Below are positions 1 to 59,231 of a DNA stretch of 59,231 nucleotides, piece by piece. This DNA is from a virus. Taxonomy: Duplodnaviria; Caudoviricetes. The DNA lies in IMG/VR virus record IMGVR_UViG_3300032212_000006, positions 1 through 59,231 of that record; one strand, given 5' to 3'. The notes under the pieces were generated by a model, which was not told the origin of the DNA, searched no databases, and saw only the letters and a program-made list of their open reading frames with translations. The translations under genes and the position numbers were made by a program. How positions within the stretch are numbered: position 1 is the stretch's first letter; every line of letters begins with the position of its first letter.

Positions 1-276
1 AGCGCTTATGGGTGGTCAAATAGTTGTCGCTGGCTTGGTTAATTTCGAGACGATACAAAAAGCTATTAAGGATTTAAAAGACACCCGCCCATCCAGTACA
101 TCTAAAGGGGGTGATTTGTGAGTGAATTTGTAAGATGTGATTTTGAACAAAAAGGCATTCAGTGTGTTGGTGAAAAAGGCCATGACGGCAAACATAAACG
201 ACCTCATTCACATAAATGCCATTTTCCTACATGCAATAAAGAAGTGCCACCGAAACTATGGGGCTGTAAGGAGCAC
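1..276. repeat. Terminal overlap (left copy) of a circular or permuted phage assembly
   Basis: 1-126 equals 58759-58884; 93-276 equals 59049-59231 except for one A in a homopolymer. Confidence 0.95.
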
Positions 277-420
277 TGGTTTAAATTACCAAAAAGACTT
301 AGAAACAGAATATGGGCAACGTATAAAGCAGGACAAGAAATAACAAAGACACCAAGTAAAGAATATTTGAAAGTTGCTCTTGAAGTTCAGGACTGGTGTT
401 TAAATAATCCAGATGTTTAA
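118..420 (+). CDS. Cys/His-rich phage hypothetical protein (possible Zn binding)
   Basis: GTG start after GGGGG SD; HKCHFPTC...CKEHWFKLP pattern. Confidence 0.7.
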   Translation: MSEFVRCDFEQKGIQCVGEKGHDGKHKRPHSHKCHFPTCNKEVPPKLWGCKEHWFKLPKRLRNRIWATYKAGQEITKTPSKEYLKVALEVQDWCLNNPDV

Positions 421-435
421 CCAACACTAACTAAG

Positions 436-645
436 GTGTTTATTATGAGTGATGAATACAAACTTAGAAAATTACTAGCGATACAATGTGCAGGAGAGTT
501 TCTTTATCATGATGACGGTGAATTACAAGACAATAGGTATTATCCGTTTATAGATTTTCTTAGAGATAGCCCTGACGCAATAGAATTAAAAATGCGGTTA
601 CGTGTAATTCCCTCCACCCAAGGCGAAGGAGTAGAGAATGGATGA
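436..645 (+). CDS. hypothetical protein
   Basis: ORF in a tightly packed + strand run; real start may be ATG 445. Confidence 0.6.
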   Translation: MFIMSDEYKLRKLLAIQCAGEFLYHDDGELQDNRYYPFIDFLRDSPDAIELKMRLRVIPSTQGEGVENG

Positions 646-853
646 TGACATCGCATATATGTCTACAAAAGAAATAAAAGAATTGGACAGGCTTTTAACT
701 TACAAAGACTGCCTGAAAGACACGATAAGTTGCTGGGAGGCAACGAGAATTAATGGTGCTAGTGCAAGTTTGGCTTGTGATGGGAATATATCAATTTCTC
801 TATTAAAGGCATTCGATAGAATATCTGAATTAGAAAGAAAAAATAATGTTTAA
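638..853 (+). CDS. hypothetical protein
   Basis: GGAG SD; overlaps upstream stop. Confidence 0.6.
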   Translation: MDDDIAYMSTKEIKELDRLLTYKDCLKDTISCWEATRINGASASLACDGNISISLLKAFDRISELERKNNV

Positions 854-877
854 CTTCTACCTATAAACGAGGATGAT

Positions 878-1153
878 ATGAACGAATTAACGATTTTAAT
901 ACTTTTAACAGCAGGATTTCTACTAGGTCTTTTCTGTTTCCCGCTCTTAATTTTCATAAGGGCCAGAAGAGACGCGGCGTGGGATGACTCAAATCTCCTA
1001 AACATTTACCGAGTGATATCACACATTGGAGCGCATCCCTCTGATTTTTCCAAGATGAGGTATATTGGAAGTGGTAAGAACCCATTCAAATACATTAGTG
1101 GCGATGAGTTCAGTGATGTTGTGAAAACTAGGCCTGATAGTCATGAGCGATGA
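878..1153 (+). CDS. membrane-anchored hypothetical protein
   Basis: GAGGA SD; N-terminal hydrophobic helix followed by RARR. Confidence 0.65.
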   Translation: MNELTILILLTAGFLLGLFCFPLLIFIRARRDAAWDDSNLLNIYRVISHIGAHPSDFSKMRYIGSGKNPFKYISGDEFSDVVKTRPDSHER

Positions 1154-1370
1154 TTTAGATTGGGATAAATTTGACGAGCTATATAATAAGTCTGAACAAT
1201 TCATTAAAGACTTTAAGTCATTAGTACGTAAATATGTACCTAAGTACCCTACTAAACAATACGATCCTGGATTTGAGCTATTAAGTATGATGCAAGATAG
1301 AGTATCAGTATATAACCCATACGTGTGGTCTAATGATAATGAAGGCTCAGACAATGAAGAACATTATTAA
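1143..1370 (+). CDS. hypothetical protein
   Basis: Overlaps upstream gene end; in operon run. Confidence 0.6.
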   Translation: MSDDLDWDKFDELYNKSEQFIKDFKSLVRKYVPKYPTKQYDPGFELLSMMQDRVSVYNPYVWSNDNEGSDNEEHY

Positions 1371-1468
1371 TACTCTAAAAATCTATATACTTGGTACCAA
1401 AGATGTTTATTATGCCGACGCAATGAGTATAACAATTCGTCAATATAAAGATTTAAGGAAGGTGATGT

Positions 1469-2035
1469 ATGATTAAATGTATAATTTGTGCTGGAACAGG
1501 AAAAGTAGAAAATATAAATGGAGATAGTACTTGCCATAAATGCCAAGGTACTGGTTATCAAGATAATAGTGCCGTCGTGCCGAACTTAATCAGTGATTGT
1601 TGCAGTATGTTACATCGTGATGATGACGAAGTAATATGTCCAAAATGTCTTAAACCTTGTAACTGGGTACCTGAACCTAAGTGTAAAGTAATCAATCTAA
1701 GTAAGAATATGGAATCATCTGCGTGTCCTAATAAATTCTCATATAGTATGTCCAACCCTAATATTAAAACTACTGAACAAATAGTACATAAAGCTGTAAA
1801 TGACGAGTACCAACTAATTTTAGAATACGTGTTTAAGCATGGGTTATTGGACAGTGATGATTCAGGTATAAGCCACTCACAAGCGTTAATTGATACATTA
1901 AATACATTAGTTGAGCGTACTAATACATTCTTGAACGATATATGGCCTCAAGTAGATAAATTATGTATCCAAGACTATAATAATCTTAATGAATTAGCCA
2001 TGTTACTTACCAAATTGAGTAAAGCCAATAAGTAG
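1469..2035 (+). CDS. DnaJ-type zinc-finger (CxxCxGxG) protein
   Basis: CIICAGTG and CHKCQGTG plus SDCC...CPKC...C cluster; GGTG SD. Confidence 0.65.
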   Translation: MIKCIICAGTGKVENINGDSTCHKCQGTGYQDNSAVVPNLISDCCSMLHRDDDEVICPKCLKPCNWVPEPKCKVINLSKNMESSACPNKFSYSMSNPNIKTTEQIVHKAVNDEYQLILEYVFKHGLLDSDDSGISHSQALIDTLNTLVERTNTFLNDIWPQVDKLCIQDYNNLNELAMLLTKLSKANK

Positions 2036-2119
2036 TATCTCTATGTAAATTAACTAGTATGTTTACTTTAATTAATTTATATGGAGAATACTGGAGAGCA
2101 TAAATAACGGGGAAAATGA

Positions 2120-2353
2120 ATGGATGATATAAAAGCTATAAATACTCTTAAAAATAGACACCACTTTGGTACTTATATACCAAGAAGTATTGTGGAAGCC
2201 TTGAATTATAGAAATGGGCATGACATACGAATAATTACTGAGTTTCGTAAAGTATTGAATTACTTAAGATACATACTGAACTCTAAAGGCGAAGGAAAAC
2301 TTACAAGTAGTGAGTTACGATTTGTTGAAGATTTTAAGGAATACGAACTATGA
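2120..2353 (+). CDS. hypothetical protein
   Basis: GGGGA SD upstream. Confidence 0.6.
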   Translation: MDDIKAINTLKNRHHFGTYIPRSIVEALNYRNGHDIRIITEFRKVLNYLRYILNSKGEGKLTSSELRFVEDFKEYEL

Positions 2354-2541
2354 CTACGTACTATTTAATCTTGACAGCTATTGTAGGATCATCAGCTAAT
2401 GTAAGCACGTCTATGGGTGAATTAAACCTTTTAGAAGACTGTAAATCAGCAGGTGAGTTATGGGTAAAAACCATAAAAGAACAAAGACCTGAATTTAATG
2501 ATTCGTATTTCTTATGCGTACCATCCAGATATAGACTATAG
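2350..2541 (+). CDS. small exported or membrane hypothetical protein
   Basis: ATGA overlap; hydrophobic N-terminus; two Cys. Confidence 0.55.
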   Translation: MTTYYLILTAIVGSSANVSTSMGELNLLEDCKSAGELWVKTIKEQRPEFNDSYFLCVPSRYRL

Positions 2542-2548
2542 GTGAAAT

Positions 2549-2791
2549 ATGGCTAAGTTAAAAATATTTAGAGATAAAATAAATGAAGTACTAGATAGAT
2601 ATCCTGACGCAGATTTCATGGTAGGTGTACCTGGTATTGATGATGTCGCATTTTCTATCAATGAACATATTAATTTGAGCAATACTGATAACAGAATATT
2701 GCATTTGGTGGCACACCCTTCGCCTGAACAATTAATTGGTCATATGCAAAGCTTAAAAGACAATGGTAGAGATAGGACCAAAGATAATTAA
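2549..2791 (+). CDS. hypothetical protein
   Basis: AGGTG SD. Confidence 0.6.
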   Translation: MAKLKIFRDKINEVLDRYPDADFMVGVPGIDDVAFSINEHINLSNTDNRILHLVAHPSPEQLIGHMQSLKDNGRDRTKDN

Positions 2792-2815
2792 AGTCATGGT
2801 CATATGATATATATG

Positions 2816-2844
2816 TGTACAAGATGCTAATATTATAGTATTAT
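2816..2844 (+). promoter_or_regulatory. sigma70-like promoter TGTACA-N17-TATTAT
   Basis: Member of a genome-wide family with exact 17-nt spacing. Confidence 0.7.
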
Positions 2845-2865
2845 TATCCTGTAAATAAATATTAA

Positions 2866-2880
2866 TTGCTGTGAGGGCAA
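2866..2880 (+). promoter_or_regulatory. RBS-hairpin motif TTGCT-GTGAG-GGCAA
   Basis: Variant of the TCGTTGTGAGGGCGA motif with a compensated stem, 4 nt before ATG 2885. Confidence 0.6.
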
Positions 2881-2884
2881 AATC

Positions 2885-3391
2885 ATGAAAGCACTAGCTA
2901 AGTTTGCGTTATGTTCAAAGACTGTAACTATTCCTTATTCTGCCGTAGTAGAAATAACGTCTGATCAGTTTGATGACCCTGAATCTATTAGAGAAAAGCT
3001 ACAAAGCGTAGTAGTAGAACATGTGACAACTGGACGAAGTATACCAGTAGACTGGTTATATGTAGATGACGTATCTATACATACTTTGTTTGACAATGCT
3101 CCTAAAGATATAGTTTTAGGCGCAACTCCTTTTCCATTCATAATAAACTGCATAAATACTATAGACGTAGATTATGTAGTAGTCACATCAGTACGTAAAT
3201 TAGTAGGTACAATTGAAGTACCTAATGGATGTAAAGGTGGAGCTTTACGATCAGCTATATTAAATCAAGTTGAATCAGTGCTTCCTAAACGTGAATATAG
3301 AAACATTAAGCATGTATATTTCGGTGCTCAATTAAACGACATGATAGATACAGTAAATATGGTTACTAACAAACTGTCTATTCACAGATAA
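2885..3391 (+). CDS. hypothetical protein
   Basis: 168-aa ORF with promoter and GAGG SD. Confidence 0.7.
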   Translation: MKALAKFALCSKTVTIPYSAVVEITSDQFDDPESIREKLQSVVVEHVTTGRSIPVDWLYVDDVSIHTLFDNAPKDIVLGATPFPFIINCINTIDVDYVVVTSVRKLVGTIEVPNGCKGGALRSAILNQVESVLPKREYRNIKHVYFGAQLNDMIDTVNMVTNKLSIHR

Positions 3392-3441
3392 CCTATTGGC
3401 GATTGTATATACGCCAAGGATGGCTTAACTAAGGAAATAAA

Positions 3442-3642
3442 ATGAGTATTGAAGTTACAAATGACCATTTAGAGTTTTTAGACAAATTACAGCAAAGTGG
3501 AACAACAAACATGTTTGCTGCATCAGGTCGTATAGTAGAAAACTTTAATGTAGATAATTATCAAGCCGAACTTATTCTTAAATCGTGGATGAGAACATAT
3601 GCTGAAAGAAACAGAAATGGTGAAGTTAAAGACTACACTTAA
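3442..3642 (+). CDS. small conserved-type phage protein
   Basis: AAGGA SD; LDKLQQSGTTNMF motif recalls a widespread phage family. Confidence 0.65.
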   Translation: MSIEVTNDHLEFLDKLQQSGTTNMFAASGRIVENFNVDNYQAELILKSWMRTYAERNRNGEVKDYT

Positions 3643-3710
3643 ATACGTGTTTATTGTAATTGTAATTCTATTGAGTTGGACCGATATATGGGCGACGTAG
3701 TTAAATAAAT

Positions 3711-3739
3711 TGTACTAGGGCTCTTAACTGTAGTATAAT
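3711..3739 (+). promoter_or_regulatory. promoter TGTACT-N17-TATAAT driving a small RNA
   Basis: Perfect -10 box; predicted start about 3745-3746 coincides with the first base of the RNA stem. Confidence 0.75.
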
Positions 3740-3745
3740 AAAGTT

Positions 3746-3820
3746 TGATCTAGTCGAGGCGCGTCAACCGCCAATTGACGTTCCCTTCCTGAGCCCTCAC
3801 GCTAAGTCTCGGCTAGATCA
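3746..3820 (+). ncRNA. candidate 75-nt antisense small RNA
   Basis: 15-bp closing stem (3746-3760 with 3806-3820; 2 G-U pairs favour + strand), inner hairpin CGTCAA/TTGACG, C-rich unpaired segment, followed by TTTT; no ORF. Confidence 0.7.
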
Positions 3821-3876
3821 TTTTAATCGCTATATAAATCTATTAGCAGTTGTGTTATATAATAAGAGATAATATC

Positions 3877-4218
3877 ATGATAGAACAGTATATACCGATA
3901 ATTATTATAGTATTAAGCGCTTTAACAATTATTTTAGTGACTTACTTATTATATAACAGATACAAAACCTCTAATAAATATTCTCTATGGTATAACGCAT
4001 TACCTAACATACAGAGTGAATTGGAAATATTCAATAATAGAAATAATAACATTGTCGTAAAGGTAGTTCAGTGTTCCAGTGAATTATGCGGATATTTACA
4101 ATTTACTGTAGAAGATGAGATAGTATATAAAGCTCATTTTGTAGGTTCAGTGGAATTATCTATAACGTTAGATTTACTTAATAATCATAAGAGATATGAT
4201 AATTTAAAAAGGACATAA
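3877..4218 (+). CDS. membrane-anchored hypothetical protein
   Basis: N-terminal TM helix; ATG 3877 preferred over TTG 3850. Confidence 0.6.
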   Translation: MIEQYIPIIIIVLSALTIILVTYLLYNRYKTSNKYSLWYNALPNIQSELEIFNNRNNNIVVKVVQCSSELCGYLQFTVEDEIVYKAHFVGSVELSITLDLLNNHKRYDNLKRT

Positions 4219-4219
4219 T

Positions 4220-4417
4220 ATGACTGACGAAGCTAACTACATTAAATACTCAATAGATGATATTAATTTGATTCTAAATAATCAAAAACATTTGTCAATT
4301 CCTGAAATAGGTCAACTAAATAAACTACAAAATAGGTATAGCGAAGACCCAGAAAATTCAGTGTTAGCTGATCATGAAGAATTAATGATAACATTGCTAC
4401 TAAGAAAAATCAAGTAG
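4220..4417 (+). CDS. hypothetical protein
   Basis: AAGGA SD. Confidence 0.6.
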   Translation: MTDEANYIKYSIDDINLILNNQKHLSIPEIGQLNKLQNRYSEDPENSVLADHEELMITLLLRKIK

Positions 4418-4784
4418 CAATCATAATATTCTGAAATTTACCGTTAGATGTCCATTTTGATACGTAGTTTTGCTGAGATATTTGTACATCAAATATCATT
4501 ATTTCATTATCAGATAAATAAAATGAGTTTGGTATGTTTAAGTTTTTTATGACTTGTAGTTCATCAATGACCGCTTCTGAATCTAGCATGTGCGGCCATT
4601 CTGATAAATCATATACCCAAGAAAAGTACACTTTACCATTCTTTATGGTAGGTACTATATCTAAAGAATCTAATAAAGATATTACTCTTGAATGCAATCT
4701 ACATGAATGCCAATTACCTTCAGAATGTTTACCAGTATATCGTATCCAAACCAGAATTCTTGAATCTAAACTAGAAAATTTCAT
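4410..4784 (-). CDS. hypothetical protein, probably leaderless mRNA
   Basis: Fills a gap in the + strand run; own promoter (4819-4791) with -10 box 6 nt before ATG. Confidence 0.6.
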   Translation of the reverse strand: MKFSSLDSRILVWIRYTGKHSEGNWHSCRLHSRVISLLDSLDIVPTIKNGKVYFSWVYDLSEWPHMLDSEAVIDELQVIKNLNIPNSFYLSDNEIMIFDVQISQQNYVSKWTSNGKFQNIMIAT

Positions 4785-4833
4785 ACGATTATATTACTAT
4801 AATATATTAATCGTGTACATGCAGGAGATACTT

Positions 4834-5100
4834 ATGTATGAATATAAATCAATGGACCAACTGAGAGTTAGGTTATCGTCCATATATGATAGATTAGACG
4901 AATTATCATATCAAATGAGTAGAATATCGACTGAGCTTAATAATAGTGACCTAAATAAATATGACTCAGTAAAGAAGGCCAGTATAGTGGCAGAATATAA
5001 TGATATTAGTTCAGAAATAGAAAACTTAATAACAGAAGAATCTATATTAAGAGACCACTTAATGAATGCGATAAAAACTAATAGTTCAAGGGTTCATTAA
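4834..5100 (+). CDS. coiled-coil hypothetical protein
   Basis: AGGAG SD before ATG 4834; the longer 4534 start overlaps the - strand gene. Confidence 0.6.
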   Translation: MYEYKSMDQLRVRLSSIYDRLDELSYQMSRISTELNNSDLNKYDSVKKASIVAEYNDISSEIENLITEESILRDHLMNAIKTNSSRVH

Positions 5101-5165
5101 TATCGTTGTATACCAATGTAAAATTAGGTGATATAATATATTAATAATTTAAAACGGAGAATACT

Positions 5166-5447
5166 ATGAGCTGCAATTTTTGTAAAATTCAACATTGTAT
5201 GACTAAAGGATCAGTCACTACAGTACCTGGACGATGGGACATTAAAAAGGAAGCTCCTGGCTTTTATAACGTATATGTACACGATAAAGATACCATTATC
5301 GATACATGCTATAATGAAGCTTTAAATAAAGAGTTTTTAAAGCTTACTATTCCAAAAATCCCGACTAAATGTACGTGTCCTAAAGAGACTGAAACGAATA
5401 AAGTCTCTAATACAAGTAAAAAAGAAACTAAAAATGCCAAAAAATAA
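5166..5447 (+). CDS. hypothetical protein
   Basis: GGAG SD; promoter TATACC-N17-TATAAT at 5109-5137. Confidence 0.6.
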   Translation: MSCNFCKIQHCMTKGSVTTVPGRWDIKKEAPGFYNVYVHDKDTIIDTCYNEALNKEFLKLTIPKIPTKCTCPKETETNKVSNTSKKETKNAKK

Positions 5448-5616
5448 ACCTGTAGAAATCGTTGTAGCTAAAAAGGTAACAGGTTTACAATTTGGCACTT
5501 TAACAGTACCTAAAACTGATATAGGTTTATATGCATTACCTGGCGGCATACTAAAATCATATTCAGCATTGGTAAATGATCCATTAGTAATTAGACATAT
5601 CAACAAAGCGGCCTAA
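5434..5616 (+). CDS. hypothetical protein
   Basis: Overlaps upstream gene end. Confidence 0.5.
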   Translation: MPKNKPVEIVVAKKVTGLQFGTLTVPKTDIGLYALPGGILKSYSALVNDPLVIRHINKAA

Positions 5617-5686
5617 ATAAGGCAAAATCTAGTATGCTTTTACATGGACTATTGATCTATGTAAAGGTAAGTATTTGGGAGATGGA

Positions 5687-8023
5687 ATGTATTTAGCAAA
5701 AGATATTATAAGTGGGGCGCTAGATATGGCTCAATTGGGATACCATGTATTCCCTTTACTAGAGCGATGTAAAACTGATACTAATAAACGTGGCACACCT
5801 ATTGGTTGGAATCATAATAACCCTGATCATAAACATTCATTGCCTTCTACTACTGACTTAGATGAAATTATAGGTTGGGCTCATGACTATAAAGATATTA
5901 TAGGTTATGGAGTTAACCCACGTGGCCGACGTGCTATCGTATTAGATGTAGATGTAAAAGGTAATAAGGTAGGTGCTGCGTCATTAAAAGCATTAGTTAA
6001 AGATTTCAAATTAAGCCTAAATACATTTTGTGTAAAAACTAAATCAGGTGGATTACATTTATACTACTCGTATGATGGTGTACCTGAAGAATTCTATGTC
6101 AAAGGTACTGCTATAGACGGCTACAAAGATATAGATATACGTGCTGACAATAACTTTTTAAACGGACCATTCCCAAATGGTAATTATACGATTATTAAGA
6201 ATGAGTCATTATCTAGTTTACCTTCCAAATTAATTGAAGAATTGCCTTTACAACCTATAGCTAAAGGTTTACAGGTAGTAGTCAATAATAAAGACGCTGA
6301 AGCATTAGAATATAAAGATCCTTTACTTAAAGGTTTGATACCTGATGTTATACCTTTAGGCGAACGAGACAACACAATTATAAGATTAATTGGTAGTTGG
6401 GCAAGAAAGCATCCAATAGAAACAACTCTTCAATTAACTAAAGCGGCTATTATAGCTTGTGAAAAAGATCCTAAAGACAAAATATCTATAAACGACTATA
6501 TACCAAAGATTGAGTCGACTTATGAAAAATTAGCATTTAGGCCACTAACACCGGATATGTTGGCTTGGATGGAGGACCATTTAATTTTGATACCTGAGCG
6601 CCGAAGTGTTTATATGCGTAATCTCCCTGCACATAAGGCTCTTATAAGTAAAGACGCTGCTATTGACAGATATAAAAACTGGATATACTATTTAGAACCT
6701 CCTGAAGGTAGTAACTCTAAAAAGAAATCAAAGGTACAATGTTTTCCTGCTTGGATGGAGAGTCCTAGACGCCAAGATTGCAGATCATTTGGATATTATC
6801 CATCAGATGAACGAATAGTATATTGTGATGTACAAGATTGCGATGTAGTTAACACTTATTCTGCACCGTTTCAAGAATTTAAGTATAATGAAAAAACATA
6901 TGATGACCATATATCTAAATTTCTTGAATTTTGTGATTACTTATTCGAAGATCACGCACAATTTATGTTAGATTGGGTAGCTCACCAGGTACAAAAACCT
7001 AATGAGAAACTATCTTTTGCTCCAGTAATGTACTCAGAGGCTAGAGGCGTAGGTAAAAACTTATTTTTCGATATAGTTAAAAATCTAGTAGGTAAATGGA
7101 ATACTACAGAAGCTGAAGTTACTGAAGTGGTAGATAAGCATTGTGAGTTTGCATTACGCCATCATTTGGTACTTATAAATGAGGCATCTATTGACGCACG
7201 AGATAAGCGTGCACTAAATACAAGACGTAATATATTAGAGACACTAAAATCAAAAATTACGGAAAATATGCAAACAGTAGAACCTAAATACATAGGTAGG
7301 TTTAATGTTAGATCATATGTAAATTACATAGTGGCAACTAATAATTTAGACGCTATTCCTATGGAGCAACAAGATAGACGATTCTTTGTAATGGATTTAC
7401 GCGCTAAAAAGATGGATAAAGAGTTTTATGAGCTACTATGGGAAATGGCTAGAAGTCCGCTAGATGAACCTGAAGTATTACATAGATCATACGCCTTAAG
7501 GCAGTATATGATGAAGCGTGACGTATCAAAAGTAAATAGAGGTGATGTAGCCGTATTTACTGAAGCTAAACAAGAAATGATAGACGCAAATAAATCGTCA
7601 GAGCAGATAGATCTTGACGAAGCTATAATGAATCATTACTCTATATTTAGATCAGATGTAATTACCAAAGAACTGTTTGATTGGTATGTAAGTAATAAGA
7701 TGCCTCGTGGATCTAGATTGAGTTCTGGAGCAATACGAGATTTATTTAAGATATACTTCAAACCTATAAGAATAAACGAAACATCTGGTAGAGCTAAACA
7801 AGTTGCCGTACAATTGCCAGATAGAATGGTAGATGGCATGATAATGAATGCCGAAACAAAGAAATGTGGTATGTTTACTGTAAGACAACATTATGGGCTT
7901 GATAAGTCTGATGTAGCATTCGTACGTGGCGTGTATGGAAGAGCATTAGATGCAACTAAGCATGATTATAAAGAACCTGTCGAAGACATCGGTGATGTTA
8001 AAAATGAAAATAAATCCAAATGA
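5687..8023 (+). CDS. bifunctional primase-polymerase fused to SF3/D5-like helicase
   Basis: Prim-Pol motifs VFPL, VLDVDVK, TKSGGLHLYY, DIR; PriCT-like GERDNT; Walker A RGVGKN; Walker B LINE; TNN sensor. Confidence 0.9.
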   Translation: MYLAKDIISGALDMAQLGYHVFPLLERCKTDTNKRGTPIGWNHNNPDHKHSLPSTTDLDEIIGWAHDYKDIIGYGVNPRGRRAIVLDVDVKGNKVGAASLKALVKDFKLSLNTFCVKTKSGGLHLYYSYDGVPEEFYVKGTAIDGYKDIDIRADNNFLNGPFPNGNYTIIKNESLSSLPSKLIEELPLQPIAKGLQVVVNNKDAEALEYKDPLLKGLIPDVIPLGERDNTIIRLIGSWARKHPIETTLQLTKAAIIACEKDPKDKISINDYIPKIESTYEKLAFRPLTPDMLAWMEDHLILIPERRSVYMRNLPAHKALISKDAAIDRYKNWIYYLEPPEGSNSKKKSKVQCFPAWMESPRRQDCRSFGYYPSDERIVYCDVQDCDVVNTYSAPFQEFKYNEKTYDDHISKFLEFCDYLFEDHAQFMLDWVAHQVQKPNEKLSFAPVMYSEARGVGKNLFFDIVKNLVGKWNTTEAEVTEVVDKHCEFALRHHLVLINEASIDARDKRALNTRRNILETLKSKITENMQTVEPKYIGRFNVRSYVNYIVATNNLDAIPMEQQDRRFFVMDLRAKKMDKEFYELLWEMARSPLDEPEVLHRSYALRQYMMKRDVSKVNRGDVAVFTEAKQEMIDANKSSEQIDLDEAIMNHYSIFRSDVITKELFDWYVSNKMPRGSRLSSGAIRDLFKIYFKPIRINETSGRAKQVAVQLPDRMVDGMIMNAETKKCGMFTVRQHYGLDKSDVAFVRGVYGRALDATKHDYKEPVEDIGDVKNENKSK

Positions 8024-9869
8024 TATAAACACACTAGATTTAGAGACTGCACCTAATGAGGGAGCTCCTCTAAATAATACATACGCTCTAGAGCCGTGGC
8101 GCTATAGGACTAATCAAGCAAGGATTACGTCCTGTGCTGTTGCGTATCCAGATTGTATTAAACAGATTCATGAAAAGAATAACTCTATTCTCGAATTAAA
8201 AGTACTACTTAAGTCATTAAAAGGTAAGCAAGTATACGCTCACAATGCACTCTTTGATATAGGTTGGCTTATAGAGTACGTTGGGTTTGATCTTGTTAAA
8301 GACATAAAATGGCGTGATTCACAATTACTATTCAAATGGATTTTAAATAGTCAAGCTACTGATAAAGTATTTTCTATGGCTTTGGACAACTTAGTTAAGA
8401 AGTATGTGAAGGAGCACCCTGATCTTGAAGAGTTCTTGGACATAAAGAAGAAAGAAGTTACGGCAGGTGAAGACTACGAATACTGGCTAAAACGCGGTAA
8501 GATGGATGCTGATTTAACAAGAGTACTAGTGCTTATTGGGTTAGAGTTAATGCCTGAATCTATGCACACTCAATTTATTCTTGAGCAATCTAATTTAGTA
8601 TTTGTATCTAGATCACAATTAAATGGTCTTGATATACATATGGGAAGCATGACAAAGCTTCAATCTAAAATACCAGAATTGACTGTTAAATTAGCTAAAG
8701 AAATAGGTATCACGGTTGCCACAGCTACATCGCCTAAACAATGTGTAAATTATGTTGAAAACGTATTAGGATTAAAACTTCCACTTAAAACACCTAAAGG
8801 CGCACCGTCTGCATCAAAAGATTCATTAATGCTTTTGCATTTTAGTCTATCTCAACTAAGAGACAAACGCCGACATAGTATAAAGCACTTATTAGATATT
8901 AAGAGCCTTAATACTACTAAGACAAAGTTTGTTGACGGTGCAATACGATGTAATGAGTATTTAGGTATGCCGAAAAGTATGTCATCACCTAGAATATTTG
9001 GTACATATACTGGTCGATTTACGTATAGTAATAAGATTATGAAAAAATTCCAAATAGGTTTGGCTACTCACCAATTACCAAGAAAGGGTCCTATACGTGG
9101 AGCTATACGTCCACCACCAGGTTATAAGGTTGGGGAATTGGATGCTGCAGCACAAGAAATGAGATTTATGGCTCATTTCTCACAAGATGAAACTATGGTC
9201 GATAATTTCAATAATGGAATAAACGCTCACTCGTCTATGGGATCTACAATAGGGCATATGGAATACGATGAGTTTCAGGCTAAATTTAAAGCTCAAGATA
9301 AGGAAGTTACTAATTTCAGATATGCAGGTAAACTCCTTAATTTAAGTTGTCAATACAGAATCTCAGGTAAAGCGTTGGCTAGTAAGTTCTTTTCTAATTA
9401 CCAAATTGTTATATCAGAGCAACAAGGTAGAGTTTACGAATCATTATATAGACAACATTATCCTGGAGTACCTAAATATTGGGATAATATAATTCGTAAA
9501 GGCCGTGAAAATGAATATGCTGAAAGTATAGGCGGTAGACGATTTGGAATTGATCGTTGGAGAGGTAGAAAATGGCAGTCTGAATCATCTGCTATAAATC
9601 ATCCTATTCAAGGTAGTGGTGCTGATCACAAGAATATAGTTATATCGTATGTAAGCATGAAGTACCCAGAAATGTTATTTGCTTTAGACTTACACGATGG
9701 TTTGTGGTTCTTCTACCCAGAAGAATGGACAGACGAAGATTTTATAGCAGTAAGAGACGATGTAAACACTATTAACTTCCATGATATTTGGAATTGTGAA
9801 CATGTCGTTGACTTCCCATTCGACGCTCAAGTCGGCACATCATTTGGTAATGTAAAGGAAATAGGTTAA
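8004..9869 (+). CDS. polA: family A DNA polymerase with 3'-5' exonuclease
   Basis: Exo DLET and HNALFD; TGRF; motif A LDAAAQEMR; motif B RYAGKLLNLSCQY; NHPIQGSGAD; motif C LHDG. ORF is open from 7950. Confidence 0.93.
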   Translation: MKINPNDINTLDLETAPNEGAPLNNTYALEPWRYRTNQARITSCAVAYPDCIKQIHEKNNSILELKVLLKSLKGKQVYAHNALFDIGWLIEYVGFDLVKDIKWRDSQLLFKWILNSQATDKVFSMALDNLVKKYVKEHPDLEEFLDIKKKEVTAGEDYEYWLKRGKMDADLTRVLVLIGLELMPESMHTQFILEQSNLVFVSRSQLNGLDIHMGSMTKLQSKIPELTVKLAKEIGITVATATSPKQCVNYVENVLGLKLPLKTPKGAPSASKDSLMLLHFSLSQLRDKRRHSIKHLLDIKSLNTTKTKFVDGAIRCNEYLGMPKSMSSPRIFGTYTGRFTYSNKIMKKFQIGLATHQLPRKGPIRGAIRPPPGYKVGELDAAAQEMRFMAHFSQDETMVDNFNNGINAHSSMGSTIGHMEYDEFQAKFKAQDKEVTNFRYAGKLLNLSCQYRISGKALASKFFSNYQIVISEQQGRVYESLYRQHYPGVPKYWDNIIRKGRENEYAESIGGRRFGIDRWRGRKWQSESSAINHPIQGSGADHKNIVISYVSMKYPEMLFALDLHDGLWFFYPEEWTDEDFIAVRDDVNTINFHDIWNCEHVVDFPFDAQVGTSFGNVKEIG

Positions 9870-10036
9870 TGATAAAACCTGAATTATCAAGTATACAGGA
9901 GTATAAATTAAGAACTAACCTTAAAGAAGGTAAAATTCTGTCATATGCTGTTGTAGTTGAGATGCCTGATAAAACATTACGTACTGTTGATGTATACGGT
10001 AGAATTAGAAAATATGATAAACCATCAAATAATTAA
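9869..10036 (+). CDS. small hypothetical protein (55 aa, not in ORF track)
   Basis: TAATG overlap with pol stop; open to TAA 10036. Confidence 0.5.
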   Translation: MIKPELSSIQEYKLRTNLKEGKILSYAVVVEMPDKTLRTVDVYGRIRKYDKPSNN

Positions 10037-10048
10037 GGATTAACTAAT

Positions 10049-10753
10049 ATGTCAGATTTTATAGCTTTAAGCCACTCAAAAATTAATACGTTTAACGGTT
10101 GTCCTAGACAATTCTTTTTACAGTATATATCTAAAGTCTACCCTAAAGAAGGAGATAATCCTTACTTTATAAAAGGTAATCGTATACATAAAGAGTTAGA
10201 AAATTATGTAGTATGGTTACTTGGTGATAAACAAGGTGATCAGCCTAAGATGGGCGATGAAGCTAAAAATGGGTTACCAATAGTTAATCGACTTATGAGT
10301 AAGTTCGATGACTGCTACCCAGAGCAAAAGTTATCAATGGATGATAAATTTAAAAAGGTTGGATGGTTTGATAAAAAGACTAGATGGCGTGTAATTTACG
10401 ATTTCTTAGCAATGAAAAACGATTTAGCTATGGTAGTAGATTATAAGACTGGTAAAGTTAGAGACTATGCTGGTTTTGGTGGTCAATTACATTTAGGTGC
10501 TTGGGTATTATTTAATATCAGACCAGAAATTCAGACTGTTAATAATGCTTACTTATATTTAGAACATAAACACACGGTATCTATTAAGTTAGAGCGTGAT
10601 AAAGATATGAATAAATTAACTGATCACTTCTTAGAAGTATTTGATACTATAAATAGTGAAAAGAATTTTGATGAAAAGAAAAATAAGAATTGCTATTTCT
10701 GTCTTGCTACGCCTGAAATGTGTTCTCAAAAGAAAGCTAAACGAGAACTATAA
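10049..10753 (+). CDS. PD-(D/E)XK, Cas4/RecB-like exonuclease
   Basis: SHSKI...CPRQF; E..D..VDYKTGK; QL; C-terminal CYFC...C (Fe-S ligands). Confidence 0.85.
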   Translation: MSDFIALSHSKINTFNGCPRQFFLQYISKVYPKEGDNPYFIKGNRIHKELENYVVWLLGDKQGDQPKMGDEAKNGLPIVNRLMSKFDDCYPEQKLSMDDKFKKVGWFDKKTRWRVIYDFLAMKNDLAMVVDYKTGKVRDYAGFGGQLHLGAWVLFNIRPEIQTVNNAYLYLEHKHTVSIKLERDKDMNKLTDHFLEVFDTINSEKNFDEKKNKNCYFCLATPEMCSQKKAKREL

Positions 10754-11070
10754 TGGCTAAGGGACCTGAAGCCAAAGTAAAAGATTGGCTACGAAAAGAA
10801 CTTAATAAAGAGTTTCCAAATATATGGATATACATGGCGCCTGGAGGTAAGTTTGGACGTAAAGGTGTACCAGATTTGTTATGTTCGATTGACGGATTCT
10901 TTGTAGCTATTGAAGTCAAAGCTGAAGAAGGTATGGAAGGTACGCCGTCTCAGAAATACGAGATAGGTTTACTTAAACAGTCTAAAGCTATAGCTTTTGT
11001 CATGGACGGCAAGAATGTCTTAAAATTAAGGACACTAATTAAGTTAATATACTCTAAGATAAATTCATAG
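10753..11070 (+). CDS. VRR-NUC nuclease (resolvase-like)
   Basis: PE..V...GVPDLL...FVAIEVKA...Q. Confidence 0.85.
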   Translation: MAKGPEAKVKDWLRKELNKEFPNIWIYMAPGGKFGRKGVPDLLCSIDGFFVAIEVKAEEGMEGTPSQKYEIGLLKQSKAIAFVMDGKNVLKLRTLIKLIYSKINS

Positions 11071-11116
11071 TATATTATATAAGTTAAATTTATTAAGAGA
11101 ATAGCGGAGAATTAAA

Positions 11117-11788
11117 ATGAATGTAAAGATGAATTGTATTACTCATCCATTAATACCTCGTGAAATAGCAGACAATGAGAGTAAGTTTGGACAAATAATG
11201 AATCCAGAAGAGTATATGATATACTGTGGACGTGTATCATCTCCAGATAATCGATTAAACCATGCTACTGCGCCTGGATTACTTAAATATTTAATCGATC
11301 ATCAACACTGGTCACCTTTTGAAATGATTTCTATAGGTATTGAGATTGAAACATCTCGTGCTATAGCACAACAAATGTTACGTCATCGCTCATTTAGTTT
11401 TCAAGAGTTTAGCCAACGCTACGCTAAAGTCGATAGTATGGAGCCTATTGAATTACGTAATAAAGCTGAAAAGAATCGTCAATCATCATCTGAACCAGTT
11501 ACTGACGATATGCTGAATGATAAAGCTAATGCAGCTGTAAAACTTTGTCAAGATGTATACGAAGACTTAGTAGATAATGGCGTATCAACTGAAACAGCAC
11601 GATTTATTCTTCCATTAACAACTCAAACTACAGTTATTATGCACGGCACATTACGTTCCTGGATTCACTTCTTTGCTCAGCGTTGTGATGATCACGCTCA
11701 AAAAGAAATTCGTGAAATTGCATTTGCAGCTCGTGAATTAATATCTAAACAATGTCCTTGGACTGCATCAGCTTTAGGTTGGGTTTAA
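11117..11788 (+). CDS. thyX: flavin-dependent thymidylate synthase
   Basis: Signature RHRSFSFQEFSQRY; HWSPFE; ARFILP; HAQKEIR. Confidence 0.95.
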   Translation: MNVKMNCITHPLIPREIADNESKFGQIMNPEEYMIYCGRVSSPDNRLNHATAPGLLKYLIDHQHWSPFEMISIGIEIETSRAIAQQMLRHRSFSFQEFSQRYAKVDSMEPIELRNKAEKNRQSSSEPVTDDMLNDKANAAVKLCQDVYEDLVDNGVSTETARFILPLTTQTTVIMHGTLRSWIHFFAQRCDDHAQKEIREIAFAARELISKQCPWTASALGWV

Positions 11789-11789
11789 T

Positions 11790-12011
11790 ATGACTGACGC
11801 ACAAGAACAATACGTTGAAGTAATAGATAAACAAATAGTCAAAGTAAGAGATAAAAGCTTTGGTATTATAGTTAGAAAACACTTATTATTTCACGAAGTT
11901 ATTGTGCGTCAAGCTAAACCTAGACGTGAATTCGTTACAACTGGTACTGAATCTGAAGTATTAAACATGAAAAAGAAAGGCCTTAAAAGTTTACTTAGGG
12001 GAAGAGTATGA
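11790..12011 (+). CDS. hypothetical protein
   Basis: Packed in operon. Confidence 0.55.
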   Translation: MTDAQEQYVEVIDKQIVKVRDKSFGIIVRKHLLFHEVIVRQAKPRREFVTTGTESEVLNMKKKGLKSLLRGRV

Positions 12012-12214
12012 GCGAATTACTATTAGCAATATCATTGGTATCTATAGCGCTATCAGGTATAATGTCTGTAAAGGTAGTACTAGATACGTATACTTATTTA
12101 TGGGATTATGAGTATAATAAATTAATGAAGTGGCCGTTTATTCAAAATGTAATACTTACTATGACATTATGGCTAACTACAATATCATTAATAATACCTT
12201 GTAGGTGTATTTAA
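12008..12214 (+). CDS. small two-TM membrane protein
   Basis: Two hydrophobic segments; ATGA overlap. Confidence 0.55.
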   Translation: MSELLLAISLVSIALSGIMSVKVVLDTYTYLWDYEYNKLMKWPFIQNVILTMTLWLTTISLIIPCRCI

Positions 12215-13608
12215 TGGGTTTATTAGTTCCATTTACTAAGTATTCTTGGCCTTCAAAATACGATAATCCTTTACAGAATCAAGTAAAGACAGTTAAGTTT
12301 ATGCTCGCTAATAAGCGAGGATTTATACTTAGTACTATGGGTACTGGTAAAACACTTAGCTGCCTATGGTTTTGTGATCTATTATACGTAAATACCAAAA
12401 TAACGAAGGTATTAATAGTAGCCCCATTATCTACGTTGCAAAGTGTTTGGGCAGACGAGATATTTTTTAATTTCTTAGGTGTGCCGTTTACTATATTACA
12501 CGGATCTAAACAAGAGCGTATCAAGCGATTAGATTCAGGTGCACTCTATTACATCATTAACCACGATGGTATAAAAGTTATTGAGCAAGAGCTAAGAGAT
12601 AAGAGATTTGACGTAATAATAATCGATGAATTAACCGCGTATAAAAATGCTAGGTCTGATAGAACTAAATGTATGAAGAGAATAGCAGACGGTAGCAAAA
12701 CAAAGCAACCTGCTGTATATGGTTTAACAGGTTCTATCACTGCAAATTCTCCATTAGACGCTTTTGGTCAAGCAAGAACTGTAAATCCTAATAATCCAAA
12801 ATTACCTAAATATTATGGTAGGTTTAGAGATTTACTTACTACCAAATTTGATGAGTTCACGTATATACCGAGGTTGGGTTGGGAGAATATATTAAAACCT
12901 ATGCTATACCCATCTATACGATTCACTATGGACGAGTGTATAGATTTACCACCTATTGTCTATGAAACTAGACAGTGTGATATGACTAAAGAACAAACAC
13001 GAGTATATAAAGATTTAAAGAATGACTATATAGCTCAATATAATGATGGACTTATTACAGCTGCAAATGCGGGTGTAAAGGTTTTAAAGCTATTACAAGT
13101 CAGTTGTGGTGCCGTAATAGATAAAGAAGGTACAGTTCAAGAATTTAGCAAGTCTCCAAAATTAAAAATCATTCAAGAAGTACATGAACAATTAGATAGA
13201 AAGAAATTAATAATATTCGTATTATTTAAAGCGTCTATAAAGCAAGTTGAAGAGTTTTTAAAATCTAAAAAGATATCGTGTGGAGTAATATCTGGCGATA
13301 TACCAATGAAGAAGCGATCTCAAGTATTTGATAGTTTTCAAAGAGGTGATTTAGAAGTTATAATAATTCAACCTTCAGCGGCAGCTCATGGGCTGACATT
13401 GACAGCAGCAAGCACTGTAATATGGTATACTCCAGTGCCGTCAAACGAAATATATATTCAGGCTAATGCACGAGTACGTAGACCTGGACAAAAATATAGA
13501 CAACTAGTTATACGATTAGAGTCATCACCTGTTGAACGTAAAATGTATAAAGCACTGGATAATAAAGATAAAATGAGTAATACATTATTATCTATGTTCC
13601 AAGAATAA
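12205..13608 (+). CDS. SNF2-family SF2 helicase
   Basis: MGTGKT, IIDEL, LTGS, HGLTLT, QANARVRRPGQ; probable start ATG 12214. Confidence 0.92.
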   Translation: MYLMGLLVPFTKYSWPSKYDNPLQNQVKTVKFMLANKRGFILSTMGTGKTLSCLWFCDLLYVNTKITKVLIVAPLSTLQSVWADEIFFNFLGVPFTILHGSKQERIKRLDSGALYYIINHDGIKVIEQELRDKRFDVIIIDELTAYKNARSDRTKCMKRIADGSKTKQPAVYGLTGSITANSPLDAFGQARTVNPNNPKLPKYYGRFRDLLTTKFDEFTYIPRLGWENILKPMLYPSIRFTMDECIDLPPIVYETRQCDMTKEQTRVYKDLKNDYIAQYNDGLITAANAGVKVLKLLQVSCGAVIDKEGTVQEFSKSPKLKIIQEVHEQLDRKKLIIFVLFKASIKQVEEFLKSKKISCGVISGDIPMKKRSQVFDSFQRGDLEVIIIQPSAAAHGLTLTAASTVIWYTPVPSNEIYIQANARVRRPGQKYRQLVIRLESSPVERKMYKALDNKDKMSNTLLSMFQE

Positions 13609-13676
13609 ATCACTGGGATTTAATATACAACGAAATAAATACGTAGTATAATATATCTATAAGTGAGGGAAATGTT

Positions 13677-14066
13677 ATGGCTAAAATAGATCAGGTAATC
13701 GCTAAATACTTAGAGTTTAGGGCTGAGTTAGACGCGAAACGTAAGCAATTTAAACAAGATGAGAAAGACTTAAAATTTAAGATGGAACGGTTATCTATGT
13801 GGATGGCCGGTCAATCTAAAGGTTTGGGTGTAAATAGTTTTGCTACAGATAGTGGCACTGCTTTTAAGCATACCAAGAAGGTTGTTAGGGTAGCTGATTG
13901 GGAACAAGTTCTCAAATTTATGTTAGAAACTGATAATCTTCAAATGTTAGAAAAACGTATCGGAAAAATTAATACTCTGGATATAATCGATGAAACAGGC
14001 GAAATTCCTCCAGGCGTAGAGTATTTTGAAGAGATTGAATTTCAAGTTCGTAAACCAACAAAATAG
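13677..14066 (+). CDS. conserved-type phage replication-module protein
   Basis: Promoter TATACA-N17-TATAAT (13624-13652); coiled-coil N-terminus; GTAF...DW...PPGV pattern. Confidence 0.7.
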   Translation: MAKIDQVIAKYLEFRAELDAKRKQFKQDEKDLKFKMERLSMWMAGQSKGLGVNSFATDSGTAFKHTKKVVRVADWEQVLKFMLETDNLQMLEKRIGKINTLDIIDETGEIPPGVEYFEEIEFQVRKPTK

Positions 14067-14074
14067 GAACTCTT

Positions 14075-14920
14075 ATGAGTAAAGACATAGTATTACCAGA
14101 CTATTTACGTGACCTTATGGAAGAAGGTAAGGTCGTAGACGATGCAGCAAACTTGATCACGGCTCAAGATTCTGTACCACGAATTTCACTTAAAGGTAAT
14201 AAGTTCAGTCTTATTGTTGACGGTGAAGTACAAGAAAAGATCAAAGAAGAAATGATGGTTATCATTTTAGGTACTCAACCTGATAAAGGTAACGCTAAAA
14301 CATTTTATCTTGGTGATTATGCTCCCGATGACAGCTCACCACCTGATTGTTCTTCTTCAAACGGTGTTAGTCCTGACGGTTGGGTTAGCAGTCCTCAAGC
14401 AGATCTATGCGCTACATGTCCTCAAAATAAATGGGGTTCAGCCGAATCAATGAGCGGTGGTAAGGCTAAAGCATGTCGCGATTCTAAACGACTTATGGTA
14501 TTAAATGCTAAAGATTTGGAAGGTCCTATTTACGTATTAAACGTAACTGTATCATCACTTAAAAATCTGACAGCATACGGTAAGCGTTTAGCTGAAGCAC
14601 ATATGCCCTTAGCTGCTGGCATTACCAAAGTAAGTCTTGATGAAGACAGCGATTTTCCTAAATTAGAGTTTGCTTTTGCAGGCGCTATGAAAGAAAAAAT
14701 GGGCGTTGCTATGCTTAAGCGTAGTTCTGAAAAAGAATGGGATACTGGCCCTGCTCTTGAAGCGCCTAAAGCTAAACCTGCACTGGCTCAATCAGAAGCT
14801 CCTACTGAAAAGGCCGAAGAAAAAGTCGTTGAAGGTACAGTCGAAAAAGATGACTCATCTGATGATAGCTCAACTACGGATGTAGATGACCTATTAGGTG
14901 ACTGGGAATCTGAAGACTAA
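14075..14920 (+). CDS. putative single-stranded DNA-binding protein
   Basis: PRIS, PDC.S, CATCPQNKWGS, GKAKAC; long acidic tail ending DDLLGDWESED. Confidence 0.65.
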   Translation: MSKDIVLPDYLRDLMEEGKVVDDAANLITAQDSVPRISLKGNKFSLIVDGEVQEKIKEEMMVIILGTQPDKGNAKTFYLGDYAPDDSSPPDCSSSNGVSPDGWVSSPQADLCATCPQNKWGSAESMSGGKAKACRDSKRLMVLNAKDLEGPIYVLNVTVSSLKNLTAYGKRLAEAHMPLAAGITKVSLDEDSDFPKLEFAFAGAMKEKMGVAMLKRSSEKEWDTGPALEAPKAKPALAQSEAPTEKAEEKVVEGTVEKDDSSDDSSTTDVDDLLGDWESED

Positions 14921-14966
14921 TATTAACTTGGGCCGTCTACATGAGGCCCACATTTAGGGTATACAA

Positions 14967-16616
14967 ATGAGTAAGTCACTATTATTAAGTTTAGGTCACG
15001 GTTCAAGTGCGGTGTATTTGGAAAACGGTGAAGTAGTTTGCGGCTATGAAGAAGAGCGATTAACACGAGTTAAATCTGATAGCAGATTTCCAATTAACGC
15101 CATTACTAAAATAACAGATCAACACGATTTGGACGGATGTGAAATTTATATAAGCCACTGGTTTATATTTGGTGAGTTGCCAGATGTACCAAATAAGTAC
15201 TACGATCCGCTTTGGATTGCAAGAACATTTCCTGATTCACCTATTTACAGTGTAAGTACTGAATTTACACATCATGATGCACACGCTTATTCAGCATTAG
15301 CATTTACAGATTTAGACGAATTCACTCAACATGATACGTTAGTCATTGTTGCAGATGGATTTGGAACAATGGGCGAGACTATGTCCATATACACATTACT
15401 AGATGGTTTACCTGAGTTACACCATCGTACCTTTGGATTTAGTTCTTCATTAGGCCTAATGTATCAGTACGCAACAAGTTATCTTGGCATGAAAGAAAAC
15501 CAAGACGAATACAAATTACTTGGTTATGAGTCTCAAATAGACACGCTATGTGCTACTAAAGATTTGAAGACTGATTTCATTCACTCATTTGCTTTAGCTG
15601 AAGTTAAGCGTCAAATGAAAGACATTAGTAAATACGATACAAATGAGCGCTTTGATCCCATATGTAATGTAGACGCATTACCTGCTTTAAAGCTAAAGTA
15701 CAGAGATCATTTTGATACTCTATTAAAACATTTGAATTGTGACTTTACTGACGAAGAAAAACGAATAGTGATAGCTTACTATGTGCAAATGAGATTAGAA
15801 ATGTCATTTGAAGCCATAATTAAGGCGTACGGTGTTAATAATCTAATATTATCAGGTGGCGTATTTATGAACGTCAAACTTAATAATTCTATCGTACAAC
15901 AAGTAAAAGGTAAAGTATCTATATTACCAATATGTGGTGATCAAGGTGCTCCTATCGGATTATACGATTATGTTAATAACGATTTTAAGTGGCCATATAA
16001 CTTATGTTGGGGTACACGTAGCTTATTCACAGGTGTAATGGATAATAGAATGTACTCTGTAGATAGCGAATCAATGGCATACCAATTTATGGTAGATTCA
16101 CTAAACAGAAATAAGATCGTTAATTTAGTACGTGGAGATATGGAATTCGGTTCTAGAGCATTATGTAATACTAGTACTATAGCCCTGCCAACTAAAGAAA
16201 ATGTGGAGTATATAAATACTCTTAATAATCGTTCAACTGTAATGCCTATGGCCCCTGTAATTCATGAAGATCATATGGACGACTTTTTCGACATATCTTA
16301 TAAGCGAGTACATAAGTCACTTGGGTATATGATATGTACGACTATGTTCAAAGTTATGAGTGATTTTATTAGAGGTGTTGCTCATAATGTTCCATTTTCT
16401 AATGAATTTACAGGTCGGCCTCAAGTTGTATCTGATTCTAGTAATCCTTTAATGGCTAAACTATGTAAACGGTTTAACGGTCCGTTAATAAATACTAGCT
16501 TTAATGTACACGGAGAACCTATAGTATATAGTATGAGTGATGTTAAAAGTAATCATGCATACCAAGTATCTCGTGATACAGAAAATCGTGTAGTAACAAT
16601 TATAGTGGAGAAGTAA
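14967..16616 (+). CDS. NodU/CmcH/TobZ-family O-carbamoyltransferase (putative 5hmC carbamoyltransferase)
   Basis: GHGSSA, EEERLTRVK, HHDAHA, DGFG, SLGLMY, GGVFMNVKLN, GDQG, MEFGSRAL, NTSFNVHGEP. Confidence 0.92.
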   Translation: MSKSLLLSLGHGSSAVYLENGEVVCGYEEERLTRVKSDSRFPINAITKITDQHDLDGCEIYISHWFIFGELPDVPNKYYDPLWIARTFPDSPIYSVSTEFTHHDAHAYSALAFTDLDEFTQHDTLVIVADGFGTMGETMSIYTLLDGLPELHHRTFGFSSSLGLMYQYATSYLGMKENQDEYKLLGYESQIDTLCATKDLKTDFIHSFALAEVKRQMKDISKYDTNERFDPICNVDALPALKLKYRDHFDTLLKHLNCDFTDEEKRIVIAYYVQMRLEMSFEAIIKAYGVNNLILSGGVFMNVKLNNSIVQQVKGKVSILPICGDQGAPIGLYDYVNNDFKWPYNLCWGTRSLFTGVMDNRMYSVDSESMAYQFMVDSLNRNKIVNLVRGDMEFGSRALCNTSTIALPTKENVEYINTLNNRSTVMPMAPVIHEDHMDDFFDISYKRVHKSLGYMICTTMFKVMSDFIRGVAHNVPFSNEFTGRPQVVSDSSNPLMAKLCKRFNGPLINTSFNVHGEPIVYSMSDVKSNHAYQVSRDTENRVVTIIVEK

Positions 16617-16618
16617 AA

Positions 16619-17011
16619 GTGATAAATACTGAACAAGTAATTGATTTTAACCAAACAGTTCTTGGCGTTGAAGCAAGACTTAAGGGGTTATTAGAAAATG
16701 CGGAACTATCAATTAGCCATAAGTGTATGGTGGAAGAAGCCGATGAATTGCTCACAGCTCATAAAGAATTCGATTTTATTGGTTCTGTGGACGCATGCCT
16801 TGACTCTATCTATTTCAGCGTTGGCGTACTATATAAACTTGGATTGACGTCTAAAGAAATGAGTGATTGTTTTGACGCAGTCCATAACGCTAATATGGAA
16901 AAGAAAAAAGGCACTAACGCAAAACGTGATACTGGTGCAGCTGACGCAGTTAAACCTGAAGGTTGGATTGCACCTGAAAAACGAATTGCTAAAATCTTAG
17001 GTATGGATTAA
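16619..17011 (+). CDS. MazG/PRA-PH-like nucleotide pyrophosphohydrolase (putative dCTPase)
   Basis: EEADE...DACLDSIY...VHNANMEK...KPEGW. Confidence 0.85.
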   Translation: MINTEQVIDFNQTVLGVEARLKGLLENAELSISHKCMVEEADELLTAHKEFDFIGSVDACLDSIYFSVGVLYKLGLTSKEMSDCFDAVHNANMEKKKGTNAKRDTGAADAVKPEGWIAPEKRIAKILGMD

Positions 17012-17556
17012 TGGCTATAATTTTAGAAGGCCCAGATAACGCTGGCAAAACAACACTTAGCAATTTGTTAAGTGATAAATTAAAGCTGCCTGTATTTCAT
17101 TCAGGCGGTCCACCTAAAAATAATAGTCATGCTAAAGTATGTTGTGACTTACAAAACTCATTAGCACATACTAATTGTGTATTAGATAGAATAACATCTA
17201 TTAGTCAACAAGTGTATGCTAATCGTTTAAATGATCCTATGTTACTTGATGAGTTGGAAAAATTATGTAATATACCTACCAATATAATTGTGTATTGTCG
17301 TCCATCAAATGAAAAACTGATGGATTTTTCAACTCATACAGTTGAAGAGCATGATACTGAAGATCATATGGCTTACGTCATTGAGAACCATCAAAATATA
17401 GTATCTATCTACGACAGACTCATGGTTAGTGTACCACATTTACATTACGACTGGTCAAGTGATATAAACGTAGATCATTTTATTAAGCAGTTACACTTAT
17501 GTATTAATATCCCTAATTATAAGGATAATATTTTACTTAAGCCTATAAAGCTCTAG
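17011..17556 (+). CDS. deoxynucleoside monophosphate kinase
   Basis: IILEGPDNAGKTT P-loop; LDR motif. Confidence 0.85.
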   Translation: MAIILEGPDNAGKTTLSNLLSDKLKLPVFHSGGPPKNNSHAKVCCDLQNSLAHTNCVLDRITSISQQVYANRLNDPMLLDELEKLCNIPTNIIVYCRPSNEKLMDFSTHTVEEHDTEDHMAYVIENHQNIVSIYDRLMVSVPHLHYDWSSDINVDHFIKQLHLCINIPNYKDNILLKPIKL

Positions 17557-17565
17557 GAGAAGACT

Positions 17566-18378
17566 ATGTCACAAGGCGAAACGTTTTTGAAATTGTACGA
17601 AGATGTAATGACTAACGGTCAAGTCATTTCACCTCGTGGAGAAAAAGTATTAGAGATAGAAGATTATCAATTTACTTTAGACCCATATGAACGATTTACA
17701 TCTTTTAACGCACGTAAATTGAGTCTTAAATATATTAAGGCTGAACTTATTTGGTATTTACGAGCTAACCCATATGATACCATGATTACTGAGCACGCTC
17801 AAATATGGACTGATTTACGTCAGCCTGATGGTCAATTCTTTTCTAACTATGGTCAATATTTATTCGATCAAAACACTGGCATATTTAATGTTATGGAAAC
17901 ATTAGTAAATGATAAAGATTCTCGTAGAGCGATCATATCATTACTTCAGCCTAAGCATTTATTTATAGACAATAAAGATGTTGTTTGTACATATAATTTA
18001 AGTTTCCGTATTCGTAATAACAAGTTAAATATGTCAGTAAACATGAGAAGTAACGATGCAGTTTGGGGTACTACTAATGACGTAGCTGCCTTCTCATTCG
18101 TACATGAGATGTTATTTACTTATTTAAAAGATCACTATATTGATCTGGAATTAGGTACTTACACTCACAAGGTAGATTCTATTCATATCTACGAACGTCA
18201 TTTTGAAATGGCAAAAGCAATCATCGATGAAGGTACCAAAGGTTATTATGAGTTAACTGTACCTAAAATGAAAAGTAGTGATGAGTTAGAGCAATTACTC
18301 ATTACAGTTAAATCAGGTCAATTTAATTCTGACTATGAAAGTGAAGAATCTTCATTTACTAATTGGTTGCTATCATGA
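17566..18378 (+). CDS. thymidylate-synthase-family enzyme, probable dCMP hydroxymethylase
   Basis: SRRA, catalytic DVVC, RSNDAVWGTTND (Asp at the specificity position as in T4 gp42), SIHIYERH. Confidence 0.85.
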   Translation: MSQGETFLKLYEDVMTNGQVISPRGEKVLEIEDYQFTLDPYERFTSFNARKLSLKYIKAELIWYLRANPYDTMITEHAQIWTDLRQPDGQFFSNYGQYLFDQNTGIFNVMETLVNDKDSRRAIISLLQPKHLFIDNKDVVCTYNLSFRIRNNKLNMSVNMRSNDAVWGTTNDVAAFSFVHEMLFTYLKDHYIDLELGTYTHKVDSIHIYERHFEMAKAIIDEGTKGYYELTVPKMKSSDELEQLLITVKSGQFNSDYESEESSFTNWLLS

Positions 18379-18878
18379 GACCGTCAGTACCAGTATGGTT
18401 GATGGGTATGGCTAAGCATGCTGCATTACGCAGTACGTGCTTACGCCGTAGCGTAGGTTGCGTATTAGTTAACGAACGCGATCAAATACTTTCGACTGGA
18501 TATAACGGTGTACCGTCAGGCTTTAAACACTGCAATGAAGGCGTATTAGAAGGTACTATGGATTGGGCAGGTGTATCTTATCCAAATAAATGCTCAGGTG
18601 CCGATGCGCCGTCAGGTGAAAAGTTAGATGCGTGTAACGCAGTTCATGCGGAACAAAATGCATTGTTACAGTGTCCGAATGTTTATGAAATAAAAACTGC
18701 GTATGTAACAGCTTCACCTTGCATGCATTGTATAAAGTTACTCTTAAACACGTCTTGCGAAGTGATTGTCTTCGACGAAGAGTACACACACTGCGAAGCA
18801 AAGACTATGTGGATTGACTCAGGTCGGACGTGGTTAAATATTAATGATCTTGATGAGAACGTAGATACCAATATGTGA
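18363..18878 (+). CDS. dCMP deaminase
   Basis: RSTC..RSVGC, GYNG, HAEQNA, SPCMHC; probable start ATG 18375. Confidence 0.93.
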   Translation: MVAIMRPSVPVWLMGMAKHAALRSTCLRRSVGCVLVNERDQILSTGYNGVPSGFKHCNEGVLEGTMDWAGVSYPNKCSGADAPSGEKLDACNAVHAEQNALLQCPNVYEIKTAYVTASPCMHCIKLLLNTSCEVIVFDEEYTHCEAKTMWIDSGRTWLNINDLDENVDTNM

Positions 18879-18885
18879 GGTTGAT

Positions 18886-19044
18886 GTGGGCCAGGATATT
18901 ACAGCTACTGATAATGATAGACGAATAGCATTAAGAGGTATAATGCTTCATATTAAGGCTACTAATATAGCAGATAAGTATGATAGTTTGGCTCACGCAT
19001 TACATGAGACTGGTATGTGGGACTACATATTCCATCAAGTATAG
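18886..19044 (+). CDS. small hypothetical protein (52 aa, not in ORF track)
   Basis: GAGG SD, GTG start, open to TAG. Confidence 0.45.
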   Translation: MGQDITATDNDRRIALRGIMLHIKATNIADKYDSLAHALHETGMWDYIFHQV

Positions 19045-19108
19045 GTATTGGCTTATTCATACGCTGATACTAGGCGATTAAATAATATAATGCAAAATAG
19101 AGGATGAT

Positions 19109-19336
19109 ATGGGTAGAGCAAAGCAAAACAAAGTATACGAATTTAGTGACGGTGATACCATAACTAGAGAAGAGCTTGAAGAGTTATGTGATAAGAAGAA
19201 TTTCAGTATGTCTACAGCTAGATCTCGTATAACTAAAGGAATTACTCGTGCAGACTTATTTAAGCCGCCTCAGAAGCCTAAAGGTAACTCTAATTGGAGT
19301 AAATGGACAGGTGACCCTAAATTAGCTCATAAGTGA
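19109..19336 (+). CDS. small basic, possibly DNA-binding protein
   Basis: GAGGA SD; TREEL...STARSRITKG resembles an HTH-like motif. Confidence 0.6.
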   Translation: MGRAKQNKVYEFSDGDTITREELEELCDKKNFSMSTARSRITKGITRADLFKPPQKPKGNSNWSKWTGDPKLAHK

Positions 19337-19405
19337 CTACCCGCTAAACACTGAATATTTTTATTAGTATAAACTACAAGAACATTTTACTAGGAGATAC
19401 ATTAT

Positions 19406-20050
19406 ATGTCTAATTACAGAGATTTACATATAGATATTGAAACTATGGGTACTGACGTTAATACGGCACCTATTTTATCTATTGGTGTAGTACCTTTTCA
19501 CGCTATAACAGGTGAAATATTCGAAGATGACGGCATTGAAATTCATTTAAGTCTAGAAGAGCAACTTAATGGTTCTAGAATCTTAAACGTCGATACACTC
19601 TTATGGTGGATGGATCAGTCAAATGAAGCTCGCAATAGAGTAACGTCAGGTCAGCGTGAAGAACGTGTCTCTGTTAAATACGGTTTAGGTTTACTTAATA
19701 ATTACTTATCGACTCATCCACATGAAAACTTATGGGCCAAAGACCCAGACTTTGACGTAAGCATGATTAAATCATTACATAGTGATTTTAAAGGTGCAAT
19801 AAACTTAGCTACAATAGGCGAACCTTTAAAATTTATAGACGACCCAGAATTAAATATTAACCCGTTTAAATGTAAGGCTGTACGTACCATAATTGATGCG
19901 GCTAGAAGTATTATTCCTACATACGGAGAATGGGACAAACGTAATAGCGGTGTTGAACACGGTGCATTAGCTGATGCTATTAATCAATCAAAGACTGTGA
20001 TTGAGTGTTACAACATCATTGGCGGCGCGTCTGACTGGGAGATAGAATAG
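19406..20050 (+). CDS. DEDDh 3'-5' exonuclease (Rv2179c/exonuclease VIII-like)
   Basis: IDIETMG, ILSIG, TLLWWMDQS, DPDFD, HGALADA. Confidence 0.85.
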   Translation: MSNYRDLHIDIETMGTDVNTAPILSIGVVPFHAITGEIFEDDGIEIHLSLEEQLNGSRILNVDTLLWWMDQSNEARNRVTSGQREERVSVKYGLGLLNNYLSTHPHENLWAKDPDFDVSMIKSLHSDFKGAINLATIGEPLKFIDDPELNINPFKCKAVRTIIDAARSIIPTYGEWDKRNSGVEHGALADAINQSKTVIECYNIIGGASDWEIE

Positions 20051-20607
20051 TGAAAGTAAATCGTAGATCATTTTTAAAAGGTTTAGTTGCTATAGGTATA
20101 GCGCCTAAAGCTGTAATGGCAGCTAAAGATTTAGAACCTGTTAAGCCTATAGAAGTTCCTAAATCTGAACCTAATCCTATAATTAAGGCTCAAGGTAAGC
20201 CTTACTCACTTGCTTCAAATATGCGTACATTACGTGCAGGTGACCCAGGCTCTATGGATTGCAAAGTTTATTTGGCTGACTATGATATGACACCTTTTGG
20301 AGTTATAGCTTATACGTGTGAGTATATGTCAGACATGTATTTAGATTTAGCTGGTAAACGTATACAATCACATACTCCTGATTCTGCTAGAGTCACATTA
20401 GAAATATATGTATCTGATGAATTAATGTACTTTTTACGTAAAAATGACTTAGAAAAATACATAGATTCGTTTGAAGCTGTACCATATGACGCGAATAGAG
20501 TATATTTAACTGGACCTGGTAAGTTAGTATATGACGCAGGGCCTACTGAGATAGTAGCAAATTTAAAACCTGAGCTGTCTGACGAGAGTCAAATTGACTT
20601 GTCGTAG
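20050..20607 (+). CDS. hypothetical protein with twin-arginine (Tat)-like signal
   Basis: NRRSFLK, hydrophobic stretch, AVMAA, then Pro-rich linker. Confidence 0.65.
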   Translation: MKVNRRSFLKGLVAIGIAPKAVMAAKDLEPVKPIEVPKSEPNPIIKAQGKPYSLASNMRTLRAGDPGSMDCKVYLADYDMTPFGVIAYTCEYMSDMYLDLAGKRIQSHTPDSARVTLEIYVSDELMYFLRKNDLEKYIDSFEAVPYDANRVYLTGPGKLVYDAGPTEIVANLKPELSDESQIDLS

Positions 20608-20715
20608 GTATATATACGGTAGCATGTTGAAGTAGCTAGAGATAATCTGGACTAACTTGGATATACACCTTTAATATAACTATAAGTTAAAAATAATTTA
20701 AAAAGTAGGCGTAAT

Positions 20716-21789
20716 ATGAGTAAATCATCTAAAGTCACATTATACAAGAACCATCTAAACAATATAGGAACGTGGTCTATTTGGTTTGAAGATAACGTAA
20801 TCCATATAGAGCATGCTCAAACTGAAGGTGGAGCACCTATACGACATACAGAAGAAGTACCTGAAGGTAAACAATCTCGTACGTTAAAACAGCAAGTGAT
20901 TCATAGGATAAAATCTAGAATCAATAAACAACTAGATCGAGGATACGTTAAAAATAGAGAGGACGCATTAGTACCTCCTACTAACTCTTTAAATCTGCAG
21001 CAACCTATGTTAGCTTTAGCGTATAAACGTGCTGGAGTAATTGATAACGAATCAGCATATTGGCAATTAAAACTAGACGGTCACAGATGCTTAGTTACAA
21101 AGGTAGACGGCGAAGTTTTAGCATATTCTCGTCAAGGTAAATATATAACTACCATAAGTCATATACTTGATGATTTAGAAAATATACCTGAAGGTATCGT
21201 ATTAGATGGTGAATTATACCATCATGGCACTAAGCTGCAGACTATTGGAAGTTGGGCTAAACGTTTACAACCAGATACAGTCAAATTAACATATCACGTT
21301 TATGATATAGTAAAAGGCGTACAATTTTCTGAACGACTAAAAATACTAGTCGATATATTCGATGATATAGATTCTTCTAGTGTCGTACTACATGACACAT
21401 ATAAAGTAGATGAAAACTTTCAAGCTCTTAATCAATTACTAATTGCTAGAGAGGCAGGTTACGAAGGTATTATGATTCGACATACTATACGTGGATATGA
21501 AACTGGTAGACGAAGCAGATCGTTAGTAAAGGTAAAGGCATTTGAAGATACTGAAGTAGAAGTAATAGGTGCACACCCAAGTAAAGAAGGTTGGGCGGTA
21601 CTTGAATGCAAAACACAAGATGGAAAATTTGTTGACGCATCGGCACCTGGTACCAAAGAAGAGAAATTCAAAGTTATGATAAGTATAGATAAATATATTG
21701 GTCGCTTTGTAACAATAGAGTTCGCAAATTATACGGATGACGGTATTCCATTTCAACCCGTAGCAACACGCTGGAGAGAAGACTTATGA
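20716..21789 (+). CDS. ATP-dependent DNA ligase with N-terminal WGR-like domain
   Basis: PMLA, KLDGHR, LDGELY, YD, EGIMIR, KVKAFED, P.....R. Confidence 0.92.
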   Translation: MSKSSKVTLYKNHLNNIGTWSIWFEDNVIHIEHAQTEGGAPIRHTEEVPEGKQSRTLKQQVIHRIKSRINKQLDRGYVKNREDALVPPTNSLNLQQPMLALAYKRAGVIDNESAYWQLKLDGHRCLVTKVDGEVLAYSRQGKYITTISHILDDLENIPEGIVLDGELYHHGTKLQTIGSWAKRLQPDTVKLTYHVYDIVKGVQFSERLKILVDIFDDIDSSSVVLHDTYKVDENFQALNQLLIAREAGYEGIMIRHTIRGYETGRRSRSLVKVKAFEDTEVEVIGAHPSKEGWAVLECKTQDGKFVDASAPGTKEEKFKVMISIDKYIGRFVTIEFANYTDDGIPFQPVATRWREDL

Positions 21790-22079
21790 GTAAAATGAGT
21801 AACAAACGAAAATATAAACGATTAGCAAATCCTGGACAGGAAAAGGCCGAAGGTAGTGCCAGACAGGAAAAGGCCGAAGGTAGTGCAAATCAAGGTTGGG
21901 AAGTAACCACTAATATAGAAGAGGCAATGGCCAAAGGTTATATTGGTGAGACATTCTTAATACCAAATAAGTTATCTCAAATGATTCATTTGATTTTAAC
22001 TAATAAGCAATTACCTATGGCTAGATTATATTATTGCGGCACTCCCGATGAGCGCCTAAATTATATGTTTAAGTTATAG
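21786..22079 (+). CDS. hypothetical protein with 9-aa tandem duplication
   Basis: ATGA overlap; QEKAEGSA twice; last gene of the + arm. Confidence 0.55.
   Translation: MSKMSNKRKYKRLANPGQEKAEGSARQEKAEGSANQGWEVTTNIEEAMAKGYIGETFLIPNKLSQMIHLILTNKQLPMARLYYCGTPDERLNYMFKL
21835..21886 (+). repeat. 27-bp tandem duplication
   Basis: GACAGGAAAAGGCCGAAGGTAGTGC twice. Confidence 0.9.
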
Positions 22080-22463
22080 CGTATCTTCTGCACTTACGAC
22101 ACAATCTTGTAGCTCGTAAGTGTAGGTGAATATATCTACTAAATCATCAAAATGATTTTTCCAATCTGAAAAAGAAACACACATTAAATCTCTAGATTCA
22201 TTTACTTCCCAACTAGAAGGCCTACGCAGTATAGGGCTAGTCGTTAACAGACACTTGGGCGTTTTGTTTATCTCTACGTTGGAAGCTACGGGTTTTTCCT
22301 TCAAACTCAGTAAACACGATGTCTGTATTAGTAGTAAACAACTGAACAACACGAGCTGGGTCGGTTTTCGCAAGCTTTTCAATAGCAGATAAATTAAACT
22401 TTTGCTTTGTTTTTCTTGCATCATCTTCATGCTCCAATCTCTTATTATATAATTCCACTTCAC
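22074..22463 (-). CDS. putative o-spanin (Rz1-like lipoprotein), overlapping Rz
   Basis: Alternative frame over the Rz 3' half; hydrophobic stretch ending IQTSC; true start uncertain. Confidence 0.55.
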   Translation of the reverse strand: MKWNYIIRDWSMKMMQEKQSKSLIYLLLKSLRKPTQLVLFSCLLLIQTSCLLSLKEKPVASNVEINKTPKCLLTTSPILRRPSSWEVNESRDLMCVSFSDWKNHFDDLVDIFTYTYELQDCVVSAEDTL

Positions 22464-22647
22464 GTTTATCTTTTTCAGCCATAGCTACGCCAAGTAATTC
22501 TATAGTTCCATTAGCGTCCTTTAATTCAGATTCTAATCTACCTTTTTCCATAATTTCAAGTACTACCCAACCACCAGCTCCAATTAAAGCAGTTACTATG
22601 CCTAACATGGCAGTCCATTTAACTATAGAACCTATACCTAACATCAT
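22237..22647 (-). CDS. putative i-spanin (Rz-like)
   Basis: N-terminal TM plus coiled coil; downstream of endolysin and holin candidates. Confidence 0.65.
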   Translation of the reverse strand: MMLGIGSIVKWTAMLGIVTALIGAGGWVVLEIMEKGRLESELKDANGTIELLGVAMAEKDKREVELYNKRLEHEDDARKTKQKFNLSAIEKLAKTDPARVVQLFTTNTDIVFTEFEGKTRSFQRRDKQNAQVSVND

Positions 22648-22904
22648 GAATCCTTAGGGTAATGAGCCGCACGCCATTCACGACCTAGCCAAATTGCTAA
22701 ATCTATACCTGTAGCCGTAGCATATTCTGTAATACTTATAACAGGTATTAACGGATCAATATACGATTTTATAAACGCAATAGTAATTATTACCCAAGTA
22801 ATTAATACTAGCTTAAACGTGGTAGATTCTCTAAATTTATTAACCATGTTATTTGGCCGGTTTAGCGTGGTTAGGATCAAATACGTGTTTTTGTGCGTGA
22901 TCAA
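22644..22904 (-). CDS. putative holin
   Basis: Two hydrophobic segments, charged C-terminus; likely start at MVNKF. Confidence 0.5.
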   Translation of the reverse strand: MITHKNTYLILTTLNRPNNMVNKFRESTTFKLVLITWVIITIAFIKSYIDPLIPVISITEYATATGIDLAIWLGREWRAAHYPKDS

Positions 22905-23241
22905 CTATGACTGTTCTACGTGATTGTTCTTTACCTTGAGCTGCTTGTTCAGTGGCAACTATAGTAACAGTTTCAGCTAATACTTGAATAGATTGAGATA
23001 ACGCTATAGTACTATCCTCTAATTTAGTAAGCCTAACAACTATAGCGGAATCTTGCAACTCTTTAAAATCATCAGCAAGGCCTTGAACTTTGGTATCTAA
23101 ACTACTTGCCCACCAAATAGCTAATCCTAATTCTGATACTAGTAATATAACTAACGCTACCATAATTTTGGTAACTATGGACTCAGACATTAGTATTTTG
23201 GCATTACCTTCAGATAATTCTTTTTCTAAATCGTGATTCAT
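22849..23241 (-). CDS. membrane coiled-coil protein (holin/antiholin-like)
   Basis: Single TM followed by coiled coil, in lysis cassette. Confidence 0.5.
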   Translation of the reverse strand: MNHDLEKELSEGNAKILMSESIVTKIMVALVILLVSELGLAIWWASSLDTKVQGLADDFKELQDSAIVVRLTKLEDSTIALSQSIQVLAETVTIVATEQAAQGKEQSRRTVIVDHAQKHVFDPNHAKPAK

Positions 23242-23248
23242 AGTGAGC

Positions 23249-23776
23249 CTATAAAGGTAGATTATTATCTAATACATATTTATTAAAGCTATTAATATAC
23301 TGATCTACTGTACCCGCACCCTTAATAGTGTTATAGTGCTGCTTCCAGTATTCTCCAAATTCTTTAACGTTAGCAGTAATACTAGGTAATGCTTCAGGTC
23401 TACGACGAAAATGTAATCTAGCAAATACAGTGGCTAATTCCATATCATATGTTAGTCGTTCAAAAGTAGTAACGTCACAATTGAAGGTCTCGCTGATCAT
23501 AGCTACTAAACTAGGATTATAGTCTAAATAATTTTCCCAAATATCTACGTATGTAGCTTCTTCCATTTGAAAAATACCACGAGCTATTCCATTACCTATC
23601 TGAGCTATATACGTACCCATCATGGACTCTTGTGCTGCCACACCTAATAGCAAAGTAATAGCAGAATCAGAGTTCATGTCTAATTTATTTAGAGTAGGTA
23701 TAATTACGTAATTACGCAATTGTTTTGATGACATCATGACGAACCAGATCCTATTATGGTTGCTGGAATAAACCAA
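23249..23776 (-). CDS. endolysin (lysozyme-like fold)
   Basis: AAQES..GTYIAQ.G.GIARGIFQME..TY.DIW and YWK.HYNT..GAG; likely start MSSKQL. Confidence 0.75.
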   Translation of the reverse strand: MVYSSNHNRIWFVMMSSKQLRNYVIIPTLNKLDMNSDSAITLLLGVAAQESMMGTYIAQIGNGIARGIFQMEEATYVDIWENYLDYNPSLVAMISETFNCDVTTFERLTYDMELATVFARLHFRRRPEALPSITANVKEFGEYWKQHYNTIKGAGTVDQYINSFNKYVLDNNLPL

Positions 23777-24084
23777 GAATGTTCTGTGTTACCGTCCGCT
23801 GCTGTAGAATCTTCAACTTGTACTTCTATAAATACTCGGCCTACGGGTACTGGATTAATTTCAGTCTTTGATAATAAAATTCGAATTTGACCACTAGCCC
23901 AAGCATTTCCATCAGCAACATTGCTAATGGTAGGCGGAGTAACAATATATTGAGTAGTCTTGTTAATATCTACAATAAAGACCTTTATAGTAGCCGAAGA
24001 ATCTATAGATATAGCTGACCCACCACGCTCTAATACCAGAGTTTGACCGAAGGAATTCGTTTTAACTATTAACAAAGAACTCAT
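23734..24084 (-). CDS. putative virion protein (beta-rich)
   Basis: Beta-strand pattern; follows fibre genes. Confidence 0.5.
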   Translation of the reverse strand: MSSLLIVKTNSFGQTLVLERGGSAISIDSSATIKVFIVDINKTTQYIVTPPTISNVADGNAWASGQIRILLSKTEINPVPVGRVFIEVQVEDSTAADGNTEHSWFIPATIIGSGSS

Positions 24085-24425
24085 GGTTGTAAGTCCTCCG
24101 TAGTCATTATTAAGTTTTTACCGTTAGCGTATACTCGTACACCATTAAGTTCAGCCACTAACCAAGTATCATTTTCATCGAATGGCGCTACAGCAGCATC
24201 ACAATGTCCACAATACATCTGGTTACCTATATAACGCCCATTACTAGTTTTAACCTCTATAGCCTCCAATTGAGATTTGCACGATGGACAATGAGTATGA
24301 GGATTATGCTTCCTTGCAACCTTCCTCTTAAACATTTTAGTAGGGCCATTTTTAAGCACAGTCAGAGTATATTTAGGCGTAATACCTGTAACTGATTGCA
24401 ACTCATCTTTTATTTCAACTTCCAC
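24081..24425 (-). CDS. zinc-ribbon hypothetical protein
   Basis: CPSC...CGHC. Confidence 0.55.
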   Translation of the reverse strand: MEVEIKDELQSVTGITPKYTLTVLKNGPTKMFKRKVARKHNPHTHCPSCKSQLEAIEVKTSNGRYIGNQMYCGHCDAAVAPFDENDTWLVAELNGVRVYANGKNLIMTTEDLQP

Positions 24426-24914
24426 TTAGATTTCGTCCCATGAGAAAGTCATAGTTTCTGGAGTTAAAGCACCTTGAGAAGCAGTGCTTTGTACTTCAAG
24501 TAATAAGACTAAGTAGCTACCTATATCAGCAGGAGTAGTATATGGCCCAGCGCCTAAAGATAATGGTGAACCACTGGTATACGAAAATGCATCTAAATAA
24601 CCTGTAGATGTAGTACCTTCAGCTGGAGTAGCATATGATACTTCAGCCTTAGCCCATAGGTTTACGCCGGTTCCAAAACCACTAGACCCATCAGTATAGA
24701 AGTTTAAGTTAGTAACCTGAGTAAACGTACCAGCCACATTTAATTGTAACCATTTTTCAAATGACCAATCAGATCCAGCACCAGGAACTACCATAGGATT
24801 ACTATTATTTACGGTAGCATCATCCGCATTCTTCATTCGAACGGTACCCGATGTCTTATCAGTAGCAGTTTCACCTACCCCATTCTTTTCATTGATTATC
24901 ATTGTAGCTGCCAT
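24426..24914 (-). CDS. putative virion structural protein
   Basis: Gly/Thr/Ser-rich; ends FSWDEI. Confidence 0.6.
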   Translation of the reverse strand: MAATMIINEKNGVGETATDKTSGTVRMKNADDATVNNSNPMVVPGAGSDWSFEKWLQLNVAGTFTQVTNLNFYTDGSSGFGTGVNLWAKAEVSYATPAEGTTSTGYLDAFSYTSGSPLSLGAGPYTTPADIGSYLVLLLEVQSTASQGALTPETMTFSWDEI

Positions 24915-24924
24915 AGCAAAATAC

Positions 24925-27900
24925 CTATATAGTTAGAAGGGACACCGTCCTGGATTCATCTGTAAGTGACTGAGTTCTAGTTTCATCACTTATTAGTTGA
25001 ACAGATAATACACCAGATAATATTTGTTGTATAATTATACCATCAAGGTTACCATATGTAAACGTTGACTTACTTATTAATGAATCTATACTAGACAGTA
25101 CAGAATGTGCGGTTATTATAACTGAATCTATATACGTATTTAATGATTGACTTAATTGTAGTACAGAGTCTACACTAGATATACTATACATAGATTTTTG
25201 TAATATAGAATTTAGTGATGTAGATGTATTAATATTCGCTACTATGATCGATTCTAATAAAGATGACAGGTTATTAGCTATCTGCAATACTCCATCTGTA
25301 CTAATAGTAGTAGATATTACATTCTGCAACACAGATTCAATAGATGTATTGATATTATTACCTGATAAAGTCAATATAGAATCTACTGTGGATGTTATGG
25401 TTTTAGATTGTTGAACCAGTGAATCTAGTGTTGATATTAATTGAGCTACGTCTTGAATAAGTGAAGATACATCTGTAAACACTACAGAACCACCTGATAA
25501 TATAGCATTGACAGACGTTGTTGTTAATAGCGATGCCTGCAACATAGAATCTAAAGATGCATTTGAAAACTCATTAGACTCGAGTATAGAATCTATAGCG
25601 GAATTAATAGTAAACGATGCGGATAATATAGAATCTAAATTAGATGATACTGAGGTATTACTTTGCAGCATGGAATCTACTGATATGTTATTTAGCAATG
25701 TATTCAATATTCGTGAATCTATACTAGATATTAAATTTAAACTATCACGCAACATGGCGTCTGTATTTGCAGATGTAGATATCAGTTTAGATAGCATACT
25801 ATCTACAGACGAAGTAGTACTAACACCTTGTAACATAAGTCTACTGTCTAAAGACGCAGACAAAACTAATTGACTTTGTACTATTGAATTTAAAGATAAA
25901 TTAATACTTCGTGATACAATAGGAAGAGCAGGAGGCGTATAATCAGTAACTTCTGTGGCAGAATACGCGTAGTTGTCAAACATGAAGTAAAACAACTCAA
26001 CATCACTATCTGTATTATTACTGTTACCTGCACCTAAAGACCACCATTCCGCAGGAGGAGCTGTCCATGTTTGTGTTTGTGTATCTCTGAGTGTGTCATC
26101 TACATAAAGTTTAACAGTACGATTTACGCCGCTACCTTCTATAGTAATAACCACTTTGTACTCTGTTGTTGCGCTTGGAAGTGTATATGTAACAGGTGCA
26201 GCACCGCTGATATTGAAACTCAATACACCACTTGCGTTTATATCTGCAAACCAAGACGAAGAACCGAGATGGCTATCAATGAGCGTGTTGTTGGCTTTGA
26301 ATGTTGTAGCCTTAATGCCAAGACATATCGTACATTCATCAGGAATCTTAGCAAATACATCAACATAGTATTGTTCGCTTAAGTGCAGACTGCCTGCAGT
26401 GCGTGTAGGCGCCGCTGGTTTTGTTGACGTATAGATTCGTTTTGCAGCAAAACTGTTGTATTTAAAACTGCCACTGACAATGTGTATATCTTCTACTTCC
26501 CCAGCAACAGGATCACACCAGCTTCCTATAACCGCACCTGCCATATCAAATTGGAATATGCGTTCTGCACCCAACGTGCCAGATTGATTTTTAGCAACAT
26601 GATACATCGTGTCACTGGAGGCTTCATGATATGCGCCATTGCAATGTATGCGAATGTCGAGGTCAATAACACCGCTGTATGTTTGAGCTGTTAAGTCGTA
26701 TCTCCAAACGTGTGAGCCGTAACTGTAACTTACCGCCAACGCCTCATCACCTGCAACATCAATTGCTACACCGGACATAGCAAACTTTTCTGCAGTACAA
26801 TCGATATAGTGGTCAAGTGGCAAACCCGCCAATGTGGTGTCATACGCAGCAATGGTCATATTCGACCACGATGCACCACTGTACCAACCCACATCTACAT
26901 ATAGTAAACCGGTAACTGCCGTACCACCACCGATTGCATTAGGGGTATTGGGAGAAGTTGGTAAACCGCTGTATGGCGTTGAGTTAGTCTCATGCGTCGT
27001 TGCCAAATCCAAACTTTTCTGCACAACAGAAGGCGTGGTCTGGCCGCCAATATAGGCGTAAGTGCCATCTTCTGAATACATCTGATACTCAGATTGCGCA
27101 GCAGAGGTATTTGTTACAGTCAGCACTTCACCCACTACAGCATTAAGCCGCGAATCGTAATTATTCTCGCAGACTGCACCACTGGATTCATTAAATGCCA
27201 ATTCGATTAATGGAGTGCTTGTGGTTTGGGTTGCATCATAATGAACGCCGATGTCTGTCGTTGCAGCGGCCGGTCTGGAGTTGCCGAATATATCCTCAGA
27301 TGGCACATCGGCATCAACAGATGAACCTACACCTGCACCCACAAGTGCTGATTGCCAAGCAAGACTAAATACGCCTTGGAATCTGTTGTGGTAATAGTCA
27401 GGGTCGTTGAAGTCTGAAACGGTAACTGGGTTAGTGCCTGTGCCTGCCGCAGTTGCACAGTTGGTAAATGTTACTGTGCCGGTTCCGCCTGATGTCACAT
27501 TGCAGTTGTACGCACCGTTCTTTGCAACAGTAGCAACGGAAGAGTTGTTCCATAACCCTCTATAGCAGTTATCCTGAATACAGTTGTACTGTCTGTGAGT
27601 TTTATTTGTCGAGCCATTGTAACTTGCAATATAGTCATTAGAGCCGCGTTTGATATCCAACTCAATCACGTTGAAGTCATCAAGATCGCCATTAGCCCAG
27701 TAAATGCCACGGATGTAATTACCGCCTGTTGCAGCACACTTCAACAGCATATTGCGTCGAATCATTTTGCCTGTGCCAGTCCAACTAATAGCTCTTCTGG
27801 AATTGGTAGTCGGAGCCCAGAGAATCTGGAAGTTTCGAAGCGTAATGTAATCTGTATCAATCGTCAGTGCAGTTGCGTTACCAACACTCAATTCTGATTT

Positions 27901-28380
27901 GGTGCTGTCATACTGAGCACCTGCAAAATCGCCTGATAGAATCAGTTGGTTGACTGCGTCTGTAATGGTAGTTGACGAATGATTTACAACAGTGTTGTCG
28001 CTGTTACGTGCGATAATATCAACTGCACCCCCGCTCGTATCGTCAATTGTAACCAGCTCGACTTCACCATCAGTTGCACCTGTTATCGTAGTGTCTGTGC
28101 CTAACGGCGATCCAGTCAACACCTCGTATTGAAGCGTTGTGCCAGTCAAGTCTATAAGTCGTGCAGTAGCGCCAGAACCAGTAAACGTGATGGTCTGATT
28201 TGCGGTAGCGAATGCAGATGTGACTGTTACGGTAGACTGATTAATGTTGCTGTAATCTTGCCCGTTGGCACACTCAGCTGCAAGTGCGGCATCTCGGCTG
28301 GTATAGGCATTTGCCCAATCCCAGCCTGTGCCTGAACCCGTAGCCAGCGGATCTGCATACTTTTTTACGTCAACTGTCAT
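24925..28380 (-). CDS. large fibre/adhesin-like virion protein
   Basis: 1151 aa; possible beta-helix and LamG-like segments (KLYVDD...SLGA); C-terminal ~15-aa S.DS.L repeats. Confidence 0.7.
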   Translation of the reverse strand: MTVDVKKYADPLATGSGTGWDWANAYTSRDAALAAECANGQDYSNINQSTVTVTSAFATANQTITFTGSGATARLIDLTGTTLQYEVLTGSPLGTDTTITGATDGEVELVTIDDTSGGAVDIIARNSDNTVVNHSSTTITDAVNQLILSGDFAGAQYDSTKSELSVGNATALTIDTDYITLRNFQILWAPTTNSRRAISWTGTGKMIRRNMLLKCAATGGNYIRGIYWANGDLDDFNVIELDIKRGSNDYIASYNGSTNKTHRQYNCIQDNCYRGLWNNSSVATVAKNGAYNCNVTSGGTGTVTFTNCATAAGTGTNPVTVSDFNDPDYYHNRFQGVFSLAWQSALVGAGVGSSVDADVPSEDIFGNSRPAAATTDIGVHYDATQTTSTPLIELAFNESSGAVCENNYDSRLNAVVGEVLTVTNTSAAQSEYQMYSEDGTYAYIGGQTTPSVVQKSLDLATTHETNSTPYSGLPTSPNTPNAIGGGTAVTGLLYVDVGWYSGASWSNMTIAAYDTTLAGLPLDHYIDCTAEKFAMSGVAIDVAGDEALAVSYSYGSHVWRYDLTAQTYSGVIDLDIRIHCNGAYHEASSDTMYHVAKNQSGTLGAERIFQFDMAGAVIGSWCDPVAGEVEDIHIVSGSFKYNSFAAKRIYTSTKPAAPTRTAGSLHLSEQYYVDVFAKIPDECTICLGIKATTFKANNTLIDSHLGSSSWFADINASGVLSFNISGAAPVTYTLPSATTEYKVVITIEGSGVNRTVKLYVDDTLRDTQTQTWTAPPAEWWSLGAGNSNNTDSDVELFYFMFDNYAYSATEVTDYTPPALPIVSRSINLSLNSIVQSQLVLSASLDSRLMLQGVSTTSSVDSMLSKLISTSANTDAMLRDSLNLISSIDSRILNTLLNNISVDSMLQSNTSVSSNLDSILSASFTINSAIDSILESNEFSNASLDSMLQASLLTTTSVNAILSGGSVVFTDVSSLIQDVAQLISTLDSLVQQSKTITSTVDSILTLSGNNINTSIESVLQNVISTTISTDGVLQIANNLSSLLESIIVANINTSTSLNSILQKSMYSISSVDSVLQLSQSLNTYIDSVIITAHSVLSSIDSLISKSTFTYGNLDGIIIQQILSGVLSVQLISDETRTQSLTDESRTVSLLTI

Positions 28381-28438
28381 TTGATAGCTGCCGAGCTTAT
28401 ACTAATTACCACTTTAGATTTCTCCATGTATATATTTT

Positions 28439-28467
28439 ATATTACTACATATTTACCTACATGTACA
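28439..28467 (-). promoter_or_regulatory. promoter TGTACA-N17-TAATAT
   Basis: Matches the phage promoter family. Confidence 0.65.
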
Positions 28468-28530
28468 CACCGGGATAATATGTGTTACTCTACTATTCTC
28501 CTAATAAATTAACTAGTAAGTTTATACTAG

Positions 28531-28737
28531 TTATTCTTTAGTAGGTTCTTTATTTGATATACCTTCTATCTTAAGCATAGTAGCTATCATAAGATCTAAA
28601 TCTTGAAATCGTTTACGCTTATCTTCTAACTCTATTCTAGCCATCTCAATCTCTACAGCTAAATTAGCTCGCTCATTAGCCAAATTAGTCTTTAAATTAA
28701 CTAGTTGGTCTTTAGTACTGACTTTACTATCACTCAT
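28531..28737 (-). CDS. coiled-coil hypothetical protein
   Basis: AAGG SD; heptad pattern. Confidence 0.55.
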   Translation of the reverse strand: MSDSKVSTKDQLVNLKTNLANERANLAVEIEMARIELEDKRKRFQDLDLMIATMLKIEGISNKEPTKE

Positions 28738-28753
28738 TATATTACCTTACATA

Positions 28754-29071
28754 TTAAATTATTACAGTTTCGAAAACTTCATTACCTTCTTCGTCTAATT
28801 CATAGTCTCTTAGAGCATGTATGCAAAAAGATACGGCGCCATCCGTTTCTGCTATCAGTTTATGGGCCTTATGTTTCTTTATGTTGATGACGTCTCCCTG
28901 ATGGTATATCTTATCCGGCTCCCCTTCCACAATAACCCTGACAGAGCCACTGCCTACCAGATGGGCATGATCAAATTTATGAACATGCTGCAACATAAAA
29001 TCACCTTTACCTGCGGTGTACATGATTGTCTTTATGGCTATGTTATCTATTTGAGTTGTTTTACTTAGCAT
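28754..29071 (-). CDS. cupin-fold protein
   Basis: HVHKFDH...GSV...GDVINI...H cupin motifs. Confidence 0.75.
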   Translation of the reverse strand: MLSKTTQIDNIAIKTIMYTAGKGDFMLQHVHKFDHAHLVGSGSVRVIVEGEPDKIYHQGDVINIKKHKAHKLIAETDGAVSFCIHALRDYELDEEGNEVFETVII

Positions 29072-29074
29072 GGT

Positions 29075-29407
29075 CTACTTAATTCCTTTCATAGCATTAA
29101 GTTGTTGTTTAGTGGTCGCATTCATAACAGAGGAGATAGGAACAGATAGACGTTCCTTAGCCATCTTCGTTTTTTCTTCTTCAATCATCTTATCTATCAG
29201 TTGTATTTTTTCTCTCTCCAGTATCATATCGTCATTTCTAGTAGCATTTAGAACTACTTCTCCATTGATATAATCAAAACAGTAGTGACCAAATGTATTC
29301 TCTATAATAGGTGCCATTTGTGTATCTGTTATAAAAATAAGGTCTCCTGAGTCTTCTGGTAACACATCCTTAATAGAGTTATCTGTATTTAATATTAAGT
29401 ATGGCAT
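29075..29407 (-). CDS. tail-fibre-associated hypothetical protein
   Basis: Immediately follows the tail tip protein. Confidence 0.5.
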   Translation of the reverse strand: MPYLILNTDNSIKDVLPEDSGDLIFITDTQMAPIIENTFGHYCFDYINGEVVLNATRNDDMILEREKIQLIDKMIEEEKTKMAKERLSVPISSVMNATTKQQLNAMKGIK

Positions 29408-29416
29408 AATAATTTC

Positions 29417-32400
29417 CTATACTAATTTGCCAGGCAGTAATAAAGAGCTTTGAGCAACTTGTAATGTAACACTTGCAGACATAGATCCGTCATTGCTTGT
29501 TTCGTATCCATAAACTTGAGCCTTTTCTCCAGCAGAAAAGACTAAATCTTGTTCTACGTAGATTGATCCACTTACAGTAGCTGTTCTTAAAGTCCCATGT
29601 GTTGAACCACTTTTGTAAATTCTAGCATAAGCAGTGCCGTTATTTTTACCTTCATTGAAAGTGAAGATTAATCCACATCTATAAGTTCCAGATTTAGTAA
29701 TCATAACCTCCCCTAATTTTATCATTCCTGTGTTACTTGAGTTGCTTCCTCCAAACTCATCTCCATATTGATACGCTCCGACTGTTATGGCTGGAAAACT
29801 GTCTGGACCGATCTCACTTCTTTTAGTAAATACTTCATTCCACTCATTGGAAGTAGAAATTAAGGATCCATTAGACTCTTTCTGCCTTAAATACATTCTA
29901 CCGTCTTCATTCATGGTAATAGCACCTGGATAGATAAGTGTTAACGCATCATCTAAGTAATTATGTGTTGGCGCACTACTACCTCCTCTTCCGGCTATCC
30001 ATATGCCTGCTCCTTCAAATCCAATTCCATCAGTAGGGTATACTGCAAGGCCATATCCTCCATTATACTTTATATCTATACCACGACCTATACCGTTTGC
30101 ACCCATAGCTATTTCTATCGCTGCACTATTGGTAGTAATATCAGTATCAATTATTACGGTTGATTCTAACCCATTACCCGCAGCAAGACCGCCATTAGGG
30201 TATATATGTAACGCTCTATCTCTACACTCAATCTCCATAGCGTGCGCTAAGTAAGAATCAGTAGAAACTAGCATAGTAGTAAATAAAGGTTGAGATTCAT
30301 TAATAGCCCATAACGCAGGTTTAGTATCACTGGAACTACTAAAGTATCCAGCGATAGAGTTAGCTGTTCCGTTTTGAGCACTTATTAACGCGTCACCATC
30401 CGTTAATGTTTTCTTTCCTACACTGGCAACTACAGCTCCACCTACATATACTTGAAGTTCATTAGCCGTTCCATCAAGCTCAACTCTTGTAGTAGCTGAA
30501 GAAGTTCGTACAGTACCACCTGTCACTGTAATGCCATCTATGGTTCCTGCTGTGATAGCTCCTATATTAGCTGATAACGACGACAACGTAGATACAGTTA
30601 TTTCATTTGCTGTTATGGTACCTGATAGTATCTGTGATGCAGTGATAGTATTAGCAGCAATCTGTGATGCGGTGATAGTATTAGCAGCAATCTCTAACGC
30701 TGTTACAGTATTGGCTACTATTTTATTTCCATTAATACTACCTGCGTTAAATCTAGTATTTGCCTCTGCTTCAGTAAAACTACCTGTTAAATTTGAACCT
30801 ATAACTGCACCTATAGTGGCAGCGTCTTCAACACCACGATTAAGAGTAAACGTTTGTAACGTACCTGGAGCCGCATATACTTCACCTAAATATTCGCCTA
30901 ACTGCCAAAATTTCAAAGAGGCTGACGCGTATGTTCTTAATATACTTAGCTCGCCTATTAATCCGTCAAATGATTGTAAATTAACATATATATTAGCGGT
31001 ATCAGGACTAGTAGACGTATCTATATATACCTTAATAATAGACGATAAATCATCCCCATTGAAATCTAGTTGAGGAGTTATGAACGCTTCAGCAGGCGTA
31101 GTATTAGTGAATGTCATATTTACTTGAGTTTTAATATTCTCAAAACGACTTGACGCACCGAAAGCTAACCAACCTACTAAGTTACATGTTGAATAAATAC
31201 TAGTTAATTGTATTTGCGCAATTCTATACCATCTATCCGCAGTGGCTGTATCATTATTTATTTTAAAGGGTACTATCTCAGCTATTCCAGATGCTGCATT
31301 TATATCTATACCAGTATACTTAGTGTAATCACGAATGCTGGAATACACATTTAGTAATGATTCATCTGCTGGCTGACTTACTATATTAGCTCCCCAAGTA
31401 GCGCCTACAGTCGCTCCATCATCAGGTAAATTCTGATTGACACCTACAAATGACTGTAACGAATCTATGCCTCCTGTACCAGATGTTTTGGATCCTCTAG
31501 CTACTAAAGCGTCTGTAGCAATAGGCGTAAACGCATACCCAGTATTAGCGTTATTTACCGCTTGCCACGTATTATTAATAGCGTTATATATCACTATACA
31601 AAAACGCAATTCAGTAGTGCTGTCTCCCCAATCAGTGGATACTCCGCCGAATCTGGCGTGAGGCGCAGTATTAGTATACATTATAAAAAACGTAGTAGCT
31701 GTAATAGCCGCCTCATACGGAGTGTATAAAGTAGTATCACTAGTTCCTAGTGCGCGTTTAGTTCCATCAGGATGATAATACGTATTACCTTGGATTCTTA
31801 TTTCGCCATCATTGGCGCTACCACCTGCTATAACATTAGAGGTAAAGAATACATTACCGAATCCTCCTATATTAGACGTTGAAGGTATTAAGTTATCAGT
31901 AACGTTTACCAGAGTACTACCTTCATTGGCATTTATATCTGATATAGATGTTGGTGCATTAGTTAAATTAGAATAATCAGGCGCATTAGGTCCGCCCAGT
32001 ATACCTGCAGTAGCACTAACTGGGAACCAGTTATTGGAATAATGTAGAGTAGAATCCTTATGTATAATCCAGTAATATAAGTTATCTACAGTAGCATGAA
32101 CGAATGTACCTTCTGAACTTGTACCTACGAGAATAGCAGACGCTCTATTATTAGACGCGGACGCATGAACTTCAGTTATATGGTAATCAAGATCAGGAAT
32201 AGAGTTCCACGTAAGTCTAACTGATCCAGTCTCATTATTAACAGCCATACCTGTAGGGCTTGTAGGATTCTCTGTCTTTCCTTGAACGTTAACAGATCCA
32301 GGCATATCAGCGCTTGAACTATAGCCTGCAGCGTTAGTAGATAGTACACGTATGTTATACGATGATCCTACATCTACGCCTGTTATTTTATACGATTCAG

Positions 32401-33988
32401 CATTAGAGTCATACAAGGTAACGGCTGTTATAAATTCTGAATCAGTAGTCTTCTTATATAATACTGACTGAGACTGTAAATATGTAGGCGCTTTAGTCCA
32501 CGTAACTGTTATACCAGGTAGTATTGTGCCATCTTGAGATTCATATAGATCAGCCGTACCTGCTGTAGCATTAACAGACGTGGCTACACTCATAGACGTA
32601 TAATCAGGTAAGCTAGACGTTGGAGGTATTGGATACTCATTAGGTAACGACTGATCGTATATTGTAGCGAAATACTCTTCTACTACTACGCGAACCTCAC
32701 CTTCTCTAACTTGAGTAAGTGATACTATTCTAGCCTCTTTACTAGTCCAGCCAGGACTAGGATGCGTTATATCAACAACATCCCCAATACTACATTCAGA
32801 CGCTTCTATAGTAGATGTAAATGCCGCTCGTAATAGGTTTCTAGAACGTCTAAGTACAAACGAAGCTATATCAAACGCTCTGTATATATCTGTAACGCCT
32901 GACAGCTGTATTGTAGTTTCTAATAATCGTCCGTTGTCTTCTGTCCTAAATGCAGACGATTCAGCTATTACATAATTTTCCCTGTAGTCATATTGAGGAT
33001 CTGGAAACGTACACTTAACTCTATTAAATCTATTCTTTAAATCAGCTGAAGATATATTCCATTTACCTAACATATTGGATTCATCGAATGTAAAAGTAGA
33101 CGCAGTCGCCTTTTCTAAACTAACTTTGAATTGGCCGTTTTCAAAGACTAAAGAACCTCTACATGTAGCTAGAATGAGTTTTATATTATCAAATATCCTA
33201 GTAGCTGGATTAAGTATGATATCACACGTATATCTAGTGTGAGCAGGTCCACCTGAGTAAGACGTAACAGAATCATTACAGTATGCGGCCTCGTCTAAAA
33301 ACGACTGTAAATGTATTTCGGTGCCAGATACACCTAAACCGTATCTAGTATTAGTTAAGTAATTATATAATACGTTTATTGGATTATTGCTATATATGGT
33401 AGTAGACGTTATTAAATCATATATCTTTAATCCTTCAACTACAACTTCAAAATTAGGTAGCCCTCTCCAAAGGTCTTTCTCCCAATCTAACTTAATAACA
33501 AAATACATTGTGCCATCGAGTCTATGCGCAACTGTCCATTCAGGATCCGTCATAAGAGTCGATGACGTTTCGGGTATAGTACCAAGATGGTTTTCTACTG
33601 TTACTGCAGTAGCAAATTTAGAATCTGTAGATATGTCATCATCTATGTAAAGGTCGGTAATGTTACTGCCTTCGCCCTCACATATTACAGCTACAACGTA
33701 TAATGAGTCTGACGATTCATATGCGTGTATTATATTTACGCCCACTCTACGTGTTCCGTAAATAATTTTTATAGGTTCAGATATTGACGAAACGTTTACA
33801 AAGACACTATTTATAGGGTCTTCTATACCTAATAGGCCAGTTATAAAGTCTTGAAGGTTTTGGCCAGCATCTTGTAACTCATCTACAAACCCGTCCCAAT
33901 CTAGTTCTAGTAATTCACTGCCGGCGTCTAGTATATTTTGTCCGAATCCACCTACATCATCTTTAAAATCACTCCAACTATAACCCAT
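29417..33988 (-). CDS. tail tip / host-specificity protein (gpJ-like)
   Basis: IIYGTRRVG, ICEGE, SNNP..LY.YLTNTRYGLG, FN3-like segments, ITASQIAANT repeats. Confidence 0.88.
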   Translation of the reverse strand: MGYSWSDFKDDVGGFGQNILDAGSELLELDWDGFVDELQDAGQNLQDFITGLLGIEDPINSVFVNVSSISEPIKIIYGTRRVGVNIIHAYESSDSLYVVAVICEGEGSNITDLYIDDDISTDSKFATAVTVENHLGTIPETSSTLMTDPEWTVAHRLDGTMYFVIKLDWEKDLWRGLPNFEVVVEGLKIYDLITSTTIYSNNPINVLYNYLTNTRYGLGVSGTEIHLQSFLDEAAYCNDSVTSYSGGPAHTRYTCDIILNPATRIFDNIKLILATCRGSLVFENGQFKVSLEKATASTFTFDESNMLGKWNISSADLKNRFNRVKCTFPDPQYDYRENYVIAESSAFRTEDNGRLLETTIQLSGVTDIYRAFDIASFVLRRSRNLLRAAFTSTIEASECSIGDVVDITHPSPGWTSKEARIVSLTQVREGEVRVVVEEYFATIYDQSLPNEYPIPPTSSLPDYTSMSVATSVNATAGTADLYESQDGTILPGITVTWTKAPTYLQSQSVLYKKTTDSEFITAVTLYDSNAESYKITGVDVGSSYNIRVLSTNAAGYSSSADMPGSVNVQGKTENPTSPTGMAVNNETGSVRLTWNSIPDLDYHITEVHASASNNRASAILVGTSSEGTFVHATVDNLYYWIIHKDSTLHYSNNWFPVSATAGILGGPNAPDYSNLTNAPTSISDINANEGSTLVNVTDNLIPSTSNIGGFGNVFFTSNVIAGGSANDGEIRIQGNTYYHPDGTKRALGTSDTTLYTPYEAAITATTFFIMYTNTAPHARFGGVSTDWGDSTTELRFCIVIYNAINNTWQAVNNANTGYAFTPIATDALVARGSKTSGTGGIDSLQSFVGVNQNLPDDGATVGATWGANIVSQPADESLLNVYSSIRDYTKYTGIDINAASGIAEIVPFKINNDTATADRWYRIAQIQLTSIYSTCNLVGWLAFGASSRFENIKTQVNMTFTNTTPAEAFITPQLDFNGDDLSSIIKVYIDTSTSPDTANIYVNLQSFDGLIGELSILRTYASASLKFWQLGEYLGEVYAAPGTLQTFTLNRGVEDAATIGAVIGSNLTGSFTEAEANTRFNAGSINGNKIVANTVTALEIAANTITASQIAANTITASQILSGTITANEITVSTLSSLSANIGAITAGTIDGITVTGGTVRTSSATTRVELDGTANELQVYVGGAVVASVGKKTLTDGDALISAQNGTANSIAGYFSSSSDTKPALWAINESQPLFTTMLVSTDSYLAHAMEIECRDRALHIYPNGGLAAGNGLESTVIIDTDITTNSAAIEIAMGANGIGRGIDIKYNGGYGLAVYPTDGIGFEGAGIWIAGRGGSSAPTHNYLDDALTLIYPGAITMNEDGRMYLRQKESNGSLISTSNEWNEVFTKRSEIGPDSFPAITVGAYQYGDEFGGSNSSNTGMIKLGEVMITKSGTYRCGLIFTFNEGKNNGTAYARIYKSGSTHGTLRTATVSGSIYVEQDLVFSAGEKAQVYGYETSNDGSMSASVTLQVAQSSLLLPGKLV

Positions 33989-34548
33989 TATTTACCCCAT
34001 TCCAAATCTGTTATAGCTTGATCAGCAAACTCAAACCCTAAATCTCCTGGAAAATATACTTCTTGATCATTTTGATTAGTTCTTCTACCTGCCGTACGAT
34101 TAAAATCGGATAGAATAGACGCAGCGTTCCATGTTAAGGTAGACGTTGATGAGTCAATGTCCTCTTCAAGCTTAAAACCTGTATTTCTTCCAGTAAACAA
34201 AACATACGGATCATTAACTAGTGCATAATTAACGTCCAAAAATGCTCTAGTTATTACGACTCTACGATCTATAAAATCATTATTTAGCGCCTGACCTACA
34301 CTACTAGTGTTAACTCCAGAAAAGGTTATAGTTACTGACCCTACTTGCAACTGAGATGTCTCAGATATATTAGTAAAACCTAAAAAATCGCCTAAAGGTA
34401 GATAAGTATTAGAAGCGTATGTTACAGGAAATGGGCTATCAGTAACATATATAGTAGTGTTTGAAAATTCCATTTCCAGCATGTGTAACATATACATACG
34501 ATCTTTTGCCATTTCAGCTTTAGCATCTAAATGTATGGTCTTAGGCAT
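33988..34548 (-). CDS. minor tail / hub protein
   Basis: Position; RRTN..Q..FPGDLGFEF...WGK C-terminal motif. Confidence 0.75.
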   Translation of the reverse strand: MPKTIHLDAKAEMAKDRMYMLHMLEMEFSNTTIYVTDSPFPVTYASNTYLPLGDFLGFTNISETSQLQVGSVTITFSGVNTSSVGQALNNDFIDRRVVITRAFLDVNYALVNDPYVLFTGRNTGFKLEEDIDSSTSTLTWNAASILSDFNRTAGRRTNQNDQEVYFPGDLGFEFADQAITDLEWGK

Positions 34549-35148
34549 TTAAAAATCTTCCATCATATCTATAGATAAATCGTATATTAATTGTGATTTG
34601 GCTACATACTCTAATTTATTACTAAGCAATTTAACTGTAAACGGCACATTCTCTACTGTAACTGACGACAAATCAGCTGGAGAAGCTACTACTGGAGTAT
34701 TAAGTACTACAGTGGCATTTCCAGATACATCTGAATTTACTGTAGCAAGATTCGTATACACTTTAGAATGGTTGTCAAACTTTAAAACATCGCCAGGTAA
34801 CAGTAATCCTGATTCATTAGGAGTAAAACCAGATAAGTTTATATCCGTACCTACTTGAGATGCTCCAGACACTATTGGCGTACCTAATATAGATCCTTGA
34901 GGTACAGCTGTATCAGAAGGTATAACAGTAAACGCATCTGCATTACCTTCTTGGCCTAGTAAAAATGCATACATTATCATAAATTGGGCGCGGGCCATAT
35001 TAGAGTACTTAAACGATAACATGAATTTTTGTGACCCTATTATTCTGGCTTGCATACGTCCGTTAATAGTAGACGATGTTAGTGTTGGTCTAGTACTCTG
35101 TAAACGTATCTCCTTAGGTCCAGGAGTTGTAGGTAATTGTCCACTCAT
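34549..35148 (-). CDS. distal tail (Dit-like) protein
   Basis: Directly after tape measure; LLPGD..F..HSKVY. Confidence 0.7.
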   Translation of the reverse strand: MSGQLPTTPGPKEIRLQSTRPTLTSSTINGRMQARIIGSQKFMLSFKYSNMARAQFMIMYAFLLGQEGNADAFTVIPSDTAVPQGSILGTPIVSGASQVGTDINLSGFTPNESGLLLPGDVLKFDNHSKVYTNLATVNSDVSGNATVVLNTPVVASPADLSSVTVENVPFTVKLLSNKLEYVAKSQLIYDLSIDMMEDF

Positions 35149-37799
35149 CGTAATGGGCCTCCATTGGCACCACGTTTATCATACGCCCTTTGAACCATTC
35201 CTGTTATATTAGCCTCTTGACCAGCTAATACAGTTCTAACACCTGGTCCGTCTAAAGCATTAATCTCAAAATTTATATTAATCTGATCGCCTGTAGGCAT
35301 GCCTGATGAATCAAACGTTTGCCCGTTCGTATTATTTTGAGAAGCATTAAACGTATTATCAAACGCAGGTATCGTAGGTGTAGGTACGGCTACAGCTCCG
35401 CCACCGGATGACGTTCCACCACCGCCTAAAGACGTGCTACCAAATTTGGTGTTACTTAATATGGCTAAATTTGCAGCACCTGCTGTCCATACGACACCAG
35501 CCATTATAGGTCCTAGTATTGGTCCTAATTCTAACGCTTTAGTTGCGCCTACAACAGTACTAACTATAGTATTAGCCATACCTGCAGCTTTATTGAGTTC
35601 AAACATTTTACGACTATGTTGAGCACTTTGAGCTGTTAATCCTTGTATCTGGCTAGCTAAAAATCCAATTTGTTGAGTTGTACTCATCTGCTCAAATCTC
35701 ATACGTTCCATAACGCCTTGAGCATGTATATCACCTAATCTAGCTTGATGCTGTACCTGAATGGCTTCAACTAATTCATTTCTATCTGTGTAACTTAGAA
35801 GCTCATTTTGAAACGCTGTCTCGATAGCCATTTGTCTACCAGTTAGAGTTTCATCTAATAAATCACGACCAGCTGAAGTTAAGTTACCTAAACTGCTTAT
35901 TATGGAATTAGACTGTGCTGCAACAGCTTGGAATTCTTGATTTTGTTGATTCATAAATTGAGCATTTACTTTATCAAATTCTAATTTAGACTCCGTATAC
36001 GCTTGTAATAGTACTTGTAATTTCTCAGCTTGTTGTAATCTAGCTTCAACAGGTACATCAGCGTCAAATGAAGACGCATTAACTATAGCTTCTTCGTATA
36101 TAGACTGAGCCTCAATCATTTTATCTTGCATTAACTGGTATTTTTCACTCAATGTATCTATGGACACTACCAATTGTTCTGTTAATAATGCTGAATCTAC
36201 CATGGCATTTACAGCGTCATTCTTTATCCCTTCAGAAAAATTAGGAGTTATAGCTGTTGCATCACCGACTGTAGGCGCAACGGGTGCTGAAGGTAGAGCA
36301 CTAATCATATCTATAGGTTGTAAATTACTAGTTGCAACACTAACACCTTTAATAATATTTTCCAAATCAGTCATTCTAGATACGGCAGCATCTATAAGCT
36401 TAGTATAGTGTTCCCAATGATCTAAATCTCCTTGAGAATCATCACGTAAATCTACAAGTCTGTCTATTTCATCTCCTACGGATTTTAATTCATCTTTTGC
36501 TGCTTTAATTTGCGGTGTATCAGGAACAAACATATTTCCTAATTTAGCTAGACCACGTATGCCTGCGGCTAAAGTATTGAATTCAGGTATAACGCTAATA
36601 ACCGTATTATAAATCGATATAAATCCATTCGCTATACTTATTATAGATTGCTCTAATCCGTCATGAGTAATTTTTTCTACCCATCTAGTTACGCTAGTAA
36701 CAATGGAATTCATGACTTTAGCTATTACATTTACAATCTTTTCATTCTTTAAGAACTTATCTGATATAGTATCCAATAACTGAATTATGCTATTTAATAC
36801 GCCTGCGTCAGCTATAGACGCTGTAAAGGTCCACCAAGTATTAAGAAATCTATTAATACCAGCTTGAGCTAAGTCAGCGGCTCTTACTGCTGCATCGCCA
36901 AACACTTCGTGTAATGCTTTACCAAAATTGACCAAGAATTCTGACGCATTAATAGTACCAGCTCGTACTGCGTCTTCAAAATCACGCATACTCATTCTCA
37001 TACTTCTAGCGGCTATAGCCATCGCTCCTGGTACACGTTCCGCTAACTGCAATCTCAATTCTTCCATTGAGACCTTACCTTTAGACGCTATCTGCTGCAA
37101 TGCTAAGAATACGCCGGTAACCTCTTGAGAATTAAGGCTTAAGGCTACAGATACTTCAGAGAACGCTGTAAATATATCACGTATATCCGCTCCACTAATA
37201 GAATCCTTAGCAGCAGCAAAGAATTTTGCAAACGGAGTAGCAGCAGCTGTAATCGACACACCTAACCTATTAGATACATCTAATAAACCTTGTAATTCAT
37301 TTTTAGCCGCACCCATAGACCCTGTAATTACAGATAGTGTAACAGTAAGCTTCTGAAGTTTTAGCCCTGCATTTACTACTGCATTAACGGCTCCGAATAC
37401 TCCTACAGGTCCTAGTAACGCTATCAAATGTGTAAATTTGCCTAGCACCCCGTCTATGGCTCTAACTAATTGATGACGTATTCTACCTGCTAAAAAACCT
37501 ATAGCTTTGCCACCTACTGACGCCAGTGAGGAAAACGCACGCGTTAATAATCGTATTGAAGATGATACGGCCTTTATTGCACTAGATAGCGATGCAAAAG
37601 ATGAAGATATTGTCTTAGTGGTTTTGATAAATGAACTAGATGCGAACTTATTTAACTTATCAAAATCTGATTGAATTTTCTGATTGGCTTTGAGTATATC
37701 ATCTTTAGCACGAATATACGCACTAGACGCTATTTTGGCGCCTTCCTTGGCTTTAGTAGCATCAATGATTACTTGAATTATAGACTTTTTATCGGCCAT
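35145..37799 (-). CDS. tape measure protein
   Basis: ALQQIASKGKVSMEELRLQLAERVPGA tape-measure domain; 884 aa, helical. Confidence 0.92.
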   Translation of the reverse strand: MADKKSIIQVIIDATKAKEGAKIASSAYIRAKDDILKANQKIQSDFDKLNKFASSSFIKTTKTISSSFASLSSAIKAVSSSIRLLTRAFSSLASVGGKAIGFLAGRIRHQLVRAIDGVLGKFTHLIALLGPVGVFGAVNAVVNAGLKLQKLTVTLSVITGSMGAAKNELQGLLDVSNRLGVSITAAATPFAKFFAAAKDSISGADIRDIFTAFSEVSVALSLNSQEVTGVFLALQQIASKGKVSMEELRLQLAERVPGAMAIAARSMRMSMRDFEDAVRAGTINASEFLVNFGKALHEVFGDAAVRAADLAQAGINRFLNTWWTFTASIADAGVLNSIIQLLDTISDKFLKNEKIVNVIAKVMNSIVTSVTRWVEKITHDGLEQSIISIANGFISIYNTVISVIPEFNTLAAGIRGLAKLGNMFVPDTPQIKAAKDELKSVGDEIDRLVDLRDDSQGDLDHWEHYTKLIDAAVSRMTDLENIIKGVSVATSNLQPIDMISALPSAPVAPTVGDATAITPNFSEGIKNDAVNAMVDSALLTEQLVVSIDTLSEKYQLMQDKMIEAQSIYEEAIVNASSFDADVPVEARLQQAEKLQVLLQAYTESKLEFDKVNAQFMNQQNQEFQAVAAQSNSIISSLGNLTSAGRDLLDETLTGRQMAIETAFQNELLSYTDRNELVEAIQVQHQARLGDIHAQGVMERMRFEQMSTTQQIGFLASQIQGLTAQSAQHSRKMFELNKAAGMANTIVSTVVGATKALELGPILGPIMAGVVWTAGAANLAILSNTKFGSTSLGGGGTSSGGGAVAVPTPTIPAFDNTFNASQNNTNGQTFDSSGMPTGDQININFEINALDGPGVRTVLAGQEANITGMVQRAYDKRGANGGPLR

Positions 37800-38074
37800 T
37801 ACTTTTTATCCAGTGTACTTTTAACTTTTTCACTTTTATATGTAAGATACGCTTCATCTAACGCAAATATAATACGTAAAAACATATCTCTATCATACGG
37901 CTTATAAATATCTAAATAAGCCTTTATCTCCGATAAAGGTATTGGTCTCTCAAAAGTATCCGTAGGCCTCCTAGATGATAGTATGTTAAAGGCATCAACG
38001 TAGTACTTAGACGTTTCAGGGTAAAAAACCCTTTTTTCTAACGCCTCAGGCGTGATGCCATTATTTTCTTCCAT
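37799..38074 (-). CDS. tail assembly chaperone, frameshift extension (gpT-like)
   Basis: Frame is open upstream (ITAPLIWNLEWG) into the -1 frame of the preceding gene; F..LS..R...PIPLSEI..Y. Confidence 0.75.
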   Translation of the reverse strand: MEENNGITPEALEKRVFYPETSKYYVDAFNILSSRRPTDTFERPIPLSEIKAYLDIYKPYDRDMFLRIIFALDEAYLTYKSEKVKSTLDKK

Positions 38075-38130
38075 CTCCTCTAAAAAATCTATTTGTCCGC
38101 CCCATTCTAAATTCCAAATTAATGGAGCGG

Positions 38131-38517
38131 TTATTCCTTTACCTGTTCCTCAATGTCCTCATCTCGATAATTTTCAAGATTAGTAGCAAACTCTTGTACA
38201 TACTCACGTAAATCTGAGCTAGCCATCAAAGCTTTATGTGATGCTTCAGGCGAATATTCAACCTCATTATCACCTTCACCTACATTTTTCCAGTCAACGA
38301 GAACTGTTTTACCTAGCGCCTGACACATTATGTCTAGCTGTATTTTTGGATCAAGCGTACCGCGCTCAATCTTTTTACGAAACGGCTGCTGCAACTTAGC
38401 AAATACACGCTGAAAAGCAATGTTATTGGTATGTGCTATTTTAAATTCACCGCCAGCAAAACTTGCCCAAACGCCGTCTTTTTCCTGCTCCGCAGAATTA
38501 TTACTTAAATCAAACAT
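38131..38517 (-). CDS. tail assembly chaperone (gpG-like)
   Basis: Between tail tube and tape measure; E.DGVW...LVDWKNV...YS; promoter TTTACT-N17-TATAAT 38588-38560. Confidence 0.8.
   Translation of the reverse strand: MFDLSNNSAEQEKDGVWASFAGGEFKIAHTNNIAFQRVFAKLQQPFRKKIERGTLDPKIQLDIMCQALGKTVLVDWKNVGEGDNEVEYSPEASHKALMASSDLREYVQEFATNLENYRDEDIEEQVKE
38137..38143 (-). other. probable -1 ribosomal frameshift site G GTA AAG
   Basis: Lies in the short overlap of the G and T frames, just before the G stop. Confidence 0.55.
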
Positions 38518-38606
38518 ATAGAACCTCTATAATAGTTAATGGTTTACCTGAACAATATAATTATACTGTTTATATTATTCAGAGTAAACCTGGATGTTAC
38601 AATTAT

Positions 38607-39767
38607 TTATGCAGCAAATTTATCAATCTGGACCATGCAGTTGGTAGTAGGATCGATTATGGCTCTCCATGTGCCGTCTACCATGATGTCCTGATCTAAG
38701 CCGCCTGATACTACAGTACCAGATTCAAACTTAACTCTTGGAAGAGTTACTATGTACGCGTTACCTGCAGCATCACCTACTCTAAACGATAGGCTAAAAG
38801 GGGTAGCGTTAATATACTTCTCATATAGTGTCTTATTAGCAAAATATGCTGATATGTCACCCGTTAACTCTAACCGACTAAGTGCTATACCTATGTGCGG
38901 TAATGAGCCAATAGCGTCTTGTGCGCGTAAGTTATTTGACAGATTAAGAGTCAAAGAACTAAAGTTGGTAGCTGATGCAGATCCATCTTCACGAATATCT
39001 ACAAGGTTACTGACTGAGTTCATTACATCAGTAGTTGACGCTGGAGTAACTGTTGCACCAGAGAATTGTGTCTCTGTTACTGTAGCACCTAAAGCCATCA
39101 TGTTAAACGATGATGTAAGTATTTGACCTGTAGCAAAATTCATTGACATAGATCCAACTCGTGCGCCATTAAAGTTAATCATGGTTGCTGGAGATGCGTC
39201 AGCCAAATATTTCTGAACTGTGAATGATGACTCAACCACACCATTACGCATCATCTGGCCTACCATTGTGATGGTATTTCCTGCTGTTTCTGCTGCTATG
39301 GTACCTTCAACAGTTATAGCATTAGTAGCGACAGTCAATAACTTATGATAAGTATTAAGAGTCGTATCAGTAAATCCACCTACTCTGATCCATCGGCCTA
39401 CAACTAAACCTTCAGCTACAAAGTCTGTAGTACTTGACGTAAAGGTATCAGTAGCTACGGCCGCAATATCTGTACCTGATACTGCAAGATTAGTATTGAA
39501 GGTAGAGGCAAACGCACCTTCAATTAAGTCGTCAAATGATCCATAACTCATTTCTGCGTTAAGATCTCCTGACGCATCCGACGATACCTGAACTAAGTCA
39601 GACGTCATTCTGTCAGATCGTACCTCATCACTAGTGATGTTAGATAAGTTATAGTTTAAACTTTCGCCTGTATACCGTAGATCTTGCAATGTCGGTGAAG
39701 CAGGCGTAGTACCAAAGGTTACTTCTTTGACTATTCTGATAGCCGCTTGATTTGATGATGCTGACAT
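38607..39767 (-). CDS. major tail tube protein
   Basis: EVTFGTTP, LRYTGESL, SDEVRSDR; position. Confidence 0.85.
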   Translation of the reverse strand: MSASSNQAAIRIVKEVTFGTTPASPTLQDLRYTGESLNYNLSNITSDEVRSDRMTSDLVQVSSDASGDLNAEMSYGSFDDLIEGAFASTFNTNLAVSGTDIAAVATDTFTSSTTDFVAEGLVVGRWIRVGGFTDTTLNTYHKLLTVATNAITVEGTIAAETAGNTITMVGQMMRNGVVESSFTVQKYLADASPATMINFNGARVGSMSMNFATGQILTSSFNMMALGATVTETQFSGATVTPASTTDVMNSVSNLVDIREDGSASATNFSSLTLNLSNNLRAQDAIGSLPHIGIALSRLELTGDISAYFANKTLYEKYINATPFSLSFRVGDAAGNAYIVTLPRVKFESGTVVSGGLDQDIMVDGTWRAIIDPTTNCMVQIDKFAA

Positions 39768-39776
39768 GGTTATCTC

Positions 39777-40184
39777 CTAATAAGTCTCATCTCTATAAAA
39801 ATTGCAAACTACGTTTTTCTGAAACCACCCATCGACTATTCCTATATGACTTACGTCAGGAACCTCGAATGTAGTATTAGAAATGTCGATATCTTTAAAG
39901 AAATCAACCACGCTATCTAGCAACTCCAAAGACCGTCTTGCACCGCCGTCAGGTACTGTAAATATATTAAACAGCACAATACCATTGTGTCTATTTAGGT
40001 TTGTAGCGCTACCCATACTAGCTTGGTTAGCGTTACCTTCAATAATTGATAATCGTATCCACTCGTCTAACCCTTCAGTTCCACCTTCTATAGGCGCGTT
40101 CATGAAACTAATTTGAGTAGGGTTAATACCCCAATATTCTATAAACGCGTCTGTAATATCTATTGAGTGTTGTAAATAACTCAT
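39777..40184 (-). CDS. tail terminator
   Basis: WIRLSI...G...IF.....G...GWFQ.NV; position. Confidence 0.7.
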   Translation of the reverse strand: MSYLQHSIDITDAFIEYWGINPTQISFMNAPIEGGTEGLDEWIRLSIIEGNANQASMGSATNLNRHNGIVLFNIFTVPDGGARRSLELLDSVVDFFKDIDISNTTFEVPDVSHIGIVDGWFQKNVVCNFYRDETY

Positions 40185-40540
40185 GATAAACTCGCTATTG
40201 TAGTGGCAACCATTGCTGAAGGTTCAGTAGTAGGAGATCCATTTTCTAAGTACTCTACATGAGGTTTTCCATTTACAATATGTATTTCTGGATAATCACC
40301 TACTAATTGCAAATTAGGCACCTCAGGTGAAGGAATAGGAGATCCAGCTTCTCCGCCTACATCTACAGTCGTTATATCTGGTACATCTTCTGACATATTC
40401 CAAGACGCTCTAGTTTGACCTGTCATAGCAGGTGTTCTATCTACTATTCCTTTATAGGCAAACTCAGAAATCCTTTTAGCTTCATCTTTTACATCATTTA
40501 TGACGATACCTAAAAAATCATCTTCAGATAAAATACTCAT
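40181..40540 (-). CDS. neck / tail-completion protein (HK97 gp10-like)
   Basis: RTPAMTGQTRASW...N..P...LENG. Confidence 0.75.
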   Translation of the reverse strand: MSILSEDDFLGIVINDVKDEAKRISEFAYKGIVDRTPAMTGQTRASWNMSEDVPDITTVDVGGEAGSPIPSPEVPNLQLVGDYPEIHIVNGKPHVEYLENGSPTTEPSAMVATTIASLS

Positions 40541-40896
40541 TTCTCTAACCTCAACTGGTAGACAAACGTAGTGTTATTTTGAGCTATAGGTTCTACTGAA
40601 TGAATTGTGTATAAGTTACCGTTTGCTCTACGAACTTTAAAATGAGCTAAGATATTATTTTCACTAGACAAAGCGATAAAATCAATAGTATTGTATGTAT
40701 CGCCAAGTCGTCTGGCCCGCTCAGTAGCTTCATCATCCGCCAAAACTTTAGCCGTAAAATTTTGACCACTTTTAATTGTCGCCAATGATGATGGGTCATA
40801 GCTATTAGTAGTATCCTCAAGAGTAATTGTTTCTACTAAATCACCTGCGGCATTAAATGCTTTTTCTACGCTAGACGCAATTTTAGCTGATAACAT
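40537..40896 (-). CDS. head-closure protein
   Basis: Position; YDP, beta-rich C-terminus. Confidence 0.6.
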   Translation of the reverse strand: MLSAKIASSVEKAFNAAGDLVETITLEDTTNSYDPSSLATIKSGQNFTAKVLADDEATERARRLGDTYNTIDFIALSSENNILAHFKVRRANGNLYTIHSVEPIAQNNTTFVYQLRLEK

Positions 40897-41396
40897 TATA
40901 CTCTCTCAAGTTTAGGTGTAGATATTCCTTGCTTATTCAATGATTTAGGCGTACCTAAATCAGATAATATTCTAGATATATGGTCGGGTATTAAAAACCC
41001 ATTATTTTCATCAAATTCTATTGATATAGGTCCAACCTTAATCTTTTCAAATTCAGCATTATCATAACTAATACTATTGCTAATTAAGTAATATGCCAAT
41101 TCATACATGGCAACCTTAACTAAATTAGGAATAATACTATCGTCCATATCTTCGCCAGTCGAATAATCTAATACTCCTGTAGCTGGCCAGTGTAACGCTT
41201 GTTCAGTATCAGTCTTAAGACCTTCCCAAGACATATACCCATCTAAATAACCTGTAGCTGTTACCAGTAAAGCATCTTTATTGGTTTGTGCTGACCAAGT
41301 TGTATTTGTTAGGCGATCGGCAAAATACGCATCAGCAGCAGTACTATCTTCGTATGCATTTGAATTAGCTCCACCTACTGTTGCGTCTAATGCCAT
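40896..41396 (-). CDS. head-tail adaptor
   Basis: ANSNAY...ADAYF...L..AT..LD...W.G...QALHWP...IP..VK.A.YELA. Confidence 0.75.
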   Translation of the reverse strand: MALDATVGGANSNAYEDSTAADAYFADRLTNTTWSAQTNKDALLVTATGYLDGYMSWEGLKTDTEQALHWPATGVLDYSTGEDMDDSIIPNLVKVAMYELAYYLISNSISYDNAEFEKIKVGPISIEFDENNGFLIPDHISRILSDLGTPKSLNKQGISTPKLERV

Positions 41397-41401
41397 ATCA
41401 T

Positions 41402-41656
41402 TTAACCTTTACTTGCTTTAGTATCTTCAGCATGCTTTTTAACAGCTTGCTCAGCAGCAAGTTGTGCTTTGCTTACATCACGAACTAACACCGCTGCGTA
41501 ATACTTTTTAAGCGGAGCTTCCAATTTGTCAGCGTCTTTAGTTAGTACTTGCATGACGCCATCTTCAAATGAATACTGTTTACCTAGTACTACTGTACTA
41601 CCTGCACGTGCGCCGGTTAATACAAATGCAGCCATAGGTGCTTTAGCTTTAGCCAT
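41402..41656 (-). CDS. small head-associated hypothetical protein
   Basis: GGAG SD; follows capsid gene. Confidence 0.6.
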   Translation of the reverse strand: MAKAKAPMAAFVLTGARAGSTVVLGKQYSFEDGVMQVLTKDADKLEAPLKKYYAAVLVRDVSKAQLAAEQAVKKHAEDTKASKG

Positions 41657-41682
41657 TTCATAATCTCCCAGATTATAACGTT

Positions 41683-41706
41683 GTAGCTACACAGTTGTGT
41701 AGCTAC
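41683..41706 (-). terminator. hairpin after major capsid gene
   Basis: GTAGCTACAC-AGTT-GTGTAGCTAC perfect 10-bp stem; weak U-tract. Confidence 0.55.
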
Positions 41707-41718
41707 GCAGTTGATTGA

Positions 41719-42651
41719 TTAGTTAGAAACACCAGTTAAGATCGCAAGACCTTTCTCACTGAAGTTTGCTAAACCGTTGTAGAACTTAAGACGAGTAATA
41801 TTCTCATCCTTAGTTTCAGATTCACCGATATTCGTTACACGAAGACCAGCTTCACCCATTGCAGTAAGACCAGAAATACCCATTGTACGAGAACCATCAT
41901 CGATAGTTCCGGCAACAATACTAGTACCTGTAGTCAATGTACCTGTTGTTTGATCAACTGGCATATTGTCATTACGGAAAATAGGAGTACCACGGTAACC
42001 GGGAACTTGCGCTCCACTTGGAAGTGTAACAACATCTCCAATACCTGCACCGCCTAAAGCACGCAATAATGAGAAGTACGAGCGAATTGTACGAGCATTC
42101 ATTTGAATGTAGTCAACTTCACCGTTCTTATCAGTGACCAGGTCAAGTAACTCATCCATTTTTTCGAATGTTAGAGCACCGCCGTTAGTTTCAACGCCAG
42201 AAGTATCTTGAACGATTGATTGACCTGCTGCAGCCAGTGAAAGCAGACCTGTAATAGTATTACCAGTACCGTCACCTGTAAGCAACTGAGTACGATAAGT
42301 ATTACCGATATTTTTGGCTTTAGAAGCGATTTGAGTCGCTTTCTGATCAGTGATGTTAGAACGAGTAGCTTGAATCAAGCCATTCACTTCAGCGTCACCG
42401 ATGATAGTTGTTAGCGAAGTTGTAACGTTAGTGAACGTTGCAGGCGCTTTAGCAGTAATAGTACCACCAACACCTAAGTTCTGAACATCACCTAGAGCGT
42501 TTTCGCGATTGTAAGAAAGGGCATTGCCTTCGATTTCCATGAATGGCATAATCTCATAGAAGCGATCGACAACGATGATATTCTCAATAACACCTTGAAT
42601 AAGCATGTTTTGAGATAGTTTGGCAGATTCTACCAGCGTTACTGATGACAT
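41719..42651 (-). CDS. major capsid protein
   Basis: 310 aa after scaffold; PF..IEGNALSYNRE, LDLV, YRGTPIFRND, R.KFY.GLA; own promoter 42740-42712. Confidence 0.88.
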   Translation of the reverse strand: MSSVTLVESAKLSQNMLIQGVIENIIVVDRFYEIMPFMEIEGNALSYNRENALGDVQNLGVGGTITAKAPATFTNVTTSLTTIIGDAEVNGLIQATRSNITDQKATQIASKAKNIGNTYRTQLLTGDGTGNTITGLLSLAAAGQSIVQDTSGVETNGGALTFEKMDELLDLVTDKNGEVDYIQMNARTIRSYFSLLRALGGAGIGDVVTLPSGAQVPGYRGTPIFRNDNMPVDQTTGTLTTGTSIVAGTIDDGSRTMGISGLTAMGEAGLRVTNIGESETKDENITRLKFYNGLANFSEKGLAILTGVSN

Positions 42652-42760
42652 AATATTGTCTCCGGTTTTAGTCTAAAATACGACCTCCACCGGAGGCATC
42701 TTCATAGTTTAAATATACTACACTTTTAATTAGTTGTACATAGCGATGTACAACAATTAA

Positions 42761-43465
42761 TTACATTTGCTCCAAACCAGCGTTAATCTTTTGAGTAGCG
42801 CTCATGTTTGAAGTATCTTGCTTACCCTGATGGCCATCACCACCGCCTGCGCCACCACCTTTTGAACCTTCAAATAAGTGAGGGGCATTTTTGGACAGTT
42901 TACCTACCCATTCGTCCATAGGCATAGGATCAGTACCATTCTTACCGTAGATGACGTTACCTTTATCATCTTTAGGAGTGGCTACACCGTCAACTAGTGA
43001 ATAAACAGATTTTGCACGCAATAAAACGTCTTCAACCGCTGATGCAAGTACTTTACCTTCAGTCGCAGCAGAACGTACTTTACTATCAATAAGCAAAGAC
43101 TCTAACTGACGAGACTGTTTAGCATTAATACCAGTCAAATCATCAATAGCTTTATTGTGATCTTCTTGCATAGTAGCAACGCGCTCAGCTACCAAATTGT
43201 CAACGTCTTCGGCTTTAATTTCTTTCTTACCTGAACGTTCTTTTTCAGCTGCCTGTAGTCGAGCAAGTTCTTCTAAATCAACTTCACCGAACTTATCCAG
43301 CTGTTGCTTTAACGCGATATTATTATCACGAAATTCATCAACTTTTGACTTTGCTACAGCGCCATCAACTTCCAAATAAAACTTGCCGTCTGAATGTTTA
43401 GAGTATAGCGCTGCTACACCTTCATCCAGACCCTCTAGATTGTCTAACATAAATTTCAACGACAT
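42761..43465 (-). CDS. capsid scaffolding protein
   Basis: Coiled coil; APHLF...GGGAGGG; KINAGL C-terminus. Confidence 0.8.
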   Translation of the reverse strand: MSLKFMLDNLEGLDEGVAALYSKHSDGKFYLEVDGAVAKSKVDEFRDNNIALKQQLDKFGEVDLEELARLQAAEKERSGKKEIKAEDVDNLVAERVATMQEDHNKAIDDLTGINAKQSRQLESLLIDSKVRSAATEGKVLASAVEDVLLRAKSVYSLVDGVATPKDDKGNVIYGKNGTDPMPMDEWVGKLSKNAPHLFEGSKGGGAGGGDGHQGKQDTSNMSATQKINAGLEQM

Positions 43466-43538
43466 TTTAGTTATTCCTATATAAATATTTCAACAGTAAC
43501 TTACTGTTTAGTTAACGTGGAGAATAGCAGGTTTACTG

Positions 43539-44891
43539 TTATTCAGCATTTTCATCAGTGTTATCATCACCTGATGAATTTTTATCCTTTTCGTCATTAG
43601 AGACGTCCAGAGATTCTTGGTCGACTGGAAGAGCTTCTCCACGACGTAATAAGTACATATACATCGGTAAATCGATCCCTCCGTCTAAATATGTTTGCGC
43701 TAGATCCTTTAATTCAGACGCAGATAGTCTGCTTTCTAAGAAATTCTTATCTAACGTTATTTTAATAGGATCAAGATTATCAAATTCAGCTAACCAGCCA
43801 AATACTATGTTTATTGACGATTCTATAGTAGTAGCCAAACTAATTAACGTAGCTGCATCAGACGCATGTCTAATCTTAACAGTATCACTGGCCTCAGACC
43901 CTCTAGTCGACGTATCCATGAGGCGAGAACTGAATTGGGCCATTTGAGCAGTCTTTTCTTTTATAGCATTTTCAAGAGAAGCTAAACCAGCTCCTTGAAA
44001 TTCTAAATAGTATGCTTTAGCTTTATCATTTGGTATAACCCAAGCAGTCAATGATCCTACTTTAAGTTTCTGATCCGTATCAGCGCCTGTAACTACTGGG
44101 GTTGGCAATGCAGTGAAATGACGGCCGTGCTCAAGATCAGCACTAGTAATATACTGAGATAAATTAACATCGACTATGTCCAATATTGGTGGTTTAACAG
44201 GTTCTATATCAATACCTTCTGGAGTGGTTGATATAAAAGGTATAAACTTTAATCTGGAACCTCTAGCAACAGGTTGTACAGTATCGCCTACTTTATTATC
44301 ATCTTCGTCGTATATATCCACAGCATAATAACCGTCTGCATCAATATATAAATGTCTATATCGATCTTCTTCAGTCATTATAAATTGGTCAAGTTCGTCA
44401 GGAACTGTCTTAGTTTCTTTTAGCACAACGCTTAATAGCCAAAGTCCGTCGTCTGACATTCTCCAACTAAGAATTGATTCAGTAGTATACGTACTAACAT
44501 AAGCACGACCGCCATGCGGTGAAACATCGACTAATAAACCTAATCGACCTGCTGTTAAGTTTTCAGTTGCCATACTACTAATTAGCTCTTGCACACTAGT
44601 AGATGTCATAGACATATCTTTTATATACGCTTCACTATCTTCACCATTTTCAACCATCGGCTCACGAGCTGTTACAGTACCAACAAGTGCAGCTAGGGAT
44701 CGGGCAGCGACGCTGAAAAATAAGGCTCTGGTTCTGTAAGCATTATAATCTGCATTACTCATCGCTGATAGTTTCGGTAAATACTTAGTGCCTTTATGTT
44801 TGACAGCATCAGATCCTTCGACTGTATCACGACAACGTTCAACTTGATCTTTTCGATTATTATACGACTTATTTGGCGTGCTTACTGGCAT
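43539..44891 (-). CDS. portal protein (DUF4055-like)
   Basis: YLP...Y..Y..RA.F, GR.GLLVD, IPF, KPPILDI..VNL..Y..SAD. Confidence 0.88.
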   Translation of the reverse strand: MPVSTPNKSYNNRKDQVERCRDTVEGSDAVKHKGTKYLPKLSAMSNADYNAYRTRALFFSVAARSLAALVGTVTAREPMVENGEDSEAYIKDMSMTSTSVQELISSMATENLTAGRLGLLVDVSPHGGRAYVSTYTTESILSWRMSDDGLWLLSVVLKETKTVPDELDQFIMTEEDRYRHLYIDADGYYAVDIYDEDDNKVGDTVQPVARGSRLKFIPFISTTPEGIDIEPVKPPILDIVDVNLSQYITSADLEHGRHFTALPTPVVTGADTDQKLKVGSLTAWVIPNDKAKAYYLEFQGAGLASLENAIKEKTAQMAQFSSRLMDTSTRGSEASDTVKIRHASDAATLISLATTIESSINIVFGWLAEFDNLDPIKITLDKNFLESRLSASELKDLAQTYLDGGIDLPMYMYLLRRGEALPVDQESLDVSNDEKDKNSSGDDNTDENAE

Positions 44892-44893
44892 AA

Positions 44894-46306
44894 TTAAGTT
44901 CCTGTAACTTCAACGACACGAATTTCATTCGATGCATCTAACACCAAATAGCGTAATGTATCCCAATCATGATCAGGTTGAGCAGTAGATTCTATATCTT
45001 CGCCCGTCCTATCATCTGTTTGTAACGTAGGAAGATGCTCAGCAAGTCGTTGACAGCGTCTGAGGATGAAAAGGCATGGCTTTTCTGGATGCTCTTTGAG
45101 TGACTCATTGAGCATCTTCCTAACTAGTGCGAGGCCTATAACTCTACTGCCTGGCTTCTTATTAGAGCGTTTCCAATGAACTCCTTCATTAGACATTGTA
45201 TCTGCTATCGACGGCCCTTGTTCTGCGTTAAAAATTGAGTTATCAGCAGGTCCAGTCGTTATAACATGGTTAATTTCTACGCTCTCTTTTCGATTAATCT
45301 TTTGTGCTGTTAAGCTGACGTCTTCTTGCAATCCATTTTCAGATCCATCATCTCCATACATCTCAAAACACACTACTATAGAGCCAGCAGGAATCCAGGC
45401 TGCGTCTCCATTATGATCAAGATACTCTTCACCGTTTGCAATTGCAACCCATAACACTGAATAAGGAGCAGAGTATCCATAGTCGTAGCCTCGTTTTATC
45501 TTCCAACTCTGTGGAATATCAAAATTCTCTAAAATATGATGATTTGGGTCCCACATTTCTAATGCGGCGCCTTCTACGGCGTCCCAATCACCTTCTAAAT
45601 ACGCTGCAACGATGTCTTTATCGCCTAAACCTTCAAGCCGTTGTACATAGTCAGGGTCATTATTTACCAATGATGGATTGTCCATCAGTTTCGACTGTAT
45701 AAACTGCCGTTGCATGCTGCCATCATCACGTCTTGCTTTAAATATAGTGCCGTAAGGCGCTGGATCCACAAATCCTTTCTTCAAGTATGTGTGGAGCGGT
45801 CCTCTTGGGTTACTCGCAAGACCAATAAATGGTATTTTCTGTTTCCATTCCTCCGGAACTTCTAAGCTACCTATTCTAACACGGGAGCGTATGAATCTGT
45901 ACATCTTTTCAGTGAAGGTACTTGCTTCATCAAAAAGTGCAACGTGTATTTCCTGAGATAAGTAATTATCTAAGTCAGATTCATACTGAATGTGGGATAA
46001 TATGATCTTAGAGCCGTTGTTCCATTGTATTTCACTCGAGCTATGATTGATCTTAACTATCTTATCCTCAACAAACTCCCGTAAAAGCATAGGGAATGAG
46101 TTATGACCATTTAAATGCGTACGAAGTAAGTCTTTGTATAAACGGCGAAAAAGGTAGATCTGAATACCTGGAATTCGCATGCACCAAATGATAGCTGTCG
46201 CTCTAAGAACGAAGCTTTTGCCACCGCCGGCAGCACCACCAAAGAATACCTCACGTGCTTCTGAATTCACAAACTCTAATTGCTTTGGATGAAGTACTAG
46301 GTCCAT
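44894..46306 (-). CDS. terL: terminase large subunit
   Basis: GGAAGGGKS, FDEA, ASNP, LEGDWD, DYGYSAP, DHDWD. Confidence 0.93.
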   Translation of the reverse strand: MDLVLHPKQLEFVNSEAREVFFGGAAGGGKSFVLRATAIIWCMRIPGIQIYLFRRLYKDLLRTHLNGHNSFPMLLREFVEDKIVKINHSSSEIQWNNGSKIILSHIQYESDLDNYLSQEIHVALFDEASTFTEKMYRFIRSRVRIGSLEVPEEWKQKIPFIGLASNPRGPLHTYLKKGFVDPAPYGTIFKARRDDGSMQRQFIQSKLMDNPSLVNNDPDYVQRLEGLGDKDIVAAYLEGDWDAVEGAALEMWDPNHHILENFDIPQSWKIKRGYDYGYSAPYSVLWVAIANGEEYLDHNGDAAWIPAGSIVVCFEMYGDDGSENGLQEDVSLTAQKINRKESVEINHVITTGPADNSIFNAEQGPSIADTMSNEGVHWKRSNKKPGSRVIGLALVRKMLNESLKEHPEKPCLFILRRCQRLAEHLPTLQTDDRTGEDIESTAQPDHDWDTLRYLVLDASNEIRVVEVTGT

Positions 46307-46653
46307 TAATCGACGGCCTCTGACTCAGCAGAGATAACAGGGAAAAATTCACCGTCAACTACATCTTGCGAACTACTCGAATCGTCTAGAGCCCCTGGCT
46401 CTTGAGACTTATCCGCAATCACTTCAGTAGAAGGAATAACTCGAAGCACGCCGTGATCGTGTTTTATACTTCCTTTAACTTCCATAGATTTGAGTTCGGG
46501 CTCTACGTACTTAGCAATAGATTTATGGCAATCCAGTTCTACGCGTTCGTCTTGAGTTGCATGCGCAAGTTTGGCCATAGCCATCACAGGGTGATAGTTA
46601 GGGTAACTTTTTTGCAACATAGACAGAAGTCGGTTATCTTTGGCTTTACTCAT
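46306..46653 (-). CDS. terminase small subunit (putative)
   Basis: Abuts terL; P...MA...IAKYVEPELKSMEV. Confidence 0.7.
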   Translation of the reverse strand: MSKAKDNRLLSMLQKSYPNYHPVMAMAKLAHATQDERVELDCHKSIAKYVEPELKSMEVKGSIKHDHGVLRVIPSTEVIADKSQEPGALDDSSSSQDVVDGEFFPVISAESEAVD

Positions 46654-46659
46654 GGAAAC

Positions 46660-46688
46660 ATTGTACTATATGTATTAGCCAAAGTACA
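46660..46688 (-). promoter_or_regulatory. promoter TGTACT-N17-TACAAT for the packaging operon
   Basis: -10 box lies 6 nt before the terS ATG; no SD. Confidence 0.65.
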
Positions 46689-46908
46689 TAGTGACGTTTA
46701 ACTATTTCTTTCGTTCAACGTGTTCGTAACGTGTTAATAAGTTGCTGTGGATTATATAAAAATTTTGGAGAGATAATGTGCGTCGGCACTAAATGTGAGA
46801 AGAAAGTTTCAAATTGACAAAATACCACGGCCGCAGGCCAGGTGAGCATATATAGATCAGGGCCCCCTAACATTCGAATATTAGGGAAGCCATATAATAA
46901 GATAATTA

Positions 46909-47094
46909 TTATATTCGTGACTTCAACTCCTTTATTAATTCTTGTCGAGCATCCTTACTTTCTAATACTAAGATTAGTGTTTCCATATCTACTAACATTG
47001 GCTCTTTATTAGTAACCTCTTCATTAGTAAGTTCGTATGTAAACGTGTTACCAATGATTGTTTTAAGTTCGCCGATTTGAATTTCATTCTGCAT
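46909..47094 (-). CDS. hypothetical protein
   Basis: AAGGAG SD. Confidence 0.6.
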   Translation of the reverse strand: MQNEIQIGELKTIIGNTFTYELTNEEVTNKEPMLVDMETLILVLESKDARQELIKELKSRI

Positions 47095-47109
47095 TACGAT
47101 CTCCTTATA

Positions 47110-47241
47110 TTAACGATTTAGAATTAATTGAATTCGTTCTTGCTGTTTTTCATTAGCCGCTTCAACAGCGTCATATAATACAGTGCCGATAAAGTAGTAC
47201 ATAGAAGCGGCGATTAATATAAGTGTAATTAGTTTTTTCAT
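47110..47241 (-). CDS. small membrane protein (43 aa, not in ORF track)
   Basis: GAGG SD; MKKLITLILIAA hydrophobic N-terminus. Confidence 0.5.
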   Translation of the reverse strand: MKKLITLILIAASMYYFIGTVLYDAVEAANEKQQERIQLILNR

Positions 47242-47327
47242 GATAACCTCTTTATTTAGTGTATGATATAATTATACCGTAAAATAAAGAGATATGTGAT
47301 TTATTTACAAGAACCAGACGAATGGTA

Positions 47328-47357
47328 TGTGCAGCCGTATTAGAATACGGCTGCACT
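47328..47357 (-). terminator. hairpin after lipoprotein gene
   Basis: GTGCAGCCGTATT / AATACGGCTGCAC 13-bp stem. Confidence 0.65.
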
Positions 47358-47362
47358 AATTG

Positions 47363-47836
47363 CTAGATATACATGCAGCCAGCAAATAAGCCGGAATCGT
47401 GCTCTACGTCACCATCTCCAGTAGCTTTAAGCAGTATATAATGAACCATCTCATGACGCATTAGAATACGAGTGTAATGCTTTGACCAGTACTCATCAAA
47501 TGTATATGGCGTCAGTAATAAGAACGACTGATACGGTGTTACTAATAAGCCGCCATTTGTATCAGTATAATTGGCTGCTCTATCCGAATGTACTACCGTT
47601 AGATCGTATGGATCGGCCGTCATACCTAAACAGCGCTCTACGCTAGCATAATCAGAATCAATCTCTTCGGCACTCAATACATCTGGTCCTTCATTTATAT
47701 ACGCTATACCACGATCAGTAACCAGATCAATTTCAGCGTCTGTAAATAAGGTTGGACCTGGCTCTGGAGCTGGAACCGGAATCTGGCAACCTGATAACCA
47801 AAGTAATAGTGTGGCGGTTATAAGTAATTTATTCAT
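47363..47836 (-). CDS. lipoprotein with HExxH zinc-peptidase motif
   Basis: Lipobox LWLSGC; LMRHEMVHY...H; own promoter 47890-47862 and AAGGAG SD. Confidence 0.75.
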   Translation of the reverse strand: MNKLLITATLLLWLSGCQIPVPAPEPGPTLFTDAEIDLVTDRGIAYINEGPDVLSAEEIDSDYASVERCLGMTADPYDLTVVHSDRAANYTDTNGGLLVTPYQSFLLLTPYTFDEYWSKHYTRILMRHEMVHYILLKATGDGDVEHDSGLFAGCMYI

Positions 47837-48150
47837 GTTATTCTCCTTTATTAATAGGTTAATTATACTGCTACCTATATATAAAGTACAACCTTAAATT
47901 CATGGTTCTGGACACACACGCCTCAGCCTCGAATCTGAGGCAATATTAGTTTATTATAATATACTCACATTCTAAATCAGACAAATATTAGCTTATTATA
48001 ATATACTCACATATTAATTTGGAGTCGATAAGAAAAACTTATAATCACTATACGAAACTTTGATTGTACGAAGTTAAAATAAACCTGTAGAATTAACCCA
48101 TCAAATAAATAATTATTTGATAAATTAAAACTAAATTAGGAGTTACAAAT

Positions 48151-48453
48151 ATGAGCACTTCAACTAAATCTAATAAAGCAATGACAACTTTAGAATTAAC
48201 TAACATGATTTTAGAGTTACAAAAAGAAGTAAAGGAACTGAAGGAACGCCCAATAAGAGATAGAGGTCCAAAGAGCACAAAGGACATGACAGAGGAAGAC
48301 GCTAAAATGATTATGATAGGCGACTTAAAGGATTCTTCTCATAAAGAATGTGCGACTAAATTAGGACTCTCTTATGGACAAGTTTATTCGGCTCGAAATG
48401 GATTTACTTTTAAGAAAGTCTATAAGGAAATGAAAGATTTAGAAAAAGCTTAA
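48151..48453 (+). CDS. helix-turn-helix DNA-binding protein
   Basis: AGGAG SD; coiled coil then SHKECATKLGLSYGQVYSARNG. Confidence 0.7.
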   Translation: MSTSTKSNKAMTTLELTNMILELQKEVKELKERPIRDRGPKSTKDMTEEDAKMIMIGDLKDSSHKECATKLGLSYGQVYSARNGFTFKKVYKEMKDLEKA

Positions 48454-48464
48454 ATAAGTAAATG

Positions 48465-48495
48465 AGGGAAGTCTAATATTAGACTTCCCTTTTTT
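48465..48495 (+). terminator. intrinsic terminator
   Basis: AGGGAAGTCTAA/TTAGACTTCCCT stem plus T-run. Confidence 0.85.
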
Positions 48496-48544
48496 ATGCT
48501 CGGCTATATTAGCTTATTCGAATATACTCACATTCTAAAGCGCA

Positions 48545-48720
48545 CATGTAAATAGACCCGCATGGCTCCGCGCCTGCAAGCCCGAAGGTGGACGTGTAAA
48601 TAGACCCGCATGGCTACGTGCCTGCAAGCCCGAAGGTGGACTGAAATGAGCGTGACTGCAGGGACACAGCACGACATGTAAACACAGCGGCTCCCGCGCC
48701 TGCAGGCCCGAAGGTAGAAC
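48545..48720. repeat. GC-rich ~48-bp repeat, three copies (fourth at 49501-49548)
   Basis: TGTAAA...GGCTCCGCGCCTGCAAGCCCGAAGGTGGA. Confidence 0.85.
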
Positions 48721-48815
48721 GCAAAAAGAAGCCGGATAAGGCATCCGGCTTAAAACGATCCAGTTAGGGACTGGATCAACAAGAGGAGCTCCCATATGAG
48801 GAGGAGCTCCGGAGC

Positions 48816-49082
48816 TTACTCGCTTAAACCTGCTTCATACTGCGACCAGGCATTCCATAAGAAATCGGCCATATGATCAAAGTCTTCAGAAACTTCTTCA
48901 GTTGTCTCAACAAGACAATGATAAGAGCCATCTTGTAATTCACCAAACCATGCGCCGTCGCCATCAAATACAATGAGCGCTTTAAAATACTGACCAGAAT
49001 CATTTTGGTCTATTTGATCCATCTCTTTCTTATCCGTTACACGACGTTGCGTGTCTTTCCATTCTTCGTATGTCATACTCAT
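48816..49082 (-). CDS. acidic early protein
   Basis: AAGG SD; followed by three hairpins at 48729-48810. Confidence 0.7.
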   Translation of the reverse strand: MSMTYEEWKDTQRRVTDKKEMDQIDQNDSGQYFKALIVFDGDGAWFGELQDGSYHCLVETTEEVSEDFDHMADFLWNAWSQYEAGLSE

Positions 49083-49094
49083 AATAAGATACCT

Positions 49095-49339
49095 TTATAA
49101 TTTTATACCGTAAGATTCAGTAGCGGTCCAATGTATCCATAAGTGACATGCTGCTTTGGCAAATGTTTCATGTACAGTTTCCTCATTGCTAATCATTACA
49201 ACGAATCCGCCGTATCTATTAAAAAGATAAATGAGCCATCTTCAAACATAAACCCTGGAGATTGATCTTCGTTGTCACCTTGAAATACGTCCTCAACAAC
49301 TCTAGACGTAGATTTCCAATTCTCATATTGTTCACACAT
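49095..49339 (-). pseudogene. paralog of 48816-49082 split by a 1-nt frameshift (probably a sequencing error)
   Basis: One more T at 49221-49225 gives an 81-aa ORF (YENWKSTSRVV...LWIHW) with AAGGAG SD and promoter 49400-49372. Confidence 0.6.
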
Positions 49340-49551
49340 AATCTTTACTCCTTTATTTATTTTATAAGTATATTATACACACAAACAAGCACGAAGTACA
49401 ACTATTTATTTAGTGACCAAGATGGGTGAAATCGCCGCCTCAGCCCTGAATCAGACAGGCATGGGTAGCCCCAGAAGGGGACACGTGAGCATGTAACCAT
49501 ATGTAAATGATCCCATGGCTCCGCGCTAGCAGGCCCAAAGGTGGAGCGCAA

Positions 49552-49580
49552 AATAAAGCCCCTCTAGTAGGGGCTTTATT
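49552..49580 (-). terminator. intrinsic terminator
   Basis: AATAAAGCCCC / GGGGCTTTATT stem right after the 49601 stop. Confidence 0.75.
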
Positions 49581-49600
49581 AAGTACTTAAGGAACTAAGA

Positions 49601-50092
49601 TTAGCTCAGTAAGTCGTCCAGGTCTTCATCAGACTCAGTTTCATCAGCAGGCTCTTCAGCCGCATCTTCAGCCGCATCGACTTCTGATTTTGCATCAGCC
49701 TTTGCTTTGCCACGTGGCTTACGAGAACCTTTACGTGATTCAGCGAATGCCTTTGCTTCATCTTCAGTTGCAATACCAAGGTCAGACATGATCTTAGTGA
49801 CGCCTTTAGAATCTTCCAGCTGATCAGTATAAACCTTAGCGGCATCAACCATGTCCTGCGTTGGCTTAAAGTCTTCAGTGACATATGCGAAATTAGAACC
49901 TTTACGAAGATCAGAAACTTTGCCGTTTGTTGTGCGGTACTTCGCAGCCAGCTCAGCGTCCTTCATGTCAGGGTTTGTACGCATTTCGTGTTTGATCGTT
50001 GCTACAACTGCCAGTGGCATACGGCCACGGATAATTTCAACAACAACTTTTTCAACTTTTTCTTCGGTTTTTGCAGTTTCGTTCTTAGCCAT
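49601..50092 (-). CDS. early HTH-like protein with acidic tail
   Basis: AAGGAG SD; DAELAAKYRTTNGKVSDLRKG; promoter 50292-50264. Confidence 0.75.
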   Translation of the reverse strand: MAKNETAKTEEKVEKVVVEIIRGRMPLAVVATIKHEMRTNPDMKDAELAAKYRTTNGKVSDLRKGSNFAYVTEDFKPTQDMVDAAKVYTDQLEDSKGVTKIMSDLGIATEDEAKAFAESRKGSRKPRGKAKADAKSEVDAAEDAAEEPADETESDEDLDDLLS

Positions 50093-50316
50093 GATAGGGC
50101 TCCTTATTTAGTTTACGATTTAAAAATACTTAACAACATTGATACCACTATGATCGTAGAATATTTGAATACCCATATGATCACAGCAAATACCGTGAAT
50201 AGACCGCCATTTAAAGCCGTCAGAAAAAACTTTTTTAACATATTAGCTTCATCCTCAACCTCCATTCTACTATAGTTTATATTAAATGTACAACTTTTTA
50301 TTCATGGATCTTGAAC

Positions 50317-50721
50317 TTATTTTTCCCGTTTTTCGGCCCGTTCATAAGCCCATTTGAATTGCTTTCTCGCGTTCTCTACTACGAACTCAGTTTGATTCTT
50401 AAGCCACTTAGGGCGAGTTTCCTTCATTACATTGGTCCTGAGACCAAAGAATGGTTCGAGCTTCGCTTTCGTCGGGAAAACCTTAAATCTAGTAGTGACA
50501 TCAAAGTCATTAATCATTGTCGCTTCGAATGGGGATTTACCCATGACATACATGATAGCTAAACGAAACTCCCACTCAGGCCATGTATTCTCATCAAGAA
50601 CAGGTAACCCTATTGCCATGGTCGCCCATACTATAGATTCACACATTGGAACTAATTCGTCGTCCTGCCAGCAGACGTCTTTGTAGTCCTTAATGTTCGT
50701 TAGCACAAAATCCAGGCTCAT
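50317..50721 (-). CDS. hypothetical early protein
   Basis: GGAG SD; IVWATMAIGL...GLRTNV. Confidence 0.65.
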   Translation of the reverse strand: MSLDFVLTNIKDYKDVCWQDDELVPMCESIVWATMAIGLPVLDENTWPEWEFRLAIMYVMGKSPFEATMINDFDVTTRFKVFPTKAKLEPFFGLRTNVMKETRPKWLKNQTEFVVENARKQFKWAYERAEKREK

Positions 50722-50838
50722 AGCTATTCTCCAAAATTAAATCTGCAGGTAATTCTGCGCAGAACGTTTCAGTGGAATGTTCATCAAACACAGGTATATC
50801 CATCTAATGAACTTCTTCAGTGACTATGTCATCTAAAC

Positions 50839-51093
50839 TCATGACGAGATCCTCATTGCCGAGATGCCTTCGTACTCAGCACCTATAAGATTAATGAATT
50901 CTATAAATTTACTTAATTTCATTTCCGTAGGGTTTTCCCAATTATCAGTGACACGTATGCGGTCACCCATCATTGTACAAACTTGGTAGTGATGTCCTGG
51001 CGATTCGAACTCAGCCACGAGACATAGCCCGTTAGGTGGGATTTGTAAAATTTTGCCGTCTTTGATGACTGCTGATTGGCCTTCTTCAAACAT
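50839..51093 (-). CDS. hypothetical early protein
   Basis: GGAG SD; promoter TGTACT-N17-TATAAT 51155-51127. Confidence 0.65.
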   Translation of the reverse strand: MFEEGQSAVIKDGKILQIPPNGLCLVAEFESPGHHYQVCTMMGDRIRVTDNWENPTEMKLSKFIEFINLIGAEYEGISAMRISS

Positions 51094-51377
51094 GATCTTC
51101 GCTCCGTTTAATTATTGTATGAGTTAATTATAAACACGAAATGGCCAGAAGTACAACAGTTTAATCACAGCCCGTTATCGAATATTATTCTATTAATGGC
51201 GGGCGCGGGTGCGCGCGTAACTACCACATGTAAACACAATTGTACATATATAAATCGTTGGACCCAATATCGAGTCACAACGCCATAGCGGCGCGGCGGC
51301 CCCGACTGTAATCCCAGAAGGCAAGTCTTTAACGCCGCGGCACCCACGCCCACACGCACGTGTGTCAGAATCAATAT

Positions 51378-52010
51378 GCCCAAAGGTGGAGCAACCTACC
51401 CAAAGGTAGAGCGGCGCGACGGCTCCATGAATAATTCTTCCGGATTTCAATTCTTCCGAATTCTTCCGTTAAGAGGTAGAATTCGGAAGAAAGGTGGCTA
51501 AAGGTGCCGAAGGTAGTATGCTTGAAGGTAGAGCAACATCAAACTATACATGAAATACGGCGGCTCCTCGGCACCAGAACTGACGAGCGCACACGATTCC
51601 GGCCTTCTGGACATGTTACCAAAGTAGTTATTACGCCAGAGCTTCCGTTCTACTACTATTTAAAAACTTTTAAAACTAGTATATACAGTGGTTATATGGT
51701 TATAGGTTATTATATTATATTTATTATACTTTATTATATAAGTAAGAAGAAGAAGAATAATGGTTAAAAATACGTTAAAAATTAATAACTTATGGTATCT
51801 TCCGTTTATTCTTCCGGCTACACAACTAATTTAAAAACGGAAGAAACCACTGATTTGTGCCGACGCACTACGTCACTTTACGCTTAGTTGACAATACGAG
51901 ATCTTCCGTTTTAACTTCACGAGCTTCCAACGAGTTTAAAACGGAAGAACACCTTTAATAGTTGGAAGTTTCTTCTGAATTCTACCACTTGACGGAAGAA
52001 TTAGGAAGCA
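51378..52010. other. putative replication origin or packaging region (iterons around an AT-rich core)
   Basis: About 11 TCTTCCG/CGGAAGA-type copies in both orientations around very AT-rich 51655-51795; sits at the divergence of the two arms. Confidence 0.55.
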
Positions 52011-52388
52011 TCAGCTAAACCGCAAACAACTTTGGTACCGACGTGCCGCCCTGTACCATTCATTATTACCATATATCTAATACACAATATCAAGTACTCA
52101 GGAACTAGTCGTCTACTATATCGTATAACGGTGTATCGGCACTCTGAATTTCTTACCTTGACGAGTACTTAATGCCGTCACATTGAGTGCCGTGATGCCG
52201 ACGTATAGTGTAACTAGTTTAAGCGTCTATAATACCAGATAATATGCACGTACGTAAGTACATCATATTACGCGTAGACTCCCGAAGATTTCACACAGAT
52301 GTAAAGTAGTATACTTAATCTTGATTGGGTCCTGGAGGGAGTGTAATCGGAGTGCCGACACATATGGTAATTAAAGTCATGGACCAAG

Positions 52389-52417
52389 TGTACATAGAGA
52401 TAAATACATTGTATTAT
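52389..52417 (+). promoter_or_regulatory. promoter TGTACA-N17-TATTAT for the RNA cluster
   Basis: Family consensus; start falls just before the tRNA-like element. Confidence 0.7.
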
Positions 52418-52426
52418 ATAAGGTAT

Positions 52427-52525
52427 AGTCAAGTGGCGGAATTGGTAGACGCAGCCTCAGTCGACGATTAGGTGTAGAAGAAACGTAAGGACTACACGTT
52501 GTAGGTTCGAATCCTACCTTGACTA
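52427..52525 (+). tRNA. tRNA-like RNA (Leu-type class II scaffold) with non-canonical anticodon arm
   Basis: Acceptor AGTCAAG/CTTGACT, D arm TGGCGGAATTGGTAGACGC, T arm GTAGG-TTCGAAT-CCTAC; no 7-nt anticodon loop; no encoded CCA. Confidence 0.7.
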
Positions 52526-52531
52526 CTATAT

Positions 52532-52649
52532 GGTGATAAGTTGATCGGTAACCAGAAAGCCCGAGACCGCACCCTGACACCCTTCGGGTACACAGGCATA
52601 AAACTAGGAGCGGCGTAATGGATAACAGTAGGTTGGCTTATCACCTCCA
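52532..52649 (+). ncRNA. 118-nt structured RNA ending in stem-U-CCA
   Basis: 15-bp closing stem GGTGATAAGTTGATC/GGTTGGCTTATCACC then TCCA; inner C-UUCG-G hairpin. Confidence 0.65.
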
Positions 52650-52658
52650 AATTTAAAA

Positions 52659-52675
52659 ATCGTTGTGAGGGCGAT
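52659..52675 (+). promoter_or_regulatory. RBS-hairpin motif ATCGTTGTGAGGGCGAT (also near 52864, 55058, 57791, 2866)
   Basis: Repeated directly upstream of start codons; stem overlaps the GAGG SD. Confidence 0.7.
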
Positions 52676-52858
52676 ATGTCATACACAGAAAATAACTTCT
52701 TAGATGATTTAAAGACGGAATTGATAGAAGATAATCCAGAATATAAGATTCTTCTTGACTATATTGAAGGGCGTATTAAACAGGCTGTGCAACATACGCT
52801 TGATAATATTGAGTTTGCTACTAAAGAAGATATTCAAGAGATGATTGATAGACTATAA
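52676..52858 (+). CDS. acidic hypothetical protein
   Basis: Follows RBS motif. Confidence 0.65.
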   Translation: MSYTENNFLDDLKTELIEDNPEYKILLDYIEGRIKQAVQHTLDNIEFATKEDIQEMIDRL

Positions 52859-52879
52859 ATAAATCGTTGTGAGGCGAAT

Positions 52880-53182
52880 ATGTACGACATAGAATATACA
52901 AGCATTCATGGTATTTGTTTTGATGAAGGTCAAAGCGGTAATTGTGGTCTTGAGTGTCGAGGATTACTATCTAACCAATGTGAAATTGAAGACGAGATGC
53001 TTGAATCATGCTCATTCAATGAGATATACGATACAGGTGAGTTTATTGATTACTTAATCGATAAGTTTATTGGCGAGTTTAGAATGCAGATTTTTATGCA
53101 ACAAACGAAGATTGAGTTTGATATAAATAAACACCTTGAAAATATGAGAAATGGTGCCGTTGAACCTAAACGTATAGGATGA
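52880..53182 (+). CDS. Cys-containing acidic hypothetical protein
   Basis: Follows RBS motif variant GTGAGGC. Confidence 0.65.
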   Translation: MYDIEYTSIHGICFDEGQSGNCGLECRGLLSNQCEIEDEMLESCSFNEIYDTGEFIDYLIDKFIGEFRMQIFMQQTKIEFDINKHLENMRNGAVEPKRIG

Positions 53183-53186
53183 TATA

Positions 53187-53405
53187 ATGGATAGTTATGA
53201 TATTAAGAAGTTAGAGAATATAGCGTATATTAATTCTCAAATAGCGTGTGCGCAAGCTACGATAGCAGGTATGCAGGCAACAAATACCGAAAGACTAGCT
53301 AATGGTTATACAGTAGCGTATGGCGAAGAAGAGTTTGAAAACGTTATTAATCGATTTGGGTTACATCATAATAGTGTTTTAACTACATTTAATAATGGGT
53401 TATAG
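53187..53405 (+). CDS. hypothetical phage protein
   Basis: AGGA SD; GMQATN..R...G...AY.EE.F pattern. Confidence 0.65.
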   Translation: MDSYDIKKLENIAYINSQIACAQATIAGMQATNTERLANGYTVAYGEEEFENVINRFGLHHNSVLTTFNNGL

Positions 53406-54117
53406 TATGAGTAATGAGAAGATTTTAGCAAGAGCTAAAGCGTTATTGGCTATGAGTCAAGACGCGTCATCAGAACATGAGGCTATGATTGCAGCACGAA
53501 GACTACATTCGTTGCTAGCGAAACATAATATATCAGTTTTGGATCTTGACGACAATCAAGAAGAAGTTGGCGAATGTGAGTTTCATGTAAATGATTGGCC
53601 ATGGAAAAGAACTATAGGTTATTGGGTAGCTAAGTTATATTTTTGCGAGTTGACGTACCAAAGAACTAAAAGAAATTACGCAAACTATTTTGTAACAGGT
53701 ACTGAAGTAAATAGATTATTCGCAGAATCAATAATGAAGAACGTGTTCTTTACTATAGACTTGGCGTCTAAAGTTGAAAGCAGAAAACTGTATGGTAAAG
53801 TCGTATCTTCATTCGTAACATCATTCCGTAATGGTGCGTCTAATACTATAGCTTTGCGGTGTAATGAGTTAATAGATCAAGCCAAAGAAGGAACTTTGGT
53901 AGATGATGAAGGTAATACGTTACCAATATTGTCGTCTGTATACGATAAGTACGAAGCTGAAAATAGTGCGTATATGGAGAAGCTAGATATAAAGACTTCT
54001 AAATCATCGATTAGATCTTTGGACAGTAAAGGATATACAGCGGGTGCCGAAGCAGGTGAGAATGTGCAACTAAGTCGATCAGTACAAGATAAGTCAAGTC
54101 CTAAATTGTTGGAGTAA
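53395..54117 (+). CDS. DUF2786-domain protein
   Basis: KILARAKALLAMS...EHEA..AAR...LL.KHNIS; SF..G; GY.AG..AG. Confidence 0.75.
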   Translation: MGYSMSNEKILARAKALLAMSQDASSEHEAMIAARRLHSLLAKHNISVLDLDDNQEEVGECEFHVNDWPWKRTIGYWVAKLYFCELTYQRTKRNYANYFVTGTEVNRLFAESIMKNVFFTIDLASKVESRKLYGKVVSSFVTSFRNGASNTIALRCNELIDQAKEGTLVDDEGNTLPILSSVYDKYEAENSAYMEKLDIKTSKSSIRSLDSKGYTAGAEAGENVQLSRSVQDKSSPKLLE

Positions 54118-54482
54118 TTATGCGTACAGTATATGATCCCAGAACCAATGAGTATGTTGTATCTAATAATCCTGCTTTGATTTTAGCAGATGAAATGTGT
54201 AAGACACATAAGAAATCAGTGCTAGACCCTGAATATTGGTTACTTATTTGCTATATGGCTAATTATATGGAGGATTACGTATGAGTAAAGCGTATATATG
54301 TTATGATTGTGGTCTTATCACAACTAAAATCTTTAGTAATGGTGATAATAAACATAGATGTGATAAATGCTCTTATACCAAGTATGTAACTGATAACCCA
54401 TTGACACACGGTTTATTAATACGTAAAGATTCTGTAGTTGATTTTAATGTGAAAGCTTAGTAAATTAAATTCAAGGATCAAG

Positions 54483-54511
54483 TGTACATAGTTAAAATAA
54501 GGTGGTAATAT
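54483..54511 (+). promoter_or_regulatory. promoter TGTACA-N17-TAATAT for the second RNA cluster
   Basis: Predicted start about 54518 equals the first base of the TGTTGGA/TCCAACA stem. Confidence 0.7.
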
Positions 54512-54517
54512 AGTAAC

Positions 54518-54760
54518 TGTTGGATGAGTGCAGCTAAGAGTATATAGTGACGCGTATACCTCCAACATGATCAAATGAAGTATAGCAGCAGTAGTGCGCA
54601 CTATGGGAGATCTACACCCTTTATCTGATTTTGATCGGCACGGTCGAAGTGTAGGTAGTATCAGTACCTAAGCAAGTAGGACTTGAGAGGTTATGCGGAA
54701 GACGGTAATCAATCCGTTAACATACATACCATAACTGGTGGAGGTGCAAGCCCTCTTATA
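54518..54760 (+). ncRNA. candidate structured RNA region
   Basis: Several stems (TGTTGGA/TCCAACA, TAGGTA/TACCTA, GTTATG/CATAAC) and a T-loop-like arm GGAGG-TGCAAGC-CCTCT; no credible ORF. Confidence 0.5.
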
Positions 54761-54761
54761 T

Positions 54762-54826
54762 GGAGTGAGTGTACGTTAAATTTATTTTAACTTGTGTAGT
54801 AGCTAGTTCGTGCACTCACTCCTCCA
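54762..54826 (+). ncRNA. 65-nt hairpin RNA ending in stem-U-CCA
   Basis: 14-bp stem GGAGTGAGTGTACG/CGTGCACTCACTCC then TCCA. Confidence 0.65.
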
Positions 54827-54828
54827 AT

Positions 54829-55047
54829 TAGATTATTTACCGAGAGGCATTACACGCTAATGGGAATTTATAGTAAGGGGCACCTGAATTAAAAAGAAGT
54901 TAGTATTTGTGACGATGGATCTGAAAATCCGCAGCCAAGGAAACATAAATAAGTAACTGTAAAGTAAGGGCACTGAAACACAGCGAAAATTTATAGTGTG
55001 AAACGAAGCAAATAGTGAAGTTGTAGTGTCGCGCGGTAAGTAATTTA
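54829..55047 (+). ncRNA. candidate ~220-nt RNA closed by a long interrupted helix
   Basis: 54832-54842 pairs with 55034-55044; 54846-54854 with 55022-55030; 54855-54859 with 55013-55017. Confidence 0.6.
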
Positions 55048-55077
55048 TAAGTAATTAATCGTTGTGAGGGCGATATA

Positions 55078-55308
55078 ATGAATATTAAACACGATGTAAA
55101 AACAGTATCTGACCATGAAATAACTCTAAGCGGTGAAGATATAATTGAGTTAATCAATCTATATATCCATGTAGAACTAAAAGGTGCTAAAGTGCCTAGC
55201 GATGCCACTGTAAAGTTCTCAGTTCCAGGTGGTGGAGACTATTCTAACCAAAGAGTAGATATAGATAAGGATAACAATGTAATCGTATCTTGGTCAGATA
55301 TGTCATGA
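55078..55308 (+). CDS. hypothetical protein
   Basis: Follows RBS motif; VPGGGDYSN. Confidence 0.65.
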   Translation: MNIKHDVKTVSDHEITLSGEDIIELINLYIHVELKGAKVPSDATVKFSVPGGGDYSNQRVDIDKDNNVIVSWSDMS

Positions 55309-55526
55309 CTTGCTCAGAAATATGTATGTTAGAAATGTTCCTAAATCATAGAGCCAACGACTCTAAGTATTTAGTATGGATATCACCTAATGATGTGTAT
55401 ATGAAAGCTGTATGTATAGGCAAAAGAGACGATGAAGAGTCTGTTATATTTGAAGACGGCACATACGCGTATTTGCATAATACATCAATAGACGCATTTG
55501 CAATTGTTAAGAGGTTAGGAACGTGA
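55290..55526 (+). CDS. hypothetical protein
   Basis: Probable start ATG 55305 (ATGA overlap). Confidence 0.5.
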   Translation: MVRYVMTCSEICMLEMFLNHRANDSKYLVWISPNDVYMKAVCIGKRDDEESVIFEDGTYAYLHNTSIDAFAIVKRLGT

Positions 55527-55769
55527 GTAATCCACAAATTCTTGTTGACGATATTAATTTACTCACCATTGGTACGTGCGTTAAATGTAATAATGGTTAT
55601 GACTAGGTATACGTAGGCAATAGAACTACAACTACTAAATCTATATCTCATCATTTCAGTAGATTCGATCGTATACTAATTGATGGTCCTTGGACATATA
55701 GAGCTACTAATCATGAGACATTAGATGTAAAGTTTCCAGGAATTTTAGACTTACGATATAGGCAATTAT

Positions 55770-55958
55770 ATGAGTAAATACCAAGAGATGCTAGACGCTT
55801 TGGAAGAGTACAAGTGTGAAGAGTGTAATGGCACAGGTGAGTGTGATAACGCAGAACCTTACGGTATGATGTGTGATACATGGGTATGCACCAAATGTAA
55901 TGGTACAGGGTTGAATAGTAATATTGGCAATTTTCGTATTGGAGTAGTTGATAAATGA
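55770..55958 (+). CDS. small DnaJ-type zinc-finger protein
   Basis: CEECNGTG...CTKCNGTG. Confidence 0.65.
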   Translation: MSKYQEMLDALEEYKCEECNGTGECDNAEPYGMMCDTWVCTKCNGTGLNSNIGNFRIGVVDK

Positions 55959-56114
55959 TAAATCTTGATGATGTCAAAAAACAAGCTCAATGGGAAATTG
56001 ACATTGAGCGGTTTGAAGAAGCAGTAAAGAAAGAGAAGGCAAAGATTAAATCTAAAAAGCTTAGATTTCCTTGGCGTCTTCGTTTTATTAACCTTAATAA
56101 AGTGAGTAAGTAAT

Positions 56115-56306
56115 ATGGCTAGTGAATTTGATCTTGAAAAGGCTAAGAAAGAAGCCCAAAAAGAAATTAACGACGAAATGATTTCAAAGGCTAAAGTTAA
56201 GTTAAAAGCTAAAATGCTTGAGCTTAATGACGCCGAACAATTGGTTGTTAATGTAAAGCGTGAACTTGAGGAATTAGAACACGAAATAGCTAATGGACTA
56301 TCGTAA
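56115..56306 (+). CDS. coiled-coil hypothetical protein
   Basis: Heptad pattern; packed operon. Confidence 0.6.
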   Translation: MASEFDLEKAKKEAQKEINDEMISKAKVKLKAKMLELNDAEQLVVNVKRELEELEHEIANGLS

Positions 56307-56868
56307 GTTAAGAAACCTATTGCATCCGTTCATTGAAATTCAATGGGCTGGGATGCGCTCGACCGTAGACCATATGTCAAGGCAAGGTTGGGAGTTTGAG
56401 ATGATTCGACATGAAGAATTTCAAGACTGTCAATTGGTATTTAGAAATATAAACCATGATGCCGTAGGATATTGTCGTAAAGTTGATCAGTATAGGATTA
56501 TGGACATGCATATGTCTTCGTACGATAGACCCAATCCTAGTCTTATGGTTGGCGGTCCTGCTAATATATCGTTTGACGCTACAATGCACAAACGTATTGA
56601 AACACAATTACCTATGGATTACTCTATACATAAGATGTCGGTAGGAATAATGAGACCTGATGGTGAAGTATACATAATAGAATCACATAAAGACGATGCG
56701 CCTGAAGAACTTATTATAATGCCTGAAGATATACCAGATTTAATGGCTAAAATTCGTAAAGTTCAAGAGCCTAGAGCTAGAGAAATATTAGCTAACCAAC
56801 GTAAACGGCAAGAATTGTCAGAGCTTAATACCAAGGCAACTATATTATCATTTAATAAGGTATCGTAA
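56293..56868 (+). CDS. hypothetical protein
   Basis: 191-aa ORF overlapping upstream end. Confidence 0.7.
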   Translation: MDYRKLRNLLHPFIEIQWAGMRSTVDHMSRQGWEFEMIRHEEFQDCQLVFRNINHDAVGYCRKVDQYRIMDMHMSSYDRPNPSLMVGGPANISFDATMHKRIETQLPMDYSIHKMSVGIMRPDGEVYIIESHKDDAPEELIIMPEDIPDLMAKIRKVQEPRAREILANQRKRQELSELNTKATILSFNKVS

Positions 56869-56869
56869 T

Positions 56870-57079
56870 ATGATTGCTGTAATTTGTAATAAGCGTAGAC
56901 ACTTTAAAGAGTTTATATATTGGGTAGCAGTAAAAGATACAGAAAAGTTTAGATGCGTTACACGCCCTGATCAATTACACGGTATAAGTATATCAGATTA
57001 TATATCTATTGGCGATTACTATAATAATCCACACATTGATGAAATAGAACGCTTAATAAAAACTAGGATACGACCATGA
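56870..57079 (+). CDS. hypothetical protein
   Basis: AAGG SD. Confidence 0.6.
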   Translation: MIAVICNKRRHFKEFIYWVAVKDTEKFRCVTRPDQLHGISISDYISIGDYYNNPHIDEIERLIKTRIRP

Positions 57080-57303
57080 ATAATTTCGCAGAATTCTTTG
57101 CTGAGTATATGAGTATAAATCCTAATGCCGAAGGAGATCGTATCATATACCAAATTAATAATCGCACATTGACTGTAAATGATTTTAAAGAGCTTCTTAC
57201 TATGTATGACTGTGAACACTGCAAACATGTAAGAAAAGAACAATCTGATTACCCATGTAATAAATGCAATAGTTACGATATGTTTGAGGTACGTATAAAA
57301 TGA
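57076..57303 (+). CDS. small Cys-rich protein
   Basis: CEHCKH...PCNKC; ATGA overlaps. Confidence 0.6.
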   Translation: MNNFAEFFAEYMSINPNAEGDRIIYQINNRTLTVNDFKELLTMYDCEHCKHVRKEQSDYPCNKCNSYDMFEVRIK

Positions 57304-57731
57304 TACTAGATATAGTGACAAATAAAAAGGAATTATCAAAAGTTTGTATGCAGGCTATAGACGTAGACACAGCAAAAATAGTTGGCGATGATTTATTAGA
57401 CACAGCAAATAGCATATATGATAGTTGTGCAGGTTTAGCAGCACCACAAATAGGGCATAGTTCAAGGATTGTAGTTGTCAAATTAGATGATGGGTTTGAA
57501 TTAATGATAAACCCTCAATACATAACAAAATCCGGTAAGCGACAGAATGGAAAAGAAGGTTGCCTATCTAGACCATCGACTATTGAAAATAATGTCAGTG
57601 TTAAGCGATATTACAGAATAAAAATCAAATACGTAGATAAAGATTTTAAGATAGTCGTTAAGAAGTTTAAAGGTTTTCAAGCTAGAGTCATTCAACATGA
57701 GATAGACCATTTAAATGGTATATTAATATAG
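57300..57731 (+). CDS. def: peptide deformylase
   Basis: All three motifs: GLAAPQIG, EGCLS, QHEIDHLNG. Confidence 0.95.
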   Translation: MILDIVTNKKELSKVCMQAIDVDTAKIVGDDLLDTANSIYDSCAGLAAPQIGHSSRIVVVKLDDGFELMINPQYITKSGKRQNGKEGCLSRPSTIENNVSVKRYYRIKIKYVDKDFKIVVKKFKGFQARVIQHEIDHLNGILI

Positions 57732-57810
57732 GACCGTGAATTTTCTTATTTACATTGAGATAATTACATAGTAATATAAGTCTATATAATATCGTTGTGA
57801 GGGCGAATTA

Positions 57811-58080
57811 ATGGAATCAATTTGGAAGTATCCGCTAGACATACAAGACAATATATCTATTATGGTACCTGAAGGCGCCAAGTCTTTATGTATAAAGACT
57901 CAAAATAACATACCTTGTTTGTGGATGATAGTGAATACTTCATCTGCTAAGCTAGAAGAGTTAAAGCTTAAAATTTATGGAACTGGTCACAACCACGATT
58001 TTATTTTAGGTGAATACATAGACACATTCTTGATTAATAATGATAGTCTTGTGTTCCACGTATTTGAAGTACAGTCATAA
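57811..58080 (+). CDS. conserved-type small phage protein
   Basis: IWKYPL...LW..V...IYGTGH...YI.TF...LVFHVFE; promoter TTTACA-N17-TAATAT 57749-57777 and RBS motif. Confidence 0.7.
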   Translation: MESIWKYPLDIQDNISIMVPEGAKSLCIKTQNNIPCLWMIVNTSSAKLEELKLKIYGTGHNHDFILGEYIDTFLINNDSLVFHVFEVQS

Positions 58081-58160
58081 GTAACTACGAAATATACACA
58101 TAAAGGTCGTTAGATAAGCGAAAGCAAATGAACATTCGCTGATACATGTAAGGACAACCA

Positions 58161-58526
58161 ATGAATAAAACAGAGCTTAACGTATTAAATAAACGGCTTG
58201 CTGAGTTGCTTGGGTATAGAATAGCAACCACTTTTGATTTTAAACCAAAAGCTGGTGATGTGTATGTCGCTGGAAGATGCACACCTGATTATATTGGTAC
58301 TGTTTATAGGTCAGCATCACAACCGGGATACTTTTATAATTTCACCCCCACAACCGACATGGCTCAGGCGATGGAGTTGGGTATTGAGCATAAGTTGCAA
58401 ATTGATTTTGAAGACAACATGGTTTTAATTTTAGTCAACAATGAATGGGAAGCTGTTGAAGGGAGCACCCCTATGGAAGCCATCGTTCGTGCAGTAATTA
58501 AAATGTTGGAGAGTGAGCGATCATGA
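58161..58526 (+). CDS. NinX/DUF2591-like protein
   Basis: LN..LAE...FTPTTDMAQA...GSTPMEAIVRA. Confidence 0.6.
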   Translation: MNKTELNVLNKRLAELLGYRIATTFDFKPKAGDVYVAGRCTPDYIGTVYRSASQPGYFYNFTPTTDMAQAMELGIEHKLQIDFEDNMVLILVNNEWEAVEGSTPMEAIVRAVIKMLESERS

Positions 58527-58693
58527 CTAAATTACACGAGGTTTATGATGAATCTGGGCACTGTATTGGTGATGAGTTTATTGATTTATCTGGATTACAA
58601 CATGATACAAAAAAGCCATAGTTCAATTAATTTATCTGGATGAGTTAGTCGATACTTACAACGAGAGATTAAGCAAGCAAGGGGAGGCCAGCC

Positions 58694-58879
58694 ATGACTG
58701 ATGAATTGAAGGCGTGTGAAAGAAACAATATTCTTGATGAAGTCATACCAAAAATTAGAGCGCTTATGGGTGGTCAAATAGTTGTCGCTGGCTTGGTTAA
58801 TTTCGAGACGATACAAAAAGCTATTAAGGATTTAAAAGACACCCGCCCATCCAGTACATCTAAAGGGGGTGATTTGTGA
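58694..58879 (+). CDS. hypothetical protein
   Basis: GGAGG SD; ends inside the 34-bp repeat. Confidence 0.6.
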   Translation: MTDELKACERNNILDEVIPKIRALMGGQIVVAGLVNFETIQKAIKDLKDTRPSSTSKGGDL

Positions 58880-59231
58880 GTGAAACAAGAACTAATGTTC
58901 CGCAGTTGCTGTGCCGCAGATATGACGTCGAAACTGATTCTTGGGTACGCAAAGGAGGAAAAAACCTAATACCTAATATGGAAATGGCTGTTGCCCAAGG
59001 CAGTGGGGATCGGGTGTGGTTGCTAGATATTTGGCATTTATTAACCAACCAGTACATCTAAAGGGGGTGATTTGTGAGTGAATTTGTAAGATGTGATTTT
59101 GAACAAAAGGCATTCAGTGTGTTGGTGAAAAAGGCCATGACGGCAAACATAAACGACCTCATTCACATAAATGCCATTTTCCTACATGCAATAAAGAAGT
59201 GCCACCGAAACTATGGGGCTGTAAGGAGCAC
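58759..59231. repeat. Terminal overlap (right copy) carrying an extra 198-bp cassette
   Basis: Matches 1-276 with an insertion bounded by 34-bp repeats at 58851-58884 and 59049-59082. Confidence 0.92.
58876..59061 (+). CDS. cassette-borne hypothetical protein
   Basis: Starts at the GTG in repeat 1 and stops at the TAA in repeat 2. Confidence 0.5.
   Translation: MSETRTNVPQLLCRRYDVETDSWVRKGGKNLIPNMEMAVAQGSGDRVWLLDIWHLLTNQYI

What the first reader, a model, noticed from the sequence alone, without database searches (positions are those of the whole stretch)
3711..3824. Candidate phage small-RNA regulon: a 75-nt RNA complementary to a repeated RBS motif
Seen: a strong promoter starts at a 15-bp stem enclosing one hairpin and an unpaired C-rich segment TCCCTTCCTGAGCCCTCACGC. 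GCCCTCAC (3793-3800) is the exact complement of GTGAGGGC at the ribosome-binding sites at 2871, 52665, 55064 and 57797 (near match at 52869; GTGAGGGA near 13663). Known: P1 C4 and P4 CI RNAs are similar-sized structured antisense RNAs, but act on targets in their own operon. Inference: one trans-acting RNA could switch several dispersed accessory operons together. The seed is only 8-9 nt and one incidental match occurs inside the tail-tip gene (about 33674), so chance is not excluded.
Basis: partly seen in the sequence, partly recalled or inferred. Interest (0 to 1): 0.82.

Follow-up and report, generated by a model that had tools for sequence, protein, structure and literature searches.

The report
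Candidate phage small RNA, targets unproven
An uncultivated bacterial virus carries what looks like a real gene for a tightly folded 75-letter RNA, and its exposed loop matches a repeated ribosome-landing site of several viral genes, but that match could still be chance.

Summary
At 3746-3820 (+) an ORF-free, GC-rich island folds into a 15-bp closing stem, a stacked hairpin and a 24-nt unpaired C/U-rich stretch (-32 kcal/mol, z about -5, 0 of 200 shuffles). It starts at the predicted +1 of a promoter belonging to a 13-member phage promoter family (TGTAC[AT]-N17-TAnnAT) and ends in UUUU. All three wobble pairs favour the + strand. GCCCTCAC (3793-3800) is the exact complement of GTGAGGGC in the RBS hairpins at 2871, 52665, 55064 and 57797.

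- The match is nominally unlikely: about 0.005 expected per 75 nt, and 48 of 2000 composition-matched shuffles hit at least 4 of 5 motif genes.
- An accessibility-corrected energy test shows the real sequence does no better than shuffled C/U-rich sequences.
- Many sites inside coding regions hybridise better than the RBS motifs.
- No relative carrying the element could be retrieved, so co-variation could not be tested. No RNA data exist.
- Distant relatives carry promoter-proximal panhandle leaders directly before their primase gene, which strengthens a cis-leader rival.
- Rfam has no match, including C4-type models.

Verdict: probably a real small RNA or leader-derived RNA. A regulon of RBS hairpins is my leading reading at about 0.35. 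The scan had not found this on other DNA.

The parts
3710..3739 (+). Promoter: -35-like TTGTAC (3710-3715; family word TGTACT 3711-3716), 17-nt spacer after the family word, -10 TATAAT (3734-3739)
   Evidence: One of 13 well-placed members of the TGTAC[AT]-N17-TAnnAT family. The looser pattern gives 19 matches against 7.87 +/- 3.03 expected, and 0 of 100 shuffles reach 19. The same promoter type occurs in relatives G001, L005 and HHU4.
3746..3824 (+). Candidate small RNA (75-nt fold plus UUUU)
   Evidence: MFE -31.8, z -5.14, 0 of 200 shuffles. The + strand folds at -31.8 against -26.2 for the - strand. No ORF overlaps it. Its 60-nt GC maximum of 0.62 is in the top 0.23% of genome windows. The start is inferred from two family promoters whose ATG begins at the 7th nt after the -10.
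3746..3760 (+). P1 5' arm (pairs with 3806-3820; 15 bp, U.G and G.U wobbles)
3761..3781 (+). P2 hairpin (7 bp, loop CCGCCAA) stacked on P1
3782..3805 (+). Unpaired C/U-rich segment UCCCUUCCUGAGCCCUCACGCUAA, with mini-hairpin AGC/GCU presenting the loop CCUCAC
   Evidence: Unpaired probabilities are about 0.9 for 3782-3791 and 3795-3800.
3793..3800 (+). Seed GCCCUCAC, the complement of GUGAGGGC
   Evidence: duplexes
3806..3824 (+). P1 3' arm plus UUUU (possible, probably leaky, intrinsic terminator)
   Evidence: Read directly from the sequence. The tool's simple terminator scan does not list it because the enclosed part exceeds its 8-nt loop limit.
2866..2880 (+). RBS hairpin TTGCT-GTGAG-GGCAA before gene 2885-3391. 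This is the best predicted target and the first gene of the operon that ends just upstream of the RNA.
   Evidence: (rank 1 of 111, -11.5 with accessibility)
52660..52674 (+). RBS hairpin TCGTT-GTGAG-GGCGA before gene 52676-52858
   Evidence: (rank 4)
52864..52877 (+). Variant RBS hairpin (GTGAGGC, one G fewer) before gene 52880-53182; weak predicted pairing
   Evidence: -10.6; rank 62 of 111
55059..55073 (+). RBS hairpin before gene 55078-55308
   Evidence: (rank 7)
57792..57806 (+). RBS hairpin before gene 57811-58080 (DUF7352)
   Evidence: (rank 6)
13663..13669 (+). GTGAGGG at the RBS of gene 13677-14066 (7-nt match, no hairpin predicted)

Best explanation
3746-3820(+) is a gene for a small structured RNA of a virulent-looking siphophage. 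Host RNA polymerase starts at a phage early-type promoter, and the first transcribed base is the first base of a 15-bp closing stem. That stem, together with the UUUU that follows, ends at least part of the transcripts. The stem protects both ends, while a 24-nt C/U-rich strand stays open and presents CCUCAC in a small loop.

I propose (inferred, not shown) that this loop kisses the GUGAG loop of the shared RBS hairpins. The duplex then spreads to U.G + GUGAGGGC, covering the Shine-Dalgarno GAGG and lowering translation of the first cistron of the operons at 2885, 52676, 55078 and 57811. The effect would be weaker at 13677 and 52880. The RNA uses the same promoter class as its targets and is short, so it would accumulate faster and act as a delayed brake on these early genes.

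Shown: the anatomy, the strand bias, promoter family membership and the complementarity. Inferred: transcript ends, binding, and the direction of regulation.
For: Structure: z -4.84 and -5.14, with 0 of 200 shuffles each.

Strand: + folds at -31.8 against -26.2 for -. All three non-Watson-Crick pairs are G.U on the + strand.

No ORF overlaps the element, and it sits in a GC island in the top 0.23% of genome windows.

Promoter: the family is enriched, 19 against 7.87 +/- 3.03 with 0 of 100 shuffles. There are 13 well-placed members, and the ATG falls at the 7th nt after the -10 in two leaderless cases, which places +1 at 3746. Of the 13 promoter-downstream 80-mers, only this one has z below -3.

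Motif: GTGAGGGC occurs 6 times against 0.49 expected.

Complement:
- 0.005 expected per 75 nt.
- 48 of 2000 composition-matched shuffles reach -17 kcal/mol on at least 4 of 5 motif genes.
- The four exact-motif start regions rank 1, 4, 6 and 7 of 111 with accessibility and 2, 3, 7 and 8 by hybrid energy.
- The seed is in a predicted open loop, and the target is in a hairpin loop whose stem co-varies in the 2866 copy.
Against: - All four exact targets are copies of one repeat, so the support amounts to a single 8-nt event found after the fact.
- Shuffled C/U-rich segments score as well on the 111 start regions: best score 43 of 89, mean of best five 26 of 89, number at -7 or better 43 of 89.
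- Genome-wide, sites inside coding regions pair better, for example -26.8 at 28919-28950(-) against -21.2 and -20.9 for the motif sites.
- There are only four U after a stem whose base is A/U-rich, so termination may be weak. The next gene (3877) has no family promoter of its own.
- Relatives L005 and G001 have promoter-proximal panhandle RNAs that are leaders of the primase gene.
- The RBS-hairpin motif is absent from all seven relative loci examined and from G001/G002.
- There is no homolog of the RNA in 13 sources totalling 256,491 bases.
- Similar RBS-like hairpin words in 9 unrelated viral loci come without a CCCTCAC on the same strand. Those loci are fragments.
Confidence: 0.35

Rival explanations
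1. Cis-acting 5' leader. The promoter at 3711 drives the operon that begins at 3877 and may run on to the replication genes. The panhandle would be a 5' stabiliser, a processing site or a leaky attenuator, and the match to the RBS motif would be chance.
For: Gene 3877 has no family promoter between 3821 and 3876, and its SD would be transcribed only from upstream. Only UUUU follows an A/U-rich stem base. Relatives place a family promoter plus a panhandle RNA directly before primase: L005 6262-6345 (-40.7 for the 149-mer, z -2.37, 4 of 200) with the SD inside the closing stem, and G001 (z -4.29, 0 of 200). In this phage, promoters 52389 and 54483 are also followed by structured RNA before the first gene.
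Against: Unlike L005, the structure here does not touch the downstream SD or start, which lie 56 nt further on. The pairing of the open strand with its own downstream leader is weak: -6.1, and the 3877 start region ranks 106 of 111. A simple 5' stabiliser does not need a 24-nt open C/U-rich strand. There is no sequence or model similarity to the relatives' leaders.
Confidence: 0.3
2. A real small RNA whose partner is something else: host mRNAs, a host small RNA, or a protein (decoy or sponge). The phage RBS match would be incidental to a generally anti-Shine-Dalgarno-like C/U-rich strand.
For: Any C/U-rich 27-mer pairs about as well with purine-rich start regions. There are two C/U-rich blocks (UCCCUUCCU and CCCUCAC), and only one is explained by the motif. 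[quoted passage not shown] Regulation of Gene Expression' read).
Against: The host is unknown, so nothing could be tested. A 20-nt word of the open strand has no exact match in 185,579 species genomes.
Confidence: 0.2
3. Not an RNA gene: only the terminator or RNase III-type processing hairpin of the upstream operon (2885-3642), or a DNA-level inverted repeat.
For: It lies 104 nt after the stop of 3442-3642 with no other hairpin in between. P1 and P2 stack into about 22 bp.
Against: A full family promoter ends 6 nt before the stem. Both mismatches of the 15-bp repeat are G.U on the + strand only, and the - strand folds 5.6 kcal/mol worse. No other copy exists in the genome.
Confidence: 0.08

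Closest known systems
P1/P7 c4 antisense RNA (Rfam C4 family)
   Same: Similar size. A closing stem encloses a hairpin plus open segments. The complementary bases are presented in loops and pair around a ribosome binding site to block translation (function as described in PMC12197685, section 7, read). Details of the c4 fold and its RNase P processing are recalled, not checked here.
   Different: No match to any Rfam model at E <= 10. The candidate targets lie in other operons up to about 10 kb away around the genome ends, not in the RNA's own transcript. The RNA's own downstream gene is one of the worst predicted partners, rank 106 of 111. The phage looks virulent and has no antirepressor context.
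P4 CI RNA
   Same: A small structured RNA made from the very start of a phage transcript and acting by complementarity (recalled, not checked here).
   Different: CI acts on sites in its own transcript to cause termination. No such sites are seen here.
Trans-acting base-pairing small RNAs with C-rich anti-SD seeds, and mobile-element examples such as SviR of the Vibrio PLE satellite
   Same: Own promoter, stem plus U-run 3' end, and an open seed that would cover the SD of several mRNAs. SviR lowers translation of phage ICP1 targets (abstract of 10.1101/2022.04.08.487710 seen).
   Different: Here regulator and targets would be in the same virulent phage, and the targets would share one repeated RBS hairpin. 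Only four U at the 3' end. No chaperone data.
T4 RegA / RegB shut-off of early genes
   Same: Same logic only: one factor recognises a short purine-rich word at many early ribosome binding sites (recalled; the T4 review PMC3014915 was seen in the search listing only).
   Different: Those factors are proteins. None of the 30 early-region proteins scanned against Pfam matched an RNA chaperone, RegA-like or RegB-like family.
Promoter-proximal panhandle leaders of related phages (L005 6262-6345; G001 about 46650-46510, - strand)
   Same: Same promoter family, structure beginning at +1, a closing stem around an inner hairpin, and C-rich open bases.
   Different: Those abut the primase start (in L005 the SD is inside the stem) and have no U-run. 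No detectable sequence or model similarity.

Membership tests
C4 antisense RNA (Rfam) | Match to the family covariance model | tested here: not met
   cmscan of 3650-3900 against all 4227 Rfam 15 families gave 0 matches at E <= 10. The whole window at gathering score gave only a tRNA hit at 52427-52525.
C4 antisense RNA (Rfam) | Targets lie downstream in the RNA's own operon and cover the next gene's RBS | tested here: not met
   Best duplex with 3821-3900 is -6.1. The 3877 start region ranks 106 of 111.
C4 antisense RNA (Rfam) | Maturation by RNase P, and an immunity or antirepressor context in a temperate phage | not testable with these tools
   No RNA data. The defining feature itself is recalled.
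Trans-acting base-pairing small RNA | Own promoter with +1 at the RNA's 5' end | tested here: met
   By sequence inference only.
Trans-acting base-pairing small RNA | Intrinsic terminator at the 3' end | tested here: inconclusive
   A 15-bp stem is followed by UUUU. The consensus scan lists no terminator in 2500-5500 because the stem encloses 45 nt.
Trans-acting base-pairing small RNA | Accessible seed complementary to several mRNAs beyond chance | tested here: inconclusive
   For: (48 of 2000). Against: (43 of 89; 26 of 89).
Trans-acting base-pairing small RNA | Seed conserved and co-varying with its targets in relatives | not testable with these tools
tRNA / tmRNA | Cloverleaf detected | tested here: not met
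   ARAGORN found 0 genes in the window. No Rfam tRNA hit at this place.
SD-sequestering 5' leader (as in relative L005) | The structure includes the SD or start of the next gene | tested here: not met
   The fold ends at 3820. The SD-like AAGAG is at 3864-3868 and the ATG at 3877.

The most novel reading that the evidence does not exclude
A virulent phage uses one 75-nt RNA as a master brake. Its CCUCAC loop kisses a GUGAG loop that the phage has copied onto the ribosome binding site of the first gene of four to six early operons. A single RNA would then shut down a dispersed set of early genes together, an RNA counterpart of the protein-based early shut-off of T4.
Probability: 0.3. Interest if true: 0.75.

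Novelty: new variant of a known kind. Interest (0 to 1): 0.48.

Why it matters
Known phage antisense RNAs (c4, CI, sar, OOP) act on their own or an overlapping transcript. Known trans-acting phage small RNAs mostly hit host genes (PMC12197685, two sections read). A phage RNA that co-regulates several of its own scattered operons through a shared, structured RBS tag would be a new regulatory layout. It would also be a compact, portable RNA switch (tag plus regulator) for synthetic biology.

Even without the regulon, the window shows a well-defined promoter family and several promoter-proximal structured RNAs in a little-studied phage clade related to Acinetobacter phages. That makes the question directly testable with reporters.

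Tried and rejected
Known families: Rfam at gathering score and at E <= 10 on 3650-3900 gave nothing at this place. ARAGORN found nothing.

Relatives:
- blastn of 3400-4300 against 50,697 phage records: no match.
- IMG/VR scans with primase, the open-strand word, the 16-nt motif (5 single hits, none in an RBS context), the capsid protein, the 168-aa neighbour and a degenerate 17-nt motif.
- One search gave 86 stretches, every one of the 80 listed with a single match. I examined 78 of them (L141-L218). 19 of 78 have an ATG within 9 nt, which is about chance once near-identical loci are collapsed. 0 of 78 are related to the window by tblastx. 0 of the 9 loci examined further have CCCTCAC on the motif strand.
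- JGI metagenomes: one 1438-nt contig that does not reach the region.
- Species genomes: nothing.
- The closest capsid relative, G001 (74%), has a primase only 27% identical and no motif.
- A single-sequence covariance model found only itself in 13 sources.
- Local alignment with the G001 leader scored 13, against shuffles at 14.7 +/- 2.2 (838 of 1000 as good or better).
- HHU4 shows no repeated RBS word and no Rfam hit in its first 30 kb.

Expression: no RNA holder listed. The only run is the probable source DNA sample. Its contigs show no variants over 2000-8000.

Earlier scan notes: no look-alike in other windows.

Rejected ideas:
- A C4/CI-like cis target downstream.
- An antisense transcript at 33672-33682 as a better anti-motif: no promoter or fold was seen by eye.
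- A phage RNA chaperone or RegA/RegB-like protein: 30 early-region proteins scanned against Pfam matched no such family, though most have no family at all.

Supplementary files of papers were not consulted.

Full report
WHAT THE WINDOW IS. The 59,231-base window is a whole IMG/VR virus record rated 100% complete. The one run that holds it, probably its source, is labelled a microbial-mat metagenome. GC content is 31-45% in 2-kb windows. Genes run on the + strand at 52-59 kb and 1-22 kb (early and replication genes: primase, DNA polymerase, helicase, a carbamoyltransferase) and on the - strand at 22-52 kb (structural genes and small genes). The nearest named phages are Acinetobacter phages HHU4, MD-2021a and Effie, and Xanthomonas phage Xp15, at 36-38% DNA polymerase identity; the three Acinetobacter phages also have the best capsid matches, about 65%.

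THE OBSERVATION. It is correct.
- The 234-nt gap between genes 3442-3642 and 3877-4218 has no ORF.
- From 3746 to 3820 the + strand folds into a 15-bp closing stem, with a 7-bp hairpin stacked on it. A 24-nt open strand, UCCCUUCCUGAGCCCUCACGCUAA, follows, in which a 3-bp mini-stem presents CCUCAC as a loop. UUUU comes next.
- The fold is far more stable than shuffles (z -4.84 and -5.14, 0 of 200 each).
- The - strand folds 5.6 kcal/mol worse, and every non-Watson-Crick pair is G.U on the + strand, so this is an RNA-level feature of the + strand.
- The element is a GC island in the top 0.23% of 60-nt windows.

THE PROMOTER. TGTACT-N17-TATAAT at 3711-3739 belongs to a family.
- TGTAC-N15-19-TANNAT occurs 19 times against 7.87 +/- 3.03 expected, and 0 of 100 shuffles reach 19.
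- 13 copies with the 17-nt spacing (11 with TGTAC[AT], 2 with TTTACA or TATACA) sit in front of genes in the right direction.
- In two of them the ATG begins at the 7th base after the -10, giving leaderless mRNAs at 46653 and 4784 on the - strand. This places +1 of the 3711 promoter at 3746, the first base of the closing stem.
- The same promoter type is found in relatives: G001 has 4 copies; L005 has 7 and HHU4 has 8. It is therefore probably the host-polymerase promoter used by this clade.
- Of the 13 promoter-downstream 80-mers, only this one has z below -3. The next best is -2.33.

THE RBS MOTIF. GTGAGGGC is over-represented: 6 occurrences against 0.49 expected. However, the four RBS copies are one 15-17-nt repeat, TCGTT-GTGAG-GGCGA. 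The copy at 2866 has the form TTGCT-GTGAG-GGCAA, whose stem changes keep the pairing. Each copy precedes the first gene after a family promoter or after promoter-proximal non-coding RNA. The hairpins are weak, -4 to -6 kcal/mol, and not distinguishable from shuffles by energy.

IS THE COMPLEMENTARITY MORE THAN CHANCE?
For:
- 8-mers complementary to the 16-nt motif core are expected 8.84 +/- 3.72 times in the whole genome on both strands. That is 0.005 per 75-nt RNA, or 0.0013 per 24-nt open strand.
- The match falls in the predicted loop.
- 48 of 2000 composition-matched shuffles of the open strand reach -17 kcal/mol on at least 4 of the 5 motif genes, and 32 of 2000 reach the observed mean of the best four.
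- The motif genes rank 1, 4, 6 and 7 of 111 start regions with accessibility and 2, 3, 7 and 8 by hybrid energy. The two imperfect copies rank 23 and 62.
- The best target, 2885, adds short flanking helices that reach the start codon, 16 bp in all at -20.9. It is the first gene of the operon that ends just before the RNA.

Against:
- The four hits are one event.
- Outside the motif's own antisense strand, the genome has 10 such 8-mers at 7 places, which is no more than expected.
- Shuffled C/U-rich strands do as well on the 111 start regions: best energy 43 of 89, mean of best five 26 of 89, count at -7 or better 43 of 89.
- Sites inside coding regions pair better than any motif site.
That figure is my estimate.

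COMPARATIVE EVIDENCE. None could be obtained for the RNA itself. The collections I could scan hold only distant relatives. Those relatives lack the motif and the RNA.

They do show something relevant. In L005 and G001 a family promoter is followed at +1 by a panhandle RNA that runs up to the primase start. In L005 the closing stem contains the SD. This makes a cis-leader reading of the present element a serious rival. That is more so because gene 3877 has no family promoter of its own and only four U follow an A/U-rich stem base. Against that rival, the present structure ends 56 nt before the next start, does not touch its SD, and pairs poorly with its own downstream leader.

COMPARISON WITH KNOWN SYSTEMS. 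The element works most like the c4 RNA of P1/P7 in shape and in the proposed way of blocking an RBS through loop-presented bases (PMC12197685, section 7 read). It fails the two membership features I could test: the Rfam model and targets in its own operon. It is better described as a candidate trans-acting base-pairing RNA of a virulent phage. A 2025 review of phage small RNAs, of which I read two sections, lists none that co-regulates several dispersed operons of its own phage through a shared RBS tag. I ran two literature searches and saw nothing of that kind in the listings. This is not proof of absence.

VERDICT.
- Observation: confirmed.
- A real small or leader-derived RNA: likely, about 0.85 summed over the first three readings.
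- The specific regulon: about 0.35.
- Cis leader: 0.30.
- Another partner (host mRNA, host small RNA or protein): 0.20.
- Terminator, processing site or DNA repeat only: 0.08.
- Interest: 0.48.

Noticed in passing
window 2816, 3711, 13624, 52389, 54483, 57749 (+); 51155, 50292, 49400, 47890, 46688, 28467, 4819 (-): A 13-member promoter family, T[GTA]TAC[AT]-N17-TAnnAT, often with TAG or GTG just before the -10. It is shared with relatives G001, L005 and Acinetobacter phage HHU4.
   Followed up: partly
window 46653 (-) and 4784 (-): Two family promoters have the ATG starting at the 7th nt after the -10, suggesting leaderless mRNAs. The second drives a - strand ORF (4410-4784) embedded in the + strand early region.
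   Followed up: no
window 52427-52525: Rfam tRNA hit (40.6 bits, 99 nt) that ARAGORN does not call. It starts 2-3 nt after the predicted +1 of the 52389 promoter and has no encoded CCA.
   Followed up: partly
window 52532-52649 and 54762-54826: Two long-stem RNAs ending in ...AUCACCUCCA and ...CACUCCUCCA. The first resembles the 3' end of 16S rRNA, including the anti-Shine-Dalgarno; the 16S sequence is recalled, not checked.
   Followed up: no
window 33672-33682 (-): An 11-nt copy of the RBS motif (TGTGAGGGCGA) on the sense strand inside the 1523-aa tail gene, with no start codon after it.
   Followed up: partly
L005 6227-6353; G001 46685-46459 (- strand; L139): In two distant relatives a family promoter is followed at +1 by a stable panhandle RNA that runs up to the primase start. 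In L005 the closing stem holds the SD.
   Followed up: partly
window 3737-3709 (-): The reverse strand of the small-RNA promoter also reads as a weak promoter (TATACT-N17-TACAAT) pointing into gene 3442-3642 in antisense. This is probably a by-product of the near-palindromic TGTACA word.
   Followed up: no
window 57300-57731 (+) and 57811-58080 (+): A peptide deformylase gene (Pfam E 1e-34) lies just before the promoter and RBS hairpin of a DUF7352 gene.
   Followed up: no
L148 about 6590-6640; L181, L187, L189: Unrelated viral contigs carry the same hairpin word (AATTGCTGTGAGGGC[AG]A) 0-2 nt before an ATG. The count of such cases is about what chance gives.
   Followed up: partly

Follow-up and report, generated by a model that had tools for sequence, protein, structure and literature searches.

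A probable carbamoyl-cytosine pathway encoded by an uncultured Xp15-like siphophage

The window analyzed here, a stretch of 59,231 nucleotides, is the complete genome (~59 kb) of an uncultured tailed phage, which is an Xp15-like siphophage. We consider it likely that this phage carries a T4-style pathway for the replacement of cytosine, in which the final decoration would be a carbamoyl group and not glucose. The gene identities, the catalytic residues, the cytosine-type specificity residue, the clade membership, and the synteny are established; the carbamoylation chemistry is proposed by analogy with published in vitro work on a member of the same enzyme clade. A preliminary description of this DNA had interpreted the locus as a system for 5hmC carbamoylation, and the results support that reading to the same, likely, degree. 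We infer that the replacement of C in the phage DNA is complete and that the modification protects the phage from restriction.

The cassette and the proposed pathway

Positions 14967-18878 contain five genes, all on the + strand and almost abutting, in the order NodU/TobZ-type carbamoyltransferase, MazG-like pyrophosphatase, small P-loop nucleotide kinase, ThyA homolog, and dCMP deaminase (Table 1). The first and third junctions are gaps of 2 and 9 nt, and at the second and fourth the genes overlap, in TAATG and ATGA respectively. Since the order recurs in Xp15, Effie, and the IMG/VR locus L010, the arrangement is not due to chance. Pfam and PHROGs agreed with the functions previously given to these five contiguous genes, but the earlier list lacked the ThyX gene, which belongs to the same nucleotide pathway.

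Table 1. Genes assigned to the proposed pathway in the window
Feature	Position	Strand	Size and matches
ThyX (flavin-dependent thymidylate synthase)	11117..11788	+	223 aa; Pfam Thy1 PF02511, phrog_85
O-carbamoyltransferase, 5hmC-carbamoyltransferase clade	14967..16616	+	549 aa; Carbam_trans_N, Carbam_trans_C, phrog_1601
MazG-like all-alpha NTP pyrophosphatase	16619..17011	+	130 aa; PRA-PH PF01503, phrog_18404, phrog_671
Small P-loop nucleotide kinase	17011..17556	+	181 aa; phrog_761, fold matches
ThyA-family pyrimidine C5 one-carbon transferase	17566..18378	+	270 aa; Thymidylat_synt
dCMP deaminase	18375..18878	+	167 aa from ATG 18375; dCMP_cyt_deam_1, phrog_174

In the proposed pathway, the pyrophosphatase would cleave dCTP, and probably also dUTP, to monophosphates, by which plain dCTP would be kept from the phage PolA and dCMP fed forward. 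The ThyA homolog, cytosine-specific via Asp172, would use dCMP and methylene-tetrahydrofolate to form 5-hydroxymethyl-dCMP, the P-loop kinase would phosphorylate this product, and host NDP kinase would complete 5hm-dCTP, which would be polymerized into phage DNA. With ATP and carbamoyl phosphate, and through a carbamoyl-adenylate, the carbamoyltransferase would turn the 5-CH2OH group into 5-carbamoyloxymethyl-cytosine, the substrate being either 5hm-dCTP or nascent single-stranded DNA. In parallel, the deaminase would shunt part of the dCMP to dUMP, from which ThyX would make dTMP.

The genome encodes PolA and a primase-polymerase; a trimeric dUTPase was not found in it. The 66 remaining ORFs gave 14 Pfam families with no glycosyl- or methyltransferase or TET/JBP among them, and the same was true of 15 neighboring and early ORFs scanned singly against Pfam. 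The earlier statement that there is no glycosyltransferase thus holds at the Pfam level.

The carbamoyltransferase and the ThyA homolog

The carbamoyltransferase matched Carbam_trans_N (3.3e-23) and Carbam_trans_C (1.2e-27) in Pfam, both above the cut-off, and phrog_1601 'Nol-like carbamoyltransferase' in PHROGs (2e-71), with a Kae1-like N-domain followed by a YrdC-like C-domain. Its PDB relatives are NovN (2.1e-26), GdmN, and TobZ, its highest identity to any database protein is 53%, and residues H103, H106, D130, and D325 do not vary across 52 aligned homologs. The preliminary description had noted the sequence VMPMAP (residues 425-430), which aligns to FRPFAP in NovN, 7xb6, and GdmN, as a departure from the usual motif. 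Two residues that are Arg in canonical enzymes are T402 (in ALGNRS, Arg-to-Thr) and M426 (in VMPMAP, Arg-to-Met) in the window protein. Both were present in all 57 locus sequences covering the two positions and in every one of 119 database homologs, whereas three canonical phage 'Nol-like' enzymes retained Arg at both. Judged from these sequences, the changes mark the whole enzyme clade, and VMPMAP is the clade norm, not an oddity of this enzyme.

Members of this clade nearly always come with an Asp-type ThyA homolog. Of 57 IMG/VR loci, 48 have a ThyA homolog no more than 6 kb from the carbamoyltransferase, and in seven of the other nine the downstream sequence amounts to about 1.7 kb at most. 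The ThyA-like ORFs in the loci carry the specificity Asp in 71 of 71 cases and Cys-Thr at the active site in 69 of 71, several loci being near-duplicates (72 distinct among 76 ThyA sequences, references included). Yang et al. 2021 (eLife, PMC8670742) obtained a 5hmC carbamoyltransferase and its neighborhood from sewage and coastal metaviromes. In the assays described in that article, the enzyme converted 5hmC to 5-carbamoyloxymethyl-C in vitro, acted on 5hmdCTP and on ssDNA containing 5hmdC, and did not act on 5mdCTP or 5hmdUTP. At the four hallmark positions, the window enzyme has L/C/T/M and the sequence given in PMC8670742 has I/C/T/M, i.e. C/T/M is identical and a hydrophobic residue replaces Trp in both. 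The hallmark match and the link to Asp-type ThyA genes bear out the earlier identification of a 5hmC carbamoyltransferase.

The possibility exists that the phage makes 5hmC DNA but that carbamoylation is absent, partial, or directed elsewhere (RNA or free nucleotides only), in which case the virion DNA would contain mainly 5hmC. According to the experiments reported in PMC8670742, the validated enzyme was several-fold weaker on dsDNA and accepted RNA and 5hmCTP as further substrates, and 5cmdC was made in vitro, its presence in a phage being a prediction. However, the window carbamoyltransferase is intact, with every residue that is invariant across the 52 homologs, its gene is translationally packed with the pathway genes, and Pfam showed no other decorating enzyme in the genome. 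In addition, the MetaGPA contigs described by Yang et al. that held a carbamoyltransferase and a pathway gene had survived selection against APOBEC3A-sensitive cytosines (PMC8670742). We regard virion DNA of mainly 5hmC as improbable.

The ThyA homolog, the only one in the genome, matched Thymidylat_synt in Pfam (2.1e-26). Its best PDB matches were MilA CMP hydroxymethylase (2.1e-25) and T4 dCMP hydroxymethylase (2.6e-20), compared with 8.9e-14 for the best thymidylate synthase, and it keeps E60, Y95, R120, R121, R161, S162, D164, H207, and Y209. The motif RSND..WG..ND, from which dCMP specificity had been proposed, occurs in the protein; the counterpart of its last Asp is Asp179 in T4 gp42 and Asn in SPO1 gp29 and a T4-type td, and D172 occupies the position of E. 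coli N177. In alignment A1, the N177-equivalent residue is Asp in the window protein, Xp15, Effie, RsoM2USA, two BF486P2 copies, T2 gp42, and Xp12, and Asn in SPO1 gp29 and td. On this sequence evidence, the protein is cytosine-type and closer to cytosine hydroxymethylases than to thymidylate synthases. The catalytic C141 is followed by T142, as in T2 gp42 and MilA, whereas the Xp12 methylase has Pro and td has His after the Cys; the reference set behind this Cys-Thr rule consists of three hydroxymethylases and one methylase. We infer that the protein is a dCMP hydroxymethylase, whose product would carry a hydroxymethyl and not a methyl group.

The Asp at the N177 position fails to separate hydroxymethylases from methylases, as the Xp12 dCMP methylase has it too. 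The ThyA homolog might then be a dCMP methylase as in Xp12, giving a genome with 5-methylcytosine, and the carbamoyltransferase might have a target other than a DNA base (e.g. a sugar, a host surface molecule, or an antibiotic-like metabolite); small molecules are the substrates of canonical NodU/TobZ enzymes, as their PDB names state, and Xp12 likewise has a ThyA-deaminase pair adjoining a pyrophosphatase. A quick ML tree grouped the window protein with L010, Xp15, Effie, and RsoM2USA (SH-aLRT 91) and apart from T2 gp42, but it also placed Xp12 with td (SH-aLRT 97) outside the window clade; the deep nodes are unreliable because the branches are long. The identity of the window protein is 30% to T2 gp42 and 22% to Xp12, it scored higher against MilA and T4 gp42 than against any thymidylate synthase, and it has the Cys-Thr of the hydroxymethylases and not the Cys-Pro of Xp12. 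Furthermore, the link of the carbamoyltransferase clade to Asp-type ThyA genes and the match of its hallmark residues to an enzyme that requires the 5hmC hydroxyl argue against a methylase, and with ThyX present an Xp12-style route from 5mdC to dT is not needed. A methylase is likewise improbable.

Nucleotide supply

The MazG-like protein matched PRA-PH PF01503 (1.4e-06, 29.1 bits vs a cut-off of 21.3), phrog_671 (1.6e-17), and phrog_18404 (about 1e-17), and among solved structures PDB 3nl9 (1.1e-4) and DR2231 (3e-3). Its homologs adjoin ThyA genes of the cytosine type in Xp15 and in AXL3-like and Xp12-like phages. It would be a dCTP (and dUTP) pyrophosphatase, functionally analogous to T4 gp56; the dCTPase activity is an analogy, since DR2231, one of the nearest solved relatives, is dUTP-directed.

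The kinase gave sub-threshold Pfam matches only (AAA_18, Thymidylate_kin) and a PHROGs match to phrog_761 'thymidylate kinase' (3.9e-17), and the motifs EGPDNAGKTT, DRxTxISQxVY, and YCRPS are conserved in its family. When its AF2 model (pLDDT 87.6) was used for a fold search, SPbeta YorR (2axp/3kb2) was the best match with a TM of 0.67-0.74, followed by thymidylate and deoxynucleoside kinases at about 0.5. The protein is probably a 5hm-dCMP (dNMP) kinase, the fold match being silent on the substrate.

ThyX matched Pfam Thy1 PF02511 (E=7.7e-48, 163 bits vs a cut-off of 24.8) and phrog_85 (2.3e-63), which identify it as the dUMP-to-dTMP enzyme of the phage itself. L010/G001, the closest relative, has it too (3.2e-50), as does Xp15 (1.6e-12); Effie and BF486P2 lack it. 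The phage having its own route to dTMP, the presence of a deaminase is explained and the ThyA homolog is freed from dTMP synthesis. The deaminase, which would provide dUMP for ThyX, matched dCMP_cyt_deam_1 (2.7e-18) and phrog_174 (1.2e-34), and its zinc motifs HAE and PCxxC could be aligned with those of the dCMP deaminases of S. mutans, T4, and humans. Its identification in the preliminary description stands. The ORF opens at TTG 18363, but the most likely start is ATG 18375, which forms an ATGA overlap with the stop codon of the ThyA homolog.

As described in a 2024 preprint (10.1101/2024.12.05.627091), certain deaminases beside Asp-type ThyA genes favor 5mC/5hmC nucleotides, so the role of the window deaminase could differ from that proposed. 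If it preferred 5hm-dC nucleotides like mSCD enzymes, 5hm-dUTP would be made and the DNA would contain modified thymine as well as modified cytosine. In the in vivo 5hmdC screen presented there, seven of 90 deaminases encoded next to ThyA homologs on modified contigs produced 5hmdU, and the selectivity was polyphyletic; yet the cognate ThyA homologs of the seven positives were predicted in silico to make 5mdCMP, which was confirmed for five. The validated carbamoyltransferase, for its part, showed no activity on 5hmdUTP in the assays of PMC8670742. The window deaminase is 52% identical to that of AXL3 and just 28% identical to that of Xp12, and ThyX completes a plain route from dCMP through dUMP to dTMP. 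A 5hm-dC-directed deaminase is about as improbable as the methylase.

Phages with 5hmU, such as SPO1, likewise have a deaminase, a ThyA homolog, a kinase, and a pyrophosphatase. A uracil-based pathway, in which the deaminase yields dUMP, the ThyA homolog 5hm-dUMP, and the carbamoyltransferase decorates 5hmU, would suit this gene set and the detectable homology to SPO1 gp29 (27% identity), but it is very unlikely in view of the Asp where SPO1 gp29 and td have Asn, the same Asp in all 71 clade-linked ThyA homologs, and the inactivity on 5hmdUTP reported for the validated enzyme (PMC8670742).

Comparison with known systems

The gene order of the window is collinear with that of Xp15 (Xanthomonas phage, Alachuavirus) and Effie (Acinetobacter phage): helicase, two small conserved genes, carbamoyltransferase, MazG-like protein, kinase, ThyA(Asp), and deaminase, followed by ligase and exonuclease. 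Protein identities are 27-46%, Effie differs in lacking ThyX, and both are only distant relatives, the search of the phage collection having given no nucleotide-level match to the window. A literature search found no paper on the DNA chemistry of either phage.

AXL3 (Stenotrophomonas phage) and Xp12 (Xanthomonas phage) share with the window the core of deaminase, ThyA homolog (Asp-type or presumed cytosine-type), kinase, and NTP pyrophosphatase. AXL3 also has ThyX, but in its tailoring slot a methyltransferase takes the place of the carbamoyltransferase found in the window. AXL3 DNA is described as withstanding 35 of the 37 restriction enzymes tried, and each of these 35 has G/C in its recognition site (PMC7504290). 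In Xp12, which makes 5mC, a decorating enzyme is lacking.

The 5hmC pathway of T4 consists of gp56 dCTPase, gp42 dCMP hydroxymethylase, gp1 dNMP kinase, cd deaminase, and td, followed by glucosyltransferases, and its logic agrees step for step with the proposed pathway. T4 gp42 is a true homolog of the window ThyA homolog (30% identity, with Asp179 and Cys-Thr conserved), and T4 cd (1vq2) is homologous to the deaminase. Unlike T4, the window phage is a siphophage of 59 kb encoding PolA and a primase-polymerase, has a short MazG/PRA-PH protein as pyrophosphatase, and would obtain dTMP through ThyX and not a ThyA-type td. Its kinase is YorR-like, with T4 gp1 not among the 50 fold matches listed.

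The window enzyme and that of Yang et al. are both two-domain Carbam_trans_N/C proteins of about 550 aa, with long identical blocks over the whole length as judged by eye from the published sequence. The loci described by Yang et al. share Thymidylat_synt with Asp177, PRA-PH, dCMP_cyt_deam_1, and MafB19-deam as neighbors with the window, and the Pfam set reported to co-occur on modified contigs (PMC8670742) is that of the window cassette. The chemistry is rare but not new, as the preliminary description had stated, and the window is a clear new example of a pathway known from metagenomes since 2021, not a new kind of system. It comes from a different phage, and it adds a recognizable kinase and ThyX in a complete genome.

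Cassette layout and the proposed pathway

The preliminary description had claimed a complete cytosine hypermodification cassette at 14967-18878. We found five consecutive ORFs on the + strand there, and since their positions and their Pfam and PHROGs assignments agreed with the identities proposed, this first observation was confirmed. The first two ORFs are separated by 2 nt, the second and third overlap as TAATG, the third and fourth lie 9 nt apart with GGAG before the gap, and the fourth and fifth overlap as ATGA. The deaminase ORF opens with a TTG at 18363; the ATG at 18375, which overlaps the preceding stop as ATGA, is the more likely start. The earlier gene list was correct for these five genes but had overlooked a ThyX gene upstream of them.

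Positions of the features discussed, with family matches (E-values) or other properties
Feature	Position	Strand	Match or property
Carbamoyltransferase (cassette gene 1)	14967-16616	+	Carbam_trans_N 3.3e-23, Carbam_trans_C 1.2e-27 (Pfam); phrog_1601 2e-71
MazG/PRA-PH pyrophosphatase (cassette gene 2)	16619-17011	+	Pfam 1.4e-06; phrog_671 1.6e-17
P-loop kinase (cassette gene 3)	17011-17556	+	Pfam sub-threshold only; phrog_761 'thymidylate kinase' 3.9e-17
ThyA homolog (cassette gene 4)	17566-18378	+	2.1e-26
dCMP deaminase (cassette gene 5)	ends at 18878	+	2.7e-18
ThyX, 223 aa	11117-11788		Thy1 7.7e-48; phrog_85 2.3e-63
p281 (281-aa protein)	14075-14920	+	
129-aa protein	13677-14066	+	PHROG match 'minor head protein'
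Spacer, 46 nt	14921-14966		GC-rich inverted repeat GGGCC ... GGCCC
Peptide deformylase	57300-57731	+	Pep_deformylase 1.1e-34
Large tail gene, 1151-aa ORF	24925-28380	-	
Segment within the large tail gene	26001-28000		G+C 0.45

The pathway that we consider likely as a whole mechanism leads from dCTP through 5hm-dC to carbamoylated C, with the deaminase and ThyX providing dTMP. The MazG-like enzyme would hydrolyze dCTP to dCMP, which the ThyA homolog would then hydroxymethylate. The hydroxymethylated product would be phosphorylated by the phage kinase and the host NDP kinase and then polymerized, and the hydroxymethyl group would be carbamoylated, with 5hm-dCTP or nascent ssDNA as the substrate. 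The deaminase and ThyX would together yield dTMP.

The window is a complete IMG/VR virus record of 59,231 bases with an estimated completeness of 100% and a G+C content of approximately 35-36%. The other genes of the early region encode a primase-polymerase, PolA, a PD-(D/E)XK nuclease, an SNF2-type helicase, an exonuclease, and an ATP-dependent ligase. A joint Pfam scan of the 66 remaining ORFs gave 14 families, chiefly siphovirus structural and packaging ones together with Cupin_2 and a DnaT-like protein; no glycosyltransferase, methyltransferase, or TET/JBP was among them, so that the claimed lack of a glycosyltransferase was borne out at Pfam sensitivity. The genome also encodes a peptide deformylase. 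A whole-genome scan found no tRNA genes, and thus no host clue from tRNAs. The scan of 10500-22500 for promoter-like sites (58 found, 53 expected) and terminator-like sites (5 found, 5.1 expected) was uninformative.

A 6-kb query found no nucleotide-level relatives among 50,697 phage records, and relatives were thus visible at the protein level only. The single sequencing run that matched the window is a microbial-mat metagenome and is probably the source sample; it consists of assembled contigs, in which miscalls at modified C do not show. An identical carbamoyltransferase and kinase occur in the database on a contig of 67,737 bases, as against the 59,231-base record rated 100% complete; the record may fall short of the true length of the genome or of its terminal repeats. 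Part of the large tail gene is richer in G+C (0.45) than the genome (approximately 0.35), and could represent a host-recognition region that was recombined or acquired.

The carbamoyltransferase and its clade

Both Carbam_trans_N and Carbam_trans_C exceeded the Pfam cut-off in the window enzyme, whose relatives of solved structure are NovN, 7xb6 (a carbamoyltransferase), GdmN, and TobZ. The residues of the Kae1-like metal site (H103, H106, D130, and D325) were invariant across 52 homologs and are kept in the outgroups too. The conserved arginines of the YrdC-like domain of canonical NodU/CmcH/TobZ enzymes, located in the ALGNRS and FRPFAP motifs, are lacking. The VMPMAP of the window aligns opposite the FRPFAP of NovN, 7xb6, and GdmN, and these three have Arg where the window has T402 and M426. 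The canonical motif W..(13)..G-N-R corresponds to W408/G421/R423 in NovN 9s2t and to L387/C400/T402 in the window; the mapping of the window residues to TobZ W408/G421/R423 was deduced from the NovN numbering and the motif spacing.

Relatives with 29-45% identity are encoded by 57 IMG/VR loci, and a large protein collection held 1,360 proteins at E<=1e-20, with a top identity of 53% and generic names throughout. The Arg of FRPFAP is replaced by Met (M426 in the window) in 57/57 locus sequences spanning the position and in all 119 database homologs, and the Arg of ALGNRS is replaced by Thr (T402) in the same 57/57 and 119/119; the locus count refers to sequences covering the hallmark positions, three further ones being truncated. 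Arg persists at both positions in S-SSM7, HTVC008M, and RsoM2USA_199, three 'Nol-like' phage enzymes that fall outside the clade. The earlier observation that VMPMAP stands in for the usual FRPFAP therefore holds in the alignment, but its reading as unusual does not: since every clade sequence spanning the position has Met and the outgroups have Arg, VMPMAP is a signature of the clade and not an oddity of this phage. Judged by these residues, the window enzyme is a divergent subfamily within the superfamily and no canonical NodU/CmcH/TobZ member, and the comparison of more than 170 sequences shows that the two Arg replacements can serve as a simple diagnostic of the clade.

A literature search for the name of the base and its abbreviation, 5cmdC, found a single paper, Yang et al. 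2021 (PMC8670742), and the following draws on the passages of it available to us. The 5hmC carbamoyltransferase validated there required ATP and carbamoyl phosphate and converted 5hmdC to 5-carbamoyloxymethyl-dC in ssDNA and in 5hmdCTP, while being inactive on 5mdCTP and 5hmdUTP; the ATP- and carbamoyl-phosphate-dependent carbamoylation of 5hmC is demonstrated solely for this enzyme. The three 'differential' positions named in the paper are TobZ W408, G421, and R423. At the positions that by spacing would correspond to these, and at that of the second Arg, the printed sequence reads I/C/T/M as compared with L387/C400/T402/M426 in the window, and it has VMPFAP in place of VMPMAP. By eye, the two enzymes share long identical blocks along their length; two 9-aa motifs from the validated enzyme had no match among the stored proteins or the locus ORFs. 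Carbam_trans_C on the modified contigs was accompanied by Carbam_trans_N, Thymidylat_synt, PRA-PH, dCMP_cyt_deam_1, and MafB19-deam, a co-occurring domain set that is also that of the window, where PRA-PH, the Asp-type ThyA homolog, and the dCMP deaminase all lie within 2.3 kb downstream of the carbamoyltransferase.

In the same passages, 5cmdC was made in vitro and its occurrence in phage was a prediction only, and the literature searched, seen partly in excerpt, contained no demonstration of the base in native virion DNA. The phage could instead carry 5hmC DNA with little or no carbamoylation, which we regard as very unlikely.

Cytosine specificity and the supply of dTMP

The proposed route to carbamoylated C depends on a ThyA homolog that acts on dCMP. 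The best solved relatives of the window protein were the CMP hydroxymethylase MilA (2.1e-25) and the T4 dCMP hydroxymethylase (2.6e-20), the best thymidylate synthase scoring 8.9e-14. Aligned against T2 gp42, Xp12, SPO1 gp29, and td, it retains the complete catalytic and substrate-binding set (E60, Y95, R120/R121, C141, R161, S162, D164, H207, and Y209). That Asp denotes cytosine specificity is a rule from the mutagenesis of Graves 1992, Hardy 1992, and Liu and Santi 1992, as cited in the passages seen of PMC8670742. The preliminary description had relied on it, and rightly so: at the position of E. coli N177 (T4 D179), the window has Asp (D172), as do T2 gp42 and the Xp12 dCMP methylase, and SPO1 gp29 (a dUMP hydroxymethylase) and T4-type td have Asn. 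The residue following the catalytic Cys is Thr in the window, T2 gp42, and MilA, Pro in Xp12, His in td, and Asn in SPO1. Taken together, the D172 alignment, the Cys-Thr pair, and the intact residue set make cytosine specificity well supported at the sequence level. Among the ThyA-like ORFs of the loci and of Xp15, Effie, BF486P2, and RsoM2USA, 71/71 have Asp and 69/71 Cys-Thr, which does not amount to 71 independent cases, since several loci are near-duplicates.

Whether the product is hydroxymethyl or methyl is less firm. In a quick maximum-likelihood tree of 72 ThyA-family sequences, the window enzyme grouped with L010 (one of the numbered relative loci), Xp15, Effie, and RsoM2USA (SH-aLRT 91), apart from the Xp12 and td pair (97), yet not as sister to T2 gp42; long branches drew a warning from the program, and this tree left the choice between hydroxymethylase and methylase unsettled. 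A 5mC genome, with the carbamoyltransferase working on an unrelated substrate, we hold to be very unlikely. The Cys-Thr pair, the hydroxymethylase scores, and the link to an enzyme that needs a hydroxyl group are indirect arguments for the putative hydroxymethyl product.

The separate dTMP route is complete in gene content, consisting of a dCMP deaminase with HAE and PCxxC motifs and ThyX. The window has a single ThyA homolog, with no second copy in the genome, and therefore the phage has a dUMP-to-dTMP enzyme in ThyX besides it. ThyX would leave the deaminase with an ordinary task, the supply of dUMP, and frees the ThyA homolog for another reaction; no trimeric dUTPase was found in the genome. 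The window deaminase is 52% identical to that of AXL3 and 28% to that of Xp12. According to the part seen of a 2024 preprint (10.1101/2024.12.05.627091), some deaminases beside Asp-type ThyA genes favor 5mC or 5hmC nucleotides, and for this reason we infer the role of the deaminase here from the presence of ThyX. A deaminase that prefers 5hmC and so adds 5hmU is just as improbable as the 5mC genome. A uracil-based pathway, which the Asp at the specificity position opposes, is hardly credible.

In the pathway from dCTP to carbamoylated C, the first step would fall to the MazG-like protein, the only NTP pyrophosphatase found in the genome, whose solved relatives are a putative NTP pyrophosphohydrolase and DR2231. 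We infer by analogy with T4 gp56 that it would act as a dCTPase; its homologs are frequent in siphophages of 45-60 kb, Xp12-like ones among them. The kinase family keeps the P-loop, DRxTxISQxVY, and YCRPS. The AF2 model of the kinase (pLDDT 87.6) had the SPbeta prophage kinase YorR as its top fold match (TM 0.67-0.74), followed by thymidylate (Tmk) and deoxynucleoside (dNK) kinases (TM approximately 0.5). By its predicted model, the small P-loop protein is thus of a nucleotide-kinase fold, which does not indicate the substrate.

Relatives in cultured phages and known systems

A ThyA homolog was found in the flanks of the carbamoyltransferase in 48 of the 57 IMG/VR loci, and seven of the nine loci without one have no more than approximately 1.7 kb downstream of the carbamoyltransferase. 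The full gene order (helicase, two small conserved genes, carbamoyltransferase, MazG, kinase, ThyA, and deaminase, followed by ligase) was found in the IMG/VR locus L010 (45-56% identity) and in two cultured phages, Xp15 of Xanthomonas and Effie of Acinetobacter. ThyX is present in L010 and Xp15 and absent from Effie and BF486P2. Reports on the DNA chemistry of the cassette-bearing cultured phages were not found in the literature searched, nor were DNA-modification data in the part seen of the RsoM2USA paper.

Two distinct Asp-type ThyA homologs per locus were observed in L015, L016, L019, L021, L022, L025, L029, L031, L036, L038-L042, L050, L058-L060, and L007 (Bacteroides phage BF486P2). They fall into two clearly separate clades: type 1, 'RSSN...LPYD', in which Asn replaces the Asp otherwise conserved at E. 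coli D169, and type 2, 'RSND...FCND'. A further carbamoyltransferase-linked ThyA homolog, L011:3411-4328, groups with SPO1 gp29 (SH-aLRT 98) and has Cys-Asn as in gp29, yet Asp at the specificity position, an unusual pairing.

The two small genes immediately 5' of the carbamoyltransferase, encoding p281 and the 129-aa protein, keep their position in Xp15, Effie, and L010; the PHROG match of the latter seems misplaced in a replication module. p281 has four invariant cysteines (C92, C112, C115, and C134) and an acidic C-terminal tail; the phage family to which it belongs is large and unnamed, with 4,450 representatives at E<=0.001. It had no sequence match in the PDB, and the best PDB fold match of its AF2 model (pLDDT 87.1) was not significant (E-value 0.089), the weak rows including a few OB-fold ssDNA binders. 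In the viral library, p281 had 43 matches at E<=0.001, hardly any of which carry a name, and a single 'ssDNA binding domain protein' ranked 47th. For an SSB-like role there is thus no more than a hint. The predicted complex of carbamoyltransferase and p281 scored 0.00 against a mark of 0.32, which speaks neither for nor against binding. The inverted repeat in the spacer that follows p281 was not called by the terminator scan and may serve in transcript processing or in attenuation.

Stenotrophomonas phage AXL3 shares the core of the window and also has ThyX, but a methyltransferase at the tailoring position, and the part seen of its description (PMC7504290) reports DNA resistant to 35 of 37 restriction enzymes, those 35 having G/C in their sites. 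L070 (MW202621, an uncultured phage of 55.7 kb, with a gene annotated 'capping protein' upstream) and AXL3 both keep the pyrophosphatase, the ThyA homolog, and the deaminase without the carbamoyltransferase, which suggests a common core with an exchangeable tailoring gene.

A more far-reaching reading, which we think unlikely, would make 5-carbamoyloxymethyl-C native to the phage and its relatives. The base would occur genome-wide in the window phage, Xp15, Effie, HHU4, and the B. fragilis BF phages, and would be installed at the fork on nascent single-stranded DNA, with p281 (four Cys, acidic tail, and widespread) as the partner presenting ssDNA. MazG, the kinase, ThyA(Asp), and the deaminase would together be a portable core, and lineages would differ in what occupies its exchangeable tailoring slot: the carbamoyltransferase in the window, a methyltransferase in AXL3, and nothing in Xp12. 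If this were true, the cultured relatives would offer the first opportunity to demonstrate the base in the virions of an isolate.

The preliminary description had called the chemistry rare but not new, and this was borne out: the 2021 study of metagenomic contigs (PMC8670742, in the passages available) had already reported the conversion of 5hmC to 5-carbamoyloxymethyl-C and the gene neighborhood, and had assayed one enzyme in vitro. To this, the present analysis adds a complete genome in which the entire nucleotide pathway can be read, kinase and ThyX included, a two-residue diagnostic for the carbamoyltransferase clade, and a bridge of synteny from the cassette to cultured Xanthomonas, Acinetobacter, and Bacteroides phages, isolates that are open to direct LC-MS and to restriction and defense-evasion assays. 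In annotation, wherever a 'Nol-like carbamoyltransferase' or 'hypothetical protein' adjoins an Asp-type ThyA gene, it can be reinterpreted as an enzyme of DNA hypermodification.

Follow-up and report, generated by a model that had tools for sequence, protein, structure and literature searches.

The window analysed here, the complete 59-kb genome of a phage (59,231 nucleotides), carries two hairpins on the plus strand, both of which sit in untranslated operon leaders downstream of duplicated promoters. Hairpin RNA 1 (positions 52532-52649, 118 nt) is closed by a stem of 15 consecutive pairs, four of which are G.U, around an 88-nt interior, and hairpin RNA 2 (54762-54826, 65 nt) by a 14-bp stem with one G.U pair around a 33-nt A/U-rich loop; in each case the stem is followed at its 3' end by an unpaired U and CCA. 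The structures were read as RNA of the plus strand, because the G.U pairs would become A.C mismatches on the opposite strand. The two interiors have no sequence in common, yet the boundaries are the same: TATAT stands directly 5' of G1G2, and the 3' side reads C-C, T, CCA, A, with UCCAAAUUU and UCCAAUUAG downstream of the hairpins. The second acceptor pair is G-C in both; the third is U-A in hairpin 1 and A-U in hairpin 2. The coordinates, stem lengths and different interiors given in an earlier sequence-only reading of this DNA are confirmed, as is its description of the 3' end of hairpin 1, which reads ...ATCACCTCCA.

The blocks of both loci are arranged in the same order, namely promoter, 5' element, UAUAU, GG stem CC, UCCAA, and ribosome-binding motif. 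The two promoter regions (52369-52418 and 54463-54512, plus strand) are a 50-nt direct repeat of 76% identity. In copy 1, TGTACA and TATTAT separated by 17 nt make up a sigma-70-like site (score 9/12) inside a conserved GTGTACATAG box, and copy 2 has TGTACA and TAATAT with the same spacing. The GTGTACATAG box is exact at 52385 and 54479, and related boxes are present in two relatives, L044 and L081. At the other end of the leaders, the conserved ribosome-binding motif TCGTTGTGAGGGCGATAT, found four times with at most three mismatches vs 0.05 expected, precedes the first gene of the upstream operon (plus strand, 52657-52677; the ATG at 52676 begins 26 nt after the end of hairpin 1) and the gene at 55078 (plus strand, 55056-55076). 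ORFs of 25 and 20 aa lie within the hairpins, but they are poorly spaced from any GGAG and belong to no family, and a type I toxin was rejected as an interpretation. A reading of TATAT|GG as the promoter of a phage RNA polymerase was also rejected: the sequences upstream of it differ, and no RNA polymerase was recognized among the 36 ORFs scanned, in which the 1151-aa ORF gave no match.

The 5' element of the first leader (52427-52525, plus strand) matches the Rfam tRNA family RF00005 with 40.6 bits against a cut-off of 29. Its acceptor, D and T arms are intact, the variable arm is oversized, and the anticodon loop is absent: 41 nt stand in place of 17 in the model, and this region is predicted to form 8 bp with a 3-nt loop, not a 7-nt anticodon loop. 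The discriminator is A, CCA is not encoded, and ARAGORN, silent on the element, reports no tRNA gene across the window. The D-arm stretch is identical to that of annotated phage tRNA-Leu genes (100% over 24 nt), and by its sequence the element is of tRNA-Leu ancestry. It ends 6 nt ahead of G1 of hairpin 1. The corresponding domain of the second leader (54519-54756, plus strand) holds a CCUCCAA box (54559-54565), preceded by a weak 6-bp hairpin only, and a T-arm-like hairpin at 54740-54756, predicted to have 5 bp and a 7-nt loop; the domain as a whole folds no better than shuffles (z = -0.06), has no Rfam match and contains no convincing ORF. The proposal that each hairpin follows a tRNA-like or T-loop-like arm is borne out for hairpin 1 and is weak for hairpin 2, where the arm folds with a z of 0.82 and nothing at E<=10 matches tRNA. 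The Infernal/Rfam search suggested as a check (52000-55200, E<=10) returned the tRNA match at 52427-52525 only, with no match beyond chance at either hairpin and no cloverleaf. A MIR156 match of hairpin 2 (19.6 bits vs a cut-off of 62) is attributable to chance. Y RNA/YrlA, 4.5S, 6S and tmRNA were discarded as candidates, with no Rfam match to any of them and no Ro/Rsr homologue among the ORFs scanned.

Long stems alone are within chance in this genome: with G.U allowed, spans of at most 170 nt and stems of at least 12 bp, the window contains 118 of them vs 84-118 across 12 dinucleotide shuffles. The fold of hairpin 2 is strong (z = -6.29, matched by none of 200 shuffles), and that of the full 118 nt of hairpin 1 is marginal (z = -1.45, with 20 of 200 shuffles equally stable). 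The common frame of the two hairpins exceeds chance, since their flanks agree at 12 of 12 positions and the best pair per shuffle reached only 9-10 (12 shuffles). The claim of identical boundaries is in this way upheld, and these boundaries match the ends of tRNA genes. What had been called a family comprises two copies in one genome and one loosely similar hairpin in one relative.

To place the frame among known genes, we used a sample of 660 phage tRNA genes as the comparison set. A U occupies position -1 in 476/660, CCA is encoded in 327/660, and 152/660 start with GG and end with CC. The discriminator U73 is present in 45 of the 327 CCA-encoding genes and is therefore tolerated in real RNase P substrates. 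A T arm followed by TATATGG occurs at 80 phage loci, and in 34 of these the next tRNA begins with that G. The features of the frame being ordinary in phage tRNA genes, the frame of the hairpins is that of a tRNA gene. Moreover, the outer 7 bp of hairpin 1 recur as the acceptor stem in the tRNA-Met(CAU) genes of L097 and L140 (14/15 positions), and the outer 7 bp and discriminator of hairpin 2 agree at 13/15 positions with the tRNA-Ser(UGA) gene of L099, in which TATAT likewise precedes the gene and CCA is followed by ATT. These matches do not prove descent from tRNA genes, because an exact 7-bp acceptor match among 152 GG..CC stems is not rare (chance estimated at 0.1-0.2).

The leading explanation, which we adopt tentatively and at somewhat less than an even chance, is that the hairpins are non-cloverleaf minihelix RNAs that occupy tRNA slots and are matured by RNase P and 3' trimming. 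Both modules would be placed where a phage tRNA array holds a tRNA gene, in the leaders of two putative early operons, and the end signals expected of such a gene are complete in each: an A/U-rich spacer with U at -1, G1-C72, G2-C71, an unpaired U, encoded CCA, and an A/U-rich trailer. In place of a cloverleaf there would be an unrelated interior, and the terminal helix would be lengthened to 14-15 bp. Most likely the leader would be cut by the host tRNA-maturation enzymes, with RNase P acting at U52531|G52532 and U54761|G54762, directly after the identical UAUAU spacers (52527-52531 and 54757-54761, plus strand), and an endonuclease and exonucleases trimming the 3' side back to CCA. The probable outcome would be threefold: the upstream tRNA-like element is split off, a stable CCA-ended hairpin RNA is freed, and the 5' end of the downstream mRNA is set. 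That the promoters are active, that the leaders are cleaved, and that a released RNA is stable or has any function is what we infer from this arrangement. Among sequencing runs, one DNA run, possibly the source, contains the sequence, and no RNA run is listed for it.

An unpaired leader, U at -1 and a G+1:C helix end, all features of RNase P substrates, are present in both hairpins, and CCA is in register in both. Bacterial RNase P cleaves U-1/G+1 hairpin substrates with 3' RCCA, cutting them at the single/double-strand junction (PMC12710915, PMC11143913), and its substrates include hairpin-loop models, phage phi80 M3 RNA, phage C4 antisense RNA and pre-4.5S RNA (PMC11143913). Among variants of a minimal hairpin substrate, the one with U-1/G+1 is cleaved fastest; the 3' RCCA serves to anchor the substrate, and for E. 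coli-type RNase P the RCCA rule calls for a purine discriminator (PMC12710915). The discriminator here is U, so the assignment of the hairpins to this substrate class, made in the sequence-only reading, agrees with the cleaved U-1/G+1 hairpins at the leader and helix end and departs from them at this position. Counting against maturation by tRNA enzymes are the U discriminator, the whole fold of hairpin 1 near that of shuffles, the third CCUCCAA box off the NCCA register, a shift of register with A at -1 in L044, and a leader without the cassette in L081.

The boxes allow a different view of the same 3' ends, which we consider somewhat unlikely: CCUCC(A)A would be a conserved, anti-Shine-Dalgarno-like C-rich element beside the hairpins, acting on translation or RNA fate by cis or trans pairing with GGAG-type ribosome-binding sites or by protein binding, and the NCCA register would be incidental. 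On the plus strand of 52427-59231 CCUCC occurs three times only, always as CCUCCAA and always in the two leaders, and its density is 3 in 808 nt of leaders, whereas the remaining sense strand, 28,077 nt, has 4 (P = 2.3e-4). The 171-nt leader of G001 contains 3 CCUCC vs 5 in 18,939 nt (P = 1.5e-5), and the 10-mer 54557-54566 with the CCUCCAA box is identical in L044/G001, where its distance from the promoter is similar. The NCCA register is missed by the box at 54559 and by two of the three boxes in G001; the phage genes mostly have GGAG-type ribosome-binding sites, and the 5' arms of the hairpins themselves begin GGAG or GGUG. CCUCC(A) may be a motif in its own right, and the resemblance of the hairpin 1 tail to the anti-Shine-Dalgarno sequence, presumably a match to the 16S tail, is part of a wider CCUCC pattern of the leaders that the acceptor-end reading does not fully explain. 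(A blastn search of 52600-52660 against E. coli genomes gave no match, the word being too short for the search to be informative.) However, a CCUCC element leaves the identical UAUAU leader, the exact 1-nt spacing before CCA and the tRNA-like neighbours unexplained. In both hairpins the first two C of CCUCC, two of its five bases, are paired, and pairing with the adjacent conserved ribosome-binding motif amounts to about 4 bp only. When five pieces of the leaders were scanned for duplexes with 158 ORF-start windows (every ORF of at least 60 aa on either strand), the only outliers were antisense ORFs overlapping the query. Furthermore, any tRNA that starts with GG and has both U73 and an encoded CCA yields CC-U-CCA automatically (10/660).

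Close homologues of the locus were found by none of the megablast, single-protein, profile or pattern searches. Megablast of 52300-55060 against phages matched nothing, locus searches with a single protein, the 240-aa DUF2786 protein or the terminase, returned no relatives, and the 17-nt promoter box was found in five IMG/VR stretches, none of them related in sequence. In blastn against 50,697 phage records, locus 1 was matched only in its tRNA-like part (among the 25 of 117 records listed, none of which covers 80% of the query) and locus 2 was not matched. Profile searches yielded 11 viral, 25 metagenome, 29 viral and 4 genome loci, among which only L044/G001 (54%) and L081 (56%) are moderately close. 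A pattern search with the box plus the 10-mer returned G001 and two stretches without such a hairpin, both apparently coding.

The frame is not kept in these relatives. The sole comparable hairpin lies at 8457-8497 of L044 (L044/G001), where a GG hairpin is followed by CC-UCCA that is 2 nt out of register, with A at -1 and no Rfam match; UCCA, whose conservation in homologues the sequence-only reading named as a test, is thus present in this relative but displaced. L081, the closest by neighbouring protein (56%), has the promoter boxes and a leader of 37 nt only, without the cassette, which is hence dispensable. At 3 of 11 loci of more distant relatives the corresponding leader contains true tRNA-Met and tRNA-Arg genes with encoded CCA. 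Three candidates from the relatives were set aside: a mir-601 Rfam match in L081 is chance (23.3 bits vs a cut-off of 98), the "hairpin plus CCUCCA" of L016/L047 is a coding region with iteron-like repeats, and Rfam makes no preQ1-I call on a pseudoknot for which that identity had been considered.

Intact tRNAs at the same place in relatives and the absence of the cassette from L081 are also what one would see if the hairpins were remnants of a tRNA array in decay or of a leader that was duplicated, devoid of a function of their own, with the frame inherited from tRNA genes or from one duplication. The paralogous promoters, the tRNA-Leu-like element that has lost its anticodon loop, and the similarity of the acceptor-like outer 7 bp to real tRNA stems point the same way. 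Decay, however, should erode the terminal helix, yet in both hairpins it is extended to 14-15 uninterrupted pairs with G.U as the only non-Watson-Crick type, and neither copy has lost any of the 12 flank positions though the interiors differ wholly. Given also the little space for junk in a 59-kb genome of a lytic-type phage, we hold a relic origin to be unlikely.

The position of each hairpin upstream of the first gene of an operon and the A/U-rich spacers on its flanks would suit, too, a 5' stabiliser or a processing site at which a different nuclease acts, RNase E on the A/U spacer or RNase III on the stem, and which stays on the operon mRNA, with no role for the CCA. The criterion of RNase III is about two helical turns, for which stems of 14-15 bp are short, and the identical U-CCA-A of both hairpins would be without explanation. 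No terminator-like site was predicted on the plus strand within 51300-55300, and the hairpins do not have the form of an intrinsic terminator, in which a U run comes after a G+C-rich hairpin. A point in favour of a nuclease site is that in bacteria tRNAs are co-transcribed with mRNAs and then separated by nucleases. We rate a stabiliser or alternative nuclease site as decidedly unlikely.

If minihelices were released, their aminoacylation by GlyRS or CysRS, raised as a possibility from U73 with G1-C72 in both hairpins, would be extremely improbable. Gly and Cys account for 15 and 8 of the 45 U73 genes among the 327 that encode CCA. With GG..CC ends added, only ten of the 660 genes combine U73 and CCA, and these are Ser (7), Cys (2) and Lys (1), with no Gly. 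The identity sets include C2-G71 or the GCA anticodon, Gly depending on the second and third acceptor pairs and Cys on the anticodon, whereas both hairpins have G-C as their second pair and lack an anticodon. Neither a synthetase nor a CCA-adding enzyme was recognized among the 36 different ORFs scanned.

Made alongside the anticodon-less tRNA-Leu shell, stable RNAs that reproduce nothing of a tRNA but its acceptor end, a long helix from G1G2 with U73 and CCA, might instead be functional mimics and not by-products of processing. They could, for instance, be decoys for host enzymes or for defence toxins whose targets are tRNA 3' CCA ends or acceptor stems, or compete for RNase P, for the CCA-adding enzyme or for a synthetase, where an identity of the SerRS type would suit the hairpins better than that of Gly or Cys; the CCUCC tail could at once mimic the anti-Shine-Dalgarno sequence. 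We regard such a role as quite improbable.

Maturation of the hairpins by tRNA enzymes, the explanation preferred here, would have its nearest counterpart in the species 1 and 2 RNAs of phage T4 (rnaC, rnaD), two stable non-tRNA RNAs located directly 3' of tRNA-Arg. As in our locus, a non-tRNA RNA comes right after a tRNA or tRNA-like gene on one transcript, with few A/U-rich bases between them; the rnaD gene is followed by ...ACCA, rnaC has a T-arm-like hairpin, and maturation by RNase P and 3' trimming is likewise inferred. The T4 RNAs show no sequence or structural similarity to the hairpins and are not simple long hairpins from nucleotide 1, and they belong to a true tRNA cluster, whereas the hairpins are in leaders of protein operons. 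The function of the T4 RNAs is still listed as unknown (PMC9697503). With the minihelix substrates of RNase P (acceptor/T-stem models, phi80 M3, P1/P7 C4 and pre-4.5S) the hairpins share a single-stranded leader, U-1/G+1, and CCA 1 nt past the helix (PMC11143913, PMC12710915). They differ from these models in the U discriminator in place of a purine and in the 14-15 bp with a large interior vs 12 bp with a T loop.

Bacterial tRNA-mRNA operons exist. A parallel to tRNA-shaped punctuation of a leader is provided by the t-elements of plant mitochondria, reported as elements that tRNA enzymes cut and that define mRNA ends in this way (PMC1920247). The t-elements keep a cloverleaf-like fold, which in our leaders only 52427-52525 does, the hairpins retaining the acceptor end alone. 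Similarly, hairpin 2 shares TATAT, GGAG.., ..CUCC, U, CCA and ATT with the tRNA-Ser(UGA) gene of L099, but phage tRNA-Ser genes with U73 and CCA are 86-93-nt cloverleafs with anticodons, whereas D, anticodon and T arms are all absent from the hairpins.

Should tRNA enzymes excise the hairpins, the end signals of a tRNA gene would have been retained while its body was exchanged. The locus would then supply minihelix RNAs of natural origin and show an operon leader of a bacterial virus punctuated in the manner of tRNA genes. Beside the T4 species 1 and 2 RNAs it would stand as a second, simpler example and offer a clean in vitro substrate for probing the role of such RNAs. If the hairpins are only relics, or if the CCUCC boxes are the real signal, this reduces to the unusual leader of one uncultivated phage.

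Finally, leader 2 contains a third structured domain (54829-55050, plus strand) between hairpin 2 and the ribosome-binding motif. It has a closing stem of about 14 bp without the GG..CC-UCCA frame, and its fold (z = -2.75) is matched by 2 of 200 shuffles.

Two plus-strand hairpins in the window share a single frame, consisting of TATAT, a stem opened by GG and closed by CC, an unpaired U at position 73, and CCA. Hairpin 1 (52532-52649) is closed by 15 consecutive pairs, of which four are G.U, with unpaired UCCA at the 3' end; its folding as a whole is no better than that of shuffled sequences (z -1.45). In hairpin 2 (54762-54826), 14 pairs, including a single G.U, enclose a 33-nt A/U-rich loop and are followed by UCCA; its fold is far above shuffles (z -6.29; 0 of 200 as good). 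The G.U pairs in both stems identify an RNA-level feature of the plus strand. Long stems per se are not unusual in the window (118 of at least 12 bp vs. 84-118 in shuffles). TATAT directly precedes and A directly follows both hairpins, and their flanks are identical in 12 of 12 positions vs. at most 10 of 12 for the best pair in 12 shuffles. Thus, the stems and UCCA ends described at these coordinates in the sequence-only reading are confirmed, and the identical boundaries are real and beyond chance.

The leaders that carry the two hairpins are untranslated, about 250 nt (leader 1) and 560 nt (leader 2) long, and neither contains a convincing ORF. The order of blocks is identical at the two loci: a 50-nt promoter region (76% identity between the two copies), with TGTACA, a 17-nt spacer, and a -10-like hexamer within the GTGTACATAG box, precedes each leader, and a conserved ribosome-binding motif (four genome copies vs. 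0.05 expected) follows it. This motif, TCGTTGTGAGGGCGATAT, occurs at 52660, 52864, 55059, and 57792, with a shorter form at 2885 and 13677, and precedes selected genes, including the first one behind each leader. Pairing between its two ends can place GAGG in a loop, and a translational regulator may use it as an operator.

Leader 1 opens, within a few bases of its predicted start, with an Rfam tRNA match (40.6 bits; 52427-52525) not called as a tRNA by ARAGORN. The D arm of this element contains 24 nt identical to phage tRNA-Leu genes, and the acceptor and T arms are intact; the anticodon region forms 8 bp around a 3-nt loop, the variable arm is oversized, the discriminator is A, and CCA is not encoded. 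The 5' domain of leader 2, about 240 nt without a recognisable fold, ends in a hairpin (5 bp, 7-nt loop) that resembles a T arm only loosely, and hairpin 2 is followed by a third domain (z -2.75) with a long closing stem. The proposal that each hairpin is preceded by a tRNA-like or T-loop-like arm holds for hairpin 1 and is weak for hairpin 2. In addition, 12 nt at the 5' terminus predicted for leader 2 (54519-54530) are complementary, apart from one mismatch, to the 3' arm of hairpin 2 and its tail (54816-54828) and could compete there with the 5' arm of the hairpin itself, which makes an alternative fold of leader 2 possible.

A survey of 80 junctions between a phage tRNA and TATAT|GG (duplicates included) demonstrated that in 34 the next tRNA called by ARAGORN starts at exactly that G. 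The collected loci contain 671 distinct tRNA genes, 660 of them with at least 6 of 7 acceptor pairs; this sample is biased by 80 loci picked by TATATGG, most tRNA genes in these loci being not at that junction. T at position -1 was observed in 476 of the 660 genes, encoded CCA in 327 (45 of these with U73), and a GG start with a CC end in 152. On this evidence the boundaries common to both hairpins are those of a phage tRNA gene. In particular, the tRNA-Ser(UGA) gene of locus L099 (same gene in L141) has the full hairpin 2 frame, including the TATAT leader and ATT trailer, and matches hairpin 2 in 13 of 15 acceptor positions, and the outer 7 bp of hairpin 1 are the same as those of the acceptor stems of the L097 and L140 tRNA-Met genes; an exact 7-bp match has an estimated chance of 0.1-0.2, so that such matches are not rare and show compatibility, not descent. 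The hairpins could be relics of a decayed tRNA array, which is unlikely, since decay would be expected to erode the terminal helices, and both are instead perfect and lengthened.

The combination of GG..CC, U73, and CCA was found in 10 of the 660 genes, mainly tRNA-Ser (seven, with two tRNA-Cys and one tRNA-Lys). This, together with the second and third pairs of the hairpins and the missing anticodon, which do not fit the Gly and Cys identity sets, leaves the suggested charging by GlyRS or CysRS unsupported and highly improbable. The phage tRNA-Ser genes of L099/L141, L111/L119, and L156 have encoded CCA and a U discriminator in place of the G typical of bacterial tRNA-Ser.

No close relatives were found in the collections searched; profile searches with the neighbouring DUF2786 protein revealed many distant loci. 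In three of the first 11, the leader of the DUF2786 gene contains true tRNA-Met or tRNA-Met and tRNA-Arg genes with encoded CCA, and hence this region is a tRNA slot in the wider group. Two relatives are moderately close by the neighbouring protein. L081 (56%) has a 37-nt leader without an RNA cassette. In L044/G001 (54%) no tRNA was found, and one leader resembles leader 2, having in common with it, at a similar promoter distance, one and the same 10-mer that includes CCUCCAA, followed by an A/U-rich run, a GG-initiated hairpin (z -3.56), and CC-UCCA; here UCCA is 2 nt farther from the helix than an acceptor end requires, and position -1 is A. The hairpins, described from one genome and one loose relative, are tRNA-framed, non-cloverleaf structures in a tRNA slot, and the interpretation given in the sequence-only reading, a family of processed and possibly aminoacylated minihelices, is partly supported.

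The GTGTACAT(AG) box overlaps the -35 position, with the -10-like hexamer 17 nt downstream. It is common to the window phage (52385, 54479) and both relatives (L044, 6924 and 8328; L081, about 1650 on the minus strand and about 2080), and probably represents the type of early promoter used in this phage group. A small intergenic pseudoknot hairpin was observed upstream of the DUF2786 gene in L007 (4800-4840), L008, L011, L012, and L013. The loop is paired to bases that follow an A-rich run, and the two covary between loci (CCUAGU/ACUAGG, CCUGCU/AGCAGG, CGGU/ACCG); the element resembles a preQ1-I riboswitch, which Rfam did not call here.

CCUCC(A) is the core of the anti-Shine-Dalgarno sequence and could be a signal in its own right rather than an acceptor end. 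In support of this, CCUCC appears in sense orientation just three times in the right-hand gene block, each time in a leader and each time as CCUCCAA (3 in 808 nt of leader vs. 4 in the other 28,077 nt of sense strand, P 2.3e-4), G001 shows similar clustering (3 in 171 nt vs. 5 in 18,939 nt, P 1.5e-5), and one box in the window phage and two in G001 are not in-register acceptor ends. However, such a signal leaves the UAUAU leader and the exact spacing unexplained, and we consider it a secondary, rather doubtful possibility.

Processing of the hairpins by the tRNA machinery is the most likely mechanism, though a tentative one. As listed in PMC11143913, bacterial RNase P cleaves hairpin-loop models, a phi80-induced RNA, P1/P7 C4 RNA, and pre-4.5S RNA. 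According to PMC12710915, a minimal hairpin substrate is cleaved fastest in its U-1/G+1 variant, and 3' RCCA anchors the substrate, R73 pairing with the enzyme RNA. Both hairpins fit these rules except for U73. In the pathway that we infer from sequence, each hairpin would be cleaved at U|G and its 3' side trimmed to CCA, releasing the tRNA-like element and a CCA-ended hairpin and leaving the operon mRNA with a defined 5' end. A role as stabiliser or as a site for another nuclease seems even less likely than a relic origin. Among known systems, the two stable RNAs encoded behind tRNA-Arg in T4 come closest; they have no homology to the hairpins, and PMC9697503 still calls their function unknown.

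The record (59,231 bases) is a whole virus rated complete, and its portal protein is just 41.5% identical to that of the nearest named phage. The window sequence is present in a single public run, of microbial-mat DNA, which may be its source; no RNA runs containing it are listed among public runs. The window encodes DNA polymerase, primase-polymerase, and helicase; portal, terminase, tape-measure, and tail-fibre proteins are on the minus strand, as is an 1151-aa ORF among the tail genes (24925-28380) with no match in Pfam or PHROG. Nucleotide-metabolism genes form a plus-strand block. The content of a gene cluster at 11117-18878 (ThyX, a thymidylate-synthase homologue, dCMP deaminase, MazG-like pyrophosphatase, a possible nucleotide kinase, and a NodU/CmcH-type carbamoyltransferase) suggests phage DNA with a modified pyrimidine. 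A peptide deformylase gene (57300-57731; Pfam E 1.1e-34) belongs to the same early block as the leaders. The switch region between minus- and plus-strand gene blocks (51200-52000) has a G+C-rich block (51200-51400, GC about 0.55 vs. about 0.37 elsewhere), numerous direct and inverted copies of the TTCTTCCG/AACGGAAGA unit, and a highly A/T-rich stretch (51690-51790), an appearance that suggests an origin or an array for regulator binding; the switch region of L044 (4860-5180) contains an inverted repeat of about 43 bp around an A/T-rich stretch of about 220 nt.
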